64,000 nucleotides of DNA from Eubacteriales bacterium (GTDB lineage: Bacteria; Bacillota; Clostridia; Acetivibrionales; JANLFN01): NCBI GenBank assembly GCA_024655885.1, contig JANLFN010000005.1, forward strand, positions 11,660 to 75,659. The letters run 5' to 3'. Made by a program: the position numbers and the translations under genes. The number at the start of each line of letters is the position of its first letter. The first letter of the stretch is position 1. Positions 1-64,000 of this stretch are shown here, piece after piece. A model generated the notes under the pieces. That model did not search any database. It saw only the letters and a list, made by a program, of their open reading frames with translations, and had not been told where the DNA came from.

Positions 1-201
1 TTTGTTGTTGTCCAGCAGTTGGATAATGCTTTTATCTCGTCGAAAGTTATTGAAGGCAAAATGGGGCTTCATCCGGTGACCACGATTTTGGCCGTTTTGG
101 TGGGGGGAGAATTTTTCGGGATACCGGGAATGTTTATAGCCGTACCTGTGGTGGCCGTATTGAAGGTGATTGGGAGAAGGGTTATAGAGGCTGTGGTCTG
201 A
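1..201 (+). CDS. AI-2E family (PerM-like) permease, C-terminal fragment; gene starts upstream of the window
   Basis: Frame is open from base 1. The hydrophobic tail GLHPVTTILAVLVGGEFFGIPGMFIAVPVVAVLKVI resembles the last helices of UPF0118/AI-2E transporters. Stop at 199-201. Confidence 0.55.
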   Translation, partial: FVVVQQLDNAFISSKVIEGKMGLHPVTTILAVLVGGEFFGIPGMFIAVPVVAVLKVIGRRVIEAVV

Positions 202-407
202 CGCTGGGCAGGAAACAGTAGAATTTTGTCTTTCGTTATCTTTAATAGTTGACACTGTACCCATACTTATATATATTTATATTTATAATGAGTGAGGATA
301 TTCTATGCCCTCTTTGCCGGGTATAAAGTACATAACCGTTTTTAAATACTCGACAGCGGTGTGCGGACGGCAGCTTGCAGAAGTAAATTAAGATAAGGAG
401 AATTTTG

Positions 408-3050
408 ATGCAAAAGTTAGGTTTAAATGAATTACGAGAGAGGTTTTTAAGTTTTTTTGAAGGTAAGGACCATTTGCGCCTTCCGAGTTTTTCACTTATT
501 CCGCACAACGACCCCAGCCTTTTACTTATAAACTCGGGAATGGCTCCGCTAAAGCCTTATTTTACAGGTGCGGAACAGCCTCCGAGAACAAGGGTTACTA
601 CCTGCCAGAAGTGTATAAGGACCCCTGACATTGAAAACGTGGGCAAAACTGCAAGACACGGCACTTTTTTCGAGATGCTGGGGAACTTCTCCTTTGGAGA
701 TTATTTTAAATCGGAAGCCATTCCCTGGGCATGGGAGTTTGTTACCCAAGACTTAAAGCTCCCGGTGGACAGGCTTTGGGTTTCCATTTATGAACAGGAC
801 GATGAGGCCTTTGAGATATGGACCCGGGTGGTGGGGCTTCCACCCGAGAGAATAGTCAGGATGGGAAAGAAGGACAACTTCTGGGAGCACGGCACAGGCC
901 CCTGCGGACCCTGCTCGGAAATCTACTTCGACAGGGGGCCCGACAAGGGCTGCGGCAAGCCGGACTGCGTTGTAGGCTGCGACTGTGACAGGTATATTGA
1001 ATTTTGGAACCTTGTTTTTACCCAGTTTTACAGGCACGAGGACGGCAGCTACACAAAGCTGGCCAGGCCCAATATCGACACAGGGATGGGGCTTGAAAGG
1101 CTGGCCTGCATCATGCAGGATGTCAACAACCTCTTTGAAGTGGACACGGTAAGGAATATACTGAACAGTGTTTGCAAGACCGCAGGGGTGGAGTACGGGA
1201 ATTCCGAGAAGAATGACGTCTCCATCCGGGTTATTACCGACCATGTCCGCAGCACCACCATGATGGTCTCGGACGGTATCCTGCCGTCCAACGAGGGCAG
1301 GGGCTATGTATTGAGGAGGCTTTTAAGAAGGGCTGCAAGACATGGGAAACTCCTGGGCATCCACAGGCCTTTCCTGTATGAGATTGCGGCGGTGGTAATA
1401 AATGAATCCAAGCAGGCCTATCCGGAGCTTCTGGAAAAGTCCGGCTATATTCAAAAGGTTATACGGATTGAGGAGGAAAGATTTGATGCAACCGTTGACC
1501 AGGGCCTGAGTATTATAAATGAATTTATCAGGGAAGTTAAGGCGAAAAATGAAACCGCCCTTCCGGGAACCATGGTTTTCAAGCTTCACGATACCTACGG
1601 CTTTCCCCTGGATCTGACAAGGGAGATAGCCCAGGAAAACGGACTTGCCGTGGATGACGAAGGCTTCAGGGTGGAGATGGAGGAGCAGAGGAAAAAGGCC
1701 CGTGAGGCATTGAAGAACAAAGGCGGTTCTGCCTGGGATGAGGATGCATATTCCAAGCTGGATAAAAACCTTGTCACCCGGTTCGTAGGCTATGACCGGA
1801 GCGAGTGCGATGCCTCTGTCCTATATATTGTAAAGGACGACGCAGTGGTTGAGAATGCCCAGGAGGGTGACGAGGTCACCCTGATCCTGGACAGCACCCC
1901 CTTTTATGCCGAAAGCGGCGGCCAGGTGGGAGATACGGGCTTTATAGAGGGCAAAGACGGAATTGCCAGGGTAAATGACTGCAAAAAGACGGCGGATGGA
2001 AAGTACCTGCATACAGGAGTAATTGAAAAAGGAATAATTGAAAAACACAGCAGGGTAACAGCCAGAATCGATACCGCAAGAAGAATGGCCATTGCCAGGA
2101 ACCATACGGCTACGCACCTGCTCCAGAAGGCTTTGAGAAACGTAATAGGCGACCATGTGACACAGGCCGGGTCCCTTGTGGAACCGGACAGGCTCCGGTT
2201 TGACTTCACTCATTTTTCTCCTGTGGAGGGTGAGGCCCTTAAAAAGGTGGAAGATGAGGTTAACGACAGGATATTGGAGAACCTGCGCGTGGAAGTGAAG
2301 GAAATGCCTCTGGAAGAAGCCAGGAAGCTGGGAGCCATGGCCCTATTCGGTGAAAAATACGGCAGCGTGGTAAGACTGGTGAAAATAGGGGATTACAGCC
2401 TGGAGCTCTGCGGGGGGACCCATCTTGAGTCCACATCCCAGGCAGGACTCATAAAGATTCTGGGGGAATCGGGTGTGGCGGCAGGAGTAAGAAGAATTGA
2501 AGCGCTTACAGGGAAAGCTGCCATTGAGTACTATGCCGACAGGGAAAGGCTGTTGCTTGAAGTTGCGGCAACTTTAAAGGCCAGTCCCCGGGACAGCCTG
2601 AAAAAAATTGAAGCCCTGAATGCGGAAATTAAAAATGCCGGCAGGGAGCTGGAGCAGTTGAGAAACAAGCTGGTGGACGGAGAAATAGACCAGCTGGTGT
2701 CAAAGGCTGTGGATGTCAAGGGAGTCAAGGTGCTTGCCGGCCGGTTTGACCAGATGGACATGGAGGCCTTGAGAAACACGGGCGATAGGCTGAAAAACAG
2801 GCTGGGACCGGGAGTGGTGGTAGTGGCTGCCCCCCACGGCGATAAGGTGAATTTTGTTGTAATGGCTTCGAAGGAGGCTGTTGAAAAGGGAGTGCATGCG
2901 GGAAACGCCATAAGGGAAATCGCCAAAATTGCGGGCGGCGGCGGCGGTGGACGCCCCGACATGGCCCAGGCAGGGGGAAAGGATGTCTCAAAAATCGATG
3001 AGGCGCTCAAGCATTCCGTCAAAGTTGTGGAGGCACAGGTGAAAGGCTGA
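408..3050 (+). CDS. alaS: alanine--tRNA ligase
   Basis: 880-aa ORF with a class II AlaRS N-terminus ([19 protein letters not shown]), the editing-domain HTATHLL motif and a [15 protein letters not shown]-terminal tail. AGGAG lies 7 nt before ATG 408. The track start at 405 is an in-frame TTG one codon earlier. Confidence 0.97.
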
Positions 3051-3171
3051 GGCGAAAGCTTGTTTTAAAGCATGCCGGGAAATTCAGCTGTAAGGCGCTT
3101 TATTATGGAGTTTTGCTATAGCCGAATCATTTTTGCTGTAGATATGGAAAATTGTGCAAGGAGGAAGGATT

Positions 3172-3516
3172 ATGGAGGATTGTATTTTTTGCAAAATCAT
3201 AGACGGGAAGATTCCGGCCACAGTGGTGTACGAAGACGACAGGGTTATAGCCTTTCGCGATATTCAGCCTGTAGCTCCGGTGCATGTGCTGATTGTGCCG
3301 AAACAGCATATACAGAGTATCAGAGAAATAAATGAAAACAATGGGAGCTGCTTAATTGATATTCATATGGCGGCAAACAAAGTAGCCGAAAAATTGGGCA
3401 TATGGGACAAAGGGTACAGGTTGATCAACAACTGCGGAGCCGACGCAGGACAAACGGTGCTTCATCTTCATTACCACCTGATCGGAGGTATGGCCATGGG
3501 CCCAAAGATTATCTGA
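3172..3516 (+). CDS. HIT (histidine triad) family nucleotide hydrolase
   Basis: CIFCKI N-terminus, HVLIVPKQHI and the histidine triad HLHYHLIGG. GGAGGAAGG SD precedes ATG 3172; the track ORF starts at upstream GTG 3154. Confidence 0.9.
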   Translation: MEDCIFCKIIDGKIPATVVYEDDRVIAFRDIQPVAPVHVLIVPKQHIQSIREINENNGSCLIDIHMAANKVAEKLGIWDKGYRLINNCGADAGQTVLHLHYHLIGGMAMGPKII

Positions 3517-3555
3517 CAGGGATGGGAACATTCCCCGCTTAAAATCAATTATGTA

Positions 3556-3585
3556 TTGACACAATTTTAAAAATTAATATATAAT
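3556..3585 (+). promoter_or_regulatory. sigma-A type promoter for rpsU-yqeY
   Basis: TTGACA (3556-3561), 18-nt spacer, TATAAT (3580-3585), about 100 nt upstream of rpsU. Confidence 0.5.
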
Positions 3586-3684
3586 ATAGTGTGTGCTGTA
3601 TTAGCTTGGTTCCCAAATGGAATTTACAACAGAAAATGTAGCTTATTCCCGGCACAATTGTTACCATCGGAGGGAGGGAAGTAC

Positions 3685-3861
3685 GTGTCTGAAGTTAGAG
3701 TAAAAGAAAACGAATCACTGGATAGTGCTCTTAAGAGATTTAAAAGACAATGCGCTAAGGCGGGCGTTTTGGCAGAAGTAAGAAAAAGGGAGCATTATGA
3801 AAAACCAAGTGTAAAGCGAAAAAAGAAATCTGAAGCTGCAAGAAAAAGGAAATTTAAATAA
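3685..3861 (+). CDS. rpsU: 30S ribosomal protein S21
   Basis: 58-aa product [57 protein letters not shown] is a typical bS21. GTG 3685 is preceded by GGAGGGAAG. The longer track ORF from 3589 has no SD. Confidence 0.95.
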
Positions 3862-3875
3862 GAGAGGATTTGTTT

Positions 3876-4319
3876 ATGTCTCTTAAAGAAAAACTGCTGG
3901 AAGATATGAAAACCGCTATGAGAGAGAAGGACAGCATCAGGAAGAACGCGGTCCAAATGGTGAGGTCGGCAGTGCTTCAGGTAGAAAAAGACAGTAAAGT
4001 AACCCTTGACGATGATGGTATAATCGAAGTAATAGCAAAAGAAGTAAAGAAGCGCAGGGATTCCCTGCCTGAATATGAGAAAAGCGGCAGACAGGATCTG
4101 GTGGATGAGTTGAAATCTGAGATTGAAGTGCTGATGCAATACCTGCCGCAGCAACTGACCGAAGAGGAGCTTGAAGAAATAGTAAAGCAGGCGGTTCAAA
4201 GCACCGGAGCGAATTCGGTCAGAGATATCGGAAAGGTCATGCAGGCAGTTCTGCCCAAGGTTAAAGGCAGGGCGGACGGTAAGTTGGTAAACCAAATAGC
4301 TAAGAAAATTTTAGGATAA
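3876..4319 (+). CDS. yqeY: GatB/YqeY domain-containing protein
   Basis: MSLKEKLLEDMKTAMREKD...EYEKSGRQDL...AKKILG is the YqeY-like pattern, and its position after rpsU matches Firmicute synteny. ATG 3876 follows GAGAGG. Confidence 0.88.
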   Translation: MSLKEKLLEDMKTAMREKDSIRKNAVQMVRSAVLQVEKDSKVTLDDDGIIEVIAKEVKKRRDSLPEYEKSGRQDLVDELKSEIEVLMQYLPQQLTEEELEEIVKQAVQSTGANSVRDIGKVMQAVLPKVKGRADGKLVNQIAKKILG

Positions 4320-4344
4320 AAAGCTCGAGAAATCGAGCTTTTTT
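4318..4344. terminator. bidirectional intrinsic terminator shared by convergent yqeY and the TIR gene
   Basis: AAGCTCGA (4321-4328), GAAA loop, TCGAGCTT (4333-4340). An A-run lies 5' and a T-run 3', so it reads as hairpin plus U-tract on both strands. Confidence 0.7.
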
Positions 4345-4352
4345 AATTGCTT

Positions 4353-5489
4353 TTACAACAGTTCCATGAGCTCCCAGAACTTTTTGGATTCAATCTTGGC
4401 ACGCATTTCAAACCTTTCCTCAAAATATTCATGGAATTCACTTCCTGCGGAGGACAGGAACGTGTTGAATATTTCAAGGGACCTTAACGCCTTTTTTACT
4501 TCCGGGTCCTTTAAATTCAGGGCGACAGAGTTTCCCTCCATTATCAAATAGTCGTTTTCCGCAGCTTCAATAATACAATTTCTTTCGCTTGGGTTATCGG
4601 CATCCGGTAAAAAATCCTTCCCGATAAAATGGTAGTATAAAAGCTTCCGCACAATCCAGGGAAGCCTTTTTACCCTATTCAACAAATCCTCCGCCAAGAT
4701 ATCGAAGTATTCAAAATCATCCACCGGATGACCCCAGGCATTAAAAGAGGATTCTGCTTTTATAGTTTTTTCCACACTGTCTGTTTTTTCGTTTAGCCGC
4801 ACCATTCCTCCATGAAGGCCAATTCTGGGCGCTTTTGCATAGTATTTTCCGTGGAGCGAATTCCGGCTTCTTATATTTTCAAGCTGGGCAATTTTGATTT
4901 CCGGCTTTGGTATTTCCCACGGCTTTTCTTCTGCCGGGTCATTGACCCTATCGGCTTGCTGGCTTTTTGCCCATAAATGTCCGTCCGGCTTGTAGAGAAC
5001 ATGGGAATCATTTCCGATCAGTTTGCTAATTTCATTTAAAAATCTGTCTCTTTTTCGCTCCCACCTGTTTAAATCAAAATCATTAATGTGGAATGCCTCT
5101 CTAATTCTGCTGCACAGGGAATTCAGTTTTGCCCTGTCGTTGATCATAAGGCCCTGGGTTGTTGAAATGACGCCTTGGATGTCGGAGAGGGAAAGGGGAG
5201 GAATGAGGATGGGTATGTGCAGGTTTGTTTTTATCCAGGTGGCCCCCATTTCGCAAAGGCAGAAGGGACTGGAGTAAAAGTGCCTTGACAGCATAAACAG
5301 GACCATGACTTCTTCACTCAGTTCATTTCTCAAACGCTCCAGGAAATTCTCACCCAGGGGGATTCCGTAGCCTTCCAGCGACGAACAGAAGATGTTTTCT
5401 GACGGAAGACCCATATTTTCCAGTAAGTCGATCATGTGCTCCACCAATTTCCTGTCATAAGATGAATGGCTTATAAATATTTTTTTCAT
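4353..5489 (-). CDS. TIR-domain protein with uncharacterised about 240-aa C-terminal domain
   Basis: 378 aa. The N-terminal roughly 135 aa show bacterial TIR hallmarks: beta-A KKIFISHSSYD, then LFMLSRHFYSSPFCLCE with the putative catalytic Glu at residue 80. I recognise no motif in the C-terminal part and see no TM segments. Sampled lines are about 33-45% GC against about 50-57% in the neighbours. Confidence 0.75.
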   Translation of the reverse strand: MKKIFISHSSYDRKLVEHMIDLLENMGLPSENIFCSSLEGYGIPLGENFLERLRNELSEEVMVLFMLSRHFYSSPFCLCEMGATWIKTNLHIPILIPPLSLSDIQGVISTTQGLMINDRAKLNSLCSRIREAFHINDFDLNRWERKRDRFLNEISKLIGNDSHVLYKPDGHLWAKSQQADRVNDPAEEKPWEIPKPEIKIAQLENIRSRNSLHGKYYAKAPRIGLHGGMVRLNEKTDSVEKTIKAESSFNAWGHPVDDFEYFDILAEDLLNRVKRLPWIVRKLLYYHFIGKDFLPDADNPSERNCIIEAAENDYLIMEGNSVALNLKDPEVKKALRSLEIFNTFLSSAGSEFHEYFEERFEMRAKIESKKFWELMELL

Positions 5490-5680
5490 AAGCTTACAGA
5501 ACTCCTTTAAATCATTAAATTCTCGTGTTCCACCCTATTGCAGTCTATAGCTTGCTGATTTAAAGTCCGTAAAAATCCATATTTAAAGCTTCATTCATTC
5601 TTCTATGAAAGAGCGAAATATTCAATTGGCATTAAACAAGAACAAATGTATGTATTTATAGGGTTATTTTGTCTACATCT

Positions 5681-5689
5681 ATTATACCA
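5681..5689 (-). promoter_or_regulatory. extended -10 promoter (TGGTATAAT on minus strand) upstream of the TIR gene
   Basis: The reverse complement of 5681-5689 reads TGGTATAAT, about 190 nt upstream of the TIR start. There is no good -35, as is usual for extended -10 promoters. Confidence 0.35.
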
Positions 5690-5713
5690 AAAAAAAACAA
5701 ATAAGTATATAAA

Positions 5714-5745
5714 TAAAAAAAATAGGGCTGTGAAACTATCCCTAT
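5714..5745 (-). terminator. weak orphan terminator-like hairpin (minus-strand orientation)
   Basis: ATAGGG (5722-5727) pairs with CCCTAT (5740-5745). On the minus strand this is followed by a T8 run, the complement of the A-run at 5715-5722. The stem is only 6 bp, so the call is weak. Confidence 0.3.
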
Positions 5746-5825
5746 ATGATTTTATGTAAATATGCCAAAGTCTCCGAGAATGTGATAAAATAATAACATC
5801 CGTTACTATTTTACTGACAAAAAAA

Positions 5826-5854
5826 TTGTACTATTCATATAAATACTTTATAAT
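5826..5854 (+). promoter_or_regulatory. sigma-A type promoter for recJ operon
   Basis: TTGTAC (5826-5831), 17-nt spacer, TATAAT (5849-5854). The leader contains the GC palindrome AAGCCCGCGGGCTT (about 5891-5904). Confidence 0.45.
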
Positions 5855-5962
5855 ATAACTAATTTAGGGTGGGCAGCGTTTTTAAAACCGGAAGCCCGCG
5901 GGCTTTTGAAAGCTTGCGGCCGGTATCATGATTCGCTGCCTGGTGGCTGCAGGTGTGATTTT

Positions 5963-8458
5963 ATGATTCCGAACAAAATATGGATTTACCATAATTCCCC
6001 CGAGATAAAGATGGGTGATTTAGCTGTGAAAGCCGGAATTCATCCTCTTATCGCGAAAATATTTCAAAACAGGGGAATAGGAGACATAGACTATATAAAA
6101 AAATACTTATACCCGTCACTGGATGAGCTCCATGACCCTTTTTTGCTTAAGGACATGGATAAGGCTGTAGACAGGATCATAAATGCCGTGAACGGCGGCG
6201 AAAGCATTGTAATTTACGGTGATTACGACGTGGACGGGATAACAGCCACATCCATCCTCTATCACTTTTTAACAAGGCTGAAGGCAAAGGTGGAATACTA
6301 TATTCCCGACAGGATGGATGAGGGCTACGGACTTTCCATGAGCGGAATGGACAGGATACTGGAGGCAAATGCTTCCCTGATTATTACTGTTGACTGCGGA
6401 ATCACCGCTGTTGAGGAAGTAAAGTATATAAAAAGCAAAAATGTGGATGTCATCATTACCGACCATCACAGGTGCAAGGAAGAACTGCCTGATGCCCTTG
6501 CCGTGGTGAATCCCACCCGGCCCGACTGTGAATATCCCTTTAAAGGACTTGCAGGTGTAGGGGTAGCTTATAAGCTGCTGGATGCACTGTGCATAAAAAT
6601 GGGCCTGGGCGACCTTTGCCGGGAATATCTTGATCTGGTGGCCATAGGAACAGTGGCCGATATAGTGCCGCTGGTGGACGAGAACAGGATTATAGCCAAA
6701 TTTGGAATCCCTGTCATTGAAAACAGCGGCAATCTTGGGCTGCGTGTCCTTATGGAAAGCTGCGGCCTTGATAATAAGCCGGTTACATCCTATACCATAG
6801 GGTTCATGCTGGCACCCAGGATCAATGCGGCAGGAAGGGTGGGGGACGCCCGAAGAGCGGTGGAGCTGTTTAATACCCGTGACAGGGAGAAGGCCCTTGA
6901 TCTGGCACTGGAATTAAACGATGAAAACAGGTACCGGCAGGACATGGAAGGGGATATTTTTCAGCAGGCTCTGAGTTTTATAGATTCAAATATTGACCTT
7001 GACAGGGAAAAGGTTATTGTGGTTGCGGGAGAAGGCTGGCATGCCGGGGTGATAGGAATTGTGGCCTCCAGGATAACCGAAAGGTATTACAGGCCGTGCA
7101 TCCTCATAACAAACGAAGAAGGCATGGGAAAGGGGTCGGGAAGAAGCATCCAGGGCTTTAACATATTTGACGCACTCGAGCACTGCGAGGACCTGCTGGA
7201 AAAGTACGGGGGCCACGAACTGGCGGCAGGCTTGTCCCTGAAGATTGAAAACGTCCCTGAATTCCGGAAAAGGATCAATGCCTATGCGGATGCGGTTTTA
7301 ACCGAGTATGAGCTGACACCCAAGCTTAAGATAGATGCCGTAATCGGCAGGGAAGACGTGAATGTGGAAACCGTTGAGGCAATTGAGGCATTAGCCCCCT
7401 TTGGTCCGGGAAATCCTGCTCCTCTGTTTTTATATAATAACCTGAAGGCCAGTGACATCAGAACCGTAGGTGAGGGCAAAAAGCACCTGAAGCTTAAGCT
7501 GTGGGAGGATGAATTTCATATAGACGCCATCGGATTCAATATGGGAGAGGCGGCCGGAAGCTTTAAATGCGGCGATGCACTGGATGTGGTATGCACCATG
7601 GAAATTAATACATGGAACCTGGTTGAAAGGGTGCAGTTGAATATAAAAGACTTAAGGCATGAGATGTATTCCACTGTTGAAAACATGTACTTTTACAGCC
7701 TGGATCAGTGCCTGGACACTTCTTCCTTATGCGGGAGAAGCGGGGATGTGGATTTACAGGCGGAATGGAATGATACCATAAGCAGCCGGGAGGATCTATT
7801 TAAAGTGCTGTCCGAGCCGAAAGCGCTGGGTGGGAAAACGGCACTGCTGGTGAATTCCCTGGCCCATGTAAAAACAGTGGTGGAAAGGCTGGAGGGATCG
7901 GGAGAGGATTTTAAAAGGATTTGCAGCATCGGCTACGGAGATTTCAGCTGTAAAAACAGCACCCCGGTGAATATTATTGTTAACCCCGACCCCCGGAAAA
8001 TTCCCTTTGACCGCATTGACAGGGTCATCCTCTATGGGGACTGGGTCAGTGAGAATTACCTTTCCTGCATTTTAAAAAAAGCAGGCTGCAGTAAAATCTT
8101 TTTTTACGGGGAGTCGGGAAGGATTCGTTTCAAAAAGGATGAAATCATACCGGAGCGCAGCGACCTGGCTGCAATATACCGGTATCTGAAGGCAAATTAT
8201 AAAAATGAAATCCGGGTGGAAAACCTTTTTGCCCTAGCCGGAAGGATCGGAGACAGCTACAGGATCAGAATGAATTATTTCAAGCTAAAAAAAGGGTTGG
8301 GTATTCTTGAGGAAGTCGGTATTATTAAAGGGGAGCCCTTTGGCCGGCAGGGCATGACCTTAAAGATTTTAAACAATGGGAAGGCAAAAGTAAGCCTGGA
8401 CAGTTCGAGGCTGTTCAGGGGACTTCAGGCTTTAAAGGCCCAAATCAAAGATAAATAA
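5963..8458 (+). CDS. recJ: single-stranded-DNA-specific exonuclease RecJ
   Basis: DHH family motifs VIYGDYDVDGITA, ITVDCG and IITDHH, plus the DHHA1 motif GGHELAAG. ATG 5963 gives MIPNKIW...; the track ORF starts 19 codons earlier at a TTG without homology support. Confidence 0.93.
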   Translation: MIPNKIWIYHNSPEIKMGDLAVKAGIHPLIAKIFQNRGIGDIDYIKKYLYPSLDELHDPFLLKDMDKAVDRIINAVNGGESIVIYGDYDVDGITATSILYHFLTRLKAKVEYYIPDRMDEGYGLSMSGMDRILEANASLIITVDCGITAVEEVKYIKSKNVDVIITDHHRCKEELPDALAVVNPTRPDCEYPFKGLAGVGVAYKLLDALCIKMGLGDLCREYLDLVAIGTVADIVPLVDENRIIAKFGIPVIENSGNLGLRVLMESCGLDNKPVTSYTIGFMLAPRINAAGRVGDARRAVELFNTRDREKALDLALELNDENRYRQDMEGDIFQQALSFIDSNIDLDREKVIVVAGEGWHAGVIGIVASRITERYYRPCILITNEEGMGKGSGRSIQGFNIFDALEHCEDLLEKYGGHELAAGLSLKIENVPEFRKRINAYADAVLTEYELTPKLKIDAVIGREDVNVETVEAIEALAPFGPGNPAPLFLYNNLKASDIRTVGEGKKHLKLKLWEDEFHIDAIGFNMGEAAGSFKCGDALDVVCTMEINTWNLVERVQLNIKDLRHEMYSTVENMYFYSLDQCLDTSSLCGRSGDVDLQAEWNDTISSREDLFKVLSEPKALGGKTALLVNSLAHVKTVVERLEGSGEDFKRICSIGYGDFSCKNSTPVNIIVNPDPRKIPFDRIDRVILYGDWVSENYLSCILKKAGCSKIFFYGESGRIRFKKDEIIPERSDLAAIYRYLKANYKNEIRVENLFALAGRIGDSYRIRMNYFKLKKGLGILEEVGIIKGEPFGRQGMTLKILNNGKAKVSLDSSRLFRGLQALKAQIKDK

Positions 8459-8476
8459 GCAGGAGGGAGAAAAAGG

Positions 8477-8992
8477 ATGGATATCAAATCCAAGTTAAGG
8501 CATGTGATGAACTTCCCGACGGAAGGAATCGACTTTATTGACATTACTACCGTACTGCAGGATGCACAAGCACTGAGGGAAAGTCTTGACGGTATGAAGA
8601 AGAAAATTGAGGAGATAGGGGAATTTGACCTGATTGTTGGGCCCGAATCCAGGGGTTTTATTTTTGGTGCCCCCCTGGCATACATAACAGGAAAGGGATT
8701 TGTGCCCATAAGAAAGAAAGGAAAGCTGCCCTATAAAACCGTAAGCATTGAATACCAGCTGGAATACGGTACCGACACCCTGGAAATCCATGAGGATGCA
8801 ATAAAGCCGGGGCAAAAGGTGATAATCGTGGATGACCTGCTGGCTACAGGCGGGACGTCACAGTCCAACATCAAGCTTGTGGAAATGCTGGGCGGACAGG
8901 TGGCAGGACTGGTTTACCTGGTTGAACTCACCTTTTTAAACGGGCGTGAAAAATTAAAAGGATTCAAGGTGGATTCCATTGTACAATTTTAA
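8477..8992 (+). CDS. apt: adenine phosphoribosyltransferase
   Basis: 171 aa with PRPP-binding loop VIIVDDLLATGGT and FPTEGIDFIDIT near the N-terminus. GGAGGGAG SD. Confidence 0.95.
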   Translation: MDIKSKLRHVMNFPTEGIDFIDITTVLQDAQALRESLDGMKKKIEEIGEFDLIVGPESRGFIFGAPLAYITGKGFVPIRKKGKLPYKTVSIEYQLEYGTDTLEIHEDAIKPGQKVIIVDDLLATGGTSQSNIKLVEMLGGQVAGLVYLVELTFLNGREKLKGFKVDSIVQF

Positions 8993-9020
8993 GCCCACAG
9001 ACGTTTTGACGGAGGGTCTC

Positions 9021-11198
9021 ATGGACGATGGCTATAGCCGGCTGGTGAAAAAAATAAAAGAATATAATCCCAACTGCAATTTTACTCTTGTGGAAAAGGC
9101 GTATATGGTTTCCAAAAAGGCACACGACGGCCAGCAGCGTGTATCCGGCGATCCCTATATTATACACCCTATTGAAGTCGCCTGTATTCTGGCTGAGCTG
9201 GAATTGGACTGCACTTCCATTATCGCAGGGATTTTGCATGATACCATCGAGGATACCACCTATACCTTCGAGCAGTTGAAAGAGAACTTCAACGAGGAGA
9301 TTGCCACCCTGGTGGACGGTGTTACCAAGCTGGGAAAAATTCCATACACCACCAAGGAGGAACAGCAGGTAGAAAACCTGAGGAAAATGTTCCTCGCCAT
9401 GGCCAAGGACATTAGGGTTATTCTCATCAAATTGGCCGACAGGCTGCACAACATGAGGACTTTAAAGTACATGACCCCTGAGAAGCAGCTGGAAAAAGCC
9501 AAGGAAACCCTTGAAATTTATGCGCCCCTTGCCCACCGCTTGGGGATATCCAAAATAAAGTGGGAGCTTGAGGATATTTGCCTGAGGTACATTGACCCCA
9601 AAGGCTATTATGAGCTTGTGGATAAAATTGCGAAGAAGAGGAAGGAAAGGGAAGCGTATATCACCGAGATCATCCAGACCTTGAGTGAAAAGACCAAAGA
9701 GCTGGGGATTGAGGATGCGCATATCGACGGAAGGCCCAAGCATTTTTACAGTATTTATAAAAAGATGATAGACCAGAACAAAACCCTTGAACAGATTTAT
9801 GACCTTTTTGCGGTGAGGGTCATTGTGAGCTCGGTGAAGGACTGCTATGCGGTGCTGGGTCTGGTACACGAGCTTTACAAGCCCATTCCGGGAAGGTTTA
9901 AGGACTATATTGCCATGCCCAAGCCTAATATGTACCAATCCCTGCACACCACGTTGATAGGCCATGAGGGTTTGCCCTTTGAGGTTCAGATAAGGACCTG
10001 GGATATGCACCGGGTTGCCGAATACGGTATTGCAGCCCACTGGAAATACAAGGAGGGGTATTCGGGGAGCAAGGATATCGACAGCAAGCTGGCATGGCTG
10101 AGACAGCTGCTTGACTGGCAAAAGGACATGCGGGACGCCAAGGAGTTTATGGAGACCCTCAAAATAGATCTTTTTACCGACGAGGTTTTTGTCTTCACTC
10201 CCAAGGGTGATGTCTTAAACCTGCCCATGGGTTCCACTCCCATTGATTTTGCCTATGCAATCCACAGCGCCGTGGGCAATAAAATGATGGGCGCCAAGGT
10301 GAACGGCAAGATCGTTCCCCTTGAATATGCCCTGAAAAACGGGGATATCGTGGAGATATTGACTTCCTCCGCGGTTCACGGGCCAAGCCGGGATTGGCTG
10401 AAAATAGCGAAAAGCTCCCAGGCAAGGAATAAAATAAACCAGTGGCTGAAAAAGGAATACAGGGAAGAAAACATCATCAAGGGAAAGGAGGCTGTGGAAA
10501 GGGAACTAAAAAAACAGGGCTTTACCTTTAACCAGATATTTAAACCGGAATGGATAGAAATTATATTGAAGAAATACACCTTCAACACCCTTGACGATAT
10601 GTATGCCTCGGTAGGTTATGGGGCCATTACGGCAAATAAGGTGATTTCAAGGCTTAAGGAAGAGTTTAAGAAAACGCTTAAACCCGATGAGCTGAGCGAT
10701 TTCGAGTCTCTTACCCAGCAAAAGGTCAACCGCAAGAAGAAAAGCATCCCCGAGAGCGGTGTTGTGGTCAAAGGTATCGACAACTGCCTCGTACGGCTTT
10801 CCAGGTGCTGCAATCCCGTACCCGGCGATGAGATCATAGGATATATCACCAGGGGCAGGGGAGTTTCGGTGCACAGGAAGGATTGCACCAATGTGAGGGA
10901 CAATATCGACGGGGATACCCGGTTGATTGAAGTCAGCTGGTATACGTCGGAAAATGCCTCCTATAAGGCGGATGTGACCTTGATGGCAAACGACCGTACC
11001 GCTTTGCTTATGGAGATAACCAACGTGATCGGCGAATCCAAAATACCTTTGAAGGCTATTAATGCAAGGACCACAAAAGAACAGATAGCCATTATGAGCC
11101 TTACCCTTGAGATAACAAATACCGAGCAGCTGGAGAAGATTATCAAAAGGCTTAAAAAGGTGGACGGCGTTTTTGAAGTGTCGAGGAGCAAACAGTAA
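9021..11198 (+). CDS. relA: bifunctional (p)ppGpp synthetase/hydrolase (RelA/SpoT family)
   Basis: HD hydrolase domain (HPIEVA...LHDTIEDT), synthetase motif DYIAMPKPNMYQSLHTT, TGS (VFTPKGDV) and a C-terminal ACT domain. GGAGGG SD before ATG 9021. Confidence 0.95.
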   Translation: MDDGYSRLVKKIKEYNPNCNFTLVEKAYMVSKKAHDGQQRVSGDPYIIHPIEVACILAELELDCTSIIAGILHDTIEDTTYTFEQLKENFNEEIATLVDGVTKLGKIPYTTKEEQQVENLRKMFLAMAKDIRVILIKLADRLHNMRTLKYMTPEKQLEKAKETLEIYAPLAHRLGISKIKWELEDICLRYIDPKGYYELVDKIAKKRKEREAYITEIIQTLSEKTKELGIEDAHIDGRPKHFYSIYKKMIDQNKTLEQIYDLFAVRVIVSSVKDCYAVLGLVHELYKPIPGRFKDYIAMPKPNMYQSLHTTLIGHEGLPFEVQIRTWDMHRVAEYGIAAHWKYKEGYSGSKDIDSKLAWLRQLLDWQKDMRDAKEFMETLKIDLFTDEVFVFTPKGDVLNLPMGSTPIDFAYAIHSAVGNKMMGAKVNGKIVPLEYALKNGDIVEILTSSAVHGPSRDWLKIAKSSQARNKINQWLKKEYREENIIKGKEAVERELKKQGFTFNQIFKPEWIEIILKKYTFNTLDDMYASVGYGAITANKVISRLKEEFKKTLKPDELSDFESLTQQKVNRKKKSIPESGVVVKGIDNCLVRLSRCCNPVPGDEIIGYITRGRGVSVHRKDCTNVRDNIDGDTRLIEVSWYTSENASYKADVTLMANDRTALLMEITNVIGESKIPLKAINARTTKEQIAIMSLTLEITNTEQLEKIIKRLKKVDGVFEVSRSKQ

Positions 11199-11349
11199 AG
11201 ATAGCGCATTTAAAAAGCTGTAATGCCCCATGGGGAGACAACCGGCCCTTAGGGACATTGGAGCAACTGGAAAAATTCAGTTCTAAAGTAGGGCAACTAT
11301 AAGAAAGGTGTATCCGGTTTTTAACGAAAAATAACAGGAGTGGAAGCGA

Positions 11350-11799
11350 GTGCGTGCTGTTGTACAACGGGTAGCCAAGGCGAAAGTTTTTGCGAACGGG
11401 TGTACCGTAGGGGAAATTGCCAGGGGACTCCTGGTTTTGCTGGGAATCGGGCAGGAGGATACCCGGAAGGATGTGGAATATCTGGCCGGCAAGACCGTAG
11501 GCTTAAGGATTTTTGAAGACACAAAGGGTAAAATGAACCTGTCCCTCCAGGATATAAAAGGAGAACTGCTGGTGGTGTCCCAGTTTACACTTTACGGTGA
11601 CTGCAGGAAAGGAAAACGGCCCGGCTTTGACAGGGCGGCGAGGCCTGAAAGGGCAGAGGTGCTGTATAACGAATTTCTGGACTGCTGCCGGGGATATGGG
11701 ATAAAGGTTGAATCGGGAAGGTTTCAAACGGAAATGATGGTGGAGATACACAATCACGGACCGGTAACAATTTTGCTGGACAGTAAAAAGGAGTTTTAG
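11350..11799 (+). CDS. dtd: D-aminoacyl-tRNA deacylase
   Basis: 149 aa, MRAVVQRV...VSQFTLYGD...NHGPVT pattern. GTG start 10 nt after AGGAG. The relA-dtd order is classical. Confidence 0.93.
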
Positions 11800-11823
11800 C
11801 GCGCAATTTTAGGGAGGGTGGCT

Positions 11824-12435
11824 ATGGTTTTAAAGTGTTTACCCACAGGAGTGTTTGAGTCCAACTGCTATATATTGGGAAATAACGGAGGGGGCGTTGT
11901 CATCGATGCCGGCGTGAGTCCGGAGGAAGTGGACGGCGCAGTTTCAGAAGAGGGACTGAAAATAAAGTATATCATCCTGACCCATGGGCATATTGACCAT
12001 ATTGCCTATGTCGATGAGATTAGAGACCGGCTGAAGGCAAAGGTGCTGATCCACAGGGAAGACGCAGAGGCCCTCACCGACCCCCGGCAGAATCTGTCAT
12101 CCCTGATGGGCAGCAGTTCTTCGTTTAGGGAAGCCGATGGGCTTTTGAAGGACGGGGATGTGCTGGAAGTGGGAGGAATGGAGCTTGAAATTATCCATAC
12201 TCCGGGGCATACTCCGGGTGGAATTTGCATCAAGGCAGACAAATTAATTTTTAGCGGGGATACGCTGTTCAAGGATTCCATAGGCCGTACCGACCTGGGA
12301 AACGGAAATTTCGAGGTGCTTGTCCATTCCATAAAAAGCAGGCTCATGGTGCTGGACGACACTGTGGCGGTCTATCCCGGCCATGGGGATTTTTCCACCA
12401 TCGGGCATGAAAAAAGGAATAATCCGTTTATTTAG
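11824..12435 (+). CDS. MBL-fold metallo-hydrolase
   Basis: THGHIDH metal-binding motif, HTPGHTPG and PGHG. GGGAGGG SD before ATG 11824. Confidence 0.88.
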   Translation: MVLKCLPTGVFESNCYILGNNGGGVVIDAGVSPEEVDGAVSEEGLKIKYIILTHGHIDHIAYVDEIRDRLKAKVLIHREDAEALTDPRQNLSSLMGSSSSFREADGLLKDGDVLEVGGMELEIIHTPGHTPGGICIKADKLIFSGDTLFKDSIGRTDLGNGNFEVLVHSIKSRLMVLDDTVAVYPGHGDFSTIGHEKRNNPFI

Positions 12436-12571
12436 AAATGAAACTATGAATAGCTGCAAGAATAAATTTTTACAATTGTGGAGTTCTAGCAGGGAGTGGT
12501 CCGGCTATTTTTTGCAATAAAAAAGTTTGACCGCCCGTGTTGAAGCGACGCGGGCACCAGGGGTAAATGGG

Positions 12572-14089
12572 ATGATTTATGTAAAGCTTGCAGGACATGA
12601 CTTCTTGTATGAAGTTGAGGATATCATAAGGGCTTTTTTTGATAATGAACAAGTATCAAGCACCCACTGCGAGCCTCCGGCAGGATACCGGGGGATTTTT
12701 GTGTGCAGCGGCATGTATAACGACAGGGAAGGGCTCAGGCTGAAAACGCTGATTGTATCCGACGGCATACGGCGCTACGGCAGGGAGGTCTTATTGAGGG
12801 ATTTGCCTGAGGAGGACCCAAAAAACACAGGGCATGAAAGGCGCAAACAGATCAAGCGCGAACTCCGGCGGGAATTGTACGCCGCTTTTTCCGAAATTAC
12901 GGGGAAACACCTGCCCTGGGGCACATTGACAGGAATACGCCCGGCAAAGATTGTCCATGAGATGCTGGAAAAAGGGATGGGCCGGGAAGAGGTGCAGGAA
13001 CGGCTGGTGGGGTACTATAAGATGTCTGCCAAAAAAGCCGGCCTGCTCTATGAGGTGGCGGCAACCGAAAGAAGGCTCCTGGAGAATAGGGACACCGCTG
13101 CGGCCAGCCTTTATATAGGCATCCCTTTCTGCAATTCCAGATGCCTTTACTGCTCCTTTACCTCCAATTTGATCGGTAAATATGCGGGTATGGTGGATGC
13201 GTACCTGGATGCGCTTAAAAAGGAAATCGAAGGGACTGCCCGTCTGGTAAAAAAGTATGGCTATAGGATTCAGAGCATTTATATGGGAGGGGGAACGCCG
13301 ACTTCCATTGAGGCAGGGCAGCTGGACAGCCTGCTTCAATATATTGAGGGGAGCCTTGACTTAAGTGCCGCAGTGGAATACACACTGGAGGCCGGACGCC
13401 CCGATTCCATCAATGTGGAAAAGCTGGAGGCCATTAAAAGGAGCAAAGTCAGCCGGATAAGCATAAACCCGCAGACCATGAATGATGAAACCCTGAAGCT
13501 CATCGGCAGAAATCACACCGCAGAGGATGTATTCCGCGTGTTTGAGCTTGTGAGGGAATGGGGCTTCGGCAACGTCAACATGGATACCATTGTGGGACTC
13601 CCGGGGGAGACCCCGGCCCATTTTGAAAACACTTTAAAGCAAATTGCCCTGCTTGGCCCGGAAAGCCTTACCGTCCACGCACTGGCGGTAAAAAGGGCGT
13701 CGCGGCTCAAAGAGGACAGGAAAAGCTACAGCCTGGCATCCCCGGAGGAAGCGGAAAAAATGGTGGACACGGCCTGGGAATATGCCGCTGCCTGGGGTAT
13801 GCACCCCTACTATCTCTACAGGCAGAAGAATATTCTGGGAAACATGGAAAACGTAGGATACAGCAAGCCCGGTTATGAAGGTATATACAACATGCAGATT
13901 ATGGAAGAAAGGCAGACCATCCTGGCTGTGGGGGCGGGAGCCGTCACAAAGGCGGTTTACCCGGAGGAAAACCGGATAGAAAGGGCGTTCAACGTAAAGA
14001 GCGTGGAAGAATACATCCGGCGCATCGATGAAATGGTTGAGAGAAAAAAGGCGCTGCTTGAAGGGAATGTTATTAAAAACGCACCATAA
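12572..14089 (+). CDS. hemZ: radical SAM protein, HemZ-like (coproporphyrinogen dehydrogenase family)
   Basis: About 505 aa with the N-terminal MIYVKLAGHDFLYEVEDIIRAFF module and the radical SAM cluster motif CNSRCLYCSF. ATG 12572 is preferred over the upstream track start. Confidence 0.8.
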   Translation: MIYVKLAGHDFLYEVEDIIRAFFDNEQVSSTHCEPPAGYRGIFVCSGMYNDREGLRLKTLIVSDGIRRYGREVLLRDLPEEDPKNTGHERRKQIKRELRRELYAAFSEITGKHLPWGTLTGIRPAKIVHEMLEKGMGREEVQERLVGYYKMSAKKAGLLYEVAATERRLLENRDTAAASLYIGIPFCNSRCLYCSFTSNLIGKYAGMVDAYLDALKKEIEGTARLVKKYGYRIQSIYMGGGTPTSIEAGQLDSLLQYIEGSLDLSAAVEYTLEAGRPDSINVEKLEAIKRSKVSRISINPQTMNDETLKLIGRNHTAEDVFRVFELVREWGFGNVNMDTIVGLPGETPAHFENTLKQIALLGPESLTVHALAVKRASRLKEDRKSYSLASPEEAEKMVDTAWEYAAAWGMHPYYLYRQKNILGNMENVGYSKPGYEGIYNMQIMEERQTILAVGAGAVTKAVYPEENRIERAFNVKSVEEYIRRIDEMVERKKALLEGNVIKNAP

Positions 14090-14109
14090 GGCTATAATAA
14101 AATATAATA

Positions 14110-14138
14110 TTGACAACAGAGGCAATTATATTTAGAAT
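14110..14138 (+). promoter_or_regulatory. sigma-A promoter of the hisS-aspS leader
   Basis: TTGACA (14110-14115), 17-nt spacer, TAGAAT (14133-14138). Confidence 0.55.
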
Positions 14139-14144
14139 ATAGCT

Positions 14145-14398
14145 AATGTAAATGATTGAGGCAATGAACGGGAGAAGTAGTCAATACTGCCTTCAGGGAG
14201 AAAGCGCCGTGACTGGAAGCGCTTTCAGGATAAGGTTGATGAACGAACGCCCGGGAGTCGACGGGCTGAAAGCATGGCGCATGCAAATAGGCCGGTCCGT
14301 ATGTCCAGCGTTAATGGACCAGAGTGGGCGTTATGCCTATGAGGGTGGCACCGCGGGAAGTAAGCCTCTCGTCCCTTTTTCCGGGATGAGGGGCTTTT
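14145..14398 (+). promoter_or_regulatory. T-box leader (tRNA-sensing riboswitch) with intrinsic terminator, upstream of hisS-aspS
   Basis: Stem I elements are GGGAGAAGTAG and the distal helix GAAAGCGC/GCGCTTTC (14199-14226) with a GTGACTGG loop. The conserved T-box sequence TGAGGGTGGCACCGCGG sits at 14339-14356. The terminator is a 12-bp stem (14364-14375 with 14383-14394) followed by TTTT. Confidence 0.85.
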
Positions 14399-14465
14399 AT
14401 AATGTACGGTGCGCCTGCCATTCAAGATTGGAATTGCGATACTGATACGAAGGGGAGGAAACGGC

Positions 14466-15785
14466 TTGAACGGGAATATTGTTGCTCCTTCAATACTGCC
14501 GGGCTTTATGGAGCTTTTGCCGGCGGACCAGATGCTGTTCAACAAGATGCTTGATACAATCCGGTTTACCTATGAGAAATACGGTTTTATACCCATTGAT
14601 ACGCCTATGATAGAAAAATCCGAAATACTCCTGGCCAAAAGCGGGGGTGAAACCGAAAAGCAGGTCTACAGGTTCAGCAAAGGCGATAACGACCTCTCAT
14701 TAAGGTTTGACCTTACCGTTCCCCTGGCAAGGTATGTGGCACAGCACTATAACGAGCTGACTTTTCCATTCAGGAGATACCACATAGGCAAGGTGTTCAG
14801 GGGTGAAAGGCCTCAGAAAGGGCGCTTCAGGGAATTTTACCAGTGCGACATCGACATTGTGGGCAGTGAAAGCTTGAGCGTCATCAACGATGCGGAGATT
14901 CTCAGCGTCATTTATTCAACTTTTAAAGCCCTGGGATTTCAAAGCTTTACCATCCGCATCAACAACAGGAAAATCCTAAATGGGTTTTTTTCGTGGCTGG
15001 GTGTTGAAAACAAGACGGAAGTCTTAAGGACCATAGACAAAATGGAGAAGATCGGAGAACAGAATACGGCCCGGGAGCTTGAAGCCCTGGGGCTGAGCGC
15101 GGGTGTGGCACAGGAGATCATAAGGCTTACAAAAATAAAAGGAAAAGGGGACGAAATCGTAGAAAGCCTTAAGGGGATGAAGGTTGAAAATGAGGAATTT
15201 TCTACGGGATTGGAGGAATTGTCCCAAGTTTGCAGTTATATCGGATATTTCGGCATTCCTGAGGATAATTTTTCTGTGGACCTGACCATCGCCAGGGGAC
15301 TGGACTATTATACAGGCACCGTCTACGAGACCGTATTGAACGACTACCCGTCTATTGGAAGCGTGTGCTCGGGGGGGAGATACGACAACCTGGCGCAAAA
15401 CTACACCAACAAGAAACTGCCGGGGGTAGGGATCTCTATAGGGCTGACCCGGCTTTTCTACCAGCTGAGGGAGGCAAAAATCGTGGAGCCCTACGGCAGG
15501 TCGACGCCTACAAAGCTTTTGGTAATACCCATGCCGGATGCGATGAACTATTGCCTTGATATTTCCACAAGAGCCAGGGAAAACGGGATACCCACGGAGG
15601 TGTACTTTAACGAGGGCAGGATGGGCAAGAAGCTGGCTTATGCCGATAAGCTGGGCATTCCCTTTGTGGTCGTAGTGGGGGAGGATGAGATCAAAACAGG
15701 GCTTTTCAAACTTAAGAATATGAAGACGGGCGAACAGGAAACCTTAAGCCTTGAGGAAATAATTGAAAAATTAAAACTTGTATGA
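14466..15785 (+). CDS. hisS: histidine--tRNA ligase
   Basis: Class II motifs FRGERPQKGRFREFYQCD and GGRYDNL, plus an anticodon-binding C-terminus. TTG 14466 is 7 nt after GGGGAGG and gives MNGNIVAPSILPGFMELLP. The track ORF start at 14409 lies inside the T-box terminator. Confidence 0.93.
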   Translation: MNGNIVAPSILPGFMELLPADQMLFNKMLDTIRFTYEKYGFIPIDTPMIEKSEILLAKSGGETEKQVYRFSKGDNDLSLRFDLTVPLARYVAQHYNELTFPFRRYHIGKVFRGERPQKGRFREFYQCDIDIVGSESLSVINDAEILSVIYSTFKALGFQSFTIRINNRKILNGFFSWLGVENKTEVLRTIDKMEKIGEQNTARELEALGLSAGVAQEIIRLTKIKGKGDEIVESLKGMKVENEEFSTGLEELSQVCSYIGYFGIPEDNFSVDLTIARGLDYYTGTVYETVLNDYPSIGSVCSGGRYDNLAQNYTNKKLPGVGISIGLTRLFYQLREAKIVEPYGRSTPTKLLVIPMPDAMNYCLDISTRARENGIPTEVYFNEGRMGKKLAYADKLGIPFVVVVGEDEIKTGLFKLKNMKTGEQETLSLEEIIEKLKLV

Positions 15786-15806
15786 ATTCTTATGGAGGGA
15801 ATAACG

Positions 15807-17588
15807 GTGGGAGAATCGATTTATGGCTTGAAAAGGACTCACAGGTGTGGGGAACTGGGACCGGAAAACGTCGGTGAAAAAGTTGTGGTTATGGGTTGGG
15901 CCCAGAAGAGAAGGGACCTGGGGGGAGTGATATTTGTCGACCTGAGGGACAGAAGCGGAATACTCCAGGTGGTTTTCAACAGCGCAGCAGACCGGCAGTT
16001 GTTCGAAAAGGCGGAAACCATCAGAAATGAATATGTCCTTGCCATCATAGGCGAGGTTGTAAAAAGGGACCCAGAGACGGTAAATCCTAAAATTAAGACA
16101 GGAGAAATCGAGGTTGCCGCCAGGGAGCTCAGGATATTGAGCAAGGCGGAAACTCCGCCGTTCTATATAGAGGAGGACTCGGACGTAAACGAAATTGTGC
16201 GGCTCAAATACAGGTACCTGGACTTGAGAAGGCCGGATATGCAGAAAAACCTGATGCTCAGGCACAGGGTCGCAAAAATTGCCAGGGATTATTACGACGA
16301 ATGCGGATTCCTGGAAATAGAGACTCCCATGCTCACCAAAAGCACGCCGGAAGGAGCTCGGGAATACCTTGTCCCCAGTAGGGTGCAGCCGGGGAAATTT
16401 TATGTGCTGCCCCAGTCGCCCCAGCTCTTTAAGCAGCTGCTCATGGTATCGGGCTTCGACAGGTACTTCCAGATAGTAAAATGTTTCAGGGACGAGGATT
16501 TAAGGGCGGACAGGCAGCCCGAGTTCACCCAGCTCGACCTGGAAATGTCCTTTGTCAACGTGGAGGATGTGCTGACGGTCAATGAAGGGTTTATCAAAAA
16601 AGCTTTCAAGGAAGCCCTGGGCGTAGAGCTGGAAACTCCGTTTTTAAGGCTTCCGTACCAGGAGGCCATGGACCGGTTCGGTTCGGATAAGCCGGATATG
16701 CGGTTCGGCCTGGAGCTTGTGAATTTATCGGACCTGGTTGAAAATTGCGGTTTCAAAGTATTTTCCGACGCGGTGAAAAACGGGGGCAGCGTCAGGGCCA
16801 TCAATGCCAAAGGCTGCGGAAGGATTTTCAGCAGGAGGGAAATCGACAGCCTGGTGGAATTCGTGAAGATTTACAAAGCCAAGGGAATGGCCTGGATTGT
16901 AGTTGAGGAAAACGAATTGAAGTCCGCCATTACCAAATTCTTCAGTGAGGATGAGATCAAGGCCATTCTTGACAGGGTGCAGGCGGAACCCGGGGATTTG
17001 ATATGCTTTGTGGCCGATAAGAATCAAATCGTATATGACGCCCTGGGACAGTTAAGGCTGGAGCTGGCAAGAAGGCTTAACCTGCTGAAAAAAGACGAAT
17101 ATAAATTCCTGTGGGTTACCGAGTTCCCGCTCTTCGAGTATGACGAGGAAGAAAAGCGCTGGGTTGCAAAGCACCACCCTTTCACCTCACCCATGGATGA
17201 GGATATTCAATACCTGGAATCAGACCAGGGAAAGGTGCGGGCAAAAGCCTATGATATGGTGCTGAACGGAGTTGAAATCGGAGGGGGGAGCATCCGGATA
17301 CACATACAGGAGCTTCAATCCAAAATATTCAAACTCATTGGGTTTACGGAAGAAGAGGCGTGGAACCGCTTCGGTTTCCTGCTGGAGGCATTTAAATATG
17401 GCACACCACCCCACGGAGGCATGGCTTTCGGATTTGACAGGCTTATCATGCTTATGGCCGGACAAAACAGCATAAGGGACGTAATTGCCTTCCCCAAGGT
17501 GCAGAATGCTTCCTGCCCCATGACAAACGCCCCCGACGTTGTGGGAGAAAAGCAGCTTAAGGAGCTGCACATCAAGGTGGACGTGTGA
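15807..17588 (+). CDS. aspS: aspartate--tRNA ligase
   Basis: OB-fold N-terminus, FRDEDLRADRQPEFTQLD, GGGSIRIH and GMAFGFDRL motifs. GTG 15807 is 6 nt after GGAGGG. The alternative start is ATG 15792. Confidence 0.95.
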   Translation: MGESIYGLKRTHRCGELGPENVGEKVVVMGWAQKRRDLGGVIFVDLRDRSGILQVVFNSAADRQLFEKAETIRNEYVLAIIGEVVKRDPETVNPKIKTGEIEVAARELRILSKAETPPFYIEEDSDVNEIVRLKYRYLDLRRPDMQKNLMLRHRVAKIARDYYDECGFLEIETPMLTKSTPEGAREYLVPSRVQPGKFYVLPQSPQLFKQLLMVSGFDRYFQIVKCFRDEDLRADRQPEFTQLDLEMSFVNVEDVLTVNEGFIKKAFKEALGVELETPFLRLPYQEAMDRFGSDKPDMRFGLELVNLSDLVENCGFKVFSDAVKNGGSVRAINAKGCGRIFSRREIDSLVEFVKIYKAKGMAWIVVEENELKSAITKFFSEDEIKAILDRVQAEPGDLICFVADKNQIVYDALGQLRLELARRLNLLKKDEYKFLWVTEFPLFEYDEEEKRWVAKHHPFTSPMDEDIQYLESDQGKVRAKAYDMVLNGVEIGGGSIRIHIQELQSKIFKLIGFTEEEAWNRFGFLLEAFKYGTPPHGGMAFGFDRLIMLMAGQNSIRDVIAFPKVQNASCPMTNAPDVVGEKQLKELHIKVDV

Positions 17589-17687
17589 CGGATTCGTATT
17601 GTTTGTTTTCTTCAATCTCAAATTTTTACTACAGGGGGAATAGATACGTTTTTAGATAAAGTAAAGGATCCTGTTTTAAGGGAGGTA

Positions 17688-18203
17688 TTGGACTGGGCAT
17701 TCCATATAGGGATCGCCGTGCTCATCGGTTTGTTCATTGTCAACTTTGTGGTCCAGAGGACCATAGTCAACGGGAATTCCATGCTGCCTACCCTGCAGGA
17801 CAAGAACCAGCTGCTCATCGAAAAAGTCAGCCAGAGGTTTGGCGGGCTGCACCGGGGGGATATCGTGACCATCTATGTGCCTGAGTACCTGGAGGAAGGG
17901 AAGGACTACATCATCAAAAGGGTTATCGGGATTGAAAACGATACCGTTGAGATCAAAGACGGCAAGGTTTACCTAAACGGCACGGCCCTCCAGGAGGACT
18001 ACATCAACGGAACGGTTACCCTGCCCGTCAATCCCAAGTACGACAAAATTACCGTACCCAAGGGGTATGTTTACGTGCTGGGCGACAACAGGCTGCCCAA
18101 TGCCAGCAAGGACAGCAGGACCATAGGCCCTGTCAGCCTGGACAGAGTGCGGGGCAAGGTGCTTATAAGATACTACCCCTTCAATGAGATGGGGACATTG
18201 TGA
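17688..18203 (+). CDS. lepB: signal peptidase I
   Basis: Catalytic Ser box NGNSMLPTL, Lys box IIKRVIG, and GDNRLPNASKDSR. The start is uncertain: TTG 17688 is only 2 nt after GGAGG, and the frame is open upstream to 17589. Confidence 0.88.
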   Translation: MDWAFHIGIAVLIGLFIVNFVVQRTIVNGNSMLPTLQDKNQLLIEKVSQRFGGLHRGDIVTIYVPEYLEEGKDYIIKRVIGIENDTVEIKDGKVYLNGTALQEDYINGTVTLPVNPKYDKITVPKGYVYVLGDNRLPNASKDSRTIGPVSLDRVRGKVLIRYYPFNEMGTL

Positions 18204-18217
18204 CAGGGGACGGTTCC

Positions 18218-18246
18218 TTGACACATATGCTTATAAATGGTATAAT
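18218..18246 (+). promoter_or_regulatory. sigma-A promoter for the Y1 transposase-like gene
   Basis: TTGACA (18218-18223), 17-nt spacer, TATAAT (18241-18246), immediately after the left inverted repeat. Confidence 0.5.
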
Positions 18247-18275
18247 ACTCCAAAACTAAACAGGAGGGAGATATT

Positions 18276-19133
18276 ATGCCAAGACGTATGCGAAGTTTGA
18301 GCAGCAGCAAAATATACCATGTGATGGTACGCGGCAACGAAAGAAAGAACCTATTCATGGATGAAGAAGACAAAACAAGGTATATAGAGACTTTATCCAG
18401 GGTTGCAGGGCACTCTTCAAGCGGAATTAAAACAACACGCCAAGAGTGCCCTGTTTTGCATACCAAAAAGGAAAAGGAATTTTCCTTATATGCTTACTGC
18501 TTGATGGATAACCATGTTCATCTCATTATCAACGAGGAGGAAGATGAAATATCCAGGATCATGAAAAGGATAGGAAGCAGCTATGCGTACTATTTTAATA
18601 AAAAATATAGCCGAGTGGGGCACCTGTTTCAAGACCGTTTTAAAAGCGAGGCAATAGAAAACGACAGTTATTTGCTTGCCGCAGTGAGATACATTCACAA
18701 TAACCCGGTAAGAGCATGTCTGGTGAAGCATGCTTCGGAGTATAAGTGGAGCAGTTATCATGAATATGTCAGTGAAAATAGCCTACAGAAATTATTAGAC
18801 AGGGATAAGGTTCTGGAAATGCTATCAGGGGACAGGGGAAAGGCGATAAAATTATTTGTTGAATACTCAAACCAGGAAAACAGGGACGCATTTTTAGAAG
18901 TTGTAGAGGCAGAGGATAATAAGGCGTTGAAAAGCACAGTAGAGGTTATGAAATATGTGCAAGAGTTTTTAGAAAAAAAGAATATAGGGATTATGAGACT
19001 GAATGATAAAGAGAATTTGGGTATTCGTAACGAGCTAATATACGAGCTTAAGTGCAAGTCAAACTTATCAATAAGGCAGATTGCGGAACATTTAAAGGTA
19101 AACAGGGGTGTGGTTCAGAGAGTTAAAGTGTGA
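18276..19133 (+). CDS. Y1 (HUH) transposase IS200-like / REP-associated tyrosine transposase-like protein with C-terminal HTH
   Basis: YHVMVRGNERKNLF, the HUH motif in CLMDNHVHLII, the catalytic-Tyr region AAVRYIHNNPV, and a C-terminal LSIRQIAEHLKVNRGVVQRV helix-turn-helix. Confidence 0.8.
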   Translation: MPRRMRSLSSSKIYHVMVRGNERKNLFMDEEDKTRYIETLSRVAGHSSSGIKTTRQECPVLHTKKEKEFSLYAYCLMDNHVHLIINEEEDEISRIMKRIGSSYAYYFNKKYSRVGHLFQDRFKSEAIENDSYLLAAVRYIHNNPVRACLVKHASEYKWSSYHEYVSENSLQKLLDRDKVLEMLSGDRGKAIKLFVEYSNQENRDAFLEVVEAEDNKALKSTVEVMKYVQEFLEKKNIGIMRLNDKENLGIRNELIYELKCKSNLSIRQIAEHLKVNRGVVQRVKV

Positions 19134-19227
19134 CAAAGAACCGTCCCCTGTCACGCATTTTCTAATTGTAAAAGTAACAGTTTTAGTTTAGAATTATAGT
19201 GTCAAATATCAGTACTTAGGGGGGTCG

Positions 19228-19252
19228 AATATAGCTTAGGCAAAGCTATATT
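19228..19252 (+). promoter_or_regulatory. 10-bp hairpin placed between a G-rich SD-like element and the start codon of the 1428-aa gene
   Basis: AATATAGCTT (19228-19237), AGGCA loop, AAGCTATATT (19243-19252). AGGGGGG lies at 19218-19224 and the ATG at 19257. Confidence 0.4.
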
Positions 19253-19256
19253 TTAT

Positions 19257-22200
19257 ATGCGGAAAACACTTCACTTGGGTTTGGATGTAGGTTCAACTAC
19301 GGTTAAACTGGCTATACTCGACAAAAACGATCAAATTATATACAGCAAATACCAGAGGCATTACTCGGATATCAGAAAGACCATCTTTCAACTGGTAAAC
19401 CGGACTTATGAGGAATTTGAAAATGAAGACATAACCGCTATGGTGACCGGTTCGGGCGGGCTGTCGGTGTCCCAGTGGCTGGAGCTTCCTTTTATACAGG
19501 AGGTCATTGCGGGCACCGATGCGGTGGAAAGGTTTATTCCTCAAACGGATGTGGCGATTGAACTGGGAGGGGAAGACGCAAAGATCACCTATTTCAAGAA
19601 CGGCATGGAACAAAGGATGAACGGGACGTGCGCCGGGGGAACAGGGGCGTTTATAGACCAGATGGCTTCCCTGCTGCAAACGGACCCGTCTGGTTTGAAC
19701 GAGCTGGCAAAGGGGTTTAAGGTCATTTACCCCATCGCGGCAAGGTGCGGTGTTTTTGCAAAGACGGATATCCAGCCGCTGCTGAATGAGGGTGTGCGGA
19801 AAGAGGACGTGGCAGCCTCCATCTTTCAGTCTGTGGTTAACCAAACCATCAGCGGGCTGGCCTGCGGCAAACCCATCCGGGGAAATGTGGCTTTTCTGGG
19901 CGGTCCTCTTTACTACCTGTCGGAGTTGAGAAAAAGGTTTATTGAAACCTTGGGGCTGGCGGAAGAACAGGTAATCTTCCCTGAAAACTCACAGCTTTTT
20001 GTTGCTGTGGGAGCTGCACTTGCATCCAAAAAAGAAAAGGTTATGAGTTTTAAGTCTTTAAAAGAAAAGCTGGATGGGCTGAATAGAGTTTCGGTGTGTG
20101 AGGTGGAAAGACTCCGGCCCTTGTTTATAGACCAGTCCGAGCTGGAGGATTTCAGCAGGCGCCATAGGAGCAACAAGGTGAAAAGAGGGGATTTGCAAAG
20201 CTTTGAAGGAAAGTGTTTCCTGGGGATCGATGCGGGTTCCACCACGACAAAGGCGGCACTGATTGATGAAAACGGCCGCCTGTTGTATTCGTATTACGGC
20301 AGCAACGAGGGGAGCCCCCTCCAGTCGGCGGTGAAAATAATCAAGGACATCAGTGCAAGGCTGCCCGCTAAAGCCGTTATAGCCAATTCTACCGTTACCG
20401 GCTACGGCGAAGCGCTAATTAAGACTGCTCTGTGCGTGGACATAGGGGAAATCGAGACCATAGCCCATTACAAGGCGGCGGAAAGCTTTCTTCCCGGAGT
20501 GGACTTTATTCTTGACATAGGCGGGCAGGATATGAAATGCCTTAAAATAAAGAAGGGCGTTATTGACAGCATTATGCTCAATGAGGCCTGTTCTTCAGGC
20601 TGCGGTTCCTTTATCGAAACCTTTGCCCATTCCCTGAACATGAGTGTGCAGGAATTTTCCAGGGAAGCCTTGACGGCGGAAAAACCCGTGGATTTAGGTT
20701 CCCGGTGTACCGTATTCATGAATTCAAGGGTCAAGCAGGCCCAAAAGGAAGGGGCCACGGTGGGCGATATTTCCGCCGGCTTATCCTATTCGGTCATTAA
20801 AAATGCCCTTCAGAAGGTGATAAAAATCAGAGACCCCAGGGAGATGGGGGAGAAGATTATTGTCCAGGGCGGGACGTTTTACAATGATGCGGTCTTGAGG
20901 TGCTTTGAGCTCATTTCGGGGAGAGAAGCGGTGAGACCGGATATTGCAGGCCTTATGGGCGCTTACGGCGCGGCCCTGATTGCCAGCGAGAGGTATGAAG
21001 AGGGACACGAAAGCACTTTGCTGACCGGTGAAAAGCTGGACCACCTGAGCACCGAAACGGTTATGAAAAGGTGCGGACGCTGCGGCAACAACTGTCTTTT
21101 AACCATAAACAAATTCAACGGCGACAGGGAATTTGTGTCGGGCAATCGCTGTGAAAGAGGTGCGGGCAACGATGAGAGTAAGGAAGAAATTCCCAACCTT
21201 TATGATTATAAATACAGACGGATATTCAACTATGTCCCCCTGGAAAAAGATAAAGCACAGAGAGGCACCGTGGGGATACCCCGGGTGCTCAACCTGTACG
21301 AAAATTACCCCTTCTGGTTTACCTTTTTTACCGAGTTGAAGTTCAGGGTAGAGCTGTCGCCGCGTTCTACCAAAAAAGTATATGAGCTGGGCATCGAAAC
21401 CATGCCGTCGGAGTCGGTTTGCTATCCTGCAAAACTGGCCCACGGACATATCATGAGCCTTGCGGACAGGGGCATAAAGTTTATTTTTTACCCCTGTCTG
21501 CCCTATGAGAAAAAGGAACATCCTCATGCGGACAATCACTATAACTGCCCCATCGTGACCTCCTATGCGGAGGTGATCAAGAACAATATGGACGATGTAC
21601 TGGCTCAAAGGGGGATAAGGCTTTTAAACCCGTTTTTGCCCTATAGCGACAGGAAAAGGTTAGCCGCCAGGCTTTACGAGGAACTCAGGGACTTCAATAT
21701 TTCCAGGAGAGAAATATCCCACGCCGTTGAAAAGGCATGGGAAGAGGAGGAAAGGACTAAAAAAGACATCAGGAAAAAAGGAGAGGAAGTTCTGGAATAC
21801 CTTGAAAGGACGGGACGAAAAGGGATCGTCCTTGCGGGGAGGCCCTACCATGTGGACCCCGAGATTAATCACGGAATTCCCAATATCATCACCGGTTTTG
21901 GGATGGCGGTACTGACCGAGGACTCCATAGCCCACCTGGGAGCGGTGGAGAGGCCCTTGAGGGTTGTAGACCAGTGGACCTATCACTCCAGGCTTTATGC
22001 GGCCGCCTCTTACGTCAGGGAAAAAGATAACCTAGAGCTGATTCAGTTGAATTCTTTCGGGTGCGGCCTGGATGCGGTTACAACAGACCAGGTGCAGGAA
22101 ATACTGCACAGCTGTGGAAAAATCTATACGGTTTTAAAAATCGACGAAGGAAACAACCTGGGGGCCGCCAGGATACGGATACGCTCCCTGAAGGCTGCCA

Positions 22201-23543
22201 TGGAAGAGAGGGAAAAAACCGGGTTTAGTGCCCAAAAAACCGGATCCGCCTGCATAAAAGTTCCTTTTACCGAAGAAATGCGGGCCAAACACACCATCCT
22301 GGCCCCCCAGATGTCACCCATCCATTTCCAGTTTGTAGAACAGGCATTCAGGGCATCGGGCTATAATCTGGAAGTACTGCCTTCGGTGGATAAGAAGGCT
22401 GTGGATGAGGGGCTGAAGTATGTGAACAACGATGCATGCTACCCCTCCATTATTGTGACAGGGCAACTGATTGAAGCCTTGAAGTCCGGAAGGTATGATT
22501 TAAACAACACATCTGTTATAATTACTCAAACAGGCGGCGGATGCAGGGCCACAAACTATATTGGCTTTATCCGGAAGGCATTAAAGGAAGCCGGCATGGC
22601 CCATGTGCCCGTGATTTCCCTGAATGCCGTGGGGATTGAAAAGAACCCGGGGTTTAAAATTACCCGCGGATTGGCCAATAAGGGTATGATGGCACTGGTG
22701 TACGGAGACCTGTTCATGAGGGTGCTGTACAGGGTAAGGCCTTATGAAAAGATCAAGGGGTCTGCCAATCTCTTATATGAGAAGTGGGTGGAAAAGTGCA
22801 AGGAGTCGGTACGAAGCGGAAATTTCAAGGTTTTCAAGAAGTATGTCCACAGTATCGTTGAAGAATTTGACAACCTGGAGCTAAATGACGTAAAGAAGCC
22901 GCGGGTGGGGCTGGTTGGAGAGATTCTCGTTAAATTTCATCCCACAGCCAACAATAATATTGTTGAGGTGGTTGAAGCGGAAGGGGGAGAGGCAGTCATG
23001 CCCGACCTGATGGATTTTCTGTTTTATTCCGCTTACAACTCCATTTACAAGCACAGGTATTTATCGGGGACGTGGAAGGCAAAAATGTTGAGCAGTGCCG
23101 CTATCACCGCCATGGAGTTTTACAGGAAAGAGATGAAAAAGGCGCTGGACAGAAGCAAGAGGTTTGAAAGTCCCCGCCCCATCAGGGAGCTGGCTGAAGG
23201 GGCGGAAGAAATACTGTCCATAGGCAACCAGACAGGGGAAGGATGGTTCCTGACGGCAGAAATGGTTGAGCTTATAAAAAGCGGCGCAAAAAATATCGTA
23301 TGCATGCAGCCCTTTGCATGTCTGCCTAACCATGTCACCGGCAAAGGCATGATTAAGGGTTTGAAGAAGAAATACCCTGAGGCCAATATTGTGGCGGTGG
23401 ACTATGATCCGGGTGCCAGTGAGGTAAACCAGTTGAACAGGATAAAGCTCATGCTGTCGGTGGCGTTCAAGAATCTGCAAAAAGGCGAAGAAACGGACAA
23501 TCCGGCAGAAAATACCGAGAGAAATAAGATAAAGTCAGTTTAG
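19257..23543 (+). CDS. fused BadF/BadG/BcrA/BcrD-type ATPase (two copies, activase-like) plus 2-hydroxyacyl-CoA dehydratase-like domains
   Basis: 1428 aa. Two actin-fold ATPase repeats ([15 protein letters not shown] and [15 protein letters not shown]) are followed by the Cys-rich linker [10 protein letters not shown]...GNRCERG and then large dehydratase-component-like regions. Confidence 0.8.
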
Positions 23544-23593
23544 TACAGGGCCCTTCATTAAGAAAATACGATCTTTCTTTTTATTAAAATAAT

Positions 23594-23627
23594 AAATCCG
23601 TATGGGATGAGTTCCGCATACGGATTT
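23594..23627. terminator. bidirectional intrinsic terminator
   Basis: AAATCCGTATG (23594-23604) pairs with CATACGGATTT (23617-23627). It lies between convergent gene ends, with A/T runs on both sides. Confidence 0.65.
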
Positions 23628-23631
23628 AATT

Positions 23632-23796
23632 TCATCTGCCCGGCCTTTTGGCTTCAGGCAAATACCTGTTTCTGCCCTTATTCTTTTTTGAGCTTTTCTG
23701 CCGCTCATCATATTTTTTTATGGACCTGCTCATGGCGAAGCCCAAACCGACAAAAACAACCAGTGTACATAGCAAGATGATCAATTGAGCACTCAT
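23632..23796 (-). CDS. small membrane protein (54 aa), unknown function
   Basis: MSAQLIILLCTLVVFVGLGFAM is one TM helix, followed by a basic tail. AGGAGAA SD lies 5 nt before this ATG. The longer 112-aa track ORF has no SD. Confidence 0.5.
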   Translation of the reverse strand: MSAQLIILLCTLVVFVGLGFAMSRSIKKYDERQKSSKKNKGRNRYLPEAKRPGR

Positions 23797-24047
23797 ATTC
23801 TTCTCCTGTTTTATTGTGGCGTACAAAACTATTATAATGGCAAGCCCCGCATAAATCAACAGAAACCCGGTGTAAAAATCAGGCAAATATAGATGGACAG
23901 AAAAAGATGGAGGACATAAGGCATTAAAAACTACTTTGAAAAAGTGGACAAAGCAGTTTTGTGTCTGCATTGCCGTTTATGTGGATTTTTTTGCCCGTCG
24001 TTTTGCAGAAATTGAAGGGACAAGGCAGGTGAAAAGGACCATTGGGC

Positions 24048-24257
24048 TTAGAATTCCATGAGGCTTTCAATGCTTATGGTGTCAAGTAAAGGAGCATTGT
24101 TATTTCCTGCATGGAATTTAAACGCGGAAAGGATATTCTGATGCCCGCAGCATTCGCACTGGAAGCTTAAACCGTCCAACTTCGCGATTTCCGATTCCGG
24201 GAGATTGAGCAGCACAGAGTTGCAGTGGTAACATTTCAATGATTTGAATTTGTACAT
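24048..24257 (-). CDS. small zinc-ribbon protein (69 aa), unknown function
   Basis: CYHC...CECCGH gives two CxxC pairs. There is a strong GGAGGGAAAAA SD before the ATG. Confidence 0.6.
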   Translation of the reverse strand: MYKFKSLKCYHCNSVLLNLPESEIAKLDGLSFQCECCGHQNILSAFKFHAGNNNAPLLDTISIESLMEF

Positions 24258-24434
24258 TTTTTCCCTCCTTCTAAAATTATTCCGCCTTTTGTTATTCCGG
24301 ATTTGAATTTTCTAGAGGCTATCTTTACCGGAAGCTTTTTAAAGACAGTGTAATTATATATGGTCATTGTTTTGAATATATTTATTTACTGTTAATTTTT
24401 ATACCACAGGGACAGGCTTTTAAACATTTATTTT

Positions 24435-24497
24435 CAAGACAAGGGGACGGTTCTTCTGTCTGACTTAGTCAGACAGAAGAACCGTCCCCTTGTCTTG
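24435..24497. repeat. perfect palindrome (30-bp arms, 3-nt loop) carrying the AGGGGACGGTTC core of the RAYT-flanking repeats
   Basis: CAAGACAAGGGGACGGTTCTTCTGTCTGAC (24435-24464), TTA, then the exact reverse complement (24468-24497). Confidence 0.9.
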
Positions 24498-24625
24498 TTA
24501 TCCCATTTATAAAATTTTGATTGTCATAATATGGGCCTTAAAAGAATATGATTGAAAAAGAGTTTCAATTGGCTTCCAGCCTGTATACGTCGCGTCGGAA
24601 AAACTATGATGATCACGGAGGAAAA

Positions 24626-25885
24626 ATGAACACGGGAAGCAGGAAGAAAAAAAACAGCGATAATTTTTTTTTAAAAGCAACAAAGGTATTGATTTTTGCA
24701 GTTCTATCCTATGCCGCCGTCAGGGTGGGAATGGTGGGAGGGAATTATTTATACGGAATGGATACCCGCATCGTGGAGAAATTGGATGCGAGCCTGTTCA
24801 AGTCAACCCTCAACAGCTCTCTGCCCCTGATCGATATGGTGTACAACAGCGGCAACATAAGCATGTCCTTTTCAAATGATGTCAGGGAACTGATTAACGG
24901 GATATTCGGCTTTGACCTGAATGAACCGTTAACGGTTCTGAACGCGCAGTCCTCCTACTTCTACAGCTATTACATCAACGGCTATCCCCAATATATTGCA
25001 GACCTCGAGAGAAAAAACAAGCTTGAAAATCATATAAACGATTATATAGTCCCCGATAAACCGGATGAGCAGGCCGAGCAGAAAATGCCCGAAAACGCAA
25101 GCAGCATATTTTATGAAGAAGAGACTCATCAGGACGACGTAACCCCCAATGATATCGTATCCAGCGGTAAAATATCCATTCTTAATGAAACAAAACTCAA
25201 AATAGATATAGATAAGCTGCTAAAAGAGCCCTTAAAGCTCACATTTAACAGAAAGGGCCCCAAAATATTGATTTATCACACCCATACAACCGAGAGCTAC
25301 CTCAGAAAACTCAGCGACCTGAATAAAAAAAATGTTTCCAACAGGACCCAGGACCCGCGGTATAACGTGGTAAGAGTTGGAGAAGAATTGGCCCAGATCT
25401 TTCGTAAAAAATACGGAATAGAAGTCATTCATAACGGCACTATTCACGATTACCCCAATTACAATTATTCCTACAGCAATTCCCTCAATACTATAACCAA
25501 GATATTGAAGAGCTACCCCTCCATACAAATGACCCTGGACATCCACAGGGACGCTCTGGGTGTGGATGGGAAAAAACTCAGGGCAGTCACAAAAATCAAT
25601 AATAAAAATGTGGCGCAAATCATGTTTGTTGTGGGCACCGACCAGGGAAAGCTGTCTCACCCTAACTGGAGGGAAAACTTGAAGCTGGCGTTAAAGCTCC
25701 AGGAAGAGTTAAACGCCAAATACCCAAATTTGGCAAAACCTATAGATTTAAGCAAAAACAGGTATAATGAACACGTGACCCTGGGTTCACTCATCGTAGA
25801 GATCGGCGGCGACGGCAATACGCTGGATGAATGTCTGGAAAGCACAAAATATTTGGCTGAAGTAATAAACGAGGTTATCAAATAG
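24626..25885 (+). CDS. spoIIP: stage II sporulation protein P
   Basis: N-terminal TM segment, then KILIYHTHTTESY and the MTLDIHRDAL amidase-like core. The position upstream of lepA matches Firmicute synteny. GGAGG SD before ATG 24626. Confidence 0.88.
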   Translation: MNTGSRKKKNSDNFFLKATKVLIFAVLSYAAVRVGMVGGNYLYGMDTRIVEKLDASLFKSTLNSSLPLIDMVYNSGNISMSFSNDVRELINGIFGFDLNEPLTVLNAQSSYFYSYYINGYPQYIADLERKNKLENHINDYIVPDKPDEQAEQKMPENASSIFYEEETHQDDVTPNDIVSSGKISILNETKLKIDIDKLLKEPLKLTFNRKGPKILIYHTHTTESYLRKLSDLNKKNVSNRTQDPRYNVVRVGEELAQIFRKKYGIEVIHNGTIHDYPNYNYSYSNSLNTITKILKSYPSIQMTLDIHRDALGVDGKKLRAVTKINNKNVAQIMFVVGTDQGKLSHPNWRENLKLALKLQEELNAKYPNLAKPIDLSKNRYNEHVTLGSLIVEIGGDGNTLDECLESTKYLAEVINEVIK

Positions 25886-26005
25886 CGGCTGCCTGGAAAC
25901 AATATTTGTTGAATAAGGGGCTGCTGGCAATCGATGGTGGGCAATGTGGAAAAGGCTGCATCACTGCCGGATGCCGTGGTCTGCCGACAGCAACGAAAGC
26001 GGTGA

Positions 26006-26413
26006 GTGGATTTGCGGAGAGTCGAAATATATAGAGAAGCCAGGCGCCACAAAAAAAAATACTGTCTATCCCTGTTCCTGATTTTTTGTATTTTGATTTT
26101 GGGAATTATTGGCGTAGATTACTCTACAAACCGTCTGATGAAGGATGAGAAAAGCATCAGCATATTATCGGTCAGAAATATCCAAGACTCCTATATTGAA
26201 ATATGTATTATGAATAGAAGCATTTATATCAATACCGTGTTTATCCGTCGAGATATTCAAAGATTGGAGGAAGTTTTAAGGGAGTTTTTCAAAAAATGGC
26301 GCTTTTTCAGGCAGGCGGCTTATGACCCTTGCCATGCCGTTCCAGATAAAATCATTCTATCCACCTTGACAATAATGTGCTATAATAAGCAAGGCCACAT
26401 ACTTATACATTAA
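26006..26413 (+). CDS. hypothetical small membrane-anchored protein (position equivalent to yqxA between spoIIP and lepA)
   Basis: One TM helix (CLSLFLIFCILILGIIGV). GTG start with a poor SD. Support comes only from the ORF and synteny. Confidence 0.35.
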   Translation: MDLRRVEIYREARRHKKKYCLSLFLIFCILILGIIGVDYSTNRLMKDEKSISILSVRNIQDSYIEICIMNRSIYINTVFIRRDIQRLEEVLREFFKKWRFFRQAAYDPCHAVPDKIILSTLTIMCYNKQGHILIH

Positions 26414-26479
26414 TTTTCGAGTGGTCTTGAAGCGAATTTCATTGTTACATTTTGAGTGATTTTTGTGGAGGATATTTGG

Positions 26480-28291
26480 ATGCCTGATGAAAGACAAAAG
26501 AAGATCCGCAATTTTTGTATCATTGCCCATATAGATCATGGCAAATCAACCCTGGCTGACAGACTCCTGGAACGCACTGGAGTGCTGACCGAACGTGAAA
26601 TGGAAGACCAGGTGTTAGACAACATGGATATTGAACGGGAGCGGGGAATTACTATAAAAGCCCAGGCGGTGCGTATGATCTACAATGCCAGGGATGGGCA
26701 GGAGTATGTTCTGAACCTGATAGACACGCCGGGACATGTGGACTTCAACTATGAGGTTTCAAGAAGCCTGGCAGCCTGTGAAGGAGCCGTGCTTGTTGTG
26801 GATGCGGCCCAGGGAATTGAAGCCCAGACCCTGGCCAATGTGTATCTTGCCCTGGAGCATGACCTTGAGGTTATGCCCGTAATAAACAAGATCGACCTGC
26901 CAAGTGCGCAGCCTGAGCATGTAAAAAAGGAAATAGAGGACGTTATAGGTCTTGACGCGTCGGACGCGCCTTTAATATCGGCCAAAAACGGGATCAATAT
27001 AGAAGAGGTGCTGGAAAAGATCATAACCCATATCCCGCCGCCCGTGGGAGATGAGGAGGCACCGCTGCGCGCTCTTATCTTTGACTCCTACTACGACAGC
27101 TATAAGGGTGTTATTGTCTATGTCCGGATAAAGGAAGGAAAGGTTAAGGTGGGGGATTCCATAAGAATGATGTATACCGGAAAGGAATTCCAGGTAACCG
27201 AGGTGGGATATTTCAGGCCGGGAAGCCTTGCCGCCGGCAGGGAGCTCCTTGCCGGAGAGGTAGGCTATATAGCGGCCAGCATCAAAAATGTGAAGGATAC
27301 CAGGGTAGGGGACACCATAACCCTTACCGACAATCCGGCCAAAGAGCCGCTTCCTGGCTATAAGAAAGTACAGTCCATGGTATTCTGCGGCATCTATCCT
27401 GCTGACGGCGCAAAATACGGAGATTTGAGGGATGCCCTGGAGAAGCTCCAGCTCAATGATGCCTCCCTGCTTTTTGAGCCGGAATCCTCCGTGGCCCTGG
27501 GGTTCGGATTCAGGTGTGGCTTCCTGGGGCTGCTTCACATGGAAATTATTCAGGAGAGGCTGGAGAGGGAATACAACCTGGACCTGGTTACGACGGCTCC
27601 CAGCGTCATCTATAAGGTGTTTAAAAACAATGGGGAGATTGTGAACATAGACAATCCCACCAACCTGCCTCCGGCCGCTGAAATCCAGAAGATGGAGGAG
27701 CCTGTGGTAAAGGCCACCATAATGACGCCTACCGAGTATGTGGGGAATATCATGGAGCTTTCCCAGGAAAGGCGCGGCATATACAAAGATATGTCCTATA
27801 TCGATGAAGGAAGAGTAATGCTTACTTATGAAATACCCTTAAATGAAATTATTTACGACTTTTTTGACGCCTTAAAATCCAGGACAAAGGGTTACGCTTC
27901 CCTGGACTACGAATTGCTGGGCTACCGGGAATCAAATCTGGTGAAGCTGGATATTTTATTGAACGGAGAAATTGTGGACGCCCTTTCCTTTATTGTCCAT
28001 GCGGACAAGGCCTATGCCAGGGGGAGGCGCATAGCGGAAAAGCTAAAGGAGTCCATACCCAGGCAGCAGTTTGAGGTTCCCATCCAGGCGTGCATCGGGG
28101 GAAAAATTATTGCAAGGGAAACGGTGAAGGCCTATAGAAAAGACGTTCTTGCAAAATGCTACGGCGGGGATATCACTAGGAAGAAAAAGCTTTTGGAAAA
28201 ACAGAAAGAGGGAAAGAAGCGGATGCGCCAGGTAGGAAGCGTAGAGGTTCCCCAGGAAGCCTTTATGAGTGTGCTTAAGCTGGACACATAG
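26480..28291 (+). CDS. lepA: translation elongation factor 4 (LepA)
   Basis: GTPase motifs [14 protein letters not shown] and NKID. Conserved LepA C-terminal domain ending [19 protein letters not shown] before ATG 26480. Confidence 0.96.
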
Positions 28292-28321
28292 CTGAAGCGG
28301 ATGAAAGCCAGGAGAAACCAT

Positions 28322-29470
28322 ATGCAAAGTACCCTCAGGAAGAGTGTTGGCCTATACATTCATATCCCCTTCTGCAAATCCAAATGCTACTACTGCGACT
28401 TTAATTCCTATGCCGGAATGGAGAGCTATGCTTCGGACTATTTCAAGGCCTTAAAAAATGAAATTTTTATTTATTCGGACAAACTAAAGGGGGATACCGT
28501 AAAATCCATTTTCATAGGAGGAGGTACCCCTTCTCTTGTGGACGGACGGTATATATATGAAATAATAAATCACTGCAGACAAAACTTAGATATTGATAGG
28601 CATGCGGAAATAAGCATTGAAACGAATCCCGGGACTCTTTCCCTTGAAAAACTCACGACTTACGCCGCAGCCGGCATAAACAGGCTCAGCATGGGTTTAC
28701 AGGCGTGGCAGGACAGCCTTTTGAAAACCCTTGGACGCATCCACCGGCGGGAAGAATTTGTGGAGAATTTCAACATTGCCAGAAGGGTGGGTTTCAAAAA
28801 TATCAATATCGATGTAATTTTCGGCATACCAGGACAGAGGCTGGAGGAATGGGATGAAACCATCACACAAATTGTGCGGCTGGACCCGGAACATGTTTCA
28901 TGCTACAGTTTGAAAATAGAGGAGGATACGGTGTTCGGAGAAAAGCTGGCTTCGGGCAGCCTGGTTCCGGTTGACGACGAACTGGACAGAGAGATGTATT
29001 ACCTGGCCAAGGACTGCCTTTCCAGGAATAAATTTAACCACTATGAAATATCCAACTTTGCAAAGCCCGGGTTTGAATGCAGGCACAATTTGATCTACTG
29101 GAAAGACGAAAGTTATATAGGAGTCGGGGCAGGAGCCCATTCCTTTTTTGAAGGCAAAAGATACAACAACACCTGTGGGGTGGAAAGTTATATCCGTCAA
29201 ATATCCAGGGGAAATATGCCTGTGGAGAACGTGCACAGGATTGAAAGAAACGAAGAGATGTCCGAGTTTGTCATACTGGGATTGCGGCTTATCGGCGGAA
29301 TCGCCGCAAATGAGTTCAAGCTGAGGTTTGGGACGGACATTTTCAGTTTGTATGGAAAACAGCTCCATCAATTATCCGGTAGAGGACTTATCCAATGGGA
29401 CGGAGAAAGGATTAGACTCACCAATTTGGGCTTGGATGTTGCAAACCAGGTTTTTGTTGAGTTCATCTGA
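28322..29470 (+). CDS. hemW: radical SAM family heme chaperone HemW
   Basis: LYIHIPFCKSKCYYCDF radical SAM motif and GGGTPS, about 380 aa, in the classical lepA-hemW-hrcA order. AGGAGAA SD before ATG 28322. Confidence 0.9.
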   Translation: MQSTLRKSVGLYIHIPFCKSKCYYCDFNSYAGMESYASDYFKALKNEIFIYSDKLKGDTVKSIFIGGGTPSLVDGRYIYEIINHCRQNLDIDRHAEISIETNPGTLSLEKLTTYAAAGINRLSMGLQAWQDSLLKTLGRIHRREEFVENFNIARRVGFKNINIDVIFGIPGQRLEEWDETITQIVRLDPEHVSCYSLKIEEDTVFGEKLASGSLVPVDDELDREMYYLAKDCLSRNKFNHYEISNFAKPGFECRHNLIYWKDESYIGVGAGAHSFFEGKRYNNTCGVESYIRQISRGNMPVENVHRIERNEEMSEFVILGLRLIGGIAANEFKLRFGTDIFSLYGKQLHQLSGRGLIQWDGERIRLTNLGLDVANQVFVEFI

Positions 29471-29610
29471 ATTTGTACGGCTTCAAAGATTTTTCCCAAG
29501 GGCCGGCAGCCAAAAACAACTGCCAAAAGCAGTCGGCAACAGCCATGGGCGGACAAGCTATATCCCTCGAATAATCGCGGCTAAATAAGAAATAATATCT
29601 TTAAAAACTC

Positions 29611-29639
29611 TTGACAAAAAAAAAATCCAGTGGTATTTT
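29611..29639 (+). promoter_or_regulatory. sigma-A promoter of the hrcA-grpE-dnaK-dnaJ operon
   Basis: TTGACA (29611-29616), 17-nt spacer, TATTTT (29634-29639), directly upstream of CIRCE. Confidence 0.5.
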
Positions 29640-29649
29640 AAAATTAGCA

Positions 29650-29676
29650 TTAGCACTCGCTGAACAAGAGTGCTAA
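29650..29676 (+). promoter_or_regulatory. CIRCE operator (HrcA binding site)
   Basis: TTAGCACTC-N9-GAGTGCTAA is a perfect match to the CIRCE consensus, 17 nt upstream of hrcA. Confidence 0.95.
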
Positions 29677-29692
29677 CAAAGGGGTGGGAAAG

Positions 29693-30748
29693 ATGTTTTT
29701 GGATGATAGAAAAAGGAGGATACTCCGGGCCATTATCGACGATTACATCGACACTGCAGAGCCTATCGGTTCGAGGACCATTGCGCGCAAGCATGAACTT
29801 GGCTTGAGTTCGGCCACTATCAGAAACGAAATGGCAGATTTGGAAGAAATGGGATATCTGGCCCAGCCCCACACCTCCGCCGGAAGGATTCCTTCAGATA
29901 AAGGTTACAGGTTATATGTGGACAATTTAATGGGAATCAGGGAACTGACCCTGGAAGAAATTGAAAGCATAAAAGAGGCTATGGAGGTTAGAATCAATGA
30001 GTTGGGACAGCTGATCAGGCAAGCCTCGGTTATACTTTCGAGGATTACCAAGTACACTTCCATGGCAATTACGCCCCAGATGAAAAAGAGCATCCTGAGG
30101 ACAGTACAGGTTGTGCCCATTGAATCCAGCAAGGCGCTGGTTATCGTGGTAACCAATGCGGGCATTGTGAGGAACTGTATGATGAAAATCCCGGAAAAAG
30201 CAGAGCCTCAGGACCTGGTCAGAGTTTCCAATATACTCAGCGAAAAACTGTGCGGCTGCACCATTGAACAGATAAATCAACAGACCATCAAGGACGTAGA
30301 GCATGAAATAGGAATCTCCAAGGAATTATTACTCCCCGTTCTGGATGGGGTTTCGGAGTGTATAGGCCAGATTGACAACCCGGAGGTGTATCTGGAGGGC
30401 ACGACAAATATTTTTAATTATCCTGAGTTCAGGGATATTATGAAAGCAAAGGGATTTCTGAATGTTCTGGATGAAAAGGACGTGCTTTATAAACTGCTGA
30501 ACAGCCATTTGGAAAACGACAGCAGGATAAACGTACAAATCGGAACCGAGAACGAGCTGGATGAAATAAAGGACTGCAGCCTGGTCACTACAACTTACCG
30601 AATAGGGGATATTGTCATAGGTTCCATGGGGGTTATAGGACCTACCAGAATGGAATACCCGAAGGTAATATCTTCTATGAATTATATCAGGAATCAGATT
30701 AACCGACAGCTTGACAGGATTGTTGGGCAGATTACGGACGACAGTTAG
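29693..30748 (+). CDS. hrcA: heat-inducible transcription repressor HrcA
   Basis: MFLDDRKRRILRAIIDDYIDTAEPIGSRTIA... winged-helix N-terminus. Operon context with a CIRCE operator. Confidence 0.95.
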   Translation: MFLDDRKRRILRAIIDDYIDTAEPIGSRTIARKHELGLSSATIRNEMADLEEMGYLAQPHTSAGRIPSDKGYRLYVDNLMGIRELTLEEIESIKEAMEVRINELGQLIRQASVILSRITKYTSMAITPQMKKSILRTVQVVPIESSKALVIVVTNAGIVRNCMMKIPEKAEPQDLVRVSNILSEKLCGCTIEQINQQTIKDVEHEIGISKELLLPVLDGVSECIGQIDNPEVYLEGTTNIFNYPEFRDIMKAKGFLNVLDEKDVLYKLLNSHLENDSRINVQIGTENELDEIKDCSLVTTTYRIGDIVIGSMGVIGPTRMEYPKVISSMNYIRNQINRQLDRIVGQITDDS

Positions 30749-30873
30749 AGAGAATGCGGTTCGGAGTGAAGGAAGTTGAGGATGAGACGCGGAAATTTGC
30801 ACCGGATGTTTTTAATCCTCAACTCTATGTCCCGGACATAAAATTAAACTAACGGAAGGTAGATGGGTACGAG

Positions 30874-31464
30874 ATGAAAACGGATAAAGACGACATCAAA
30901 GAAGAGGGGACAGTGGAACCTTCAAATAAGATTCCTCAAACTAAAGATATGGAATGTGCCGGCAATGGGGAATTGAATGAAGAAAATGTGGAAAATGAGA
31001 CCATTGAAGCTGTGAAATGCCGGCTGGATGAAAAGACTAAACAGTGTGAAGAATACTTTGACAGGCTTCAGCGCATGGCGGCGGAATTTGACAATTACAA
31101 GAAAAGGACGGCAAGGGAGAGGGAAACGTTATATACCGAAGCGGTCATGGATTGTATTTTATGTTTTTTACCGGTGGTGGACAATTTGGAAAGAGCTATA
31201 CAGGCATCAGCAAAGGAGGAGGATACGAAATCGTTGAAGGATGGCATTGAGATGATTTTCAGAATGGTACAGGATGCACTGAAAAAACTTGGGGTGGAGG
31301 AAATTAAAAGCGTAGGGGAAAAATTTGACCCGCAGTTACATAATGCAGTAATGCATTTTAATGACGATAAGTATGAAAACAATATAGTAGTTGAAGAGTT
31401 CCAGAAGGGCTATATTCTTAAAGATAAGGTAATAAGGCACAGTATGGTGAAGGTGGCAAACTGA
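30874..31464 (+). CDS. grpE: nucleotide exchange factor GrpE
   Basis: RLQRMAAEFDNYKKRTARE coiled coil and C-terminal FDPQLHNAVMH...GYILKDKVIRHSMVKV. Confidence 0.94.
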   Translation: MKTDKDDIKEEGTVEPSNKIPQTKDMECAGNGELNEENVENETIEAVKCRLDEKTKQCEEYFDRLQRMAAEFDNYKKRTARERETLYTEAVMDCILCFLPVVDNLERAIQASAKEEDTKSLKDGIEMIFRMVQDALKKLGVEEIKSVGEKFDPQLHNAVMHFNDDKYENNIVVEEFQKGYILKDKVIRHSMVKVAN

Positions 31465-31572
31465 GTTTTACAGCTTTGTGCCATTGGAAGGCAGATAAAA
31501 GTGGATTTGTGCGCGGTAAATCAAAGAAAGTCAAAGTTTAAATAGAAAGTCTAAATATTATTTTTTTTGTAG

Positions 31573-33492
<1,920 letters not shown>

Positions 33493-33690
33493 GGGCCTGT
33501 GATGGGGGCAATAGGGTAAAGGAAATGGGCTGAACGGATGTAAAAGCCAAAGTCATGAAAATGGCTTTGGCTTTTTAACGGTCTCACTTGATTTTGAACT
33601 ATAAAAATGCTACTGCATATGCTATAATGATTCAGGTAAACGGAAAGCAACTTATTTTTTTCCTTTTTTACTTAGAACGGAGTTGATTGA

Positions 33691-34833
33691 ATGGCAGCAA
33701 AAAGGGATTATTATGAGGTTCTTGGAGTGGATAAAAGCGCATCGGATGCTGATATAAAGAAAGCGTACAGAAAGCTGGCCAAGCAGTATCACCCGGATGT
33801 CAATCCCGGTGATAAGACAGCGGAAGCAAAATTTAAGGAGATCAACGAGGCCTATGAAGTCCTCGGTGATCCCCAAAAAAGGGCCCGGTATGACCAGTTC
33901 GGCCATGCCGGAATGGACTCCAACGGTTTCGGAGGATTTGAAGGAGGCTTCGGTGATTTTGATCTGGGCGGAATTGGAGACATATTTGAGACATTCTTTG
34001 GGGGAAGCGGCTTCGGAAGGTCGTCGAAAAGCAGGAGAGGCCCTCAAAAGGGGGCGGATTTGAAGTATGCCATGGAGATTTCTTTTGAAGAAGCGGCTTT
34101 TGGGATTGAAAAAGAGATTACCATAAACCGTGCGGAAGATTGTACCACCTGCGGCGGCACAGGGGCGAAACCAGGCACATCGCCGTCCACCTGTAAGCAC
34201 TGCAACGGTACGGGGCAGATACAGTACAAGCAAAATACGCCTTTTGGGCAGTTCATCAATGTAAAGACCTGCGATGTATGCCGGGGAGAGGGTAAGATTA
34301 TTACACAGCCGTGCCAGACCTGCAACGGGAAGGGCAAGGTCAGAAAAAATATCAAGATGAAAATAGATGTACCCGCCGGAATTGATGACGGACAGACCAT
34401 ATCTATCAGGGGCGAGGGTGAATCCGGTTTCAAAGGAGGACCGGCCGGTGATCTGTTTATCTCCATAAGAGTACGTCCTCATGTGCTGTTCCAGCGGCAG
34501 GGGAACGATGTCATATGCGAGATTCCCATAACTTTCGTACAGGCTGCACTGGGTGCGGAAATGGAAGTGCCTACGCTGGATGGAAAGGTAAAATATACCA
34601 TTCCTGAGGGGACGCAGACAGGGTCGGTGTTCAGGCTGAAAGGGAAAGGCATTCCGTTTATCCGGGGAAATGGCCGCGGCGACCAATACGTGAAAGTGAA
34701 CGTGGAAGTACCCAGGAAGCTGAATGACAGGCAAAAGGAAATTTTGAGGCAATTTTCCGAAGTGAGCGGAGATGATGTGCACGAGCAAAGGAAGAGCTTC
34801 TTTGACAAGATGAAGGATGCGCTGGGGATGTAG
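33691..34833 (+). CDS. dnaJ: molecular chaperone DnaJ
   Basis: J domain with HPD (KQYHPDVNP), a G/F-rich linker and four CxxCxGxG zinc-finger repeats. Confidence 0.97.
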
Positions 34834-34930
34834 GCACAAAAGTAGGGGCAGGCATGGGTAAACATAGGCAAAAGCTCAATGGGCTTAACCCATGTTTATT
34901 TATATTTACCCCAATTACGGAGGAAAAAGG

Positions 34931-35875
34931 ATGGAATGGAATGAAATAAGGATTGTTACAACACAGGAAGCATGCGATGCGATTACCGACATTCTCATGT
35001 CGGCAGGAGCGGGAGGCGTCGCCATAGAAGACCCCAATGATATCAGAAGGGAACTTGAAAAGCCCAATACCATGGACTATGCCGACGACCACTTTATGGA
35101 ATTATTAGGAGAAGACGTGATTATAAAGGCATACTTCCCGGAGACGGCGGATATGGCAAAATTGACCGGCCTCATAAAGGAAAAAATAAGTTATGTTTCG
35201 AATTTTTTGAATACGGGAAAGGGTTATTCCGGATGCTTCCGGGTAAATGACGAAGATTGGGCAAACAACTGGAAAAAATACTACAGGCCCTTCAACGTAT
35301 CTGAGTCCATTGTAATAAAACCTTCCTGGGAGGGCTATGAAAAGAGGCCCGGGGAGATAGTGCTTGAGATTGACCCCGGAATGGCCTTCGGCACAGGGAC
35401 CCACGAAACCACAAAAATGTGCATTCAGATGGAGGAAAAGTATTTAAAAAAAGGCGACACGGTCATCGATGTAGGCTGTGGCACCGGCATACTCTCCATT
35501 GCCGCCGCAAAGCTGGGTGCAAAATGCGTTACCGCAGTGGATGTGGACGAAGTGGCTGTCAGGGTTGCCAGAGAAAACAGTGTGCTAAACGGGGTGGAAA
35601 ATGTAGTGTGCACTTTCACCGGGGAATTGAAGGATATTAAAGAAAAAAAGGTGGATGTGGTCGTTGCAAACATTATAGCGGACGTGATTCTTGACATTTC
35701 CGGCCTTATCCGCAGGTATGTGAAAACCGGCGGCTTTTTTATAACCTCGGGGATTATCCGTGGCAGGAAACAGGAAGTAGCGGAGGCTTATTCAAAATTG
35801 GGTTTTGAATTCCAGGATATGGCCGAAATGGGAGAATGGGTGGCGATGGTTTTCAGATGTCCAGATTTTTTATAG
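34931..35875 (+). CDS. prmA: ribosomal protein L11 methyltransferase
   Basis: MEWNEIRI..., FGTGTHETT and the SAM motif VIDVGCGTGILSIAA. GGAGG SD before ATG 34931. Confidence 0.93.
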   Translation: MEWNEIRIVTTQEACDAITDILMSAGAGGVAIEDPNDIRRELEKPNTMDYADDHFMELLGEDVIIKAYFPETADMAKLTGLIKEKISYVSNFLNTGKGYSGCFRVNDEDWANNWKKYYRPFNVSESIVIKPSWEGYEKRPGEIVLEIDPGMAFGTGTHETTKMCIQMEEKYLKKGDTVIDVGCGTGILSIAAAKLGAKCVTAVDVDEVAVRVARENSVLNGVENVVCTFTGELKDIKEKKVDVVVANIIADVILDISGLIRRYVKTGGFFITSGIIRGRKQEVAEAYSKLGFEFQDMAEMGEWVAMVFRCPDFL

Positions 35876-36612
35876 ACGAAAAAGACATACAGGGGAATAA
35901 AATCTATATCCGTGGCGAAGACGTAAATCATATAAAAAATGTATTGAGATTAAAAATCGGTGAAAGCATAATACTGTGCGACGGTAAGGGTATGGATTAT
36001 ACGGCGGGCATAGAGAAATTCGAACCGGATTATGTCCTCACGGGAATTTCTGCATCCAATTATAATGAAACAGAGCCTCCTATAGAGGTTGTGCTTTTTC
36101 AGGGAATACCGAAGTCGGACAAAATGGATTTTATAATACAGAAGGCAATAGAGCTGGGAGTAAATAGAATTGTGCCTGTGATGACGGAGAGGGCCGTCGT
36201 GAGGATTGAGGACAAGAGGGATGCGGAAAAAAAGGTATGCCGGTGGCAAAGAATAGCCCTTGAAGCCGCCAAACAGAGCAACAGGGGGATTATTCCCAGA
36301 GTGGAATACCCGGTCCGGTACAGGGAAGCCCTCACCTTATCCGACAAATCGGATTTGAGCCTTATTCCCTATGAAAAAGAATTTAAAAACAGTTTGAAAA
36401 AATATATTTCACAGGCAGATGCAGATATAAAAAAGGTTTCTCTATTTATTGGGCCTGAGGGAGGATTTTCCGAAAAGGAAATTGAGGATGCGGTACAAAA
36501 GGGGATAAAGCCGGTTACATTGGGGCCGCGGGTTTTAAGAACCGAGACGGCGGGTATTTCGGTTATCTCAATACTGATGTACGAGCTGGGAGATATAAAC
36601 TTTTGGAAATGA
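35857..36612 (+). CDS. rsmE: 16S rRNA (uracil1498-N3)-methyltransferase
   Basis: MSRFFIDE..., a PUA-like N-terminus and the SPOUT C-terminus GPEGGFSEKEI...LGPRVLRTETA. Overlaps the prmA end by 19 nt. Confidence 0.9.
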   Translation: MSRFFIDEKDIQGNKIYIRGEDVNHIKNVLRLKIGESIILCDGKGMDYTAGIEKFEPDYVLTGISASNYNETEPPIEVVLFQGIPKSDKMDFIIQKAIELGVNRIVPVMTERAVVRIEDKRDAEKKVCRWQRIALEAAKQSNRGIIPRVEYPVRYREALTLSDKSDLSLIPYEKEFKNSLKKYISQADADIKKVSLFIGPEGGFSEKEIEDAVQKGIKPVTLGPRVLRTETAGISVISILMYELGDINFWK

Positions 36613-36775
36613 GATTTAAAAAAGCGAGCAAACAGGAGAAAACGTGAAAAAAATATATAAAAATTGAAAGAATTGCCTTCAAATTCTTAAAATATGTGTT
36701 ATAATACAAACAAGATAATAATGCGAAAAGGGACACAGGAGATGTCCCCTTTTGAATAGAGGATGATAATTATTT

Positions 36776-37654
36776 ATGATCAGAAGCATGACAGGATTTG
36801 GCAGGGGGGAGTCTAAAGGGGAAGGGAAAGAATTTCTGATAGAAATCAAAACGGTTAACCACAGGTATAGTGACATCTTTATAAAAGTCCCCAGACAGAT
36901 TTCATTTTTAGAAGACAAAATCAGAGAATATGTGAGCAAGAGGTTGTCACGGGGAAAAATCGACGTATACGTCTCCTATGAAGAATACGGGGAAGATTCA
37001 AAAAGTGTTTTGCTTGACAGGCCTCTGGCAAAGGCATATATTCATGCGATGGAGGCACTGCGTGACGAATATGGCCTAAAAGACGACATCTCTGTTTCCC
37101 TGGTATCAAGATTTCCGGATGTCTTAAAAGTGGAAAAAGTGGAAGTGGACGAAGGAAAAACATGGAGACTGCTTGAAATTGCCCTGGACAGCGCATTGAA
37201 ATCACTTATTTTAATGCGTGAGAACGAGGGAGAGGGCTTAAAGGTCAGCCTACTGGAGAGAGCTTCCTATATAGAGAGGATACTTAAAGAAATTACGCTC
37301 CGCGCCCCCGATGTGGTAAAGGAATACAAGCAAAAACTGGAAAATAGAATAAAAGAATTGCTGGATCAGCAGAATATAGATGAAAACCGTTTGGCGATGG
37401 AGGTGGCTTTTTTTGCAGACAGGTGCAGCATCGATGAGGAGCTTGTGAGGCTGGGAAGCCATATAAGCCAGTTGAAGGAGACCCTTGACTTGGAGCAGCC
37501 TGTGGGAAGAAAGCTGGATTTCCTCATACAGGAGATGAACAGGGAAATCAATACCATTGGTTCAAAAGCCAATGATTTGAGCATTACCAGGAATGTTGTG
37601 GAAATTAAAAGTGAGCTGGAAAAAATGAGAGAGCAAATACAAAATATTGAATAA
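36776..37654 (+). CDS. yicC: YicC/YloC family endoribonuclease
   Basis: MIRSMTGFGRGE..., with C-terminal DFLIQEMNREINTIGSKAND. Confidence 0.9.
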   Translation: MIRSMTGFGRGESKGEGKEFLIEIKTVNHRYSDIFIKVPRQISFLEDKIREYVSKRLSRGKIDVYVSYEEYGEDSKSVLLDRPLAKAYIHAMEALRDEYGLKDDISVSLVSRFPDVLKVEKVEVDEGKTWRLLEIALDSALKSLILMRENEGEGLKVSLLERASYIERILKEITLRAPDVVKEYKQKLENRIKELLDQQNIDENRLAMEVAFFADRCSIDEELVRLGSHISQLKETLDLEQPVGRKLDFLIQEMNREINTIGSKANDLSITRNVVEIKSELEKMREQIQNIE

Positions 37655-37703
37655 TATCTGTGCGCAATATTTTTATTCCGATAATAATTAGGAGGTAGCA
37701 TGA

Positions 37704-37976
37704 ATGAAGTTAATTAACATAGGGTTTGGCAACATTGTTTCGGCAAACAGGCTGGTGGCGATTGTGAGTCCTGAATCGGCTCCAATAAAAAGAATCATTC
37801 AAGAGGCAAGAGACAGGGGTATGCTGATAGACGCTACTTATGGGAGAAGGACAAGGGCTGTCATAATAACGGACAGCGACCATATCATACTTTCAGCGGT
37901 TCAACCGGAAACCGTCGCGCACAGACTGAATGTCAAGGATGTAGAAGTAGAAGAAGATGAGGATATAGAAGAATAG
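37704..37976 (+). CDS. remA: DUF370 protein / extracellular matrix regulator RemA
   Basis: [58 protein letters not shown] is a near-canonical RemA sequence. Located upstream of gmk. Confidence 0.92.
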
Positions 37977-37985
37977 GGGAAAAAA

Positions 37986-38600
37986 ATGTTCCGCAGTGGA
38001 TTATTAGTTGTGATATCAGGGCCTTCTGGCGCAGGGAAAAGTACACTCCTGGATTTGGTTAAAGAACAGAACAAAAATGTAAGGTTCTCGGTTTCGGCTA
38101 CCACAAGAAAGCCCAGAGAAGGCGAAATCAATGGTTTAGACTACTTTTTTAAATCTGCCGATGAATTCAACCGGATGATTGAAAACAAAGAATTGATTGA
38201 GTGGGTTGAATACTGCGGCAATTATTACGGTACACCAAAGGAGTACGTTCTTACATCCATTGAACAGGGGTATGATGTGATACTTGAAATTGAGGTTGAT
38301 GGGGCAGCCAATATAAAGAGCATCTATCCCGACAGTGTGTCCATTTTTATCCTGCCGCCTTCTTTTCAAGAATTAAAAAAGCGTATTGAGGGAAGAGGGA
38401 CGGAAAATGCCCAGGTTATTGAAGAAAGGATGAATAGGGCTAAAAAGGAAATAATGTATATCGACCGGTATGATTACATTGTGGTTAATGATAATATAAA
38501 GAGGGCCGCAGACCATATCGGAAATATTTTGGCTGCCGAAAAACTTCGTTTTCATAGAAACAGGAATATATTGGAGAATTTGGGCTTCTCATGGGAGTGA
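37986..38600 (+). CDS. gmk: guanylate kinase
   Basis: P-loop GPSGAGKST, SATTRKPREGE and YYGT. Confidence 0.95.
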   Translation: MFRSGLLVVISGPSGAGKSTLLDLVKEQNKNVRFSVSATTRKPREGEINGLDYFFKSADEFNRMIENKELIEWVEYCGNYYGTPKEYVLTSIEQGYDVILEIEVDGAANIKSIYPDSVSIFILPPSFQELKKRIEGRGTENAQVIEERMNRAKKEIMYIDRYDYIVVNDNIKRAADHIGNILAAEKLRFHRNRNILENLGFSWE

Positions 38601-38708
38601 TTTATCAAGCTGCTTTTGCGAAAATATAGAAAATTTATTTAGAAGGAAGGTTTTCAATAATTCCTGATGGGTTCTGCAGTTGACATAAATATAGGAGGGA
38701 TATAGATC

Positions 38709-38915
38709 ATGATCGATCCGTCAATCAGTTCATTAATGGAGAAGGTAGACAGCCGGTACACTCTTGTGGTCGCTACGGCAAAAAGAGCCCGCCAGTTGGC
38801 TGACGGGGCGCATAAACTGACAAAATGCAATTCTGATAAGCCTGTAACAATTGCAATTAATGAAATCAATGAGAATAAAATTACATATGTACGGACAAAA
38901 AGCGGCATAAAATAG
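38709..38915 (+). CDS. rpoZ: DNA-directed RNA polymerase subunit omega
   Basis: 68 aa with SRYTLVVATAKRARQL. The gmk-rpoZ-coaBC order is as expected. Confidence 0.92.
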   Translation: MIDPSISSLMEKVDSRYTLVVATAKRARQLADGAHKLTKCNSDKPVTIAINEINENKITYVRTKSGIK

Positions 38916-39039
38916 TTTAAAGGCTGTGGTTCCGGCAAAAAGGTTAAGGTTTAGATGGGGCGGGGCAGCTGAATTTCAGCTGACTTTTTCACAACCTCGA
39001 CCTTGCCTCGGCCTTTATTTTTATATGGAGGTAAAAAAC

Positions 39040-40257
39040 TTGTTAGAGGGAAAGACGGTAGTTGTAGGTGTGTGTGGAGGAATAGCCGCTTATAAGGTGG
39101 TTGAGGTTGTAAGTAAATTAAGAAAGCTGAATGCCCAGGTTCATGTGGTCATGACGAAAAATGCGGCGGAGTTTGTTACTCCTCTGACTTTTCAGACCAT
39201 CTCCCATAACCTTGTGGTTACGGATATGTTTGCAGAGCCTAAAACCTGGGATATACAGCACATCTCTCTGGCGGAAAAGGCGGACTTGCTTGTTGTGGCT
39301 CCGGCGACGGCCAACATCATAGGGAAAGTGGCTTCAGGGATTGCCGATGATATGCTTACCACCACCATCATGGCTTGCACCTCTCCCGTAATGTTTGTTC
39401 CGGCAATGAATACCGCCATGTATGAAAATCCTGTGGTTCAAAGGAATATTGAGAAATTGAGAGAGCTGGGTTACATCTTTTTAGAGCCGGACACAGGCTC
39501 TTTGGCATGCGGGACGGCAGGAAAGGGAAGACTGCCCGAGCCCGAGGCCATTGTCCGGGATATTGTGAGCCGACTGGTTCCCAAAAGGGATTTAGACGGT
39601 ATAAAAATAATGGTTACTGCCGGACCTACCAGAGAGGCCATAGATCCGGTAAGGTATATCTCAAACCATTCCTCGGGGAAAATGGGCTATGCCGTCGCAG
39701 AAGCCGCCGGCAGAAGGGGCGCCAAGGTAAGGATGGTTTCCGGCCCTGTGAGCCTGCCCAAACCCCGGGGGGTTGAAGTCACTTATGTCACCTCCGCAGA
39801 GGAAATGTACAGGGAAGTACTGAAGACCTACGAGGAATTCCAGGTCCTGATTATGGTGGCGGCCGTTGCGGACTACAGGTGCGTGGGCATTTCCAGCAAA
39901 AAGATAAAAAAGACGGGAGAACGGCTGACCCTTGAGATGACCAGAAACCCCGATATTGCCGGGGAAATGGGAAGGCTTAAAGGAAATAGAATTCTTGTGG
40001 GCTTTAGCGCTGAAACGGATGAACTGATCAATAATTCAAAAATGAAGCTGGAATCCAAGAACCTGGACATGATTGTGGCCAATGACGTGACCCAAGAGGG
40101 GGCCGGTTTTGAAAAGGATACCAATATCGTGAAAATCATCCATAAGGATGGAAGTATCCGCGAACTGCCCAAAATGAGCAAGAATGAAGTGGCGGAAGAA
40201 ATTCTGGATGAAGTGGTGAAGCTGGTTGGCACTGGTCGGTTTACGGCGGGCAATTAG
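39040..40257 (+). CDS. coaBC: bifunctional phosphopantothenoylcysteine decarboxylase / phosphopantothenate--cysteine ligase
   Basis: Flavoprotein N-terminus GKTVVVGVCGGIAAYK, PAMN, and the CoaB motifs ISNHSSGKMG and AAVADY. TTG 39040 is 8 nt after GGAGG. ATG 39025 is possible but lacks an SD. Confidence 0.92.
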   Translation: MLEGKTVVVGVCGGIAAYKVVEVVSKLRKLNAQVHVVMTKNAAEFVTPLTFQTISHNLVVTDMFAEPKTWDIQHISLAEKADLLVVAPATANIIGKVASGIADDMLTTTIMACTSPVMFVPAMNTAMYENPVVQRNIEKLRELGYIFLEPDTGSLACGTAGKGRLPEPEAIVRDIVSRLVPKRDLDGIKIMVTAGPTREAIDPVRYISNHSSGKMGYAVAEAAGRRGAKVRMVSGPVSLPKPRGVEVTYVTSAEEMYREVLKTYEEFQVLIMVAAVADYRCVGISSKKIKKTGERLTLEMTRNPDIAGEMGRLKGNRILVGFSAETDELINNSKMKLESKNLDMIVANDVTQEGAGFEKDTNIVKIIHKDGSIRELPKMSKNEVAEEILDEVVKLVGTGRFTAGN

Positions 40258-40351
40258 CGGCTTCCTTCGGATTTATGCATATTTATACAGTATTTATTTC
40301 AATCTATAGCTTATGCTTTTTAATGAATATGGGGACATGGGAGGATTTAAG

Positions 40352-41740
40352 ATGACAGCAGAGAAAACAATGGAAAAAATCGTTGCACTGGCCAAAAACA
40401 GGGGATTTGTATATCCGGGTTCGGACATATACGGCGGTCTCGCCAATGCCTGGGATTACGGGCCGCTGGGTGTGGAGCTCAAAAACAATATAAAAAGGGC
40501 ATGGTGGAGAAAGTTTGTGCAGGAAAGCCCTTATAATGTGGGGGTTGACTGTGCCATTCTGATGAACCCCCAGGTTTGGGTGGCGTCAGGCCATGTAGGA
40601 GGGTTCAGTGACCCGCTCATCGATTGTAAGGATTGTAAAACGCGTCACAGGGCCGACAAGCTTATTGAGGATTGGAACAAGAAAAACGGCATAGAACTTG
40701 CGGTAGACGGCTGGAAAAACGAAGCGCTGATGGACTATATCCGCGAAAAAGGCATAAAGTGCCCGGAATGCGGGTCAGGAAATTTTACGGACATAAGGAA
40801 GTTTAACCTTATGTTTAAAACCTACCAGGGTGTAACGGAAGATTCCAAGGCTGAAATTTACCTGAGGCCGGAGACAGCCCAGGGAATTTTTGTAAATTTT
40901 AAAAACGTGCAGAGGACCACAAGAAAAAAGATTCCCTTTGGGATAGGGCAAATAGGAAAATCCTTTCGAAATGAAATTACGCCCGGGAATTTCACTTTCA
41001 GGACAAGGGAGTTTGAACAGATGGAGCTTGAGTTTTTCTGTGAACCGGGAAAGGACCTGGAATGGTTTTCTTATTGGAAGGATTTCTGCTATCAATGGCT
41101 GGTGGGTTTGGGATTAAAAGAGGAAAATCTAAAAATGCGGGACCATTCCAAAGAAGAATTGTCCCATTACAGCAATGCAACTACGGATATCGAGTTCAAG
41201 TTTCCCTTTGGATGGGGGGAACTGTGGGGAATTGCGGACAGGACGGATTATGACCTGAAACAGCACATGGAGTATTCAAAAGAGGATCTGTCCTACTTTG
41301 ACCCGGTGTCAAACGAGAAGTACATTCCCTTCTGTATTGAACCCTCTCTGGGTGCCGATAGGGCCGCCCTCGCCTTCCTGTGTGATGCTTATGACGAGGA
41401 AGAGGTAGACCAAGGCGATATCCGTACGGTTCTGCGCTTCCATCCTGCTGTTGCGCCGGTAAAGATAGCGGTGCTTCCTCTTTCCAAGAAGCTTGGGGAG
41501 GATGCTTACAGGCTGTACGAAAGCCTTACCAGAAAATATGTCTGTGAGTATGATGAAACCGGAAGCATCGGTAAAAGATATAGAAGACAGGATGAAATAG
41601 GCACGCCCTACTGCATTACCTATGATTTCGAGTCCGCCGACGACCACAGCGTTACCGTAAGGGATAGGGACACAATGCAGCAGGTAAGGCTGAAAATAGA
41701 CGAGCTGGACCAATATTTCCAGGATAAGTTTGAATTTTAA
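40352..41740 (+). CDS. glyQS: glycine--tRNA ligase (alpha2 dimeric type)
   Basis: [59 protein letters not shown] and GADR. GGGAGGA SD before ATG 40352. Confidence 0.95.
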
Positions 41741-41757
41741 TTTTGAGAATATTTTGT

Positions 41758-41795
41758 AAAAAAGCAGTCAATACGGCAGTGTTGACTGCTTTTTT
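41758..41795 (+). terminator. intrinsic terminator after glyQS
   Basis: GCAGTCAA (41763-41770) pairs with TTGACTGC (41782-41789), followed by TTTTTT. Confidence 0.75.
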
Positions 41796-42126
41796 GGTAT
41801 GGGGTACAGTCCCACCATACCGTAAAGAGGGGGCTGCAATACCGCTGCAAGCTATAATTGCGCCGCCTGTAAAGTATAAAATCCATTCACATTGGTAATT
41901 TTATATAGTGCCCTGCGTTTATATGCAGCATAAAAATTATAAAGATGAAAAATTAGAACAAAAAACAGTAAAAATGTTTAATGACAGTTTTTAGTTTTAT
42001 GATATAATATTAGGGATTATATTATACACTTGTTCCCTCTGTTGTTTAAAACTGTATTTGGCCGTATATTTAACCGTTGAAAATAATTTCTGTGTTCAAA
42101 GAAATAAAATATAGGAGGTTATATAA

Positions 42127-44757
42127 ATGCCGAAGTATGTTTATATGTTCAATGAAGGAAATGCTTCAATGAGGAACCTTCTCGGCGGCAAAGGTGCCAA
42201 TCTGGCGGAGATGACAGGCTTGGGTCTGCCTGTCCCGAGGGGCTTCACGGTGACCACCGAAGCTTGTACGAGGTATTACAACGATGGAAAGGTTATCGCA
42301 AAAGAGATTGAAGATGAGATTTATCAAATGCTGGCAAAAACGGAACAAATCGTAGGAAAAAAATTCGGTGATCCCAATAATCCCTTCCTTGTTTCGGTCC
42401 GTTCGGGCGCCAGGGCTTCCATGCCGGGCATGATGGACACCATATTGAACCTGGGCTTAAACGATGAAGTGGTAGAAGGGCTGGCAAAGCTCACCGCCAA
42501 TGAGAGATTCGCTTACGACAGCTACAGAAGGTTTATACAGATGTTTAGCGATGTGGTTATGGAGGTGGAAAAACAGAAATTTGAAAAGATTCTGGATGAC
42601 ATTAAGGCAGAAAACGGCGCCCAGTATGACACCGACCTGACAGCCGCTAATTTAAAGGAAGTAGTAAAGAGATTTAAAGAGCTGTATAAAAAGGAAAAAG
42701 GGTCTGATTTCCCGCAGGACCCGAGGATTCAATTGATGGAAGCGGTAAAAGCCGTTTTCCGTTCATGGGATAACCCAAGGGCCATCGTCTACAGGAGGTT
42801 GAACGATATTCCCGGAGACTGGGGTACAGCGGTAAACGTTCAGGAAATGGTGTACGGAAATATGGGAAACGATTCAGGCACCGGTGTTGCGTTTACCCGA
42901 GATCCGTCCACCGGTGAAAAAAAGCTGTACGGCGAGTTTCTTATGAACGCCCAGGGAGAGGATGTGGTGGCGGGTATAAGGACGCCTCAGACCCTGGACC
43001 AGCTGAAGGAAATCAATCCTGATGTATACAACCAGTTTGCAAAAATTGCGGAGACCCTTGAAAAGCACTACAAGGACATGCAGGACATGGAGTTTACCAT
43101 AGAAAAAGGCAAGCTTTTCATGCTTCAGACGAGAAATGGCAAAAGGACTGCTGCGGCAGCTTTGAAGATAGCGGTGGACCTTGTTAACGAAGGCATGGCC
43201 ACCAAGGCGGAAGCTGTATTGAAGGTAGATCCAAAGCAGCTGGATGCTCTGCTGCATCCCAACTTTGACCCCAAGGCCTTGAAGGCGGCCACTCCTATTG
43301 CCAAGGGCCTGCCGGCGTCTCCGGGGGCTGCCACAGGCAAGGTCTATTTCTATGCGGATGATGCGGTTGAAGCCTCAAAAGGCGGAGAGAAAAACATCAT
43401 CCTTGTAAGGCTGGAAACTTCACCGGAGGACATTGAAGGCATGCATGTCTCCAAGGGAATACTGACAGGGCGAGGCGGCATGACCTCCCATGCGGCTGTT
43501 GTTGCGCGCGGCATGGGTACCTGCTGTGTGGCAGGATGCAGTGAGATCAAGATCAACGAAGAGGAAAAGTATTTTATAGATAAAAACGGAAAGAAGTACG
43601 TTGAAGGGGACTGGATTTCTCTTGACGGTTCTACCGGAAACGTATACGGTGAAAAATTGCCCACGGTGGAGCCCGAAATGACCGGGGATTTTGCGACGCT
43701 GATGGGGTGGGCGGATGAGCTCAGGACTTTGAAGGTAAGAGCCAATGCCGATTCTCCCAAGGATGCCGCCCAGGCAATCAAATTCGGTGCCGAAGGAATA
43801 GGCCTTTGCCGTACCGAGCACATGTTCTTCGAAGCCGACAGGATCCCTGCCATGAGGGAGATGATCGTCGCAAGGACGGAAGAACAGAGAAGGAAAGCCC
43901 TGGATAAGCTTCTCCCCATGCAGAGGAGCGACTTTGAAGGCCTGTTTATGGAGATGAAGGGCTATCCTGTGACCATCCGGCTCCTTGACCCTCCGCTCCA
44001 TGAATTCCTGCCCCAGGAAGATGCCGATATAGCCGCTCTTGCAAAGGAAATGGGCATAACCTTTGAAGAGCTGAAGGGCGTGGTTGCAGAGCTGCATGAG
44101 TTCAACCCCATGATGGGACACAGGGGATGCCGCCTTGCGGTCACTTATCCGGAGATAGCCGAAATGCAGACAAGGGCTGTTATAGAAGCGGCCATCAATG
44201 TGAATAAAAAGGGAATGCAGGTCATCCCGGAAATCATGATTCCCCTGGTAGGAGAAGTAAAAGAGTTGAAGTATGTAAAGAATATCGTTGTAAAGACGGC
44301 GGATGAAATAATAAAAAATGCGGGAGTCAATCTGGAATACAAGGTCGGAACCATGATAGAGATACCGAGGGCTGCTCTGACGGCAGATGAAATTGCCAGG
44401 GAAGCGGAGTTCTTCTCCTTTGGTACCAATGACCTCACCCAGATGACCTTCGGCTTCAGCCGCGACGATGCAGGGAAATTCCTGGATGCATACTATAATA
44501 AAAAAATATACGAAAACGACCCCTTTGCAAAACTGGACCAGACCGGTGTGGGCAAGCTTGTAGAGATGTCCGCCAAACTGGGCAGGCAGACCAGGCCGGA
44601 TTTGAAGCTGGGCATCTGCGGGGAGCACGGAGGCGACCCCTCCTCCATTGAATTCTGCCATAATGTGGGCTTGAACTATGTTTCCTGCTCACCCTTCAGG
44701 GTTCCTATTGCAAGGCTGGCTGCCGCGCATGCCCAGGTAAAGAATCCAAGACCATAA
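42127..44757 (+). CDS. ppdK: pyruvate, phosphate dikinase
   Basis: 876 aa. ATP-grasp N-terminus (GGKGANLAEM), phosphohistidine swivel GGMTSHAAVVARGMG, and the PEP-utilising C-terminus GICGEHGGDP. Confidence 0.97.
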   Translation: MPKYVYMFNEGNASMRNLLGGKGANLAEMTGLGLPVPRGFTVTTEACTRYYNDGKVIAKEIEDEIYQMLAKTEQIVGKKFGDPNNPFLVSVRSGARASMPGMMDTILNLGLNDEVVEGLAKLTANERFAYDSYRRFIQMFSDVVMEVEKQKFEKILDDIKAENGAQYDTDLTAANLKEVVKRFKELYKKEKGSDFPQDPRIQLMEAVKAVFRSWDNPRAIVYRRLNDIPGDWGTAVNVQEMVYGNMGNDSGTGVAFTRDPSTGEKKLYGEFLMNAQGEDVVAGIRTPQTLDQLKEINPDVYNQFAKIAETLEKHYKDMQDMEFTIEKGKLFMLQTRNGKRTAAAALKIAVDLVNEGMATKAEAVLKVDPKQLDALLHPNFDPKALKAATPIAKGLPASPGAATGKVYFYADDAVEASKGGEKNIILVRLETSPEDIEGMHVSKGILTGRGGMTSHAAVVARGMGTCCVAGCSEIKINEEEKYFIDKNGKKYVEGDWISLDGSTGNVYGEKLPTVEPEMTGDFATLMGWADELRTLKVRANADSPKDAAQAIKFGAEGIGLCRTEHMFFEADRIPAMREMIVARTEEQRRKALDKLLPMQRSDFEGLFMEMKGYPVTIRLLDPPLHEFLPQEDADIAALAKEMGITFEELKGVVAELHEFNPMMGHRGCRLAVTYPEIAEMQTRAVIEAAINVNKKGMQVIPEIMIPLVGEVKELKYVKNIVVKTADEIIKNAGVNLEYKVGTMIEIPRAALTADEIAREAEFFSFGTNDLTQMTFGFSRDDAGKFLDAYYNKKIYENDPFAKLDQTGVGKLVEMSAKLGRQTRPDLKLGICGEHGGDPSSIEFCHNVGLNYVSCSPFRVPIARLAAAHAQVKNPRP

Positions 44758-44837
44758 AATAATAAAGCAAATAGTATAAGTATTGTTAAAAAGCCTTATA
44801 CAATGGGCGTTTGAGACTATCTGTGCTATAAAAGTAA

Positions 44838-44890
44838 AGGGTATTGCAGCTTAATTTCATTAGTGATCTTAAGTGCAATACCCTATTTTT
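44838..44890 (+). terminator. intrinsic terminator after ppdK
   Basis: AGGGTATTGCA (44838-44848) pairs with TGCAATACCCT (44874-44884), followed by ATTTTT. Confidence 0.65.
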
Positions 44891-44923
44891 ATTTAAATTT
44901 TGGCTCTGTTAAAAAAGATGTTG

Positions 44924-46786
44924 AACATGGAATCGGAAAGTGACCTTTAAAAATAGAGCATATCTTTAGACATAGCAGGCCTTTCCGGCAATAAAAAACG
45001 TAAATATTTTTACAAAAAAAACAGGACACTTGGCTCCTCTTGTCAAATGGTTAAAGTAACCAAAAAACAACAACCATGAGAGGAAGTGTCCCAGCACTAT
45101 GGTAGCACAAAACCACCCCCAAATGCCAGAACAAAATACAAAAACAACCAGAAAAGAACGCAGGTTAGAAATTTTACGCGAACGGAAACGCATCAAAAAA
45201 GCTATGAGGAAAATGCGTACCGTTACCTTCGACAATGACTCCGTTACCGAAGCCGGCAACTTCCAGTTTATTGAGGTTTTTAAAGAGCTTATTGATCTTG
45301 AGGGAATCCTTAAGAATGGCTTTTTCCTGGAACGGAGAGAAAATACCTTGTATGACGCCCAGGAGCTTATCGATTATCTTATTGACTGTGCAATTCTGGG
45401 TCATACCCGGTTCTCTCATATGGATGCTCTAAAGTTTGATCCGGGATATTTAACGGTCAAGGAGATAGGCCGTTTTCCGGATGAAAGCACCTTCCGTAGT
45501 TTCCTCGAGAAATTGGAGTGGAAGCATCTGATTCAATTAATCGCCATCAACAAAGAGCTTTTGCACCGCAAAGCAAGTATGGAAGAAAAACGTTTGGTCT
45601 GGATCGACATTGACGATACGGTTATTACCTTATTTGGTGAGCAAGAAGGCGCAGTTAATGGCTATAACCCACGCTATCACGGCAGGCCTTCTTACAAAGC
45701 ACGAGTTGCCTTTATCGCCGGGACCGGCGAACTGCTCCATATGGAATTGAATCCGGGAAATACCCACGGTATGAAAGATTTTCTCTCTTTTGTCAAAGAA
45801 GTTGAGGCGATGCTGCCGCCACAATACATTATTGAAGGAATTCGGGCCGACTGCGGCTTTGCCGACCCGGAGGTAATGAATTACGCTGAAGAGAACGGTT
45901 GGTCCTATATCTTCAAATTACCCAAGAAAGCTACCGTGAAGAAAGCCATTTCTTATCTTCAGCAGCATCCTAGCTTTTGGGAGACGCTGGCTGAAAAAGA
46001 AGAAGAAATCCGGTTTGCTACGGAAGATGACCGCTGGGCAGCCGCGGATATTCCCATTATGCTGGACAAGTGGACAAAAGCCCGCCGCTGCGTCATCTAC
46101 CGGGAAGCCCATGAAACAGAACAAACCAACAAAGACCAATTAACCATGATGCTCACCACTTATTCATTTCAGGCGGTCATTACCAATACGGAACTGAAAC
46201 CATTGCCTCTTTTGCGCACCTACAACCAGAGGGCCAATATCGAGAATCGCATTGACGAAATCAAAGAAGGATATACCCTGGAACAAAACAGTATGCACTC
46301 GATGATGACCAACCTGTTATTTAGCTGGATCAAAGTAATTGCTTATAATGTGGTTGTTTGGTTCAAGCAGGCATTTCTCCCGGAATCACTGCAAAAATGT
46401 GAAGTGAAAACGATTCGCCGGGGGGTACTGAAAGTACCTGGAAATATAGTAGGCAATGGCCGCTACCAGCATATCCGGTTGGCTGCTTCGCCGGCATTGG
46501 AGATCATCGTGAAGGTAATACTGCAAAAAGCCAAGGAATTTGCTAAGCGAATGACACCCAAAATACCAATGACGGAAGCTGCTTAATCAGGGAGACAAGT
46601 TAAATAGCAGACAAATAAATCTCGCAAAGAGATGTTTGTTAGAGTTACCCTGAAAAGAGGAGGCTTTGGAAATGCTTTTAAGGTTCATGTCGACAAGTGC
46701 GGCTGGATAAGCCAAAATCGTCGTTTTTTAACGATTATAAGTTATCCACAGGTCCTAAGTTATCCACATTCCGATTTCATGTTTAA
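44924..46786 (+). mobile_element. IS1380-family insertion sequence, full length (boundaries +/-3 bp)
   Basis: Left end AACATGGAATCGGAAAGTG matches the reverse complement of the right end, AACATGAAATCGGAATGTG (17/19). A possible 4-bp direct repeat GTTG occurs at 44920-44923 and 46787-46790. The first 599 bp are repeated identically at 54212-54810. Confidence 0.8.
45099..46586 (+). CDS. IS1380 family DDE transposase
   Basis: 495 aa. N-terminal region ...ILGHTRFSHMDALKFDPGY...PDESTFRSFLEKL, then IDIDDTVITLFGEQEGA and RADCGFADPEVMNY as DDE segments. Family assigned by pattern recognition. Confidence 0.8.
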   Translation: MVAQNHPQMPEQNTKTTRKERRLEILRERKRIKKAMRKMRTVTFDNDSVTEAGNFQFIEVFKELIDLEGILKNGFFLERRENTLYDAQELIDYLIDCAILGHTRFSHMDALKFDPGYLTVKEIGRFPDESTFRSFLEKLEWKHLIQLIAINKELLHRKASMEEKRLVWIDIDDTVITLFGEQEGAVNGYNPRYHGRPSYKARVAFIAGTGELLHMELNPGNTHGMKDFLSFVKEVEAMLPPQYIIEGIRADCGFADPEVMNYAEENGWSYIFKLPKKATVKKAISYLQQHPSFWETLAEKEEEIRFATEDDRWAAADIPIMLDKWTKARRCVIYREAHETEQTNKDQLTMMLTTYSFQAVITNTELKPLPLLRTYNQRANIENRIDEIKEGYTLEQNSMHSMMTNLLFSWIKVIAYNVVVWFKQAFLPESLQKCEVKTIRRGVLKVPGNIVGNGRYQHIRLAASPALEIIVKVILQKAKEFAKRMTPKIPMTEAA

Positions 46787-46930
46787 GTTGCGGGGACTAA
46801 AATTTTTATTTTATTCAGAAGGCTGAGGTGTTGCGATATTCAATCCTTCGGTTGTCAAGGCAACATGTGATGGCTTAATACTAAGGACAAGGTTGTTCAT
46901 GTAATTATTAATTGTTAGGGAGGCATTAAA

Positions 46931-48145
46931 GTGAAAGAGAAAAACCCCAATGCTTTAATTGCAATGATCGCTGTTGTAGCTGTAGCCATTTTGAATCAAT
47001 CATCCGGTGTCGAATCCCCGGCTCTCGCTTACATTGCGAAGTCATTCCCGGAAACGCCGATGACGACTATCGTCATGATAACCACACTTCCGTCGCTGAT
47101 GATTATTCCCGCCTCGCTTTTGTTTAGCGCGTTTCGAAAAAGGTTTACACTACGCTCCTTATTTGTCGTCTTTATGCTTATTCTTATTGTTGGCGGCGTG
47201 ATGCCCGCTTTTTCGCCAACTATCGGCCAGATTCTGTTTTGGAGAGCCCTTTTTGGATTTGGCGTGGGTATTATGTGGCCGCTGGGTTACACTTATATCG
47301 TAGAACTTTACAGTGGGAATAAACAGGATACACTATTGGGCTTTAACAGTACGGTAACTGCGGTAGGCGGTATCATGTGGGCGATGTTAGGCGGCATTTT
47401 GGCTTTAACCAGCTGGCGGCATTCTTTTTATGCCTACTTTATTCCGATTATTATCCTGATATTTTGTACTATTTTTCTGCCTGAACCTAAGAAGACTGAA
47501 ACGGAAACAAAGTCAGCGCAGGGTGATGGCGCCAAAGCGCGGATCGGCTACTTTGTTTTGCTGTTGGTCTTTGGTTTCTTTCTGAATGCCTGCGTCTTTA
47601 CTTATTTTACCAACTTATCTTTCAAAATTGTCGACGGTGGGCTCGGTACTTCGGCCTCTGCCGGTTTGGCGCAGTCCTGTTGGGTTATTGGCAGTTTAAT
47701 TGTCGGTGTTCTTTACGGATTTATCATGCGGAATAAGTTTATGAAGAAATACGCTTATTCCATCGGCTGGCTTCTGGTAGGGATTGGGATGCTGTTTGTA
47801 AGCAAGGCTCCGACCTATACTGTCGTTTTAGTTGCCAGCTTTATAGGCGGAATTGGCTGCGGCACCGCCATTCCTACTATTGTCGGTATGATTGGGAATG
47901 TGAGCAGTAAGAATGTGGCTATGTTCTTAGGCTTATACACAACAATGACCGGTGTGGCGCAATTTGTCGGGCCACAAGTGTTTAATGGCTTAGTTAAGAC
48001 ATTTAACCAGTCTTACGGGAGCTTTCCGATGGCCGTCGCTGCAGTAATTCACATTATCGGTGCAATTATCAGTTTCATTATCTTTGTCGCGCTTTATTCG
48101 AAGCAAAAGGCTGCCGGGGTCCAGAATAGTGCTGTTTCCAAATAA
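46931..48145 (+). CDS. MFS transporter, unknown substrate
   Basis: 404 aa, about 12 predicted TM helices, with a central hydrophilic loop (PEPKKTETETKSAQGDG). GGGAGG SD 8 nt before GTG 46931. Confidence 0.8.
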   Translation: MKEKNPNALIAMIAVVAVAILNQSSGVESPALAYIAKSFPETPMTTIVMITTLPSLMIIPASLLFSAFRKRFTLRSLFVVFMLILIVGGVMPAFSPTIGQILFWRALFGFGVGIMWPLGYTYIVELYSGNKQDTLLGFNSTVTAVGGIMWAMLGGILALTSWRHSFYAYFIPIIILIFCTIFLPEPKKTETETKSAQGDGAKARIGYFVLLLVFGFFLNACVFTYFTNLSFKIVDGGLGTSASAGLAQSCWVIGSLIVGVLYGFIMRNKFMKKYAYSIGWLLVGIGMLFVSKAPTYTVVLVASFIGGIGCGTAIPTIVGMIGNVSSKNVAMFLGLYTTMTGVAQFVGPQVFNGLVKTFNQSYGSFPMAVAAVIHIIGAIISFIIFVALYSKQKAAGVQNSAVSK

Positions 48146-48195
48146 GAATAGCTGATCGATACTTTGTGTTCTGAACAAACAGAAAAATTTTGAAA

Positions 48196-48235
48196 ATATC
48201 TATAACTACTAAGCAAGCTTAGTAGTTATAGATAT
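48196..48235. terminator. 18-bp perfect AT-rich hairpin after the MFS gene (terminator-like)
   Basis: ATATCTATAACTACTAAG (48196-48213), CAAG loop, CTTAGTAGTTATAGATAT (48218-48235). No clean U-tract follows. Confidence 0.4.
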
Positions 48236-48321
48236 TGTAACTATTCAGCATCTATAGCAAAATAGGCATAGCCAAAAACGAGACGTGTAATGTTCTGCTG
48301 ATCCTTGAAATTAGAATAGTG

Positions 48322-48636
48322 CTACTGGGCATCATCCGTAAACAAAGGTTTACCAGATACTGCCGCATAAATTGATTCAAACATGGATATGCCTTGCTTT
48401 GAAACATTGGAAATGTTGTTGCGGACGTTACAAAAAGCGGTAGCAGCACCCCCACGTTTTGCATGGGTTTCCACATAGGTGAAACGTTGTACATCTACCA
48501 CCCGGCGGGTTTTGTATCCTGTAACCACATTCTGAGAAATATCTGAACCACAATGGCTGCAGTGATTAAACTTATGCTCAATTAGCACATCCGGTTTTTT
48601 GCTAATTCTTAAGGTATTGCCCTTATGTCTTGTTCG
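48322..48636 (-). pseudogene. IS66-family transposase (TnpC) internal fragment
   Basis: The open frame without a proper start reads RTRHKGNTLRISKKPDVLIEHKFNHCSHCGSDISQNVVTGYKTRRVVDVQRFTYVETH. This fits the IS66 pattern GHxGxTL...H...CxxCG...Y..RQVxDxP...VTEH. Similarity decays downstream. Confidence 0.5.
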
Positions 48637-49190
48637 TCAGTTAGTTTTCATACTATCACCGGAAATTAAGATGCATTATTTTTAGTATACATGTAATCTC
48701 AAAACTGAAACGCCGGTATTTCAACAATCAAATTCTGAATACACGCTGGATACTTCGGCTGGAACACTGATTACAATCAATAAAAATGCTGTAAATACCC
48801 AGGCCGATATGGCGGCCTATCGATTGTTTGATTTTAACAGCCGAGCTATGAGCGGCTGTCAGATCGAAATGGTGTTAGGAACCCAGCCGATCCTTTAAGA
48901 GTTGCTCAAACAGGGGAAGTCTGTCCTGGATACGGAACTCATGCTTTCTACACACTGCAAGTGAAGTTTTTTGTTTTTGCCGTCTTTCCTGAAAGTTAAT
49001 CATAACTTTATTTTTAATTTTTAGCCAAGAAGAAAGCCGCCTAGATTGGACAGAGTCTGGTTCTCACTTAATACTAGCGCGCCCTCTCAAAAATAGGTAT
49101 AATTATTTTAGAGAGTATAAACTGTGTTACCCAAGAAGCGTATACTCCCTAACATTAATGGCGTGTTCCCCAATTAAAGGGAGGTTTAGG

Positions 49191-50738
49191 ATGAAGATTA
49201 ATTTACACATTATTTTTGATGAGCTAAAGTCTTCTGAAGCCAGGATCATCGCCCGAGAAGATTTCGATTATGTAATTGCCGACGTTAGATATCTACCTAA
49301 GGATTATACAAAATTATCAGAGCACTATGTTTATTTCGCAGATGGTTTGTCCCTTCAGGAAATACGGTCATGTGGGAAGAAGCTCCAGTTTGTTTTATTC
49401 GGTAAGGCTGATGAGTCGCTTCTTGCTGTTAATAACTGGAGCGCTATTCTAGTGCCTGAAACAGACAGAAATATTATATTTGAAGAAGTGCAGCAAATTT
49501 TTGAAAAATATAATCAATGGGAGGATGAAGTATTTTTAGCTATCGCCAATGGCGACTCAGCTCAACAGGTTTTTGAAATTTGTGCTCGCATTTTACGTAA
49601 CCCTATTGCGCTTTTTGACTTATCTGGGATACTCATATTTAAAGCCGGGGATTTGCCGGAAGACCTTAAAAATACGTCATGGGAAGACGTAATGCGTAAA
49701 GGCTACGCACCAGGAGATAAATATTCCCCAAGCGAGCAAAAAGAGGTTTTTAAGCTTATTCAAAGTCATAAAAAACCGTTTGTTTATCAAAGCTATGAGA
49801 CTTTTGGTGAACAAAAGGAGGTAATGACAACCCTGTCAAAAGACGGGATACCCTTTGCTTATTTAGGCTCTACCGATATTTTGGCCCCTTTTACTTTTGG
49901 ACAGCTGGCCATTATTCATTATGTACAAAGAATCATGGAAATGGTCCTCAAAAAAGATTACGCATCGTATCTGGCCGGACACAGAGATATAACCCTTTTC
50001 ATCGAAAGGATTATCCGCGGGCAAGAAATTGATAAGCATACTCTGGCTTATTACCTGAAAAAGATGAAGTGGCAGCTTAAGGACAACTTTTGTTTGCTTT
50101 TTTTCTATAAATCAGATGATTCACCAGTAGAAAAAATGTTCATGAATATATGCAGCAACACAATTAAGGACTTGCTTGGAGATGCTTTGTTATTGTTATA
50201 TGATGATGGGATTTGGGCTATTTTACATAATGATGCAGATTGGCTAAAAGACGAAGTCAATTTTCATAACTTAACATTATATCTGGAAAGGACCGATATG
50301 TTCTGTGCGGTCAGTATTTCTTTTTATGATTTTTTGTATATTAAACATGCCTATAATCAATGCAGGATTGTGCGTGCTTCGGTGAAAGAAAAGAGCAGCC
50401 CTAGAATTTGCCGGTATGAAACAGTATACATGCAGGACATCCTCGATTCGCTTTCTACTTTCTATGACATTTATAGCCTTTGCCATCCCCAAATACTTTA
50501 TATTTATAACAATTGGATCAATGGCAAAGAATATATCAAAAGTTTGCAAATCTATTTGATTAATGGCCGAAATATCACTTCGGCAGCAAATATGCTGCAC
50601 ATTCACCGGAATACTTTAATTTATCGTCTGGACAGGATGAAGGAAGAGCTGAACCTTGACTTTACAGAAATCGATGAACGTACTCTTCTGATACTTTACT
50701 TATCATGCTTGATCGCTAAATATTTGGATGAAGAATAA
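49191..50738 (+). CDS. PucR-family transcriptional regulator
   Basis: The C-terminal PucR HTH reads NITSAANMLHIHRNTLIYRLDRMKEEL. The long N-terminal putative sensor region is uncharacterised. GGGAGG SD before ATG 49191. Confidence 0.8.
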   Translation: MKINLHIIFDELKSSEARIIAREDFDYVIADVRYLPKDYTKLSEHYVYFADGLSLQEIRSCGKKLQFVLFGKADESLLAVNNWSAILVPETDRNIIFEEVQQIFEKYNQWEDEVFLAIANGDSAQQVFEICARILRNPIALFDLSGILIFKAGDLPEDLKNTSWEDVMRKGYAPGDKYSPSEQKEVFKLIQSHKKPFVYQSYETFGEQKEVMTTLSKDGIPFAYLGSTDILAPFTFGQLAIIHYVQRIMEMVLKKDYASYLAGHRDITLFIERIIRGQEIDKHTLAYYLKKMKWQLKDNFCLLFFYKSDDSPVEKMFMNICSNTIKDLLGDALLLLYDDGIWAILHNDADWLKDEVNFHNLTLYLERTDMFCAVSISFYDFLYIKHAYNQCRIVRASVKEKSSPRICRYETVYMQDILDSLSTFYDIYSLCHPQILYIYNNWINGKEYIKSLQIYLINGRNITSAANMLHIHRNTLIYRLDRMKEELNLDFTEIDERTLLILYLSCLIAKYLDEE

Positions 50739-50877
50739 ATGAGCAGATTTCCAATATTACTGGTTTAGTCAAATTACATGAAAAAACAAAATTATATTTT
50801 CAGAAATTGCACATTCCCTGAAAGGTACCTCTGGGATACAATCAAATTATCAATATAATATCTTGGAGGTGCTGATA

Positions 50878-52233
50878 ATGACAAAACTTTACGAGCAAAA
50901 TGGATTCGTAACACCGTTTCCGTACCAACAATTTGTGCATTCCCCATATGTTCCCTATTATCCGGAGGACATAATTTATAGTACAGGGAGTGGGCGTCCA
51001 TTTATCGTTCCATATGAGTATACCGGCTGGAGAGATGAGCAATTGTCTTGGAAAAAGACAGCTTATCTGCATGGAAATCTAAATCCATCCCCTTTGTTCC
51101 GTTTCTCAGGTCCGGATGCGAAAAAATTCTTGAGCAAATATTTAGTAAATACTTTTGAAAAATTTCCTATAGGCAGCGGCAAACATGCCATTGCCTGCAG
51201 CGAAAGAGGTTATATTGCTTCTGACGGAGTCATACTCCGTACGGACGAAGATGTTTATGAAACATACTATATGTACAGTCTGAGCATGGCATTAGAGAAC
51301 GATCTTGAAAAATATGACATGGCTTTTGAGGATCTTACTCCCGGGGCGTTCCTCTTCCAGCTTGGTGGCCCGTTGAGCTTGCAGATACTGGAAGCAGCAA
51401 CAGGTGATGATCTGCATGATATCAAATTTATGCGTTTTCGTGAGACAAGCATCAATGGGAAAAAAATCCGGGCCGTGAGGCTAGGTATGGCCGGAAGCCT
51501 TGCCTACGAGCTCCACGGGAAACTTGAGGATGCCCATGAAATCTATGATGCGATCTATCAGGCAGGTAAACCCTTCGGTATCCGCCGTCTCGGCTGGCAT
51601 GCATATATGATGAACCATACGGAAAACGGCTTTCCGCAATGGGGATATCATTTTGATCTTGACATGCCCTTCCTTATGAACGCTGCGAAAATATTGGGCA
51701 GCGGCGGCGACGAAACCGGTCTGCGCAATCCATTTGAACTGGGATGGGGTTTTGTGGTGAAATTCGACCATGACTTTATAGGCCGCGAGGCGCTGGGAAA
51801 AATTGCAGCCAATCCGGTCCGTACCACAGTTAGTCTGGAATGGAACGCCGAGGATATTGCCGATGTTTATAAATCCCTCTTTGAAGACGGGGAGCCCTAT
51901 AAAGAATTTGAGCAGGTTAATGATTTTACACAATTCAAAGATGGAAAAATCGTCCGTTACCAAGATAAAGTTCTGGACAAAAAAGGAAATGCCATTGGCC
52001 TCAGCACAGGCCGTGCCTACAGCGTGTATTATCAGCGGATGATTTCGCAATGTCAGATCGACCTTGCCTATGCCAAAGAAGGCACCGATGTCATTGTTTT
52101 ATGGGGGGAACCCGGCACACGGCAGAAAGAAATTCGGGCAAAGGTTGCACGGTTCCCGTATTATAATGAAAACGACAACAGAACATTCGATGTTGAAACA
52201 GTCCCGCGTGTAAATCAAAAAGCAAGATTATAG
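50878..52233 (+). CDS. aminomethyltransferase (GcvT) fold protein, LigM/DesA-like putative tetrahydrofolate-dependent demethylase, paralog 1
   Basis: 451 aa, longer than GcvT. Motifs: YTGWRDEQLSWKKTAYL, RLGMAGSLAYELHG, GWGFVVKFDHDFIGREAL and VSLEWNAEDIADVY. GGAGGTG SD before ATG 50878. Confidence 0.7.
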   Translation: MTKLYEQNGFVTPFPYQQFVHSPYVPYYPEDIIYSTGSGRPFIVPYEYTGWRDEQLSWKKTAYLHGNLNPSPLFRFSGPDAKKFLSKYLVNTFEKFPIGSGKHAIACSERGYIASDGVILRTDEDVYETYYMYSLSMALENDLEKYDMAFEDLTPGAFLFQLGGPLSLQILEAATGDDLHDIKFMRFRETSINGKKIRAVRLGMAGSLAYELHGKLEDAHEIYDAIYQAGKPFGIRRLGWHAYMMNHTENGFPQWGYHFDLDMPFLMNAAKILGSGGDETGLRNPFELGWGFVVKFDHDFIGREALGKIAANPVRTTVSLEWNAEDIADVYKSLFEDGEPYKEFEQVNDFTQFKDGKIVRYQDKVLDKKGNAIGLSTGRAYSVYYQRMISQCQIDLAYAKEGTDVIVLWGEPGTRQKEIRAKVARFPYYNENDNRTFDVETVPRVNQKARL

Positions 52234-52323
52234 GAAAGCTTACTATTTTATTGATCATTGTTATCTAACATTTAAAAAGGTGCTGTCTAAAAGTAAAATA
52301 CTGTAAAAGAGGTCGGTAAAACG

Positions 52324-53664
52324 ATGATTGAAAAAGCGATTTATAATGACGCCTTTACGTTGCTCAAATTTGGAATGGACTATTATCCTCAGGAATATAC
52401 CGGTTATCAAGATGAAATCCTGGCCGGTAAAACAACTGCCTGGATTGGCTCAAGCCTGATGATTTCCCCAATTTATGATGTCAAAGGACCGGATGCGCTT
52501 AAATTTTTCAATTCGATCTGTGTAAACGACTTTTCAACTCTGAAGGATAAAGGAATCCGCCACGCTGTCATTTGTAATGAAAAAGGTCAGATCATGACGG
52601 ACGGTGTCGTGTTCAAAGTTGCGGAAGACACCTACCGTACCTATTGGCTGCTTCCTGTCATTGATTATTTGCTTCAAAAAAGCGGAATGAACGTAGAAGG
52701 CATTAACATGACCGGAAAAGAATATTTTTATCAGATTGCCGGGCCAAAATCTTTGGAGATTCTGGAAAAAGCCTGCGAATGTGATTTGCATGATATTAAA
52801 TTCGCGACCCATCGCCTGACAAAAATCTGCGGTCAGGATATGCGGGTTGTTCGGTTAGGTATGGCCGGCAATCTGGCTTATGAAGTTCATGGACCTATCG
52901 AAGATGCAGATTTAGTCTATAACAAACTTTGGGAAGCAGGCCAGGCATTTGGTGCCAGGAAACTGGGGATGATTGCTTATCAAATGAATCATACCGAAGG
53001 GGGATTTGCCAATATTAATATGCATTATCCGCTGCCCTGGTACGAAGATCCGGGACTTGCTGAGTATTTAGCACCTATTCCCTTTGCAGGTGCTGCCAAT
53101 CTGAACCGTTTATTGCTTGGCAGTGTTGGCGATGAGCTTGAATGCCGCTTTGTGACACCGTATGATGTTGGCTGGGGATTTCTGGTGAAATTCAATCATG
53201 AATTTATTGGCAGAAAGGCCCTGGAGGAAATTGCTAAAAACCCACCTAGAACTGTCGTTACGCTCGAATGGAACGCAGATGATGTTGCTGAAATCTATGC
53301 TTCCCAGTTCCGGGGCAAGGATATTCAACCTTACGAAAGAATAGATGCCATGCCTCATGATTATAACCTCAACTTCGGTTCGACAGGTGGACGGCCTGTT
53401 TACCGTGCGGACAAGGTCCTGGCAGACGGCAAGATGATCGGGATCAGCTCCGGACGTACAAACAGCTACTATTACAATACGACGATTTCCCTGGCCTTTA
53501 TTGATCCGAAGTATGCAGTGGAGGGCAAGGAACTTACCTTGATCTGGGGAACACCGGGTACTCGGCAGAAGGAAGTTCGCGTCAAAGTTGCCCGTTTCCC
53601 GTATAACGATTTGGTGCGCAATGAAAACACGGATGTGGAAACGATTCCGCACTACAAAGGATAA
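52324..53664 (+). CDS. aminomethyltransferase (GcvT) fold protein, LigM/DesA-like putative tetrahydrofolate-dependent demethylase, paralog 2
   Basis: 446 aa, collinear with paralog 1. Motifs: YTGYQDEILAGKTTAWI, RLGMAGNLAYEVHG, GWGFLVKFNHEFIGRKAL and VTLEWNADDVAEIY. Confidence 0.7.
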   Translation: MIEKAIYNDAFTLLKFGMDYYPQEYTGYQDEILAGKTTAWIGSSLMISPIYDVKGPDALKFFNSICVNDFSTLKDKGIRHAVICNEKGQIMTDGVVFKVAEDTYRTYWLLPVIDYLLQKSGMNVEGINMTGKEYFYQIAGPKSLEILEKACECDLHDIKFATHRLTKICGQDMRVVRLGMAGNLAYEVHGPIEDADLVYNKLWEAGQAFGARKLGMIAYQMNHTEGGFANINMHYPLPWYEDPGLAEYLAPIPFAGAANLNRLLLGSVGDELECRFVTPYDVGWGFLVKFNHEFIGRKALEEIAKNPPRTVVTLEWNADDVAEIYASQFRGKDIQPYERIDAMPHDYNLNFGSTGGRPVYRADKVLADGKMIGISSGRTNSYYYNTTISLAFIDPKYAVEGKELTLIWGTPGTRQKEVRVKVARFPYNDLVRNENTDVETIPHYKG

Positions 53665-53754
53665 AACGAAATAGTGGCTCTTTTGTCAAATGTTGAGGTA
53701 AGCCCGAAAACGGAGAGTAAATAAATCTATTCTTTAGAAGGGCTAAATTTCTAG

Positions 53755-53784
53755 AGATGTCTTACTTGAGGCATCTTTTATTTT
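53755..53784 (+). terminator. intrinsic terminator after the demethylase pair
   Basis: AGATGTCTT pairs with GAGGCATCT (9 bp including G-U pairs), followed by TTTTATTTT. Confidence 0.6.
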
Positions 53785-53935
53785 GCGTAGGGGAGTTTCA
53801 GGAGAATTGGATATGTTTCCTTGGCGGGAGGAGAAACAATATATTGTTATGCAATGGATACTAAGGTAAAACCTGAATTCGTGATAAAGATATAATCTCT
53901 GGTGCTATTTTGGTTAGATTTTGATAAAAGCACAA

Positions 53936-54211
53936 TCAGTACGATATTTTTGGGATTAATAAGCATAAAGCATCAAGGGCCATACGGAAAAAATCATCTT
54001 CACGAAAAGGCTCGATATGGTCATAATCATTTTTCCCTTGGCATAATAACCCCAGATAAGATGTGACAACGTCTCCGTTCTTAATGTCCGGAACCGATTT
54101 AATTTTGGGAAGACTGATTTCGTTGAAACGTTGCTTTATCTTTGTTTTTGATAACAGTAATCCTATTAGTCCTAAGCCTGGATGCGTTATAAGTGTTTCA
54201 TCAGAATTTTC
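53936..54211 (-). pseudogene. IS1380/IS4-superfamily transposase N-terminal fragment, cut by the IS1380 copy at 54212
   Basis: The minus-strand frame reads ENSDETLITHPGLGLIGLLLSKTK...DIKNGDVVTSYLGLLCQGKNDYDHIEPFREDDFFRMALDA. It has no start codon, because it abuts the IS end, and stops prematurely. Confidence 0.4.
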
Positions 54212-54810
54212 AACATGGAATCGGAAAGTGACCTTTAAAAATAGAGCATATCTTTAGACATAGCAGGCCTTTCCGGCAATAAAAAACGTAAATATTTTTA
54301 CAAAAAAAACAGGACACTTGGCTCCTCTTGTCAAATGGTTAAAGTAACCAAAAAACAACAACCATGAGAGGAAGTGTCCCAGCACTATGGTAGCACAAAA
54401 CCACCCCCAAATGCCAGAACAAAATACAAAAACAACCAGAAAAGAACGCAGGTTAGAAATTTTACGCGAACGGAAACGCATCAAAAAAGCTATGAGGAAA
54501 ATGCGTACCGTTACCTTCGACAATGACTCCGTTACCGAAGCCGGCAACTTCCAGTTTATTGAGGTTTTTAAAGAGCTTATTGATCTTGAGGGAATCCTTA
54601 AGAATGGCTTTTTCCTGGAACGGAGAGAAAATACCTTGTATGACGCCCAGGAGCTTATCGATTATCTTATTGACTGTGCAATTCTGGGTCATACCCGGTT
54701 CTCTCATATGGATGCTCTAAAGTTTGATCCGGGATATTTAACGGTCAAGGAGATAGGCCGTTTTCCGGATGAAAGCACCTTCCGTAGTTTCCTCGAGAAA
54801 TTGGAGTGGA
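54212..54810 (+). repeat. truncated second copy of the IS1380-family element (5' 599 bp, identical to 44924-45522)
   Basis: Base-for-base identity with the full copy at an offset of 9288. Identity stops at 54810, where a different element end begins. The remaining transposase ORF (54387-54872) keeps only the first 141 codons. Confidence 0.95.
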
Positions 54811-55186
54811 TGTTTTTGTCAAGTGAAAATTCCCCAATATTTCAATCGAAATATCCCCCAGCGAAAATTTAAAGGTTATTATCTTCCATCCACTTAACAG
54901 TTTCCTTAAGCCTGTAAGAGTTTCCATTCATGTTAACCATGTAAGACTTATGGGTAAGCCTGTCTGTCATGGCGGCTGTCATGATAGGGTCCTGGAATAT
55001 TTCATCCCACCTTTCAAATGATAGATTCGTAGTAATAATAGTTGACTTTCTGCCTGCCCGCAGGGAAAGATTTGTAAACTGTTGTTTCCAACGATATTCT
55101 GCAGTGACATTCTCGAATTAAACTGCATTGAAAATTTCCAATTAAGACCTTGGGACTCTGTCCCAAACCCTGGGATTTATCGCTTT
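54811..55186 (-). mobile_element. IS21-family remnant: terminal repeat region plus istB 3' fragment
   Basis: The end begins TGTTTTTGTCAAGTGAAAATTCCCC and carries three GAAA(A/T)(A/T)T-type repeats at 54823-54870, followed by the IstB C-terminal coding remnant. Confidence 0.5.
54869..55117 (-). pseudogene. IstB-like (IS21 helper ATPase) C-terminal fragment
   Basis: The minus-strand frame reads ...RAGRKSTIITTNLSFERWDEIFQDPIMTAAMTDRLTHKSYMVNMNGNSYRLKETVKWMEDNNL-stop. This is a typical IstB C-terminus. There is no Walker region or start. Confidence 0.6.
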
Positions 55187-55287
55187 TGTTCTCCAAAAAG
55201 AGAAAAGCAGCCAATGACAGCTGCAATTCTCGTTATCTCTTTTTTATAGAACCCTGACAGGTGCTCAGGTTGCATCCCTGCATTGCC

Positions 55288-55626
55288 CTATCCTCCGGTC
55301 AGGTAAGAGCCTGTAAAATCCACCTTGTCGGCAATAGCCTTCAGAGCATACGCTACAGTGATTCCATCAACCTTCCCCAAGGCCTTTGTTAACCTTTCCT
55401 TGTTCCAGAATATATCGCCCAGGTCACTCAAGTGGCAGCCAGCGTCATAGTCGGGTATGCAAGCAAAATTTCCACTGGTTGAACGTCCAATAATAACCCT
55501 GATGGATGAGCGGCTCATTATCTGAAATTCATAGTGACTGCCATAGTTTTTCATATAGGTTATGCTTGCGGGCCATCTTTCACACCTGTTTTGAGTTTTC
55601 CAGACACATTCAAACACCGTATGCAT
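55288..55626 (-). CDS. hypothetical protein (112 aa), last gene of the transposon operon
   Basis: GAGGAGG SD 5 nt before the ATG at 55626 (MHTVFECVWK...), 10 nt after the ATPase stop. I recognise no motif. Confidence 0.55.
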   Translation of the reverse strand: MHTVFECVWKTQNRCERWPASITYMKNYGSHYEFQIMSRSSIRVIIGRSTSGNFACIPDYDAGCHLSDLGDIFWNKERLTKALGKVDGITVAYALKAIADKVDFTGSYLTGG

Positions 55627-55636
55627 TGCTTCCTCC

Positions 55637-56437
55637 TCAATTTTCAAGCTCTGTCTTTATGATTCTTTTAACCACAATATCATCTACGAGTTTTGTCTTA
55701 TTCATAAAGCAGTGAAGAAGGCTTTTGTCGCATATCAGGTTGATTTTCCTGGGAATCCCGGCACTAAAGCAGTGAATCTCTTTTATTGCCTCTGATGTAA
55801 AAAGTTCGCTTGAAGAGCCTGCTGCCTTTATATGAGTTCTTATGTAGTCTTCAACGCTTTGCAGGTCAAGTTCCTTGAGAGAATAACGTATGGTTATCCT
55901 TTGAGATATTGCACGCATTGAATATCCGGATAGCAATTCGGAAAGCTCCGGCTGACCCACAAGGATAAGGCATAACGGTGAAAGGCTGTCCATGTTGAAA
56001 TTGACGAGGAATCTGACTTCCTCAAGCATCTTCTCTGTCAGCAGATGGGCTTCGTCTATAATGATTATTGGCGTTTTGCCATGCTGGTACATATCCATCA
56101 CAGCCTTGTTAACCATCCGTTTTGCCTCCGGCTTGAAGTATGAAGGCGAAATGTCGAGCTGTTCAAGGATTTCGTTATAAAAGGATTTGGGTGACATATC
56201 CGACTGGGATATGTATATCACCTTGTGGCTTACCGGATTTATCTCATCCACGACAGCCCTTATGGCAGTGCTCTTGCCAATACCAACTTCCCCGGTCACT
56301 GCGGCAAAAAGCCTGTTGTCTATGGCATATTTAAGCCTGCTCTTCAATTCCTGGAAGTCTTCGTAAAGGTATAGCTTTTTTACATCTATATCCCTCTTAA
56401 AGGGTGTTTTGGTGAATCCGAAATATTCTTCATACAT
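55637..56437 (-). CDS. AAA+ ATPase, TniB/ExeA-like transposition helper
   Basis: Walker A GEVGIGKST and Walker B IIIIDEAHLL. AAGGAGG SD 9 nt before the ATG at 56437. Overlaps the transposase stop. Confidence 0.8.
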   Translation of the reverse strand: MYEEYFGFTKTPFKRDIDVKKLYLYEDFQELKSRLKYAIDNRLFAAVTGEVGIGKSTAIRAVVDEINPVSHKVIYISQSDMSPKSFYNEILEQLDISPSYFKPEAKRMVNKAVMDMYQHGKTPIIIIDEAHLLTEKMLEEVRFLVNFNMDSLSPLCLILVGQPELSELLSGYSMRAISQRITIRYSLKELDLQSVEDYIRTHIKAAGSSSELFTSEAIKEIHCFSAGIPRKINLICDKSLLHCFMNKTKLVDDIVVKRIIKTELEN

Positions 56438-57833
56438 TTTGGGCATCCTCCTTACTGTACAGGCTGGTGAAGTTCAGGCGGTTCGCCTTGTCCTTGAGCC
56501 TGCCCTCGTACTTTTCCTTTAGAAGCTTAAGATAACTGGTTTTCAGCATAGCTTCCTGCGTTGGTGCGGCAGAAGGGTCAACAGGAGCCTCGCTGTCCCA
56601 GACATTATTTCTGATTATTAAAGGTTCTGCATTTTTGTACTGCTGGCCGTTGTAATACACTTCAATATTGGCTGGATCCTTTTTATCAAAGCGCAGTTGC
56701 ACCGTTTTGTTTGCCAGAATCCCTTCAAGCTTGTACAAATTACCCTCAATCGACACTGTAGCAGTTTTATTTGCTTTCCGTTCCACGCGCTGTATAAACA
56801 CATCCCTCAGCTTTTCAGGAGATATGTATTTTACATGGGCTTTGTCAGCCGAATGTATCTCTTCAGGTGTAGCGCCTATGCTGCTGTGCTTCTTGTTGTT
56901 GTAATTTTCGGACAGCCAGTATTCGAAGTACTCATTCAGCTCATCCAGTGTCTCGATTCCAAGCCTTCTTGCCTCAGGCTCGAAGGATCTGTCCACATAG
57001 GAGTTAAATTTTTCCACCTTGCCCTTTGAGGTTGCGGAGTAGGGACGGCAATATTTCATCATGCAGCCCAGCTCTGCGCATATTGCCTGCAGGCGTTTTG
57101 TCCGGTATACCTTAGCGTTGTCTGTGTAGAAAACACGGGGAACCCCCATTTTTACGAGTGCCTTTCTGAAGCAATCCTCAACATTCTGGGCATTCTCCTC
57201 AAAATATAGCTTTCCGCATACCTTTCGGCTACGGTCATCCCGGAAGCAAATCAGATATGTCCTTAGATATTCTTTGGGATTCTTGGGATCCTTCAGGTAT
57301 ATCGAATATTTTATATCCGACTGCCAGGTATCATTGACGTTCTCTTTCTGGAACCTTCGAAAAACTTTTGCCGATTTGGTTTTAGGCGTAGTCTGAATAT
57401 TGTTTGACATTATCCGTGAAAGGGTGGAATTCTTAAGAAGCCCTTCCGGAGCATCTCCTGACAGCTCCAGTATTTCAATAATCTCACGTACGCTGCGTTC
57501 AGGCAGTTCCTCTTTAAGCTCAAAGGCTTTTTTCACAGTCGCCTCCGGTATAACCCTGACACTGCCGGCATCCTTTCTTTCATCCGGCACCAGTGCGGAA
57601 AATCCGCCTTCACGATACCACTTAAGGTATGTGAATAATGTCCGTTCCGATACTGTTGTCCTGCTGCTGTTGGGGATATCATACGTTTTTGATAATATCT
57701 GCCTTATTAAAGCCGCTTTTTCCCCTTTGGGCAGTCCTTCCTGCAGCAGCGGGTGTATCAACCCGTACCGGAACAGCCCGATTTCCATTTTTTCTTCTTC
57801 AGTCATGTTTTCTTCATCCTCCTTACGGTGCAT
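56430..57833 (-). CDS. DDE (rve) transposase with Mu-transposase-like C-terminal domain (TniA/TnsB-like)
   Basis: DDE triad candidates are WQSD, FYTDNAKVY and SKGKVEKFNSY. The N-terminal GLFRYGLIHPLL HTH region and the C-terminal TVSIEGNLYKL beta-barrel-like segment are also present. The start may be M1 (57833) or M10 (57806). Confidence 0.8.
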   Translation of the reverse strand: MHRKEDEENMTEEEKMEIGLFRYGLIHPLLQEGLPKGEKAALIRQILSKTYDIPNSSRTTVSERTLFTYLKWYREGGFSALVPDERKDAGSVRVIPEATVKKAFELKEELPERSVREIIEILELSGDAPEGLLKNSTLSRIMSNNIQTTPKTKSAKVFRRFQKENVNDTWQSDIKYSIYLKDPKNPKEYLRTYLICFRDDRSRKVCGKLYFEENAQNVEDCFRKALVKMGVPRVFYTDNAKVYRTKRLQAICAELGCMMKYCRPYSATSKGKVEKFNSYVDRSFEPEARRLGIETLDELNEYFEYWLSENYNNKKHSSIGATPEEIHSADKAHVKYISPEKLRDVFIQRVERKANKTATVSIEGNLYKLEGILANKTVQLRFDKKDPANIEVYYNGQQYKNAEPLIIRNNVWDSEAPVDPSAAPTQEAMLKTSYLKLLKEKYEGRLKDKANRLNFTSLYSKEDAQNV

Positions 57834-57921
57834 TTTTTGTTGATGTCATGATTTTATCTGCACCACAGAAGGTTTTGGTTTAAAACTATGGGAAAATCAG
57901 CCGGTATTTTAATTTGAGAAA

Positions 57922-58584
57922 TTACAAGAACACATGGGCGGTCAGTATATCCAGTATCCTGTTTATGTAAATGAAGGGTCGTATATTGAGGTCAGATATT
58001 TTATTATCCCTGAATGCGGCTGTAGTCCTTATATATATCCGGCTCCAGTTGATAATTTTTGTTACATCTTTCGAGTATTCCTTATTTCTGATCCATGAAG
58101 GAATAGCTTCTGCCTCCGGCAGCAGCTCGGAGCTTATATCGCAGGATGGCGAATATTCCTGTATTTCTTTTGTTATCAATGGTTCTATGACGGCTTTCTT
58201 TGTTGTGACAACCCGTACCCAGTAGTACATGACCGTGTGGGAAACCGGCAGGGAAGGAAACAGCTTGCAACACAGCCGCCTTAGGCTTATTGGGCCTTTT
58301 GAAATGTCATTATATTGCAGGATATATTTTTGCCTTTGAAAGGTGTCATATTGATGCCGGGATGCTAAAAATTCGGGTTTTAATGCATGTGTTACATTGC
58401 ACTTTTTGCATTTGTAGCGAAGAATTATTATTTTTGTTATTATTTCATTGGATTTGTAGGTAACCTCATAACAGGCGTGGTAAACCATCAGCGCACCACA
58501 GGTGCTACAGTGTATCTCTATATTTATTGTGAAAATTATTCTCTTGTAGGCATTGACATCGCCGCAAAAATCTAATAATCTCAA
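57922..58584 (-). CDS. zinc-ribbon protein (DUF6431-like), first gene of the transposon
   Basis: HCSTCG ... YKCKKCNVTHALKPEFL gives two CxxC pairs. TTG start with no clear SD, so the start is uncertain. Confidence 0.5.
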   Translation of the reverse strand: MRLLDFCGDVNAYKRIIFTINIEIHCSTCGALMVYHACYEVTYKSNEIITKIIILRYKCKKCNVTHALKPEFLASRHQYDTFQRQKYILQYNDISKGPISLRRLCCKLFPSLPVSHTVMYYWVRVVTTKKAVIEPLITKEIQEYSPSCDISSELLPEAEAIPSWIRNKEYSKDVTKIINWSRIYIRTTAAFRDNKISDLNIRPFIYINRILDILTAHVFL

Positions 58585-58738
58585 ATTGATCTTAAATTGT
58601 TAAAAGTGTTTCCCGTTTATTTGATTTTTGCAGGAATCAAGGGAAACACTTTTTCATTTTATCAACTGGAAATTCATACTGCAATATATTTTAAGAAATC
58701 TGCAGCGCTACGCTGCTGATTTTCGTTGCAAAAAACAT

Positions 58739-58954
58739 GTTACCGGCGGCAAAGGATATTATCAGGAAGAAAGCAAACCGGTACAGGTGCTTCATGAAGG
58801 GGATGTAGTAAAGATCCGTCCGGATGTGAAACATTGGCATGGCGCTGCACCGGATAGCTGGTTTACACATATCGCGATAACTACTAATCCACAAAAGGGA
58901 GACGCCGAATGGTTGGAACCCATAACGGATGAAGAATATAACAATTTAAAATAA
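58739..58954 (+). pseudogene. cupin-domain protein, C-terminal fragment (5' part removed at the transposon end)
   Basis: VTGGKGYYQEESKPVQVLHEGDVVKIRPDVKHWHGAAPDSWFTHIAI...EWLEPITDEEY is the C-terminal half of a common small cupin family. The first 37 codons of the track ORF are read-through from the transposon end. Confidence 0.65.
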
Positions 58955-59031
58955 ATGGATATCCATTTCAGAGGAGAAGCTGGATGACTCTCAGGGTGAC
59001 TTGTCATTCAGCTTTTCTTACGTGCGCCCAG

Positions 59032-59255
59032 CATGAGCACGTACTTGTCGGTGAAAGTCCGATATGGGGACTGGTAGTGCCAACCATTAGCTTAAGGCAA
59101 GGATGTCCATCAGTAGTCTAGAATACTTTGGGAAGGACTGAACAATAGGAGGTCTTGGAAACTTGAAGAATTCGAGAGAGGTACGAAGATTGCAGAAAAC
59201 TTCATACACAGAAGACTGGTCATGCCAGGTAGGAGTGGAAATCCAAGATACCATG
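59032..59255 (+). mobile_element. group II intron 5' fragment (start of domain I), no IEP/RT ORF
   Basis: Begins GTGCGCCCAG, the canonical GUGYG 5' end. It contains GGTGAAAGTCC and AAGGCAAGGATGTCCA motifs typical of bacterial group II intron domain I. It breaks off after about 225 nt. Confidence 0.55.
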
Positions 59256-59257
59256 GG

Positions 59258-59486
59258 AGCGCATGTCAAAAATATTTTGATGATGTTTCCATTGAAATCG
59301 TAGAAATCGATCATAAAATAACCAATTTAGCGAGGGAGTATTTTGAACTCCCAGATACCGTAAAAGTGACTACTTATGATGGATGGGCATACCCTGAATG
59401 CTGCGAATAAAAAATATGATGTAATTGTAGTAGATGCATATCAGGACATAACAATACCATTTCAGATGTCTTCGGCGGATTATTAA
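59258..59486 (+). pseudogene. spermidine synthase-like methyltransferase fragment, frameshifted
   Basis: CQKYFDDVSIEIVEIDHKITNLAREYFELPDTVKVTTYDG in one frame continues as NAANKKYDVIVVDAYQDITIPFQMSS in another. It lacks both N- and C-terminal parts. Confidence 0.55.
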
Positions 59487-59504
59487 ATGAATTATAAAAA
59501 CCTC

Positions 59505-59535
59505 TTGACTTGGAGTGAACTCCAAGTAGTAAAGT
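59505..59535 (+). promoter_or_regulatory. MerR-type promoter with 19-bp spacer and embedded 9-bp inverted repeat operator
   Basis: TTGACT (59505-59510), 19-nt spacer, TAAAGT (59530-59535). The palindrome ACTTGGAGT-GA-ACTCCAAGT (59508-59527) spans the spacer. Confidence 0.65.
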
Positions 59536-59591
59536 AAGTTATAGATAGTTACAAGGCGTTTATTTAAAGCAAAGAACAGGAGGAAATTAAA

Positions 59592-59728
59592 ATGGCCAAA
59601 AGTATAATTGCATATTTTTCACATTCGGGAAACACAGAGGTAATCGCAAATATTATAAAAGAGAATGTAGGCGGTGATCTGTTTAAAAGGTATCACGTTG
59701 GCTTCAGAAATTAGGTATGCTTTCTTAA
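59592..59728 (+). pseudogene. flavodoxin remnant (N-terminal 30 aa fused out of frame to the C-terminal 13 aa)
   Basis: MAKSIIAYFSHSGNTEVIANIIKENVGGDLF is followed, in another frame, by VSRWLQKLGMLS. Compare the intact paralog, which ends DVTNWLNKIGIIS. Confidence 0.55.
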
Positions 59729-59799
59729 GTAGGAACAATATTTAAAATGCTGTTAAAAATAAATTAGAAATTTAAAAAATAAAAAAGGAGAAAAATAAT

Positions 59800-60912
59800 A
59801 TGGGAAAAAAATTAGGTTTTGGGTGTATGAGACTGCCAGTTACAAATTCAGAGGATCAGACCAGTGTTGATTTGCCACAGTTATGTAAGATGGTAGATAC
59901 ATTTTTGGAAAGAGGGTTCACATACTTTGATACCGCATATATGTACCACAATTTTGTTAGTGAGGTTATGGTAAAAGAAGCATTGGTAAAACGTCATCCA
60001 AGAGAAAGTTTTACAATTGCAACTAAGATGCCTACCATGATGTTGAAAGCCAAAGAGGATATGGAGCGTATCTTCAATGAACAGTTAGAAAAATGCGGTG
60101 TGGAATATTTCGATTATTATATGCTGCATTGTTTGAATACAGCCAACTATGCTATTGCAAAAAGACTAGATAGCTTTGCATTTATTCAGAAGAAGAAGGA
60201 GGAGGGTAAAATCCGGAGTATCGGTTTCTCCTACCATGATAATACAGAACTTTTAGAAGAAATTCTTAACGCTCATCCAGAGGTGGAATTTGTACAGCTG
60301 CAGCTGAATTATCTGGATTGGGACAATGCGAACATTCAGTCACGCAAGTGTTATGAGGTTTGTGTAAAGCATGGCAAACCAGTTATCGTCATGGAACCAA
60401 TCAAAGGTGGTACGCTTGCCACAGTACCTGCGGAGGCAGAAAAGATGTTTAAGGACTATGCACCAGATTTGTCCGTAGCTTCTTGGGCAATACGGTTTGC
60501 AGCAAGCCAGTCAAATGTCATGATGGTACTTTCCGGTATGTCAAGTTATGAGCAGTTAATGGATAACACAGGTTATATGCAGGATTTTAAACCTCTGAAT
60601 GAGGAAGAAATGACCATCATACACAAAGCGATTGATATCATTAATTCCAGCATTGCCGTTCCATGTACAGGATGTCAGTATTGTGTGGAAGGCTGCCCTA
60701 AAAATATACCGATTCCGAAGTATTTTGCGTTGTATAACTCCTATGTACAGTTTGGAGAGGCATCCAACTCAAGATTCTATTATGCAAACTATGTGGGCAA
60801 GAACGGTCGCGCATCTGATTGTATCAGTTGCCGTCAGTGCGAGAGTCACTGTCCGCAGCATCTGTCGATTGTAGACAGCTTAAAAGAGGTTGCCAAAACG
60901 TTTGATAAATAA
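59800..60912 (+). CDS. aldo/keto reductase family oxidoreductase with C-terminal 4Fe-4S domain
   Basis: The AKR core has GFGCMRLP, the [10 protein letters not shown] Asp/Tyr region, IATKMP (Lys) and YYMLHCL (His). The C-terminal cysteine clusters are [12 protein letters not shown] and [12 protein letters not shown]. Confidence 0.85.
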
Positions 60913-60985
60913 AATTAACGCAAGGTGGTATTTCAATGAAAAAACGTATTTTAGGAAATAGTGGAAAAGTGAGGAACAAGAAATT

Positions 60986-61522
60986 ATGAATTTAAAAGAT
61001 AAAAAATGTTTGATAGCCTATTTTTCGCGTAAGGGAAATAATTATGTCAGTGGAAGGATTGTAGATTTACCAATTGGTAATACAGAAGTAGTAGCAAAGA
61101 TGATTCAGGAAATGACCGGAAGTGATATGTTTCATATAGAAGCAGTTAAACCTTATCCTAAGGATTATACGGAAACCACGAAGGTGGCACAAGATGAACT
61201 GCGTGCCAATGCCAGACCTGAGCTTACGAATCATACAGCTAACATGGATTCTTACGATGTGATATTTTTAGGATATCCGAACTGGTGGGGAACGATGCCG
61301 ACGCCAGTGTTTACGTTCCTGGAGGAATATGATTTTTCCGGAAAAACAATTGTTCCGTTTTGTACTCATGAAGGAAGCGGGTTAGGACACAGCGAAAAAG
61401 ATATTGCGAAACTATGTCCAAAAGCAACTGTTTTGAATGGCCTGGCTATCCATGGCTCTCGTGTGAATGCAGCAAAAAAAGATGTCACTAATTGGTTGAA
61501 TAAAATTGGTATAATTTCATAA
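60986..61522 (+). CDS. flavodoxin family protein
   Basis: KCLIAYFSRKGNNY FMN-binding N-terminus and YPNWWGTMP, 178 aa. Confidence 0.8.
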   Translation: MNLKDKKCLIAYFSRKGNNYVSGRIVDLPIGNTEVVAKMIQEMTGSDMFHIEAVKPYPKDYTETTKVAQDELRANARPELTNHTANMDSYDVIFLGYPNWWGTMPTPVFTFLEEYDFSGKTIVPFCTHEGSGLGHSEKDIAKLCPKATVLNGLAIHGSRVNAAKKDVTNWLNKIGIIS

Positions 61523-61558
61523 TTTGAAAAAGATCAGTAAAGGAAAAACACGTTAGGA

Positions 61559-62371
61559 ATGATTCATTATGTTGATGATCAAAAAGATTTTGATAACATT
61601 TTTAATGTAGAAATAATTAAATATGCAAAAGGGTTAAAAGAAAAAGGTGTTATTAAGTCCTTAGGAATATCAACACATAATACAGATATTGCCTTTAGAG
61701 CAGTGGAAATAGGAATCATTGATGTAATTTTATTTAGTATCAATGCTGCTTATGATATGTTACCGGCCATTGAGGATGTAGACATACTATTTGAAGAAAG
61801 CACTTTTAAAAACAGGACCTATGAAGGTATTGATCCAAAACGAGATAAGTTATACCAGACTTGTGAAAATGCGGGTGTTGCTTTGACTGCTATGAAAGGA
61901 TATGCTGCCGGAGTGTTGCTGAGTGGCAAAGAATCGCCTTTTGAAAAAGCACTGACCCCGGTACAGTGTCTGCATTACTGCTTAACCAGGCCGGCAGTTG
62001 CTTCCGTAATGGTTGGAGTGTCTAATACGGATCAAATACTTGCAGCAACCGCCTATGCTACTTCCAGCAATAAAGAAAAAGATTATAGTGAAGTTCTTGC
62101 AAATGCTCCAAGAAGTTCGTTTAGCGGACATTGTATGTATTGCGGGCATTGCGCCCCATGCCCGAAAAAGATAGATATTGCATCAGTAAATAAATATTTA
62201 GATTTAGCATTGATTCAAGAAGATGCTCCTGAAACATTAAAGAATCATTATGACTTATTGGAACATCACGCAATTGAGTGCATAGAATGTGGGATATGTA
62301 GGAAAAACTGTCCATTTGGTGTGGATATTATTAATAAAATGAAACAGGCAGTTAAACTATTTGGCAATTAA
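61559..62371 (+). pseudogene. aldo/keto reductase / 4Fe-4S oxidoreductase lacking about 110 N-terminal residues
   Basis: Starts at IHYVDD, which corresponds to the YYMLHCL position of the upstream paralog, so the catalytic Asp/Tyr/Lys region is missing. It retains CMYCGHCAPCP and CIECGICRKNCP. A 17-codon AKR N-terminal remnant (MKKRILGNSGKV...) sits at 60936-60989. Confidence 0.5.
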
Positions 62372-62413
62372 ACAATCATGTGTGTCACCAAATTAATAAG
62401 ATTGTAAAAGTGT

Positions 62414-62444
62414 TTGACTTAGAGTTAACTCCAGGTGTTATGAT
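62414..62444 (+). promoter_or_regulatory. second MerR-type promoter/operator (19-bp spacer) in front of the merR-family gene
   Basis: TTGACT (62414-62419), 19-nt spacer, TATGAT (62439-62444). The imperfect palindrome ACTTAGAGT-TA-ACTCCAGGT has 7/9 complementary half-sites and matches the site at 59508-59527. Confidence 0.6.
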
Positions 62445-62469
62445 ATCGGATATCAGGAGGTGAAATCCC

Positions 62470-62856
62470 ATGAATATTGCAGAAGTAAGTAAAAAATTTA
62501 ATCTTTCGCAGGATACACTCCGCTATTATGAACGCATCGGGCTGATTCCGAGCGTGAATCGGAATAAAAGCGGAATCAGGGACTATACGGAAGAAGACTG
62601 CAAGTGGATTGAGTTTATCAAATGTATGCGAAGTGCAGGTCTTCCGATTGAAGTATTGATTGAGTATGTTTCGCTGTTTGGGCAGGGTGATGAAACCATT
62701 GAGGCAAGAAAAGAACTCTTGATTGAGCAGCGTGAGCAGCTCATAAAAAGAGTGGAAGATATGAAGAAGACTCTAGAACGCCTAAATTATAAAATTGCAA
62801 GATATGAACAGGCAGTAGTTGAAAAAGAAAAGACACTAAAAAGACCGGAGAATTAG
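62470..62856 (+). CDS. MerR family transcriptional regulator, AdhR/NmlR-like
   Basis: N-terminal HTH IAEVSKKFNLSQDTLRYYERIGLI. A Cys at residue 52 (FIKCMR) matches the conserved position I recall for carbonyl/redox-sensing AdhR/NmlR regulators. C-terminal coiled coil, with no metal-binding Cys pair. Confidence 0.8.
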   Translation: MNIAEVSKKFNLSQDTLRYYERIGLIPSVNRNKSGIRDYTEEDCKWIEFIKCMRSAGLPIEVLIEYVSLFGQGDETIEARKELLIEQREQLIKRVEDMKKTLERLNYKIARYEQAVVEKEKTLKRPEN

Positions 62857-63034
62857 TATTGTTGGTAAAACAGTTTAACGGTTAGGAGGCAAAGGACAAT
62901 GGAGAGAATTGAACGATGCAAACAGAAATTTGCAGAATTGTTCCTTGTCAAATTTTTCTTCGGTGAGAAGAGGAAGGGGCCTTTTTCGACTATAATCAAA
63001 AGCCTACCATCCCCTCCCTCCAATTTCAAAGAGC

Positions 63035-63598
63035 CTATTCCATCCTCAGCTCCCCGGAGCCTGAGGCTTTTAAAAACTTTCCAACAGGCTTATAGACAAG
63101 TAAAACAATAACCGCATTTGTGAAAGCCTTAATTAAATTAAAGGGAATGATGGCGGGGATAAGCAGCCCCACTACGGCGTCGTAGGACATGTTGAAGAAT
63201 TTTACCGAAAAAAACAGGTTGCTGGGGATCATGACCAGGGTCATGCTCAGCGCGCCGGCGATTAAGGCGAGTATGGCGCCCTTGAAGGTATGAACCCTTT
63301 TATATATGGATCCCGACACCAGCACCAGTGTCCCTGTGGCTATAATATGCATGACGAATCCCACCCACCCGCTGCTGAAGCTTACGGTAAATGACTGGAT
63401 CAGCGATACAACGGTGGTCATTATAAGACCTGCGGCAGGTCCGTATAGAAAGGTGCCGATCAGTATGGGCACATCCGCAGGCTCATACTCCAGATAGGGT
63501 GCCGCCGGTATGATGGGAAACCTTACGAATAACATCAGCACAACGGACAGCGCCGATAGAACCCCCATTTTTACCATTTTGTTCACATCCATTTTCAT
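63035..63598 (-). CDS. ribU: ECF transporter S component, riboflavin-type (RibU-like)
   Basis: About 187 aa, six TM segments (MGVLSALSVVLMLFVRFPI...). Sits directly downstream of an FMN riboswitch on the same strand. Confidence 0.8.
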   Translation of the reverse strand: MKMDVNKMVKMGVLSALSVVLMLFVRFPIIPAAPYLEYEPADVPILIGTFLYGPAAGLIMTTVVSLIQSFTVSFSSGWVGFVMHIIATGTLVLVSGSIYKRVHTFKGAILALIAGALSMTLVMIPSNLFFSVKFFNMSYDAVVGLLIPAIIPFNLIKAFTNAVIVLLVYKPVGKFLKASGSGELRME

Positions 63599-63631
63599 TG
63601 AAACAAAACCTCCTCCATAAAATTTTAAATG

Positions 63632-63815
63632 CAAAAAAATTCCCCGGAAACAATCCCAGGGAATATGAACTCTCTAAATTTATACACTCATCTTCTTCCA
63701 TCCAGACTTTAACTGTCGGCCCCGGAATCACACCGGGTCTGCTTTCGCTCGCGGGCTAATGGCGCTGCCATATTACCGCCGATAGGGAATTGCACCCAAC
63801 CCCGAAGATTGCTTC
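63632..63815 (-). promoter_or_regulatory. FMN riboswitch (RFN element) with terminator expression platform
   Basis: The minus strand reads CTTCGGGGTTGGGTGCAATTCCCTATCGGCGGTAATATGGCAGCGCCATTAGCCCGCGAGCGAAAGCAGACCCGGTGTGATTCCGGGGCCGACAGTTAAAGTCTGGATGGAAGAAG, a close match to the RFN consensus. It is followed by the hairpin CCCTGG/CCGGGG plus T7 (63632-63660). Confidence 0.92.
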
Positions 63816-64000
63816 ACTATTCATTTTTTTTATTCTAGCATAACTGAGGAGGTTTTTCAATAATACCTCCCTTAATTTTATAAAAAATTTCAACCGCATA
63901 GGAAAAGGGGCGTTGAGCCCGGATATCCCGCTCTAAAAGCGGACTGCCGTTATCAACGCCCCAACAAGCTCTAAGCTTATTATACTCCGAACAACATATC

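Follow-up and report, generated by a model that had tools for sequence, protein, structure and literature searches.

A lone SpbK-type TIR protein with an unannotated acidic C-terminal domain, a candidate single-gene defence system between yqeY and recJ

The window analysed here is a 64,000-nt stretch of contig JANLFN010000005.1 from an Eubacteriales bacterium (assembly GCA_024655885.1). It carries, antisense to the flanking genes, a gene for a TIR-domain protein, and the gene, its expression signals and its protein segments are located as follows.

4353..5489, minus strand: TIR gene, a complete ATG-to-TAA reading frame of 378 aa (from the ORF listing) encoding an SpbK-type TIR, a linker and a C-terminal domain (CTD)
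4353-4355, minus strand: stop codon TAA of the TIR gene
5010..5489, minus strand: TIR module, residues 1-160, delimited by Pfam, PADLOC, PDB sequence match, AF2 and Foldseek
5250-5252, minus strand: codon of Glu80, the predicted catalytic glutamate, equivalent to SpbK E192
4722..5009, minus strand: linker, residues 161-256 (96 aa), predicted disordered (AF2 pLDDT below 35)
4356..4721, minus strand: CTD, residues 257-378 (122 aa), modelled by AF2 as an acidic helical domain with one beta-hairpin
5502..5508, minus strand: Shine-Dalgarno-like AAAGGAG, ending 12 nt upstream of the ATG
5681-5689, minus strand: extended -10 element TGGTATAAT, within a promoter-like site spanning 5681..5709
5704-5709, minus strand: weak -35 element TATACT, paired with the extended -10
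4318..4343, no strand assigned: hairpin terminator bordered by an A-run and, at its opposite edge, a T-run, common to the convergent yqeY and TIR genes
4346..5900, no strand assigned: DNA that is extra relative to relatives in which yqeY abuts recJ (approximate, with an imprecise right-hand boundary)

The immediate flanks of the TIR gene are yqeY and recJ, so that it stands as a single gene, as in the SpbK family. Pfam identifies AlaRS, HIT, S21 and YqeY upstream of the locus in the window and RecJ, APRT, RelA/SpoT, Dtd, an MBL hydrolase and a radical SAM enzyme downstream of it, which bears out the first-pass annotation in placing the gene between rpsU-yqeY and recJ-apt-relA-dtd, among housekeeping genes and with no known TIR partner adjacent. 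The gene had also been described as the only one on the minus strand in the first 23 kb. This holds out to about 55 kb, over which it is the sole minus-strand ORF of at least 140 aa outside longer plus-strand ORFs; the ORF at 33652-34839 (minus strand) is a shadow of dnaJ, and that at 43420-44661 (minus strand) is nested in a longer plus-strand ORF. A small partner hidden in the spacer was considered and rejected, as the spacer contains just 20-37-aa ORFs without evident significance. The protein was also considered as a membrane protein, and this was rejected on a maximum Kyte-Doolittle 19-residue score of 1.31, in line with the reported absence of transmembrane helices.

The extended -10 element assigned to the gene in the first-pass annotation is present and promoter-like by sequence, and implies a transcription start near 5674 and a leader of about 185 nt. 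The window contains 10 copies of the motif, where chance alone would give 2.6, and a consensus promoter scan did not list the site because its -35 is weak. Upstream of the gene, TGGTAnAAT occurs in 7 of the 7 homolog loci for which DNA is available, and the leaders of these loci have nothing in common beyond the -10 motif. From 5490, the spacer reaches 5905 (416 bp) if recJ begins at its mechanical TTG start, or 5962 if it begins at the likelier ATG at 5963, and Rfam gives zero matches on the 470-bp spacer and leader. Its proposed length (about 415 bp) and its AT-richness (GC 32%) both stand, but not their reading as a sign of foreign DNA, as intergenic GC in the window ranges from 28 to 48%. 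At the other end of the gene, the hairpin terminator shared with yqeY is a core-genome element: this hairpin is also found after yqeY in two relatives (L012 and L009), both of which are without the TIR gene.

The N-terminal half carries the bacterial TIR signature noted at first pass, with a match to Pfam TIR_2 (PF13676; residues 4-105) at E 7.5e-10 and 39.8 bits against a gathering cutoff of 28. The specificity goes beyond a general TIR call, and the domain is of the type found in SpbK (YddK), the experimentally characterised single-gene abortive-infection TIR NADase of Bacillus subtilis ICEBs1. The PADLOC spbK profile matches at 6.3e-47, with residues 2-156 covering profile positions 149-307 of 308, and the sequence of the SpbK structure (PDB 9phb) matches at 7.9e-22 with about 45-50% identity over 150 aa. 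The AF2 model (pLDDT about 85-93) superimposes on 9phb_A with a Foldseek E of 1.5e-9, a TM-score of 0.84 on the target and an RMSD of 2.4 Å. After the SpbK filament subunit, its next structural neighbours are the SPARTA TIRs, the same order as is given for SpbK itself (PMC12847820). The module ends in an extra C-terminal helix (residues 140-162) corresponding to helix αF of SpbK. Because the stretch NRWERKRDRF, previously placed in the unrecognised remainder, aligns with this helix, the TIR module ends near residue 160 and not at residue 135.

The match to an experimentally characterised protein therefore makes a concrete mechanistic model available, and the residues on which such a model depends are conserved. 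Glu80 lies, as first proposed, at the catalytic position, which is in helix αC. In the HMMER alignment to 9phb, the PDB chain numbering is offset by +24 from the native numbering, and Glu80 therefore pairs with native E192, whose replacement by Gln abolishes both NADase activity and defence in SpbK (PMC11984713). All 101 family members that combine TIR and CTD have Glu80. Gly82 (SpbK G194) is likewise kept in 101/101 and Trp85 (SpbK W197) in 99/101; in SpbK these two residues form part of the αC interface, on which activity depends (PMC12847820). One difference is found in the BB-loop, where the same alignment pairs D158 of SpbK with Gly46 of the window protein.

The region after the TIR had been taken as a single unrecognised C-terminal domain of roughly 240 aa. 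It is indeed unannotated, but it resolves into the terminal helix of the TIR, the 96-aa linker and the 122-aa CTD. Mean pairwise identity is 12% in the linker, as against 61% in the TIR and 51% in the CTD. In the close clade, the linker ranges from 10 to 94 aa and is also highly variable in sequence, and long linkers occur in two relatives (P0003 and P0009). In the wider family, the linker has a constant length of about 63 aa and gives weak coiled-coil-type Pfam matches; a coiled-coil-type profile match was sought in the window linker and none was found, which sets this copy apart from the ~63-aa coiled-coil pattern.

A predicted disordered linker in place of a coiled coil, together with Arg in place of the nearly invariant family Cys363, means that the window copy could work differently or be impaired. 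That it is a decaying or inactive relic of its family is very unlikely. The unconserved 96-aa segment, the loss of Cys363 and the lack of any homolog above 48% identity among 5.8 billion clusters would fit such decay, but the reading frame is unbroken over its 378 codons, just one of the invariant TIR and CTD residues is missing, and both domains fold with high confidence in AF2. In addition, the gene has expression signals in the form of a promoter-like site, a Shine-Dalgarno-like sequence and a terminator, and the long linker has precedents in the two relatives mentioned.

Modelled alone, the CTD reaches a pLDDT of 92.4 and a pTM of 0.83, with a predicted order of three helices, a beta-hairpin and further helices. 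It is characterised by the family motifs LPxIV..ALYY, A.E..YL, N..DPxV and RFW, and no conserved polar, catalytic-looking residue was found in it. The domain is acidic (pI 4.73, net charge -9), as are all members of its family (pI 4.2-5.9, median 4.76). Searches of Pfam, PHROGs, PADLOC, NCBIfam and PDB sequences with the CTD gave no match. A structure search with the CTD model gave a weak best PDB match (E 0.15, a MarR-type winged helix with TM 0.35-0.46); the best match in BFVD is at E 0.11.

The top Foldseek matches of the CTD model are the regulators MarR, SlyA, RovA and PrfA, and the order of helices and hairpin in the model fits a MarR-like layout. Since some plant TIRs assemble on DNA (cited in PMC12847820), the CTD might be a winged-helix nucleic-acid binder that senses phage DNA or RNA, or represses its own promoter, instead of binding a phage protein. 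This is rather improbable, as the matches are weak (E 0.15-1, TM below 0.5), every CTD member is acidic, and the helix at the putative recognition position bears conserved acidic residues (EAAE[DN]DYL). Assignment of the CTD as a MarR-type winged-helix regulator finds no support in its Foldseek values (E 0.15, TM at most 0.46), its pI of 4.73 or its blank Pfam result; across 32 CTD family members, Pfam returned zero MarR or HTH matches, nor any other. The absence of any Pfam match also led to rejection of an effector-associated adaptor domain (EAD). A permuted SpbK-like N-terminal sensor was rejected as well, with the CTD profile matching 0 of 108 SpbK-like proteins.

Although unannotated, the CTD is not an orphan and defines a scattered, unnamed protein family. 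The full-length protein has about 12 homologs at 38-48% identity, the closest at no more than 48% in a search of 5.8 billion clusters. A CTD profile seeded by the window CTD (A3) recovers 279 cluster representatives, and TIR plus CTD are found in 116 of the 158 representatives examined. A typical member has about 345 aa arranged as TIR, coiled coil and CTD, and the window protein belongs to the family by its N-terminal SpbK-type TIR and its match to the CTD profile. The distribution is patchy across phyla and domains, covering bacteria and at least one archaeal MAG, with members in Deltaproteobacteria, a Lokiarchaeota (Asgard) MAG and Fictibacillus. The close-clade A3 profile found zero relatives in 2.9 million viral contigs and zero in JGI metagenome contigs. 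A tblastn search of phage and plasmid records matched the TIR half alone (coverage at most 44%) and found no family member.

In a few members of the CTD family, the SpbK-type TIR gives way to a nucleotide cyclase or to another TIR subtype. The cyclase case is a sole example, P0214, in which an adenylate/guanylate-cyclase domain takes the place of the TIR, scoring 22.7 bits and so barely above the Pfam cutoff of 21.9, and it hints that the CTD is able to feed different immune enzymes. With the coiled-coil-plus-CTD unit found on another TIR subtype and on a cyclase, the pattern suits an input module. The SpbK-type TIR, in turn, is joined to many unrelated N-terminal domains, with the TIR at the C-terminus in 85 of 108 such proteins. 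The sensors of these classic SpbK-like proteins are hypervariable, in contrast to the single conserved CTD family.

The first-pass annotation viewed the gene as a horizontally acquired cassette, a reading that stands for accessory insertion but not for compositional evidence of recent transfer. Its comparison of sampled lines with an alaS line drew on one of the most GC-rich genes of the window (alaS GC 51.8%). The TIR gene has 43.4% GC against 45.4 ± 4.3% in the 40 other ORFs of the window (z -0.45), and GC3 (z -0.08) and codon usage (z -0.21) are equally typical, so that low GC fails as a sign of foreign origin. A compositional island was rejected with all three measures within 0.5 SD of the window mean, and this core-like composition indicates that the gene is not a recent import. 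Conservation at the yqeY-recJ junction across the family, which had been named alongside such composition as an argument against a defence cassette, was not found.

The evidence for accessory status came instead from synteny. In the nearest relatives compared at the junction (RecJ 44-54% identical), L009 and L012, yqeY directly adjoins recJ, the gene string is kept and the TIR gene is absent; the distance from yqeY stop to recJ start is about 125-190 bp in these relatives and about 1.64 kb in the window. Close homologs occupy at least four different genomic sites. The gene is therefore accessory, with its junction empty in two relatives and its homologs dispersed, as the first reading had anticipated. 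Flanking direct or inverted repeats, an integrase or a transposase were not found at the insertion, and the nearest mobile-element genes lie about 13 kb or further away. A transposon- or integrase-borne cassette, lacking target-site duplication, terminal inverted repeats and recombinase, was rejected.

In one clade the gene is syntenic in four genomes, in the order RNaseH_like, TIR, Pyr_redox and HTH_5, and there identity is 44-63% for the TIR protein and 70-84% for its flanks. RNaseH_like (PF04308) was rejected as a partner because it is adjacent in these four mutually syntenic genomes alone; it is not beside the gene in the window or in three other loci (L001, L016 and L021), and is absent from the entire 64-kb window. 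Over about eight homolog contexts no neighbour is conserved. Together with the extended -10 motif at all seven loci, this supports the autonomy of the gene. One family member has an integrase on one side and the PADLOC defence candidates PDC-S06 and PDC-S05 on the other; it is the only one of about eight contexts with neighbouring defence candidates, most contexts being housekeeping and not defence islands.

Housekeeping flanks, core-like GC and codon usage, and the conserved position in four genomes of one clade could also be expected of a vertically retained gene with a non-immune cellular role, such as a stress- or dormancy-linked regulator of NAD+. This is quite unlikely given that the gene is missing from the junction in relatives, varies in site among lineages, diverges much faster than its flanks and is patchy across phyla and domains, and that its nearest characterised relative is an anti-phage protein. 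The same contexts bear on whether the TIR is a signal maker instead of the killer, producing a cyclic ADPR-type nucleotide (as do Thoeris ThsB, or SpbK with N1-cADPR) that activates an effector encoded elsewhere in the genome. SpbK itself does yield N1-cADPR (PMC12847820), the TIR has weak PADLOC matches to ThsB profiles (E 1e-4), and one CTD protein bears a signal-making enzyme, namely a nucleotide cyclase. Thoeris genes are operonic, however, and a ThsA-like or nucleotide-binding effector adjoins the gene in none of about eight contexts; moreover, the protein matches the effector-type SpbK TIR more strongly than ThsB by about 40 orders of magnitude. A signal-making role is thus unlikely.

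The single-gene defence module proposed at first pass remains the best reading. With a probability of roughly 60%, the protein is a single-chain abortive-infection sensor-effector, in which an NADase head of SpbK type is combined in reversed domain order with input through the CTD. The gene would be driven by its own extended -10 promoter, borrowing the terminator of yqeY after accessory insertion between yqeY and recJ. SpbK is switched on by the dodecameric portal of the phage, which its non-TIR domain binds, so that the TIRs are clustered (PMC12847820). By analogy, the TIR domain would be the effector and inactive until several copies are clustered, whereupon head-to-tail packing through the BE interface would create composite active sites around Glu80. 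Hydrolysis of NAD+ to ADPR, and possibly also to a cyclic ADPR, would then starve the infected cell along with the phage. The acidic CTD would serve as the input, either by binding a trigger that is multimeric and most probably a phage protein, or by self-assembling on it, so as to cluster the TIRs. Its tether to the TIR is a flexible linker in the window copy, whereas most family members have a coiled coil of about 63 aa there. That one conserved CTD recurs across distant taxa is no less compatible with a role in assembly or regulation, or with a conserved ligand, than with direct sensing of a variable phage protein.

SpbK is the best-understood bacterial TIR NADase activated by phage-protein-driven clustering, and the window gene presents the same effector head in the opposite orientation with an unannotated tail. 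The family that this tail defines comprises a few hundred clusters and extends over distant phyla. Should the tail be what senses the trigger, this would be a simple one-gene system in which to probe the phage feature that is sensed and whether TIR clustering is independent of the end at which the sensor lies. A broader proposal is possible but on balance doubtful: the coiled coil plus CTD may be a portable unit, so far unrecognised, that provides the input in prokaryotic innate immunity, sensing the trigger or clustering, on varied enzymatic heads, and the TIR, coiled-coil and CTD proteins may form a new, widespread single-chain abortive-infection family that current defence-finding tools see just through half of the spbK model. 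There is a corresponding gap in defence annotation, as PADLOC spbK covers about half its length here and the CTD falls outside Pfam, PHROGs and NCBIfam models. The locus also illustrates how a few sampled GC values can mislead on horizontal transfer, the real evidence for accessory status having come from comparison of synteny.

Among known systems, Thoeris ThsB is similarly a small bacterial TIR protein with a conserved catalytic Glu, and shows weak profile similarity (E 1e-4). Unlike Thoeris, the gene has no ThsA effector gene (SIR2/SLOG or Macro-TM) beside it at any locus examined; the CTD is absent from ThsB, and similarity to SpbK is far stronger. The TIR-APAZ protein of SPARTA (short pAgo) is the second-best structural neighbour (Foldseek E about 1e-4) and likewise has its TIR at the N-terminus, ahead of a sensor-coupling region. 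In this case only the TIR part matches, at 18-20% identity, and the window has neither an APAZ domain nor an adjacent Argonaute. The lone TIR proteins described in 2024 also act alone, conferring phage resistance that requires the TIR active site (PMC11350192); compared by description only, they differ in being a short TIR alone, with coiled coil and CTD unmentioned. Pycsar cyclases (PycC) are connected through P0214, the CTD-family member with an adenylate/guanylate-cyclase domain, a domain that the window protein does not have.

The closest comparison is with SpbK, from which the protein departs in several respects. The TIR is C-terminal in SpbK, where the sensor is N-terminal (residues 1-94, binding the YonE portal clip), whereas here the TIR begins at residue 2 with no N-terminal sensor before it, and the trigger of the window protein need not be a portal protein. 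The non-TIR domains are unrelated in sequence: positions 1-148 of the spbK profile are unmatched, and the CTD occurs in 0/108 SpbK-like proteins. The BB-loop Asp158 of SpbK is Gly here, and no ICE or prophage is recognisable around the gene, whereas SpbK resides on ICEBs1. Despite these differences, both proteins have the same TIR subtype with its extra helix αF, the catalytic Glu and the αC-interface Gly and Trp, and in both a single accessory gene encodes one non-TIR domain on a flexible linker.

With an ATG start and a TAA stop, the TIR gene codes for a 378-aa protein, and the coordinates assigned to it in the first-pass annotation are exact. Pfam matches identify the flanking plus-strand genes as housekeeping genes, with AlaRS, HIT, ribosomal protein S21 and YqeY upstream and RecJ, APRT, RelA/SpoT, Dtd, an MBL hydrolase and a radical SAM enzyme downstream, which supports the placement within a housekeeping string between YqeY and RecJ. 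It had also been described as the only minus-strand gene in the first 23 kb, and this holds over a longer distance, since each of the other minus-strand ORFs of at least 140 aa up to ~55.6 kb is contained in a longer plus-strand ORF (that of 395 aa at 33652-34839 (-), for instance, is a shadow of dnaJ). The features of the locus are as follows.

4318-4343: terminator hairpin of yqeY
4353-5489, minus strand: TIR gene
5502-5508, minus strand: Shine-Dalgarno-like AAAGGAG
5681-5689, minus strand: extended -10 motif TGGTATAAT, with a weak -35 and an implied leader of ~185 nt
5762-5791, plus strand: TG-TAAAAT site, probably the recJ promoter
5877-5906, plus strand: palindrome AAGCCCGCGGGCTT with TTT after it, just before recJ and beyond the promoter-like site; possibly a small attenuator or the relic of a terminator
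5963, plus strand: ATG, probable start of recJ

The extended -10 motif agrees with the suggestion that the gene has its own promoter; the window contains 10 copies of it where 2.6 would be expected by chance, a number that no shuffle out of 100 attained. TGGTAnAAT is found upstream of the gene in all seven homolog loci for which DNA was available, so that every copy seems to come with a predicted promoter of its own. A gap of 9 nt separates the end of the gene from the yqeY hairpin, which stands between an A-run and a T-run and is thus predicted to terminate transcription both ways. Alignment to relatives begins only at about residue 10-24, which makes the ATG (MIPNKIW...) a more probable start of RecJ than the mechanical TTG at 5906, so the spacer upstream of the TIR gene measures ~473 bp instead of the ~415 bp proposed earlier. 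Its low GC (32%) stands, but is ordinary for the intergenic DNA of the window, and the spacer holds no other credible coding or Rfam element.

The argument for horizontal acquisition from low GC does not survive comparison with the 40 other ORFs of the window (43.4% vs 45.4 +/- 4.3%, z -0.45; GC3 z -0.08; codon usage z -0.21). Composition is uninformative as to whether the gene is accessory or core. Synteny, by contrast, shows it to be accessory. Through RecJ (44-54% identity), 12 relatives were found among Clostridia MAGs of the Acetivibrionales/Hungateiclostridiaceae type and Pseudobacteroides, and none of the 12 loci encodes this protein. Two of them, L009 and L012, keep the order alaS-hit-rpsU-yqeY|recJ-apt-relA-dtd with yqeY ~125-190 bp from recJ, so that the gene is absent from the junction despite the kept string. 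The yqeY hairpin is conserved in both, and the extra DNA of the window therefore begins right after it. The insertion bears neither a target-site duplication nor a terminal inverted repeat nor a recombinase. A second variable spot in the string is the HIT-rpsU interval, where L012 has ~2.8 kb extra (2343-5149) and the window ~170 bp.

Elsewhere in the window, the following features were observed.

14155-14379, plus strand: T-box leader, upstream of ORF 14409-15785
18276-19133, plus strand: 285-aa ORF of the IS200-like Y1 transposase family (Pfam Y1_Tnp, 2.6e-14), GC low (39.3%), among housekeeping genes ~13 kb from the TIR gene
46931-48145, plus strand: MFS transporter gene, codon usage far more deviant than that of any other gene in the window (z = -3.65)
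55637-58584, minus strand: rve-family integrase (56430-57833) paired with an AAA_22/TniB-like ATPase (55637-56446), a pair resembling an IS21- or Tn-like transposition module, and a third ORF (57922-58584); no genuine minus-strand gene lies between these and the TIR gene
60986-62371, plus strand: flavodoxin gene and partial aldo-keto-reductase-like gene, very low GC3 (z -2.3, -2.9)
63686-63813, minus strand: FMN riboswitch, upstream of ORF 63035-63634 (-)

Rfam matches nothing in the window besides the T-box leader and the riboswitch. On composition, the MFS transporter gene makes a stronger case for foreign origin than the TIR gene does.

The TIR assignment is confirmed by Pfam, with TIR_2 matching residues 4-105 above the gathering score. 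Far more specific is the PADLOC model of SpbK, the single-gene abortive-infection TIR NADase of Bacillus subtilis ICEBs1 (E = 6.3e-47), in which residues 2-156 cover the TIR half of SpbK (profile positions 149-307 of 308); the match to the SpbK chain of PDB 9phb has E = 7.9e-22. In an AlphaFold2 model built from 13 homologs, residues 1-160 reach pLDDT ~85-93, and their top Foldseek neighbour is the SpbK filament subunit (E 1.5e-9, TM 0.84 on target, RMSD 2.4 A) followed by SPARTA TIR-APAZ proteins, an order identical to that in the SpbK structure paper (PMC12847820). A HMMER alignment to the PDB chain (chain numbering = native +24) gives these residue equivalences, listed with the roles of the positions in SpbK.

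E80 (SpbK E192): catalytic Glu
G82, W85 (SpbK G194, W197): aC-helix interface
S9, S10, F76 (SpbK S121, S122, Y188): predicted NAD+-contacting positions
C79 (SpbK N191): residue differs in the window protein
G46 (SpbK D158): BB-loop residue, differs in the window protein

In SpbK, E192Q abolishes both defence and NAD+ depletion (PMC11984713), and activity requires G194 and W197 of the aC-helix interface (PMC12847820). The placement of a catalytic Glu at residue 80 is thus upheld, and E80 and G82 are invariant in all 101 TIR+CTD members, with W85 kept in 99. The boundary of the domain had been drawn too early: NRWERKRDRF, formerly counted with the unknown part, aligns with the extra helix aF of SpbK, and the TIR module therefore ends near residue 160.

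The C-terminal ~240 aa do not form a single domain; beyond the TIR helix, alignment with 12 full-length homologs and the AlphaFold2 model divide residues 161-378 into a linker (161-256) and a C-terminal domain (CTD, 257-378). The linker has pLDDT <35, and within the close clade shows 12% mean pairwise identity and ranges from almost zero to ~95 aa. The CTD is compact (modelled alone, pLDDT 92.4, pTM 0.83), with three helices, a beta-hairpin and three further helices. It has no match in Pfam, searched with the one sequence and with 32 members, nor in PHROGs, PADLOC, NCBIfam or, by profile, among PDB sequences; Foldseek gives nothing better than E 0.11 in BFVD and weak PDB matches to MarR-type winged-helix regulators (E >=0.15, TM 0.35-0.46). 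A DNA-binding winged helix is nonetheless considered unlikely, because the CTD is acidic in the window protein (pI 4.73, net charge -9) and in all 32 sampled members (median pI 4.76), and the helix in the "recognition" position bears conserved acidic residues. Conserved positions are mostly hydrophobic or structural (e.g., P277, A309, D328-P329, F371-W372), with no catalytic-looking polar constellation, and no transmembrane segment was found in the protein, as had been noted for its C-terminal part.

Searching 1.84 billion cluster representatives with the close-clade CTD profile returned 279 proteins at E <=1e-3 and 79 at <=1e-10. An SpbK-type TIR is combined with the CTD in 116 of 158 family proteins examined, most ~345 aa long with the TIR at the extreme N-terminus, and the linker of this wider family is strikingly constant (~63 aa, with coiled-coil-type Pfam matches). 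The remaining 42 "CTD-only" entries are mostly short and look like fragments. In three longer proteins the CTD follows other heads, each time in the order enzyme domain, coiled coil and CTD: P0232 and P0243 carry another TIR subtype, canonical TIR_2 (4e-28, 7e-17), and P0214 (408 aa) a borderline adenylate/guanylate-cyclase domain (PF00211, 22.7 bits vs cutoff 21.9), and may be a Pycsar-like signal generator using the same coiled-coil/CTD input module. Among the named sources are Deltaproteobacteria MAGs, a Lokiarchaeota MAG and Fictibacillus phosphorivorans; in every case the annotation goes no further than "TIR domain-containing protein". About 500 proteins share the TIR alone with the query; 85 of 108 examined have the classic SpbK layout of variable N-terminal domain and C-terminal TIR, and the CTD profile matches none of the 108. 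The window's own clade, with its variable or non-coiled linker, is rare (about a dozen sequences, the best 48% identical to the query).

At least four distinct genomic sites harbour close homologs.

Window: yqeY | recJ
L001: DUF1934 | SLH
L016 / L017: MCP | contig end
L002, L018, L019, L020: RNaseH_like (PF04308) | TIR | Pyr_redox-rhodanese | HTH_5

At the RNaseH_like site the flanks are 70-84% identical and the TIR genes 44-63%, and the gene there is resident yet evolving at a much higher rate than its neighbours, as is common for immune genes; allelic replacement is a possible alternative source of this divergence. PF04308 was rejected as a partner, being adjacent only in these four related, syntenic genomes and absent from the whole window. 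In L002, the Pyr_redox gene (11571-13205) was missed by the gene caller. In the wider family, P0270, a canonical TIR/coiled-coil/CTD member from a Deltaproteobacteria MAG (L021), lies 22 bp downstream of an 873-aa AAA_13 ATPase matching the PADLOC defence candidate PDC-S06 (5.5e-130) and near an integrase and a PDC-S05/ORF6N gene (PDC-S05 1.9e-59); this region (7357-11080) may represent either a two-gene variant or a defence islet. Another member (L022) sits in a polysaccharide-synthesis locus, and searches of viral contigs and of phage and plasmid records recovered no member.

The best-supported model carries over, by analogy, the experimentally established mechanism of SpbK (PMC12847820). 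In uninfected cells the TIRs would be inactive, possibly as aC-aC dimers. The CTD, as the non-TIR domain, would bind a multimeric phage product and thereby increase the local concentration of TIRs, whose head-to-tail BE contacts would build composite active sites round the catalytic Glu, with predicted NAD+ hydrolysis aborting the infection. A role of the CTD as a sensor or clustering domain fits its portability among enzymatic heads, its lack of a catalytic signature and its attachment by a coiled coil or flexible linker. Against such a role, the CTD is one conserved family, whereas classic SpbK-like proteins have hypervariable sensors; it may instead recognise something conserved, or mainly serve assembly or regulation. 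The analysis thus shows the homology, the conserved residues, the architecture, the family and the accessory status of the gene, while NADase activity, the trigger, the part played by the CTD and the phenotype are inferred.

The earlier observation that no known TIR partner adjoins the gene agrees with its housekeeping flanks. Without ThsA the system is not Thoeris, and without APAZ or pAgo it is not SPARTA. It resembles SpbK in its predicted way of working, but lacks the N-terminal portal-binding domain that is one defining feature of SpbK, reverses the domain order and lies on no recognisable mobile element. Bacterial TIR proteins with unknown domains are common; no description of the TIR/coiled-coil/CTD architecture was found in the literature. 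The effector head and logic are known, while the arrangement and the unannotated CTD, which defines a family, are new. With its clear tie to SpbK, its inverted domain order and its portable CTD, the protein makes a clean, testable one-gene system.

Follow-up and report, generated by a model that had tools for sequence, protein, structure and literature searches.

A four-gene block between two IS1380 copies

The window, a 64,000-nucleotide stretch of contig JANLFN010000005.1 from an Eubacteriales bacterium, contains four open reading frames on the + strand, at the coordinates given in the original prediction, which encode an MFS transporter, a PucR-family regulator and two enzymes, designated here A and B. 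These genes and the features around them are as follows (positions are those of the window).

44918 to 46586, +: whole IS1380-family insertion sequence, left flank, from element start to transposase ORF end (transposase ORF 45099-46586)
46931 to 48145, +: MFS transporter, 404 aa (MFS_1, E 5e-33)
48146 to 49157, no strand: 1-kb spacer without a convincing gene, carrying a 29-nt inverted repeat (48186-48245)
49158 to 50738, +: PucR-family sensor-regulator, 526 aa (C-terminal HTH_30, E 1.7e-15)
50878 to 52233, +: enzyme A, 451 aa, SesA/BrdA clan (GCV_T folate-binding domain, E 5.5e-36)
52324 to 53664, +: enzyme B, 446 aa, SesA subfamily (GCV_T, E 1.5e-34; ATG start at 52324)
53753 to 53778, +: terminator-like hairpin 3' of B (11-bp stem, then a T run)
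54206 to 54810, + (direct orientation): 605-bp 5' stump of a second IS1380 copy, right flank (99.7% identity to 44918-45522)

The lengths of both enzymes agree with those predicted, and all four sequence motifs quoted in the prediction were located in protein A by alignment. Enzyme A most likely begins at the ATG at 50878, which gives 451 aa and has a GGAGGTG ribosome-binding site 7 nt upstream; translation could otherwise begin at a TTG (50863). No terminator-like hairpins were found between the regulator, A and B, and the hairpin downstream of B likely marks the end of the transcription unit. The MFS gene is set apart from the regulator and the enzymes by the 1-kb spacer and a hairpin, and its co-regulation with them is putative; the inverted repeat lies just 3' of the MFS stop codon, and an 88-aa minus-strand ORF in the spacer gave only insignificant zinc-ribbon matches.

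The block had been described as IS-bracketed and acquired. IS1380 sequence does lie on both sides and in the same orientation, although the right-hand copy is a stump of 605 bp only. The left transposase scores 319.8 bits against NCBIfam transpos_IS1380 (cut-off 180) and matches Pfam DDE_Tnp_1_4, and the remnant ORF on the right (54387-54872) aligns with positions 1-100 of the IS1380 profile. The genome has no other copy. G+C content is 0.39-0.43 in the block versus 0.45-0.51 upstream. Among other genomes, a homolog turned up in just 1 of 148 from the order and in none of three from the family. With its flanking IS1380 copies, lower G+C and sparse homologs, the block looks acquired, as had been proposed.

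Relationships of enzymes A and B

Enzymes A and B share 45% identity over 425 residues. True GcvT proteins retrieved from other genomes span 366-383 aa, making A and B ~70-85 aa longer, in line with the predicted excess of about 80 aa; likewise, no gcvH, gcvP or lpd lies within the window. The idea that the two are divergent glycine-cleavage T proteins with partners encoded elsewhere draws on the Pfam GCV_T domain and on the many database entries that name homologs "glycine cleavage system aminomethyltransferase T", but we give it next to no credence. Against TIGR00528, A and B score 51-55 bits (cut-off 235.85); they are 22% identical to GcvT, and the real GcvT proteins form a distant outgroup in our tree (support 100/100), so that A and B fall outside the bona fide GcvT clade. 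Genome-wide, the GCV_T domain is confined to A, B and their paralogs; this 100%-complete genome lacks a true GcvT and has no GcvH above cut-off. Acetobacterium wieringae, moreover, has both a true GcvT (381 bits) and A/B-family members. On sequence grounds we therefore rejected a glycine-cleavage T identity.

Curated models favour DesA (201-208 bits) and LigM (187-204 bits) by far over GcvT (51-82 bits) and DmdA (40-50 bits), bearing out the view that A and B are neither GcvT nor DmdA; they are stand-alone C1 transferases of the tetrahydrofolate type, in the aryl-ether branch. The predicted likeness to LigM and DesA held only in part. LigM is the best solved structure both by sequence, over the full length (E 1e-44 to 3e-41; A 7e-44 to 5tl4, B 3e-41), and by fold (TM 0.72-0.74; AlphaFold2 pLDDT 80.4 for B). 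However, at 187-208 bits both enzymes miss the curated cut-offs of these two families (580 and 800 bits) widely, and they share only 28-32% identity with proteins that pass either one. In GcvT-rooted trees (LG+G4 model), LigM and DesA form one clade (100/99), and its sister (99/96) takes in A and B, the two further paralogs of the host, every anaerobe homolog, SesA and BrdA-like proteins. There, B groups with an Arthrobacter SesA-like protein (97/93) and falls in a 17-row clade with SesA itself (SH-aLRT 99). Forcing A and B together with LigM and DesA made the tree 816 log-likelihood units worse (AU p 1e-70). Compared with the SesA reference (P0131, "Sesamin methylene transferase", Sinomonas sp. 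No.22), B shows 54% identity across 443 residues (E 8e-176) and A 43%, B thus being the closer of the two. By sequence, then, the nearest characterised relative of A and B is SesA, a methylenedioxy-cleaving methylene transferase, so the product may be 5,10-methylene-tetrahydrofolate (THF) rather than 5-methyl-THF.

For SesA, R81, H82, D95, R100, R179, E189, Y221 and H225 are proposed to serve catalysis or THF binding (PMC5547118). Their counterparts in B are R79, H80, D93, K98, R177, E187, Y219 and H223, and A has the corresponding set with K in first place; in each enzyme seven of the eight are identical, the eighth being a conservative Arg/Lys exchange. In LigM and DesA, the places of H82 and H225 are instead taken by Q and T, and that of B's H189 by W or F. 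The clade-specific histidines are only proposed proton donors, according to a homology model that PMC5547118 cites. With identities to SesA of 54% and 43%, B and A could act on another substrate than SesA does, and perhaps with another methylene-versus-methyl outcome. We know of no sequence marker that separates methylene- from methyl-transfer chemistry.

Genomic setting and proposed function

The regulator has no named Pfam domain in residues 1-450. Its AlphaFold2 model (pLDDT 83.7) predicts a small N-terminal alpha/beta domain, a GAF-like ligand-binding domain, a GGDEF-like domain and the HTH_30 DNA-binding domain, with fold matches to the PucR-type regulators Rv2242 and BAD_0249 and to the CodY GAF domain. 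Of 24 anaerobe loci, 17 have a PucR homolog next to the enzyme gene. MFS genes also flank that gene in loci L001, L002 and L026 and in a second locus of the host itself (C9); the window MFS is 28% identical to that of L026. These recurrences uphold the claim that regulator and transporter belong with the enzymes. The genome holds ~19 PucR-like loci, most of them only a few kb away from genes for URO-D methyltransferases, a proximity that ties this regulator type to methyl or aryl-ether metabolism. We presume that the MFS protein imports the substrate; its matches to the aromatic-acid:H+ symporter and efflux subfamily models are all weak and sub-threshold, so it may instead be an exporter.

The host is an anaerobic, acetate-forming Clostridia bacterium with Wood-Ljungdahl genes. 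Its genome encodes acetyl-CoA synthase, formate-THF ligase and MTHFR, so a sink for C1-THF is present; given this pathway and 47 matches to URO-D-type methyltransferases, the A/B module would be an extra, corrinoid-free route. At the host C9 locus, a third paralog lies back-to-back with genes for a corrinoid protein, two URO-D methyltransferases, an MFS protein and two PucR regulators, and in Acetobacterium family members sit beside corrinoid methyltransferase genes. Both contexts fit plain O-demethylation as well as ring opening. In the literature searched, we found no anaerobe members of the SesA/BrdA enzyme group and no biochemical data on any anaerobe family member.

Together, these data suggest that the block is probably a THF-dependent aryl-ether C1 transferase module of the SesA/BrdA clan and, as far as sequence can indicate, most likely an inducible uptake module that passes a C1 unit from aryl ethers to THF. 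The MFS protein would bring the compound into the cell, and the PucR regulator, through its GAF-like domain, would sense the compound or its catechol product and switch on the operon. A and B would each bind THF and an aromatic ether, move the ether carbon onto THF and free the catechol, and the resulting C1-THF would enter the host Wood-Ljungdahl pathway. The substrates would be plant-derived aryl ethers, relieved of a C1 unit without a corrinoid, and most likely differ between the two paralogs. Because A and B fall in the SesA/BrdA clan, the sister group of LigM/DesA, we favour opening of a methylenedioxy (benzodioxole) ring to give 5,10-methylene-THF, as SesA does with sesamin. Methylene rather than methyl transfer is an even call for B and somewhat less than even for A, with plain O-demethylation to 5-methyl-THF as the main alternative.

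The original prediction took this alternative view: as aryl O-demethylases of the LigM/DesA type, A and B would hand the methyl group from a methoxy-aromatic (vanillate- or syringate-like) to THF, yielding 5-methyl-THF. DesA and LigM are indeed the best curated models, and the LigM fold is kept together with a tyrosine, described as the methyl-transferring residue of LigM (PMC9296663), that is conserved in every clade member. The corrinoid methyltransferase neighbours in Acetobacterium and at C9 point the same way, as does a host plainly specialised for methyl-group harvesting. We nevertheless consider this reading the less likely one: A and B fall far below the equivalog cut-offs and are excluded from the LigM/DesA clade, the characterised members found in their own clade (SesA and BrdA) all cleave methylenedioxy rings (PMC5547118), and a second demethylation route is less obviously needed alongside dozens of corrinoid methyltransferase genes.

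The original prediction had also entertained a methylamine or sulfonium substrate and a heteromer, and neither found support. Demethylation of a non-aromatic donor (DMSP, methylamine, betaine or sarcosine), after the manner of DmdA or of the folate domains of DMGDH, SoxA or Tdm, would account for the shared GCV_T domain and the weak matches to TMAO demethylase, SoxA and DmdA (40-96 bits). These matches are limited to the folate domain, however, and are 2-5 times lower than those to LigM/DesA; full-length relatives are all aryl-ether enzymes, and the block encodes no flavoprotein oxidase or dehydrogenase partner, which makes such a donor highly improbable. An obligate A-B heteromer with a single substrate is only a little less improbable. 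The two genes lie side by side in the same direction, 90 nt apart, and share one regulator, but in other genomes the nearest relatives of A (L027, L009 and L020) do not occur as pairs with those of B (L001-L007 and L029). Most B-type genes have no second enzyme gene beside them but a regulator, sometimes with an MFS gene as well, and where family genes cluster each tends to have a PucR gene of its own.

Comparison with characterised systems

SesA, from Sinomonas sp. no. 22, is a THF-dependent enzyme that cleaves the methylenedioxy bridge to give a catechol and 5,10-methylene-THF (Kumano et al. 2016, as cited in PMC5547118 and PMC9560768). At 452 aa it is close in length to B (446 aa) and A (451 aa), the identity runs end to end, and all three lie in one clade. 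SesA, however, comes from an aerobic actinobacterium, whereas the module described here resides in a strict-anaerobe-type Clostridia bacterium with a Wood-Ljungdahl pathway and consists of tandem paralogs with a PucR sensor-regulator and an MFS protein in an IS-flanked block.

SesA and BrdA open methylenedioxy rings in plant compounds, sesamin and berberine among them, BrdA proteins being berberine demethylenases (Sphingobium sp. BD3100, Rhodococcus sp., CJ1; PMC5547118). A and B share this THF-dependent, ring-opening clan with BrdA: the N-terminal region of A resembles, by eye, the printed BrdA1 and BrdA2 of BD3100, and a BrdA2-like gene (L117) and the Sphingomonas Leaf20 gene L028 fall in the same 40-row clade as A and B (100/99). 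The ~38-41% identity of A is to BrdA2-like stand-ins rather than to true BrdA, in a comparison that is partly visual, and the other BrdA type lacks a tyrosine that A and B keep.

LigM and DesA of Sphingobium sp. SYK-6 (PDB 5tl4, 5x1i) are THF-dependent O-demethylases of vanillate/3-O-methylgallate and syringate. The three-domain fold is common to them and to A and B, as are the cofactor core (E31, D57, D93, Q137, R177, E187, Y219, E225 and H292 in B numbering) and the general reaction, transfer of an aryl ether carbon to THF. In contrast, LigM and DesA carry other residues at B's H80, H189, H223, H234 and W284, occupy a separate clade, and move a methyl group in aerobes that then cleave the ring.

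The corrinoid O-demethylases of acetogens and Desulfitobacterium have three components, methyltransferase I, a corrinoid protein and methyltransferase II (PMC13564433). Delivery of ether-bound C1 units into the Wood-Ljungdahl pathway is a purpose they would share with the A/B module, PucR regulators and MFS proteins are accessory to both in this genome, and at C9 and in Acetobacterium they physically adjoin A/B-family members. The module in the window would differ in using a single polypeptide per reaction, with the C1 unit passed directly to THF, and would need no corrinoid, activating enzyme or URO-D-type methyltransferase.

Gene block and flanking elements

The two tandem paralogs of the GcvT fold, designated here A and B, form a block with an MFS transporter gene and a PucR-family regulator gene between two IS1380 copies.

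Features of the block and its flanks
42127-44757, plus strand: pyruvate phosphate dikinase
from 44918, plus strand: whole IS1380 copy, transposase at 45099-46586
46931-48145, plus strand: MFS transporter
48146-49157: 1-kb spacer between the MFS and regulator genes
49158-50738, plus strand: PucR regulator, 526 aa, with a C-terminal PucR HTH_30 domain
50878-52233, plus strand: A, GCV_T-domain gene
52324-53664, plus strand: B, GCV_T-domain gene
53753-53778, plus strand: terminator-like hairpin
54206-54810, same orientation as the whole copy: second IS1380, a 605-bp 5' stump, 99.7% identical
55288-58584, minus strand: transposon-like module of four genes, for a 119-aa DUF6618 protein, a 269-aa TniB/AAA_22-like ATPase, a 467-aa rve-integrase transposase that carries a Mu-transposase C-terminal domain, and a 220-aa DUF6431 protein

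The start of A is most likely the ATG at 50878, behind a GGAGGTG ribosome-binding site, which gives the 451-aa length reported in the original prediction; every motif quoted there was also found in A by alignment. A and B are 45% identical. The gene content and the bracketing by insertion sequences were likewise as described, but the bracket does not consist of two whole copies. A whole-genome search found only two IS1380 sequences, the whole copy and the 605-bp stump, which surround the block in direct orientation. With one of the flanking elements reduced to a stump, the block is probably no longer able to move alone as a composite unit. The stump adjoins the separate four-gene transposon-like module, which may have caused its truncation. 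The spacer lacks a convincing gene: it carries a 29-nt near-perfect inverted repeat at 48186-48245 and a doubtful 88-aa ORF on the minus strand with a CxxC motif, and a family search of its ORFs gave no significant match.

Placement of A and B among GcvT-fold enzymes

We considered whether A and B might be glycine cleavage T proteins, and at the sequence level this was ruled out by model scores, gene content and phylogeny. Against the gcvT equivalog model TIGR00528 (curated cut-off 235.85 bits), A scored 55.1 and B 51.2 bits. In the 100%-complete host genome (3.44 Mb, 65 contigs), the GCV_T domain was found only in A, B, two more full-length paralogs (on contigs C55 and C9) and a fragment on C57, with a short remnant on C14 recovered when B was used as a protein query. 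GcvH (PF01597) was not detected at cut-off, the best score being 20.6 bits versus 22.2, and neither a true GcvT nor a GcvH was found in this genome. In our trees, four GcvT proteins that pass the cut-off formed an outgroup apart from A and B with 100/100 support. As a control, Acetobacterium wieringae encodes a true GcvT (381 bits) together with members of the A/B family. On host contig C57 (47025-48960), a 246-aa PucR piece lies beside a 245-aa enzyme piece, a broken regulator-enzyme pair, and smaller remnants of such a pair are present on C14 (13467-14509).

The original prediction had likened both proteins to LigM and DesA, the tetrahydrofolate (THF)-dependent aryl O-demethylases, and at the level of best matches this likeness held. 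DesA and LigM were the best curated models (B matched over its full length, A in two stretches), LigM was the best solved structure by sequence (E 7e-44 for A, 3e-41 for B), and it was also the best fold match to an AlphaFold2 model of B (pLDDT 80; TM 0.72-0.74 over ~445 columns). Both proteins keep the LigM-type three-domain fold and the conserved active-site tyrosine, which aligns with HAYMMNHTE in A and IAYQMNHTE in B, but these features are common to the sesamin methylene transferase SesA also and hence do not discriminate. Neither protein reached the NCBIfam equivalog cut-offs for LigM (NF047885, 580 bits) or DesA (NF047633, 800 bits), with scores of 203.7 and 207.8 bits, respectively, for A and 187.1 and 201.4 bits for B. 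A SesA-like control protein scored at the same level (188 and 182 bits), indicating that A and B attract the LigM/DesA label only because the model library holds no SesA model. Identity of A and B to LigM and DesA orthologs was 28-32%, the references being three LigM orthologs from Arthrobacter sp. CAU 1506 (839-922 bits) and one DesA ortholog from a Sphingomonadaceae genome (863 bits). The Arthrobacter genome holds both clans of the family in one aerobe (L081, L086, L088, L115 and L120): besides three LigM orthologs that pass the cut-off, it encodes a BrdA-type protein and a SesA-like one that shares 68% identity with SesA.

Phylogeny likewise set the two proteins apart from the O-demethylases. 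We built trees (LG+G4) from ~70 family members drawn from 80 genome loci, the LigM and DesA orthologs and the four GcvT proteins. One clade (100/99) held LigM (L081, L088), DesA (L066) and their kin among aerobic Proteobacteria and Acidobacteria; in the sister clade (99/96) were A, B, both other host paralogs, all anaerobe homologs, and actinobacterial and sphingomonad proteins. Constraining A and B to join LigM and DesA cost 816 log-likelihood units (AU p 1e-70), a very large margin for a group picked once the tree was known. This split corresponds to published clans, of which one comprises SesA and the berberine demethylenase BrdA, both THF-dependent openers of methylenedioxy rings, and the other DesA, LigM and DmdA (PMC5547118).

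A database search recovered SesA itself (P0131, "Sesamin methylene transferase", Sinomonas sp. No.22), to which B was 54% identical over 443 residues (E 8e-176) and A 43% over 427 residues (E 3e-107). B grouped with an Arthrobacter SesA-like protein, 68% identical to SesA, with 97/93 support, and when SesA was added to the tree, it fell with B in a 17-row clade (SH-aLRT 99). A was placed deeper in the clan, its nearest relative being a Paratissierella protein at 59% identity. In the printed SesA/BrdA alignment (PMC5547118 supplement), SesA looks very close to B, and BrdA to A, by eye. Judged by sequence, A and B are new members of a known family, the SesA/BrdA clan. A BrdA2-like gene of this clan in a Micrococcaceae genome (L117, G025:C1:137263-138507) carries an in-frame stop close to the 5' end, which marks it as a pseudogene or stems from an error in sequencing.

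The residues proposed for catalysis follow the same division. In PMC5547118, through which the SesA residue numbers come to us second-hand, the proposed proton donors are R81, H82, R100, R179 and H225, and the proposed THF ligands D95, E189 and Y221. At these positions, B has R79, H80, K98, R177 and H223, and D93, E187 and Y219; A has K, H, R, R and H, and D, E and Y. Each protein thus differs from SesA by one conservative Arg/Lys exchange. The sister clade keeps the SesA residue pattern in our alignment with identical spacing, the offset in B being two residues. In contrast, LigM and DesA carry Q in place of H82 and T in place of H225, and where B has H189 they have W or F.

Regulator, recurrent neighbors and probable acquisition

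The regulator carries a clear HTH_30 domain (56.9 bits versus a cut-off of 27), while its residues 1-450 matched no named Pfam family. A structural model (pLDDT 84) comprises a small alpha/beta domain followed by GAF-like, GGDEF-like and HTH domains, with fold matches to the PucR-type proteins Rv2242 and BAD_0249 (C-terminal parts) and to a CodY-type GAF domain. Based on this predicted architecture and these matches, the regulator has the build of a small-molecule-sensing activator. Pfam GGDEF_2 was detected in the PucR paralogs on host contig C9, but not in the regulator of the block.

We clustered the neighbors of 24 enzyme loci from anaerobes; in 17, a 510-530-aa PucR homolog directly adjoins the enzyme gene, mostly in divergent orientation. 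Other recurrent neighbors were MFS transporters, an NmrA-like reductase, LysR regulators, an OYE/FadH-type flavoenzyme and short-chain dehydrogenases; in Acetobacterium, corrinoid proteins and URO-D methyltransferases also lie near the enzyme gene. The original prediction left two explanations for the tandem paralogs, two substrates or a heteromer. Pairing of A-type with B-type genes is not conserved across the anaerobe loci, and where enzyme genes cluster, each tends to come with a regulator of its own; together these favor two substrates over an A-B heteromer.

In gut and acetogen genomes, the NmrA-like reductase gene adjoins the PucR gene that belongs to the B-type module (L006:3422-4384, L007:1747-2565, L003:5133-6077 and L029:7279-8223); L006 and L007 have it placed between the regulator and enzyme genes. 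We asked whether it might be a lignan reductase of the pinoresinol-lariciresinol type, and rejected this because its best solved relatives were triphenylmethane reductase and YtfG, not PLR, PCBER or IFR. Enzymes like triphenylmethane reductase and YtfG reduce cationic or iminium dyes, and by analogy this neighbor could hint at alkaloid-type substrates. Clan genes are also multiplied in Acetobacterium, with two in Acetobacterium wieringae (L008) and three in A. carbinolicum (L009), in both cases within 1-21300. PucR genes lie in between them, and on the flanks are genes for an OYE/FadH flavoenzyme and a methyl-accepting chemotaxis protein, and a set comprising a corrinoid protein and a URO-D methyltransferase.

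Rare among the kin of the host, the enzyme family turned up in a single genome among 148 others of the order, and in no genome of the three from the host's taxonomic family. This rarity, a G+C content lower than that of the housekeeping genes upstream, and the IS copies at the flanks point to acquisition of the block. A DNA-level search of 20 relatives gave no match to the block, as expected at such taxonomic distance. In anaerobe loci, the enzyme and PucR pair is sometimes on mobile DNA, and the broken copies on host contigs C57 and C14 point to repeated gain and loss of the regulator-enzyme module. RNA sequencing runs containing the block are not listed; the one DNA run, a sludge metagenome (8% of sampled words), is silent on habitat and expression.

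Proposed working and relation to corrinoid systems

We propose that the MFS protein would take up a plant aryl ether, that the GAF-PucR regulator would sense it and induce A and B, and that each enzyme would transfer the ether carbon to THF, leaving a catechol, with the resulting C1-THF entering the Wood-Ljungdahl pathway. Stated in these general terms, the scheme is probably correct. The host genome encodes acetyl-CoA synthase, formate-THF ligase and MTHFR, giving C1-THF an obvious fate.

Sequence by itself does not separate methylene from methyl transfer. All characterized clan members that we found open methylenedioxy rings, and A and B retain the residues proposed for catalysis; these points together favor methylene transfer giving 5,10-methylene-THF; by this analogy, such a reaction has an even chance of being that of B, and for A it is a plausible suggestion falling somewhat short of even. 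Plain O-demethylation by A and B, the activity of LigM and DesA, is the main alternative, and we regard it as less likely.

Clan members were seen in Acetobacterium, Dehalobacter, Dehalococcoidia, Coriobacteriia and gut Clostridia (Wansuia, Lagierella and Merdimonas). We tentatively suggest, with more doubt than confidence, that the anaerobe branch of the SesA/BrdA clan is a corrinoid-independent "demethylenase" of anoxic habitats. If so, organisms with the Wood-Ljungdahl pathway would harvest methylenedioxy carbon directly as methylene-THF, and a gut community would have a first step from sesamin-type lignans, berberine-type alkaloids and other benzodioxoles to catechols. Ring opening by this clan in anaerobes would provide a one-enzyme, B12-free way into the pathway, candidate genes for the conversion in the gut of sesamin, berberine and similar benzodioxoles from diet or drugs, and a pair of sensor (the PucR/GAF regulator) and enzyme usable in biocatalysis or biosensing. 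The placement also corrects a widespread annotation, many homologs being labeled "glycine cleavage T protein" or "vanillate O-demethylase".

In the literature searched, THF-dependent methylenedioxy openers came only from a few aerobic soil isolates, no characterized anaerobe or gut member of the clan was found, and anaerobic harvesting of ether C1 units is credited to corrinoid systems. The large anaerobe branch, its fixed partnership with PucR and its place beside the corrinoid systems are not described in that literature. In the host itself, the URO-D methyltransferase family gave 47 matches, and the majority of the ~19 PucR-like loci lie no more than a few kb from a URO-D gene. The paralog on C9 stands back-to-back with a textbook set, in which two methyltransferase genes accompany the gene for a corrinoid protein, one MFS gene and a pair of PucR genes. 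URO-D and PucR genes lie side by side at, for example, C57:64768-69806, C41:140629-154498 and C29:41208-49451 of this genome, and its corrinoid methyl-transfer repertoire is unusually large for 3.4 Mb. As far as gene content can tell, the block has the same build as the host's corrinoid-dependent methyl-harvesting operons, with single, putatively THF-direct enzymes in place of the three-component system. The block would thus add to the corrinoid route of the host instead of replacing it.
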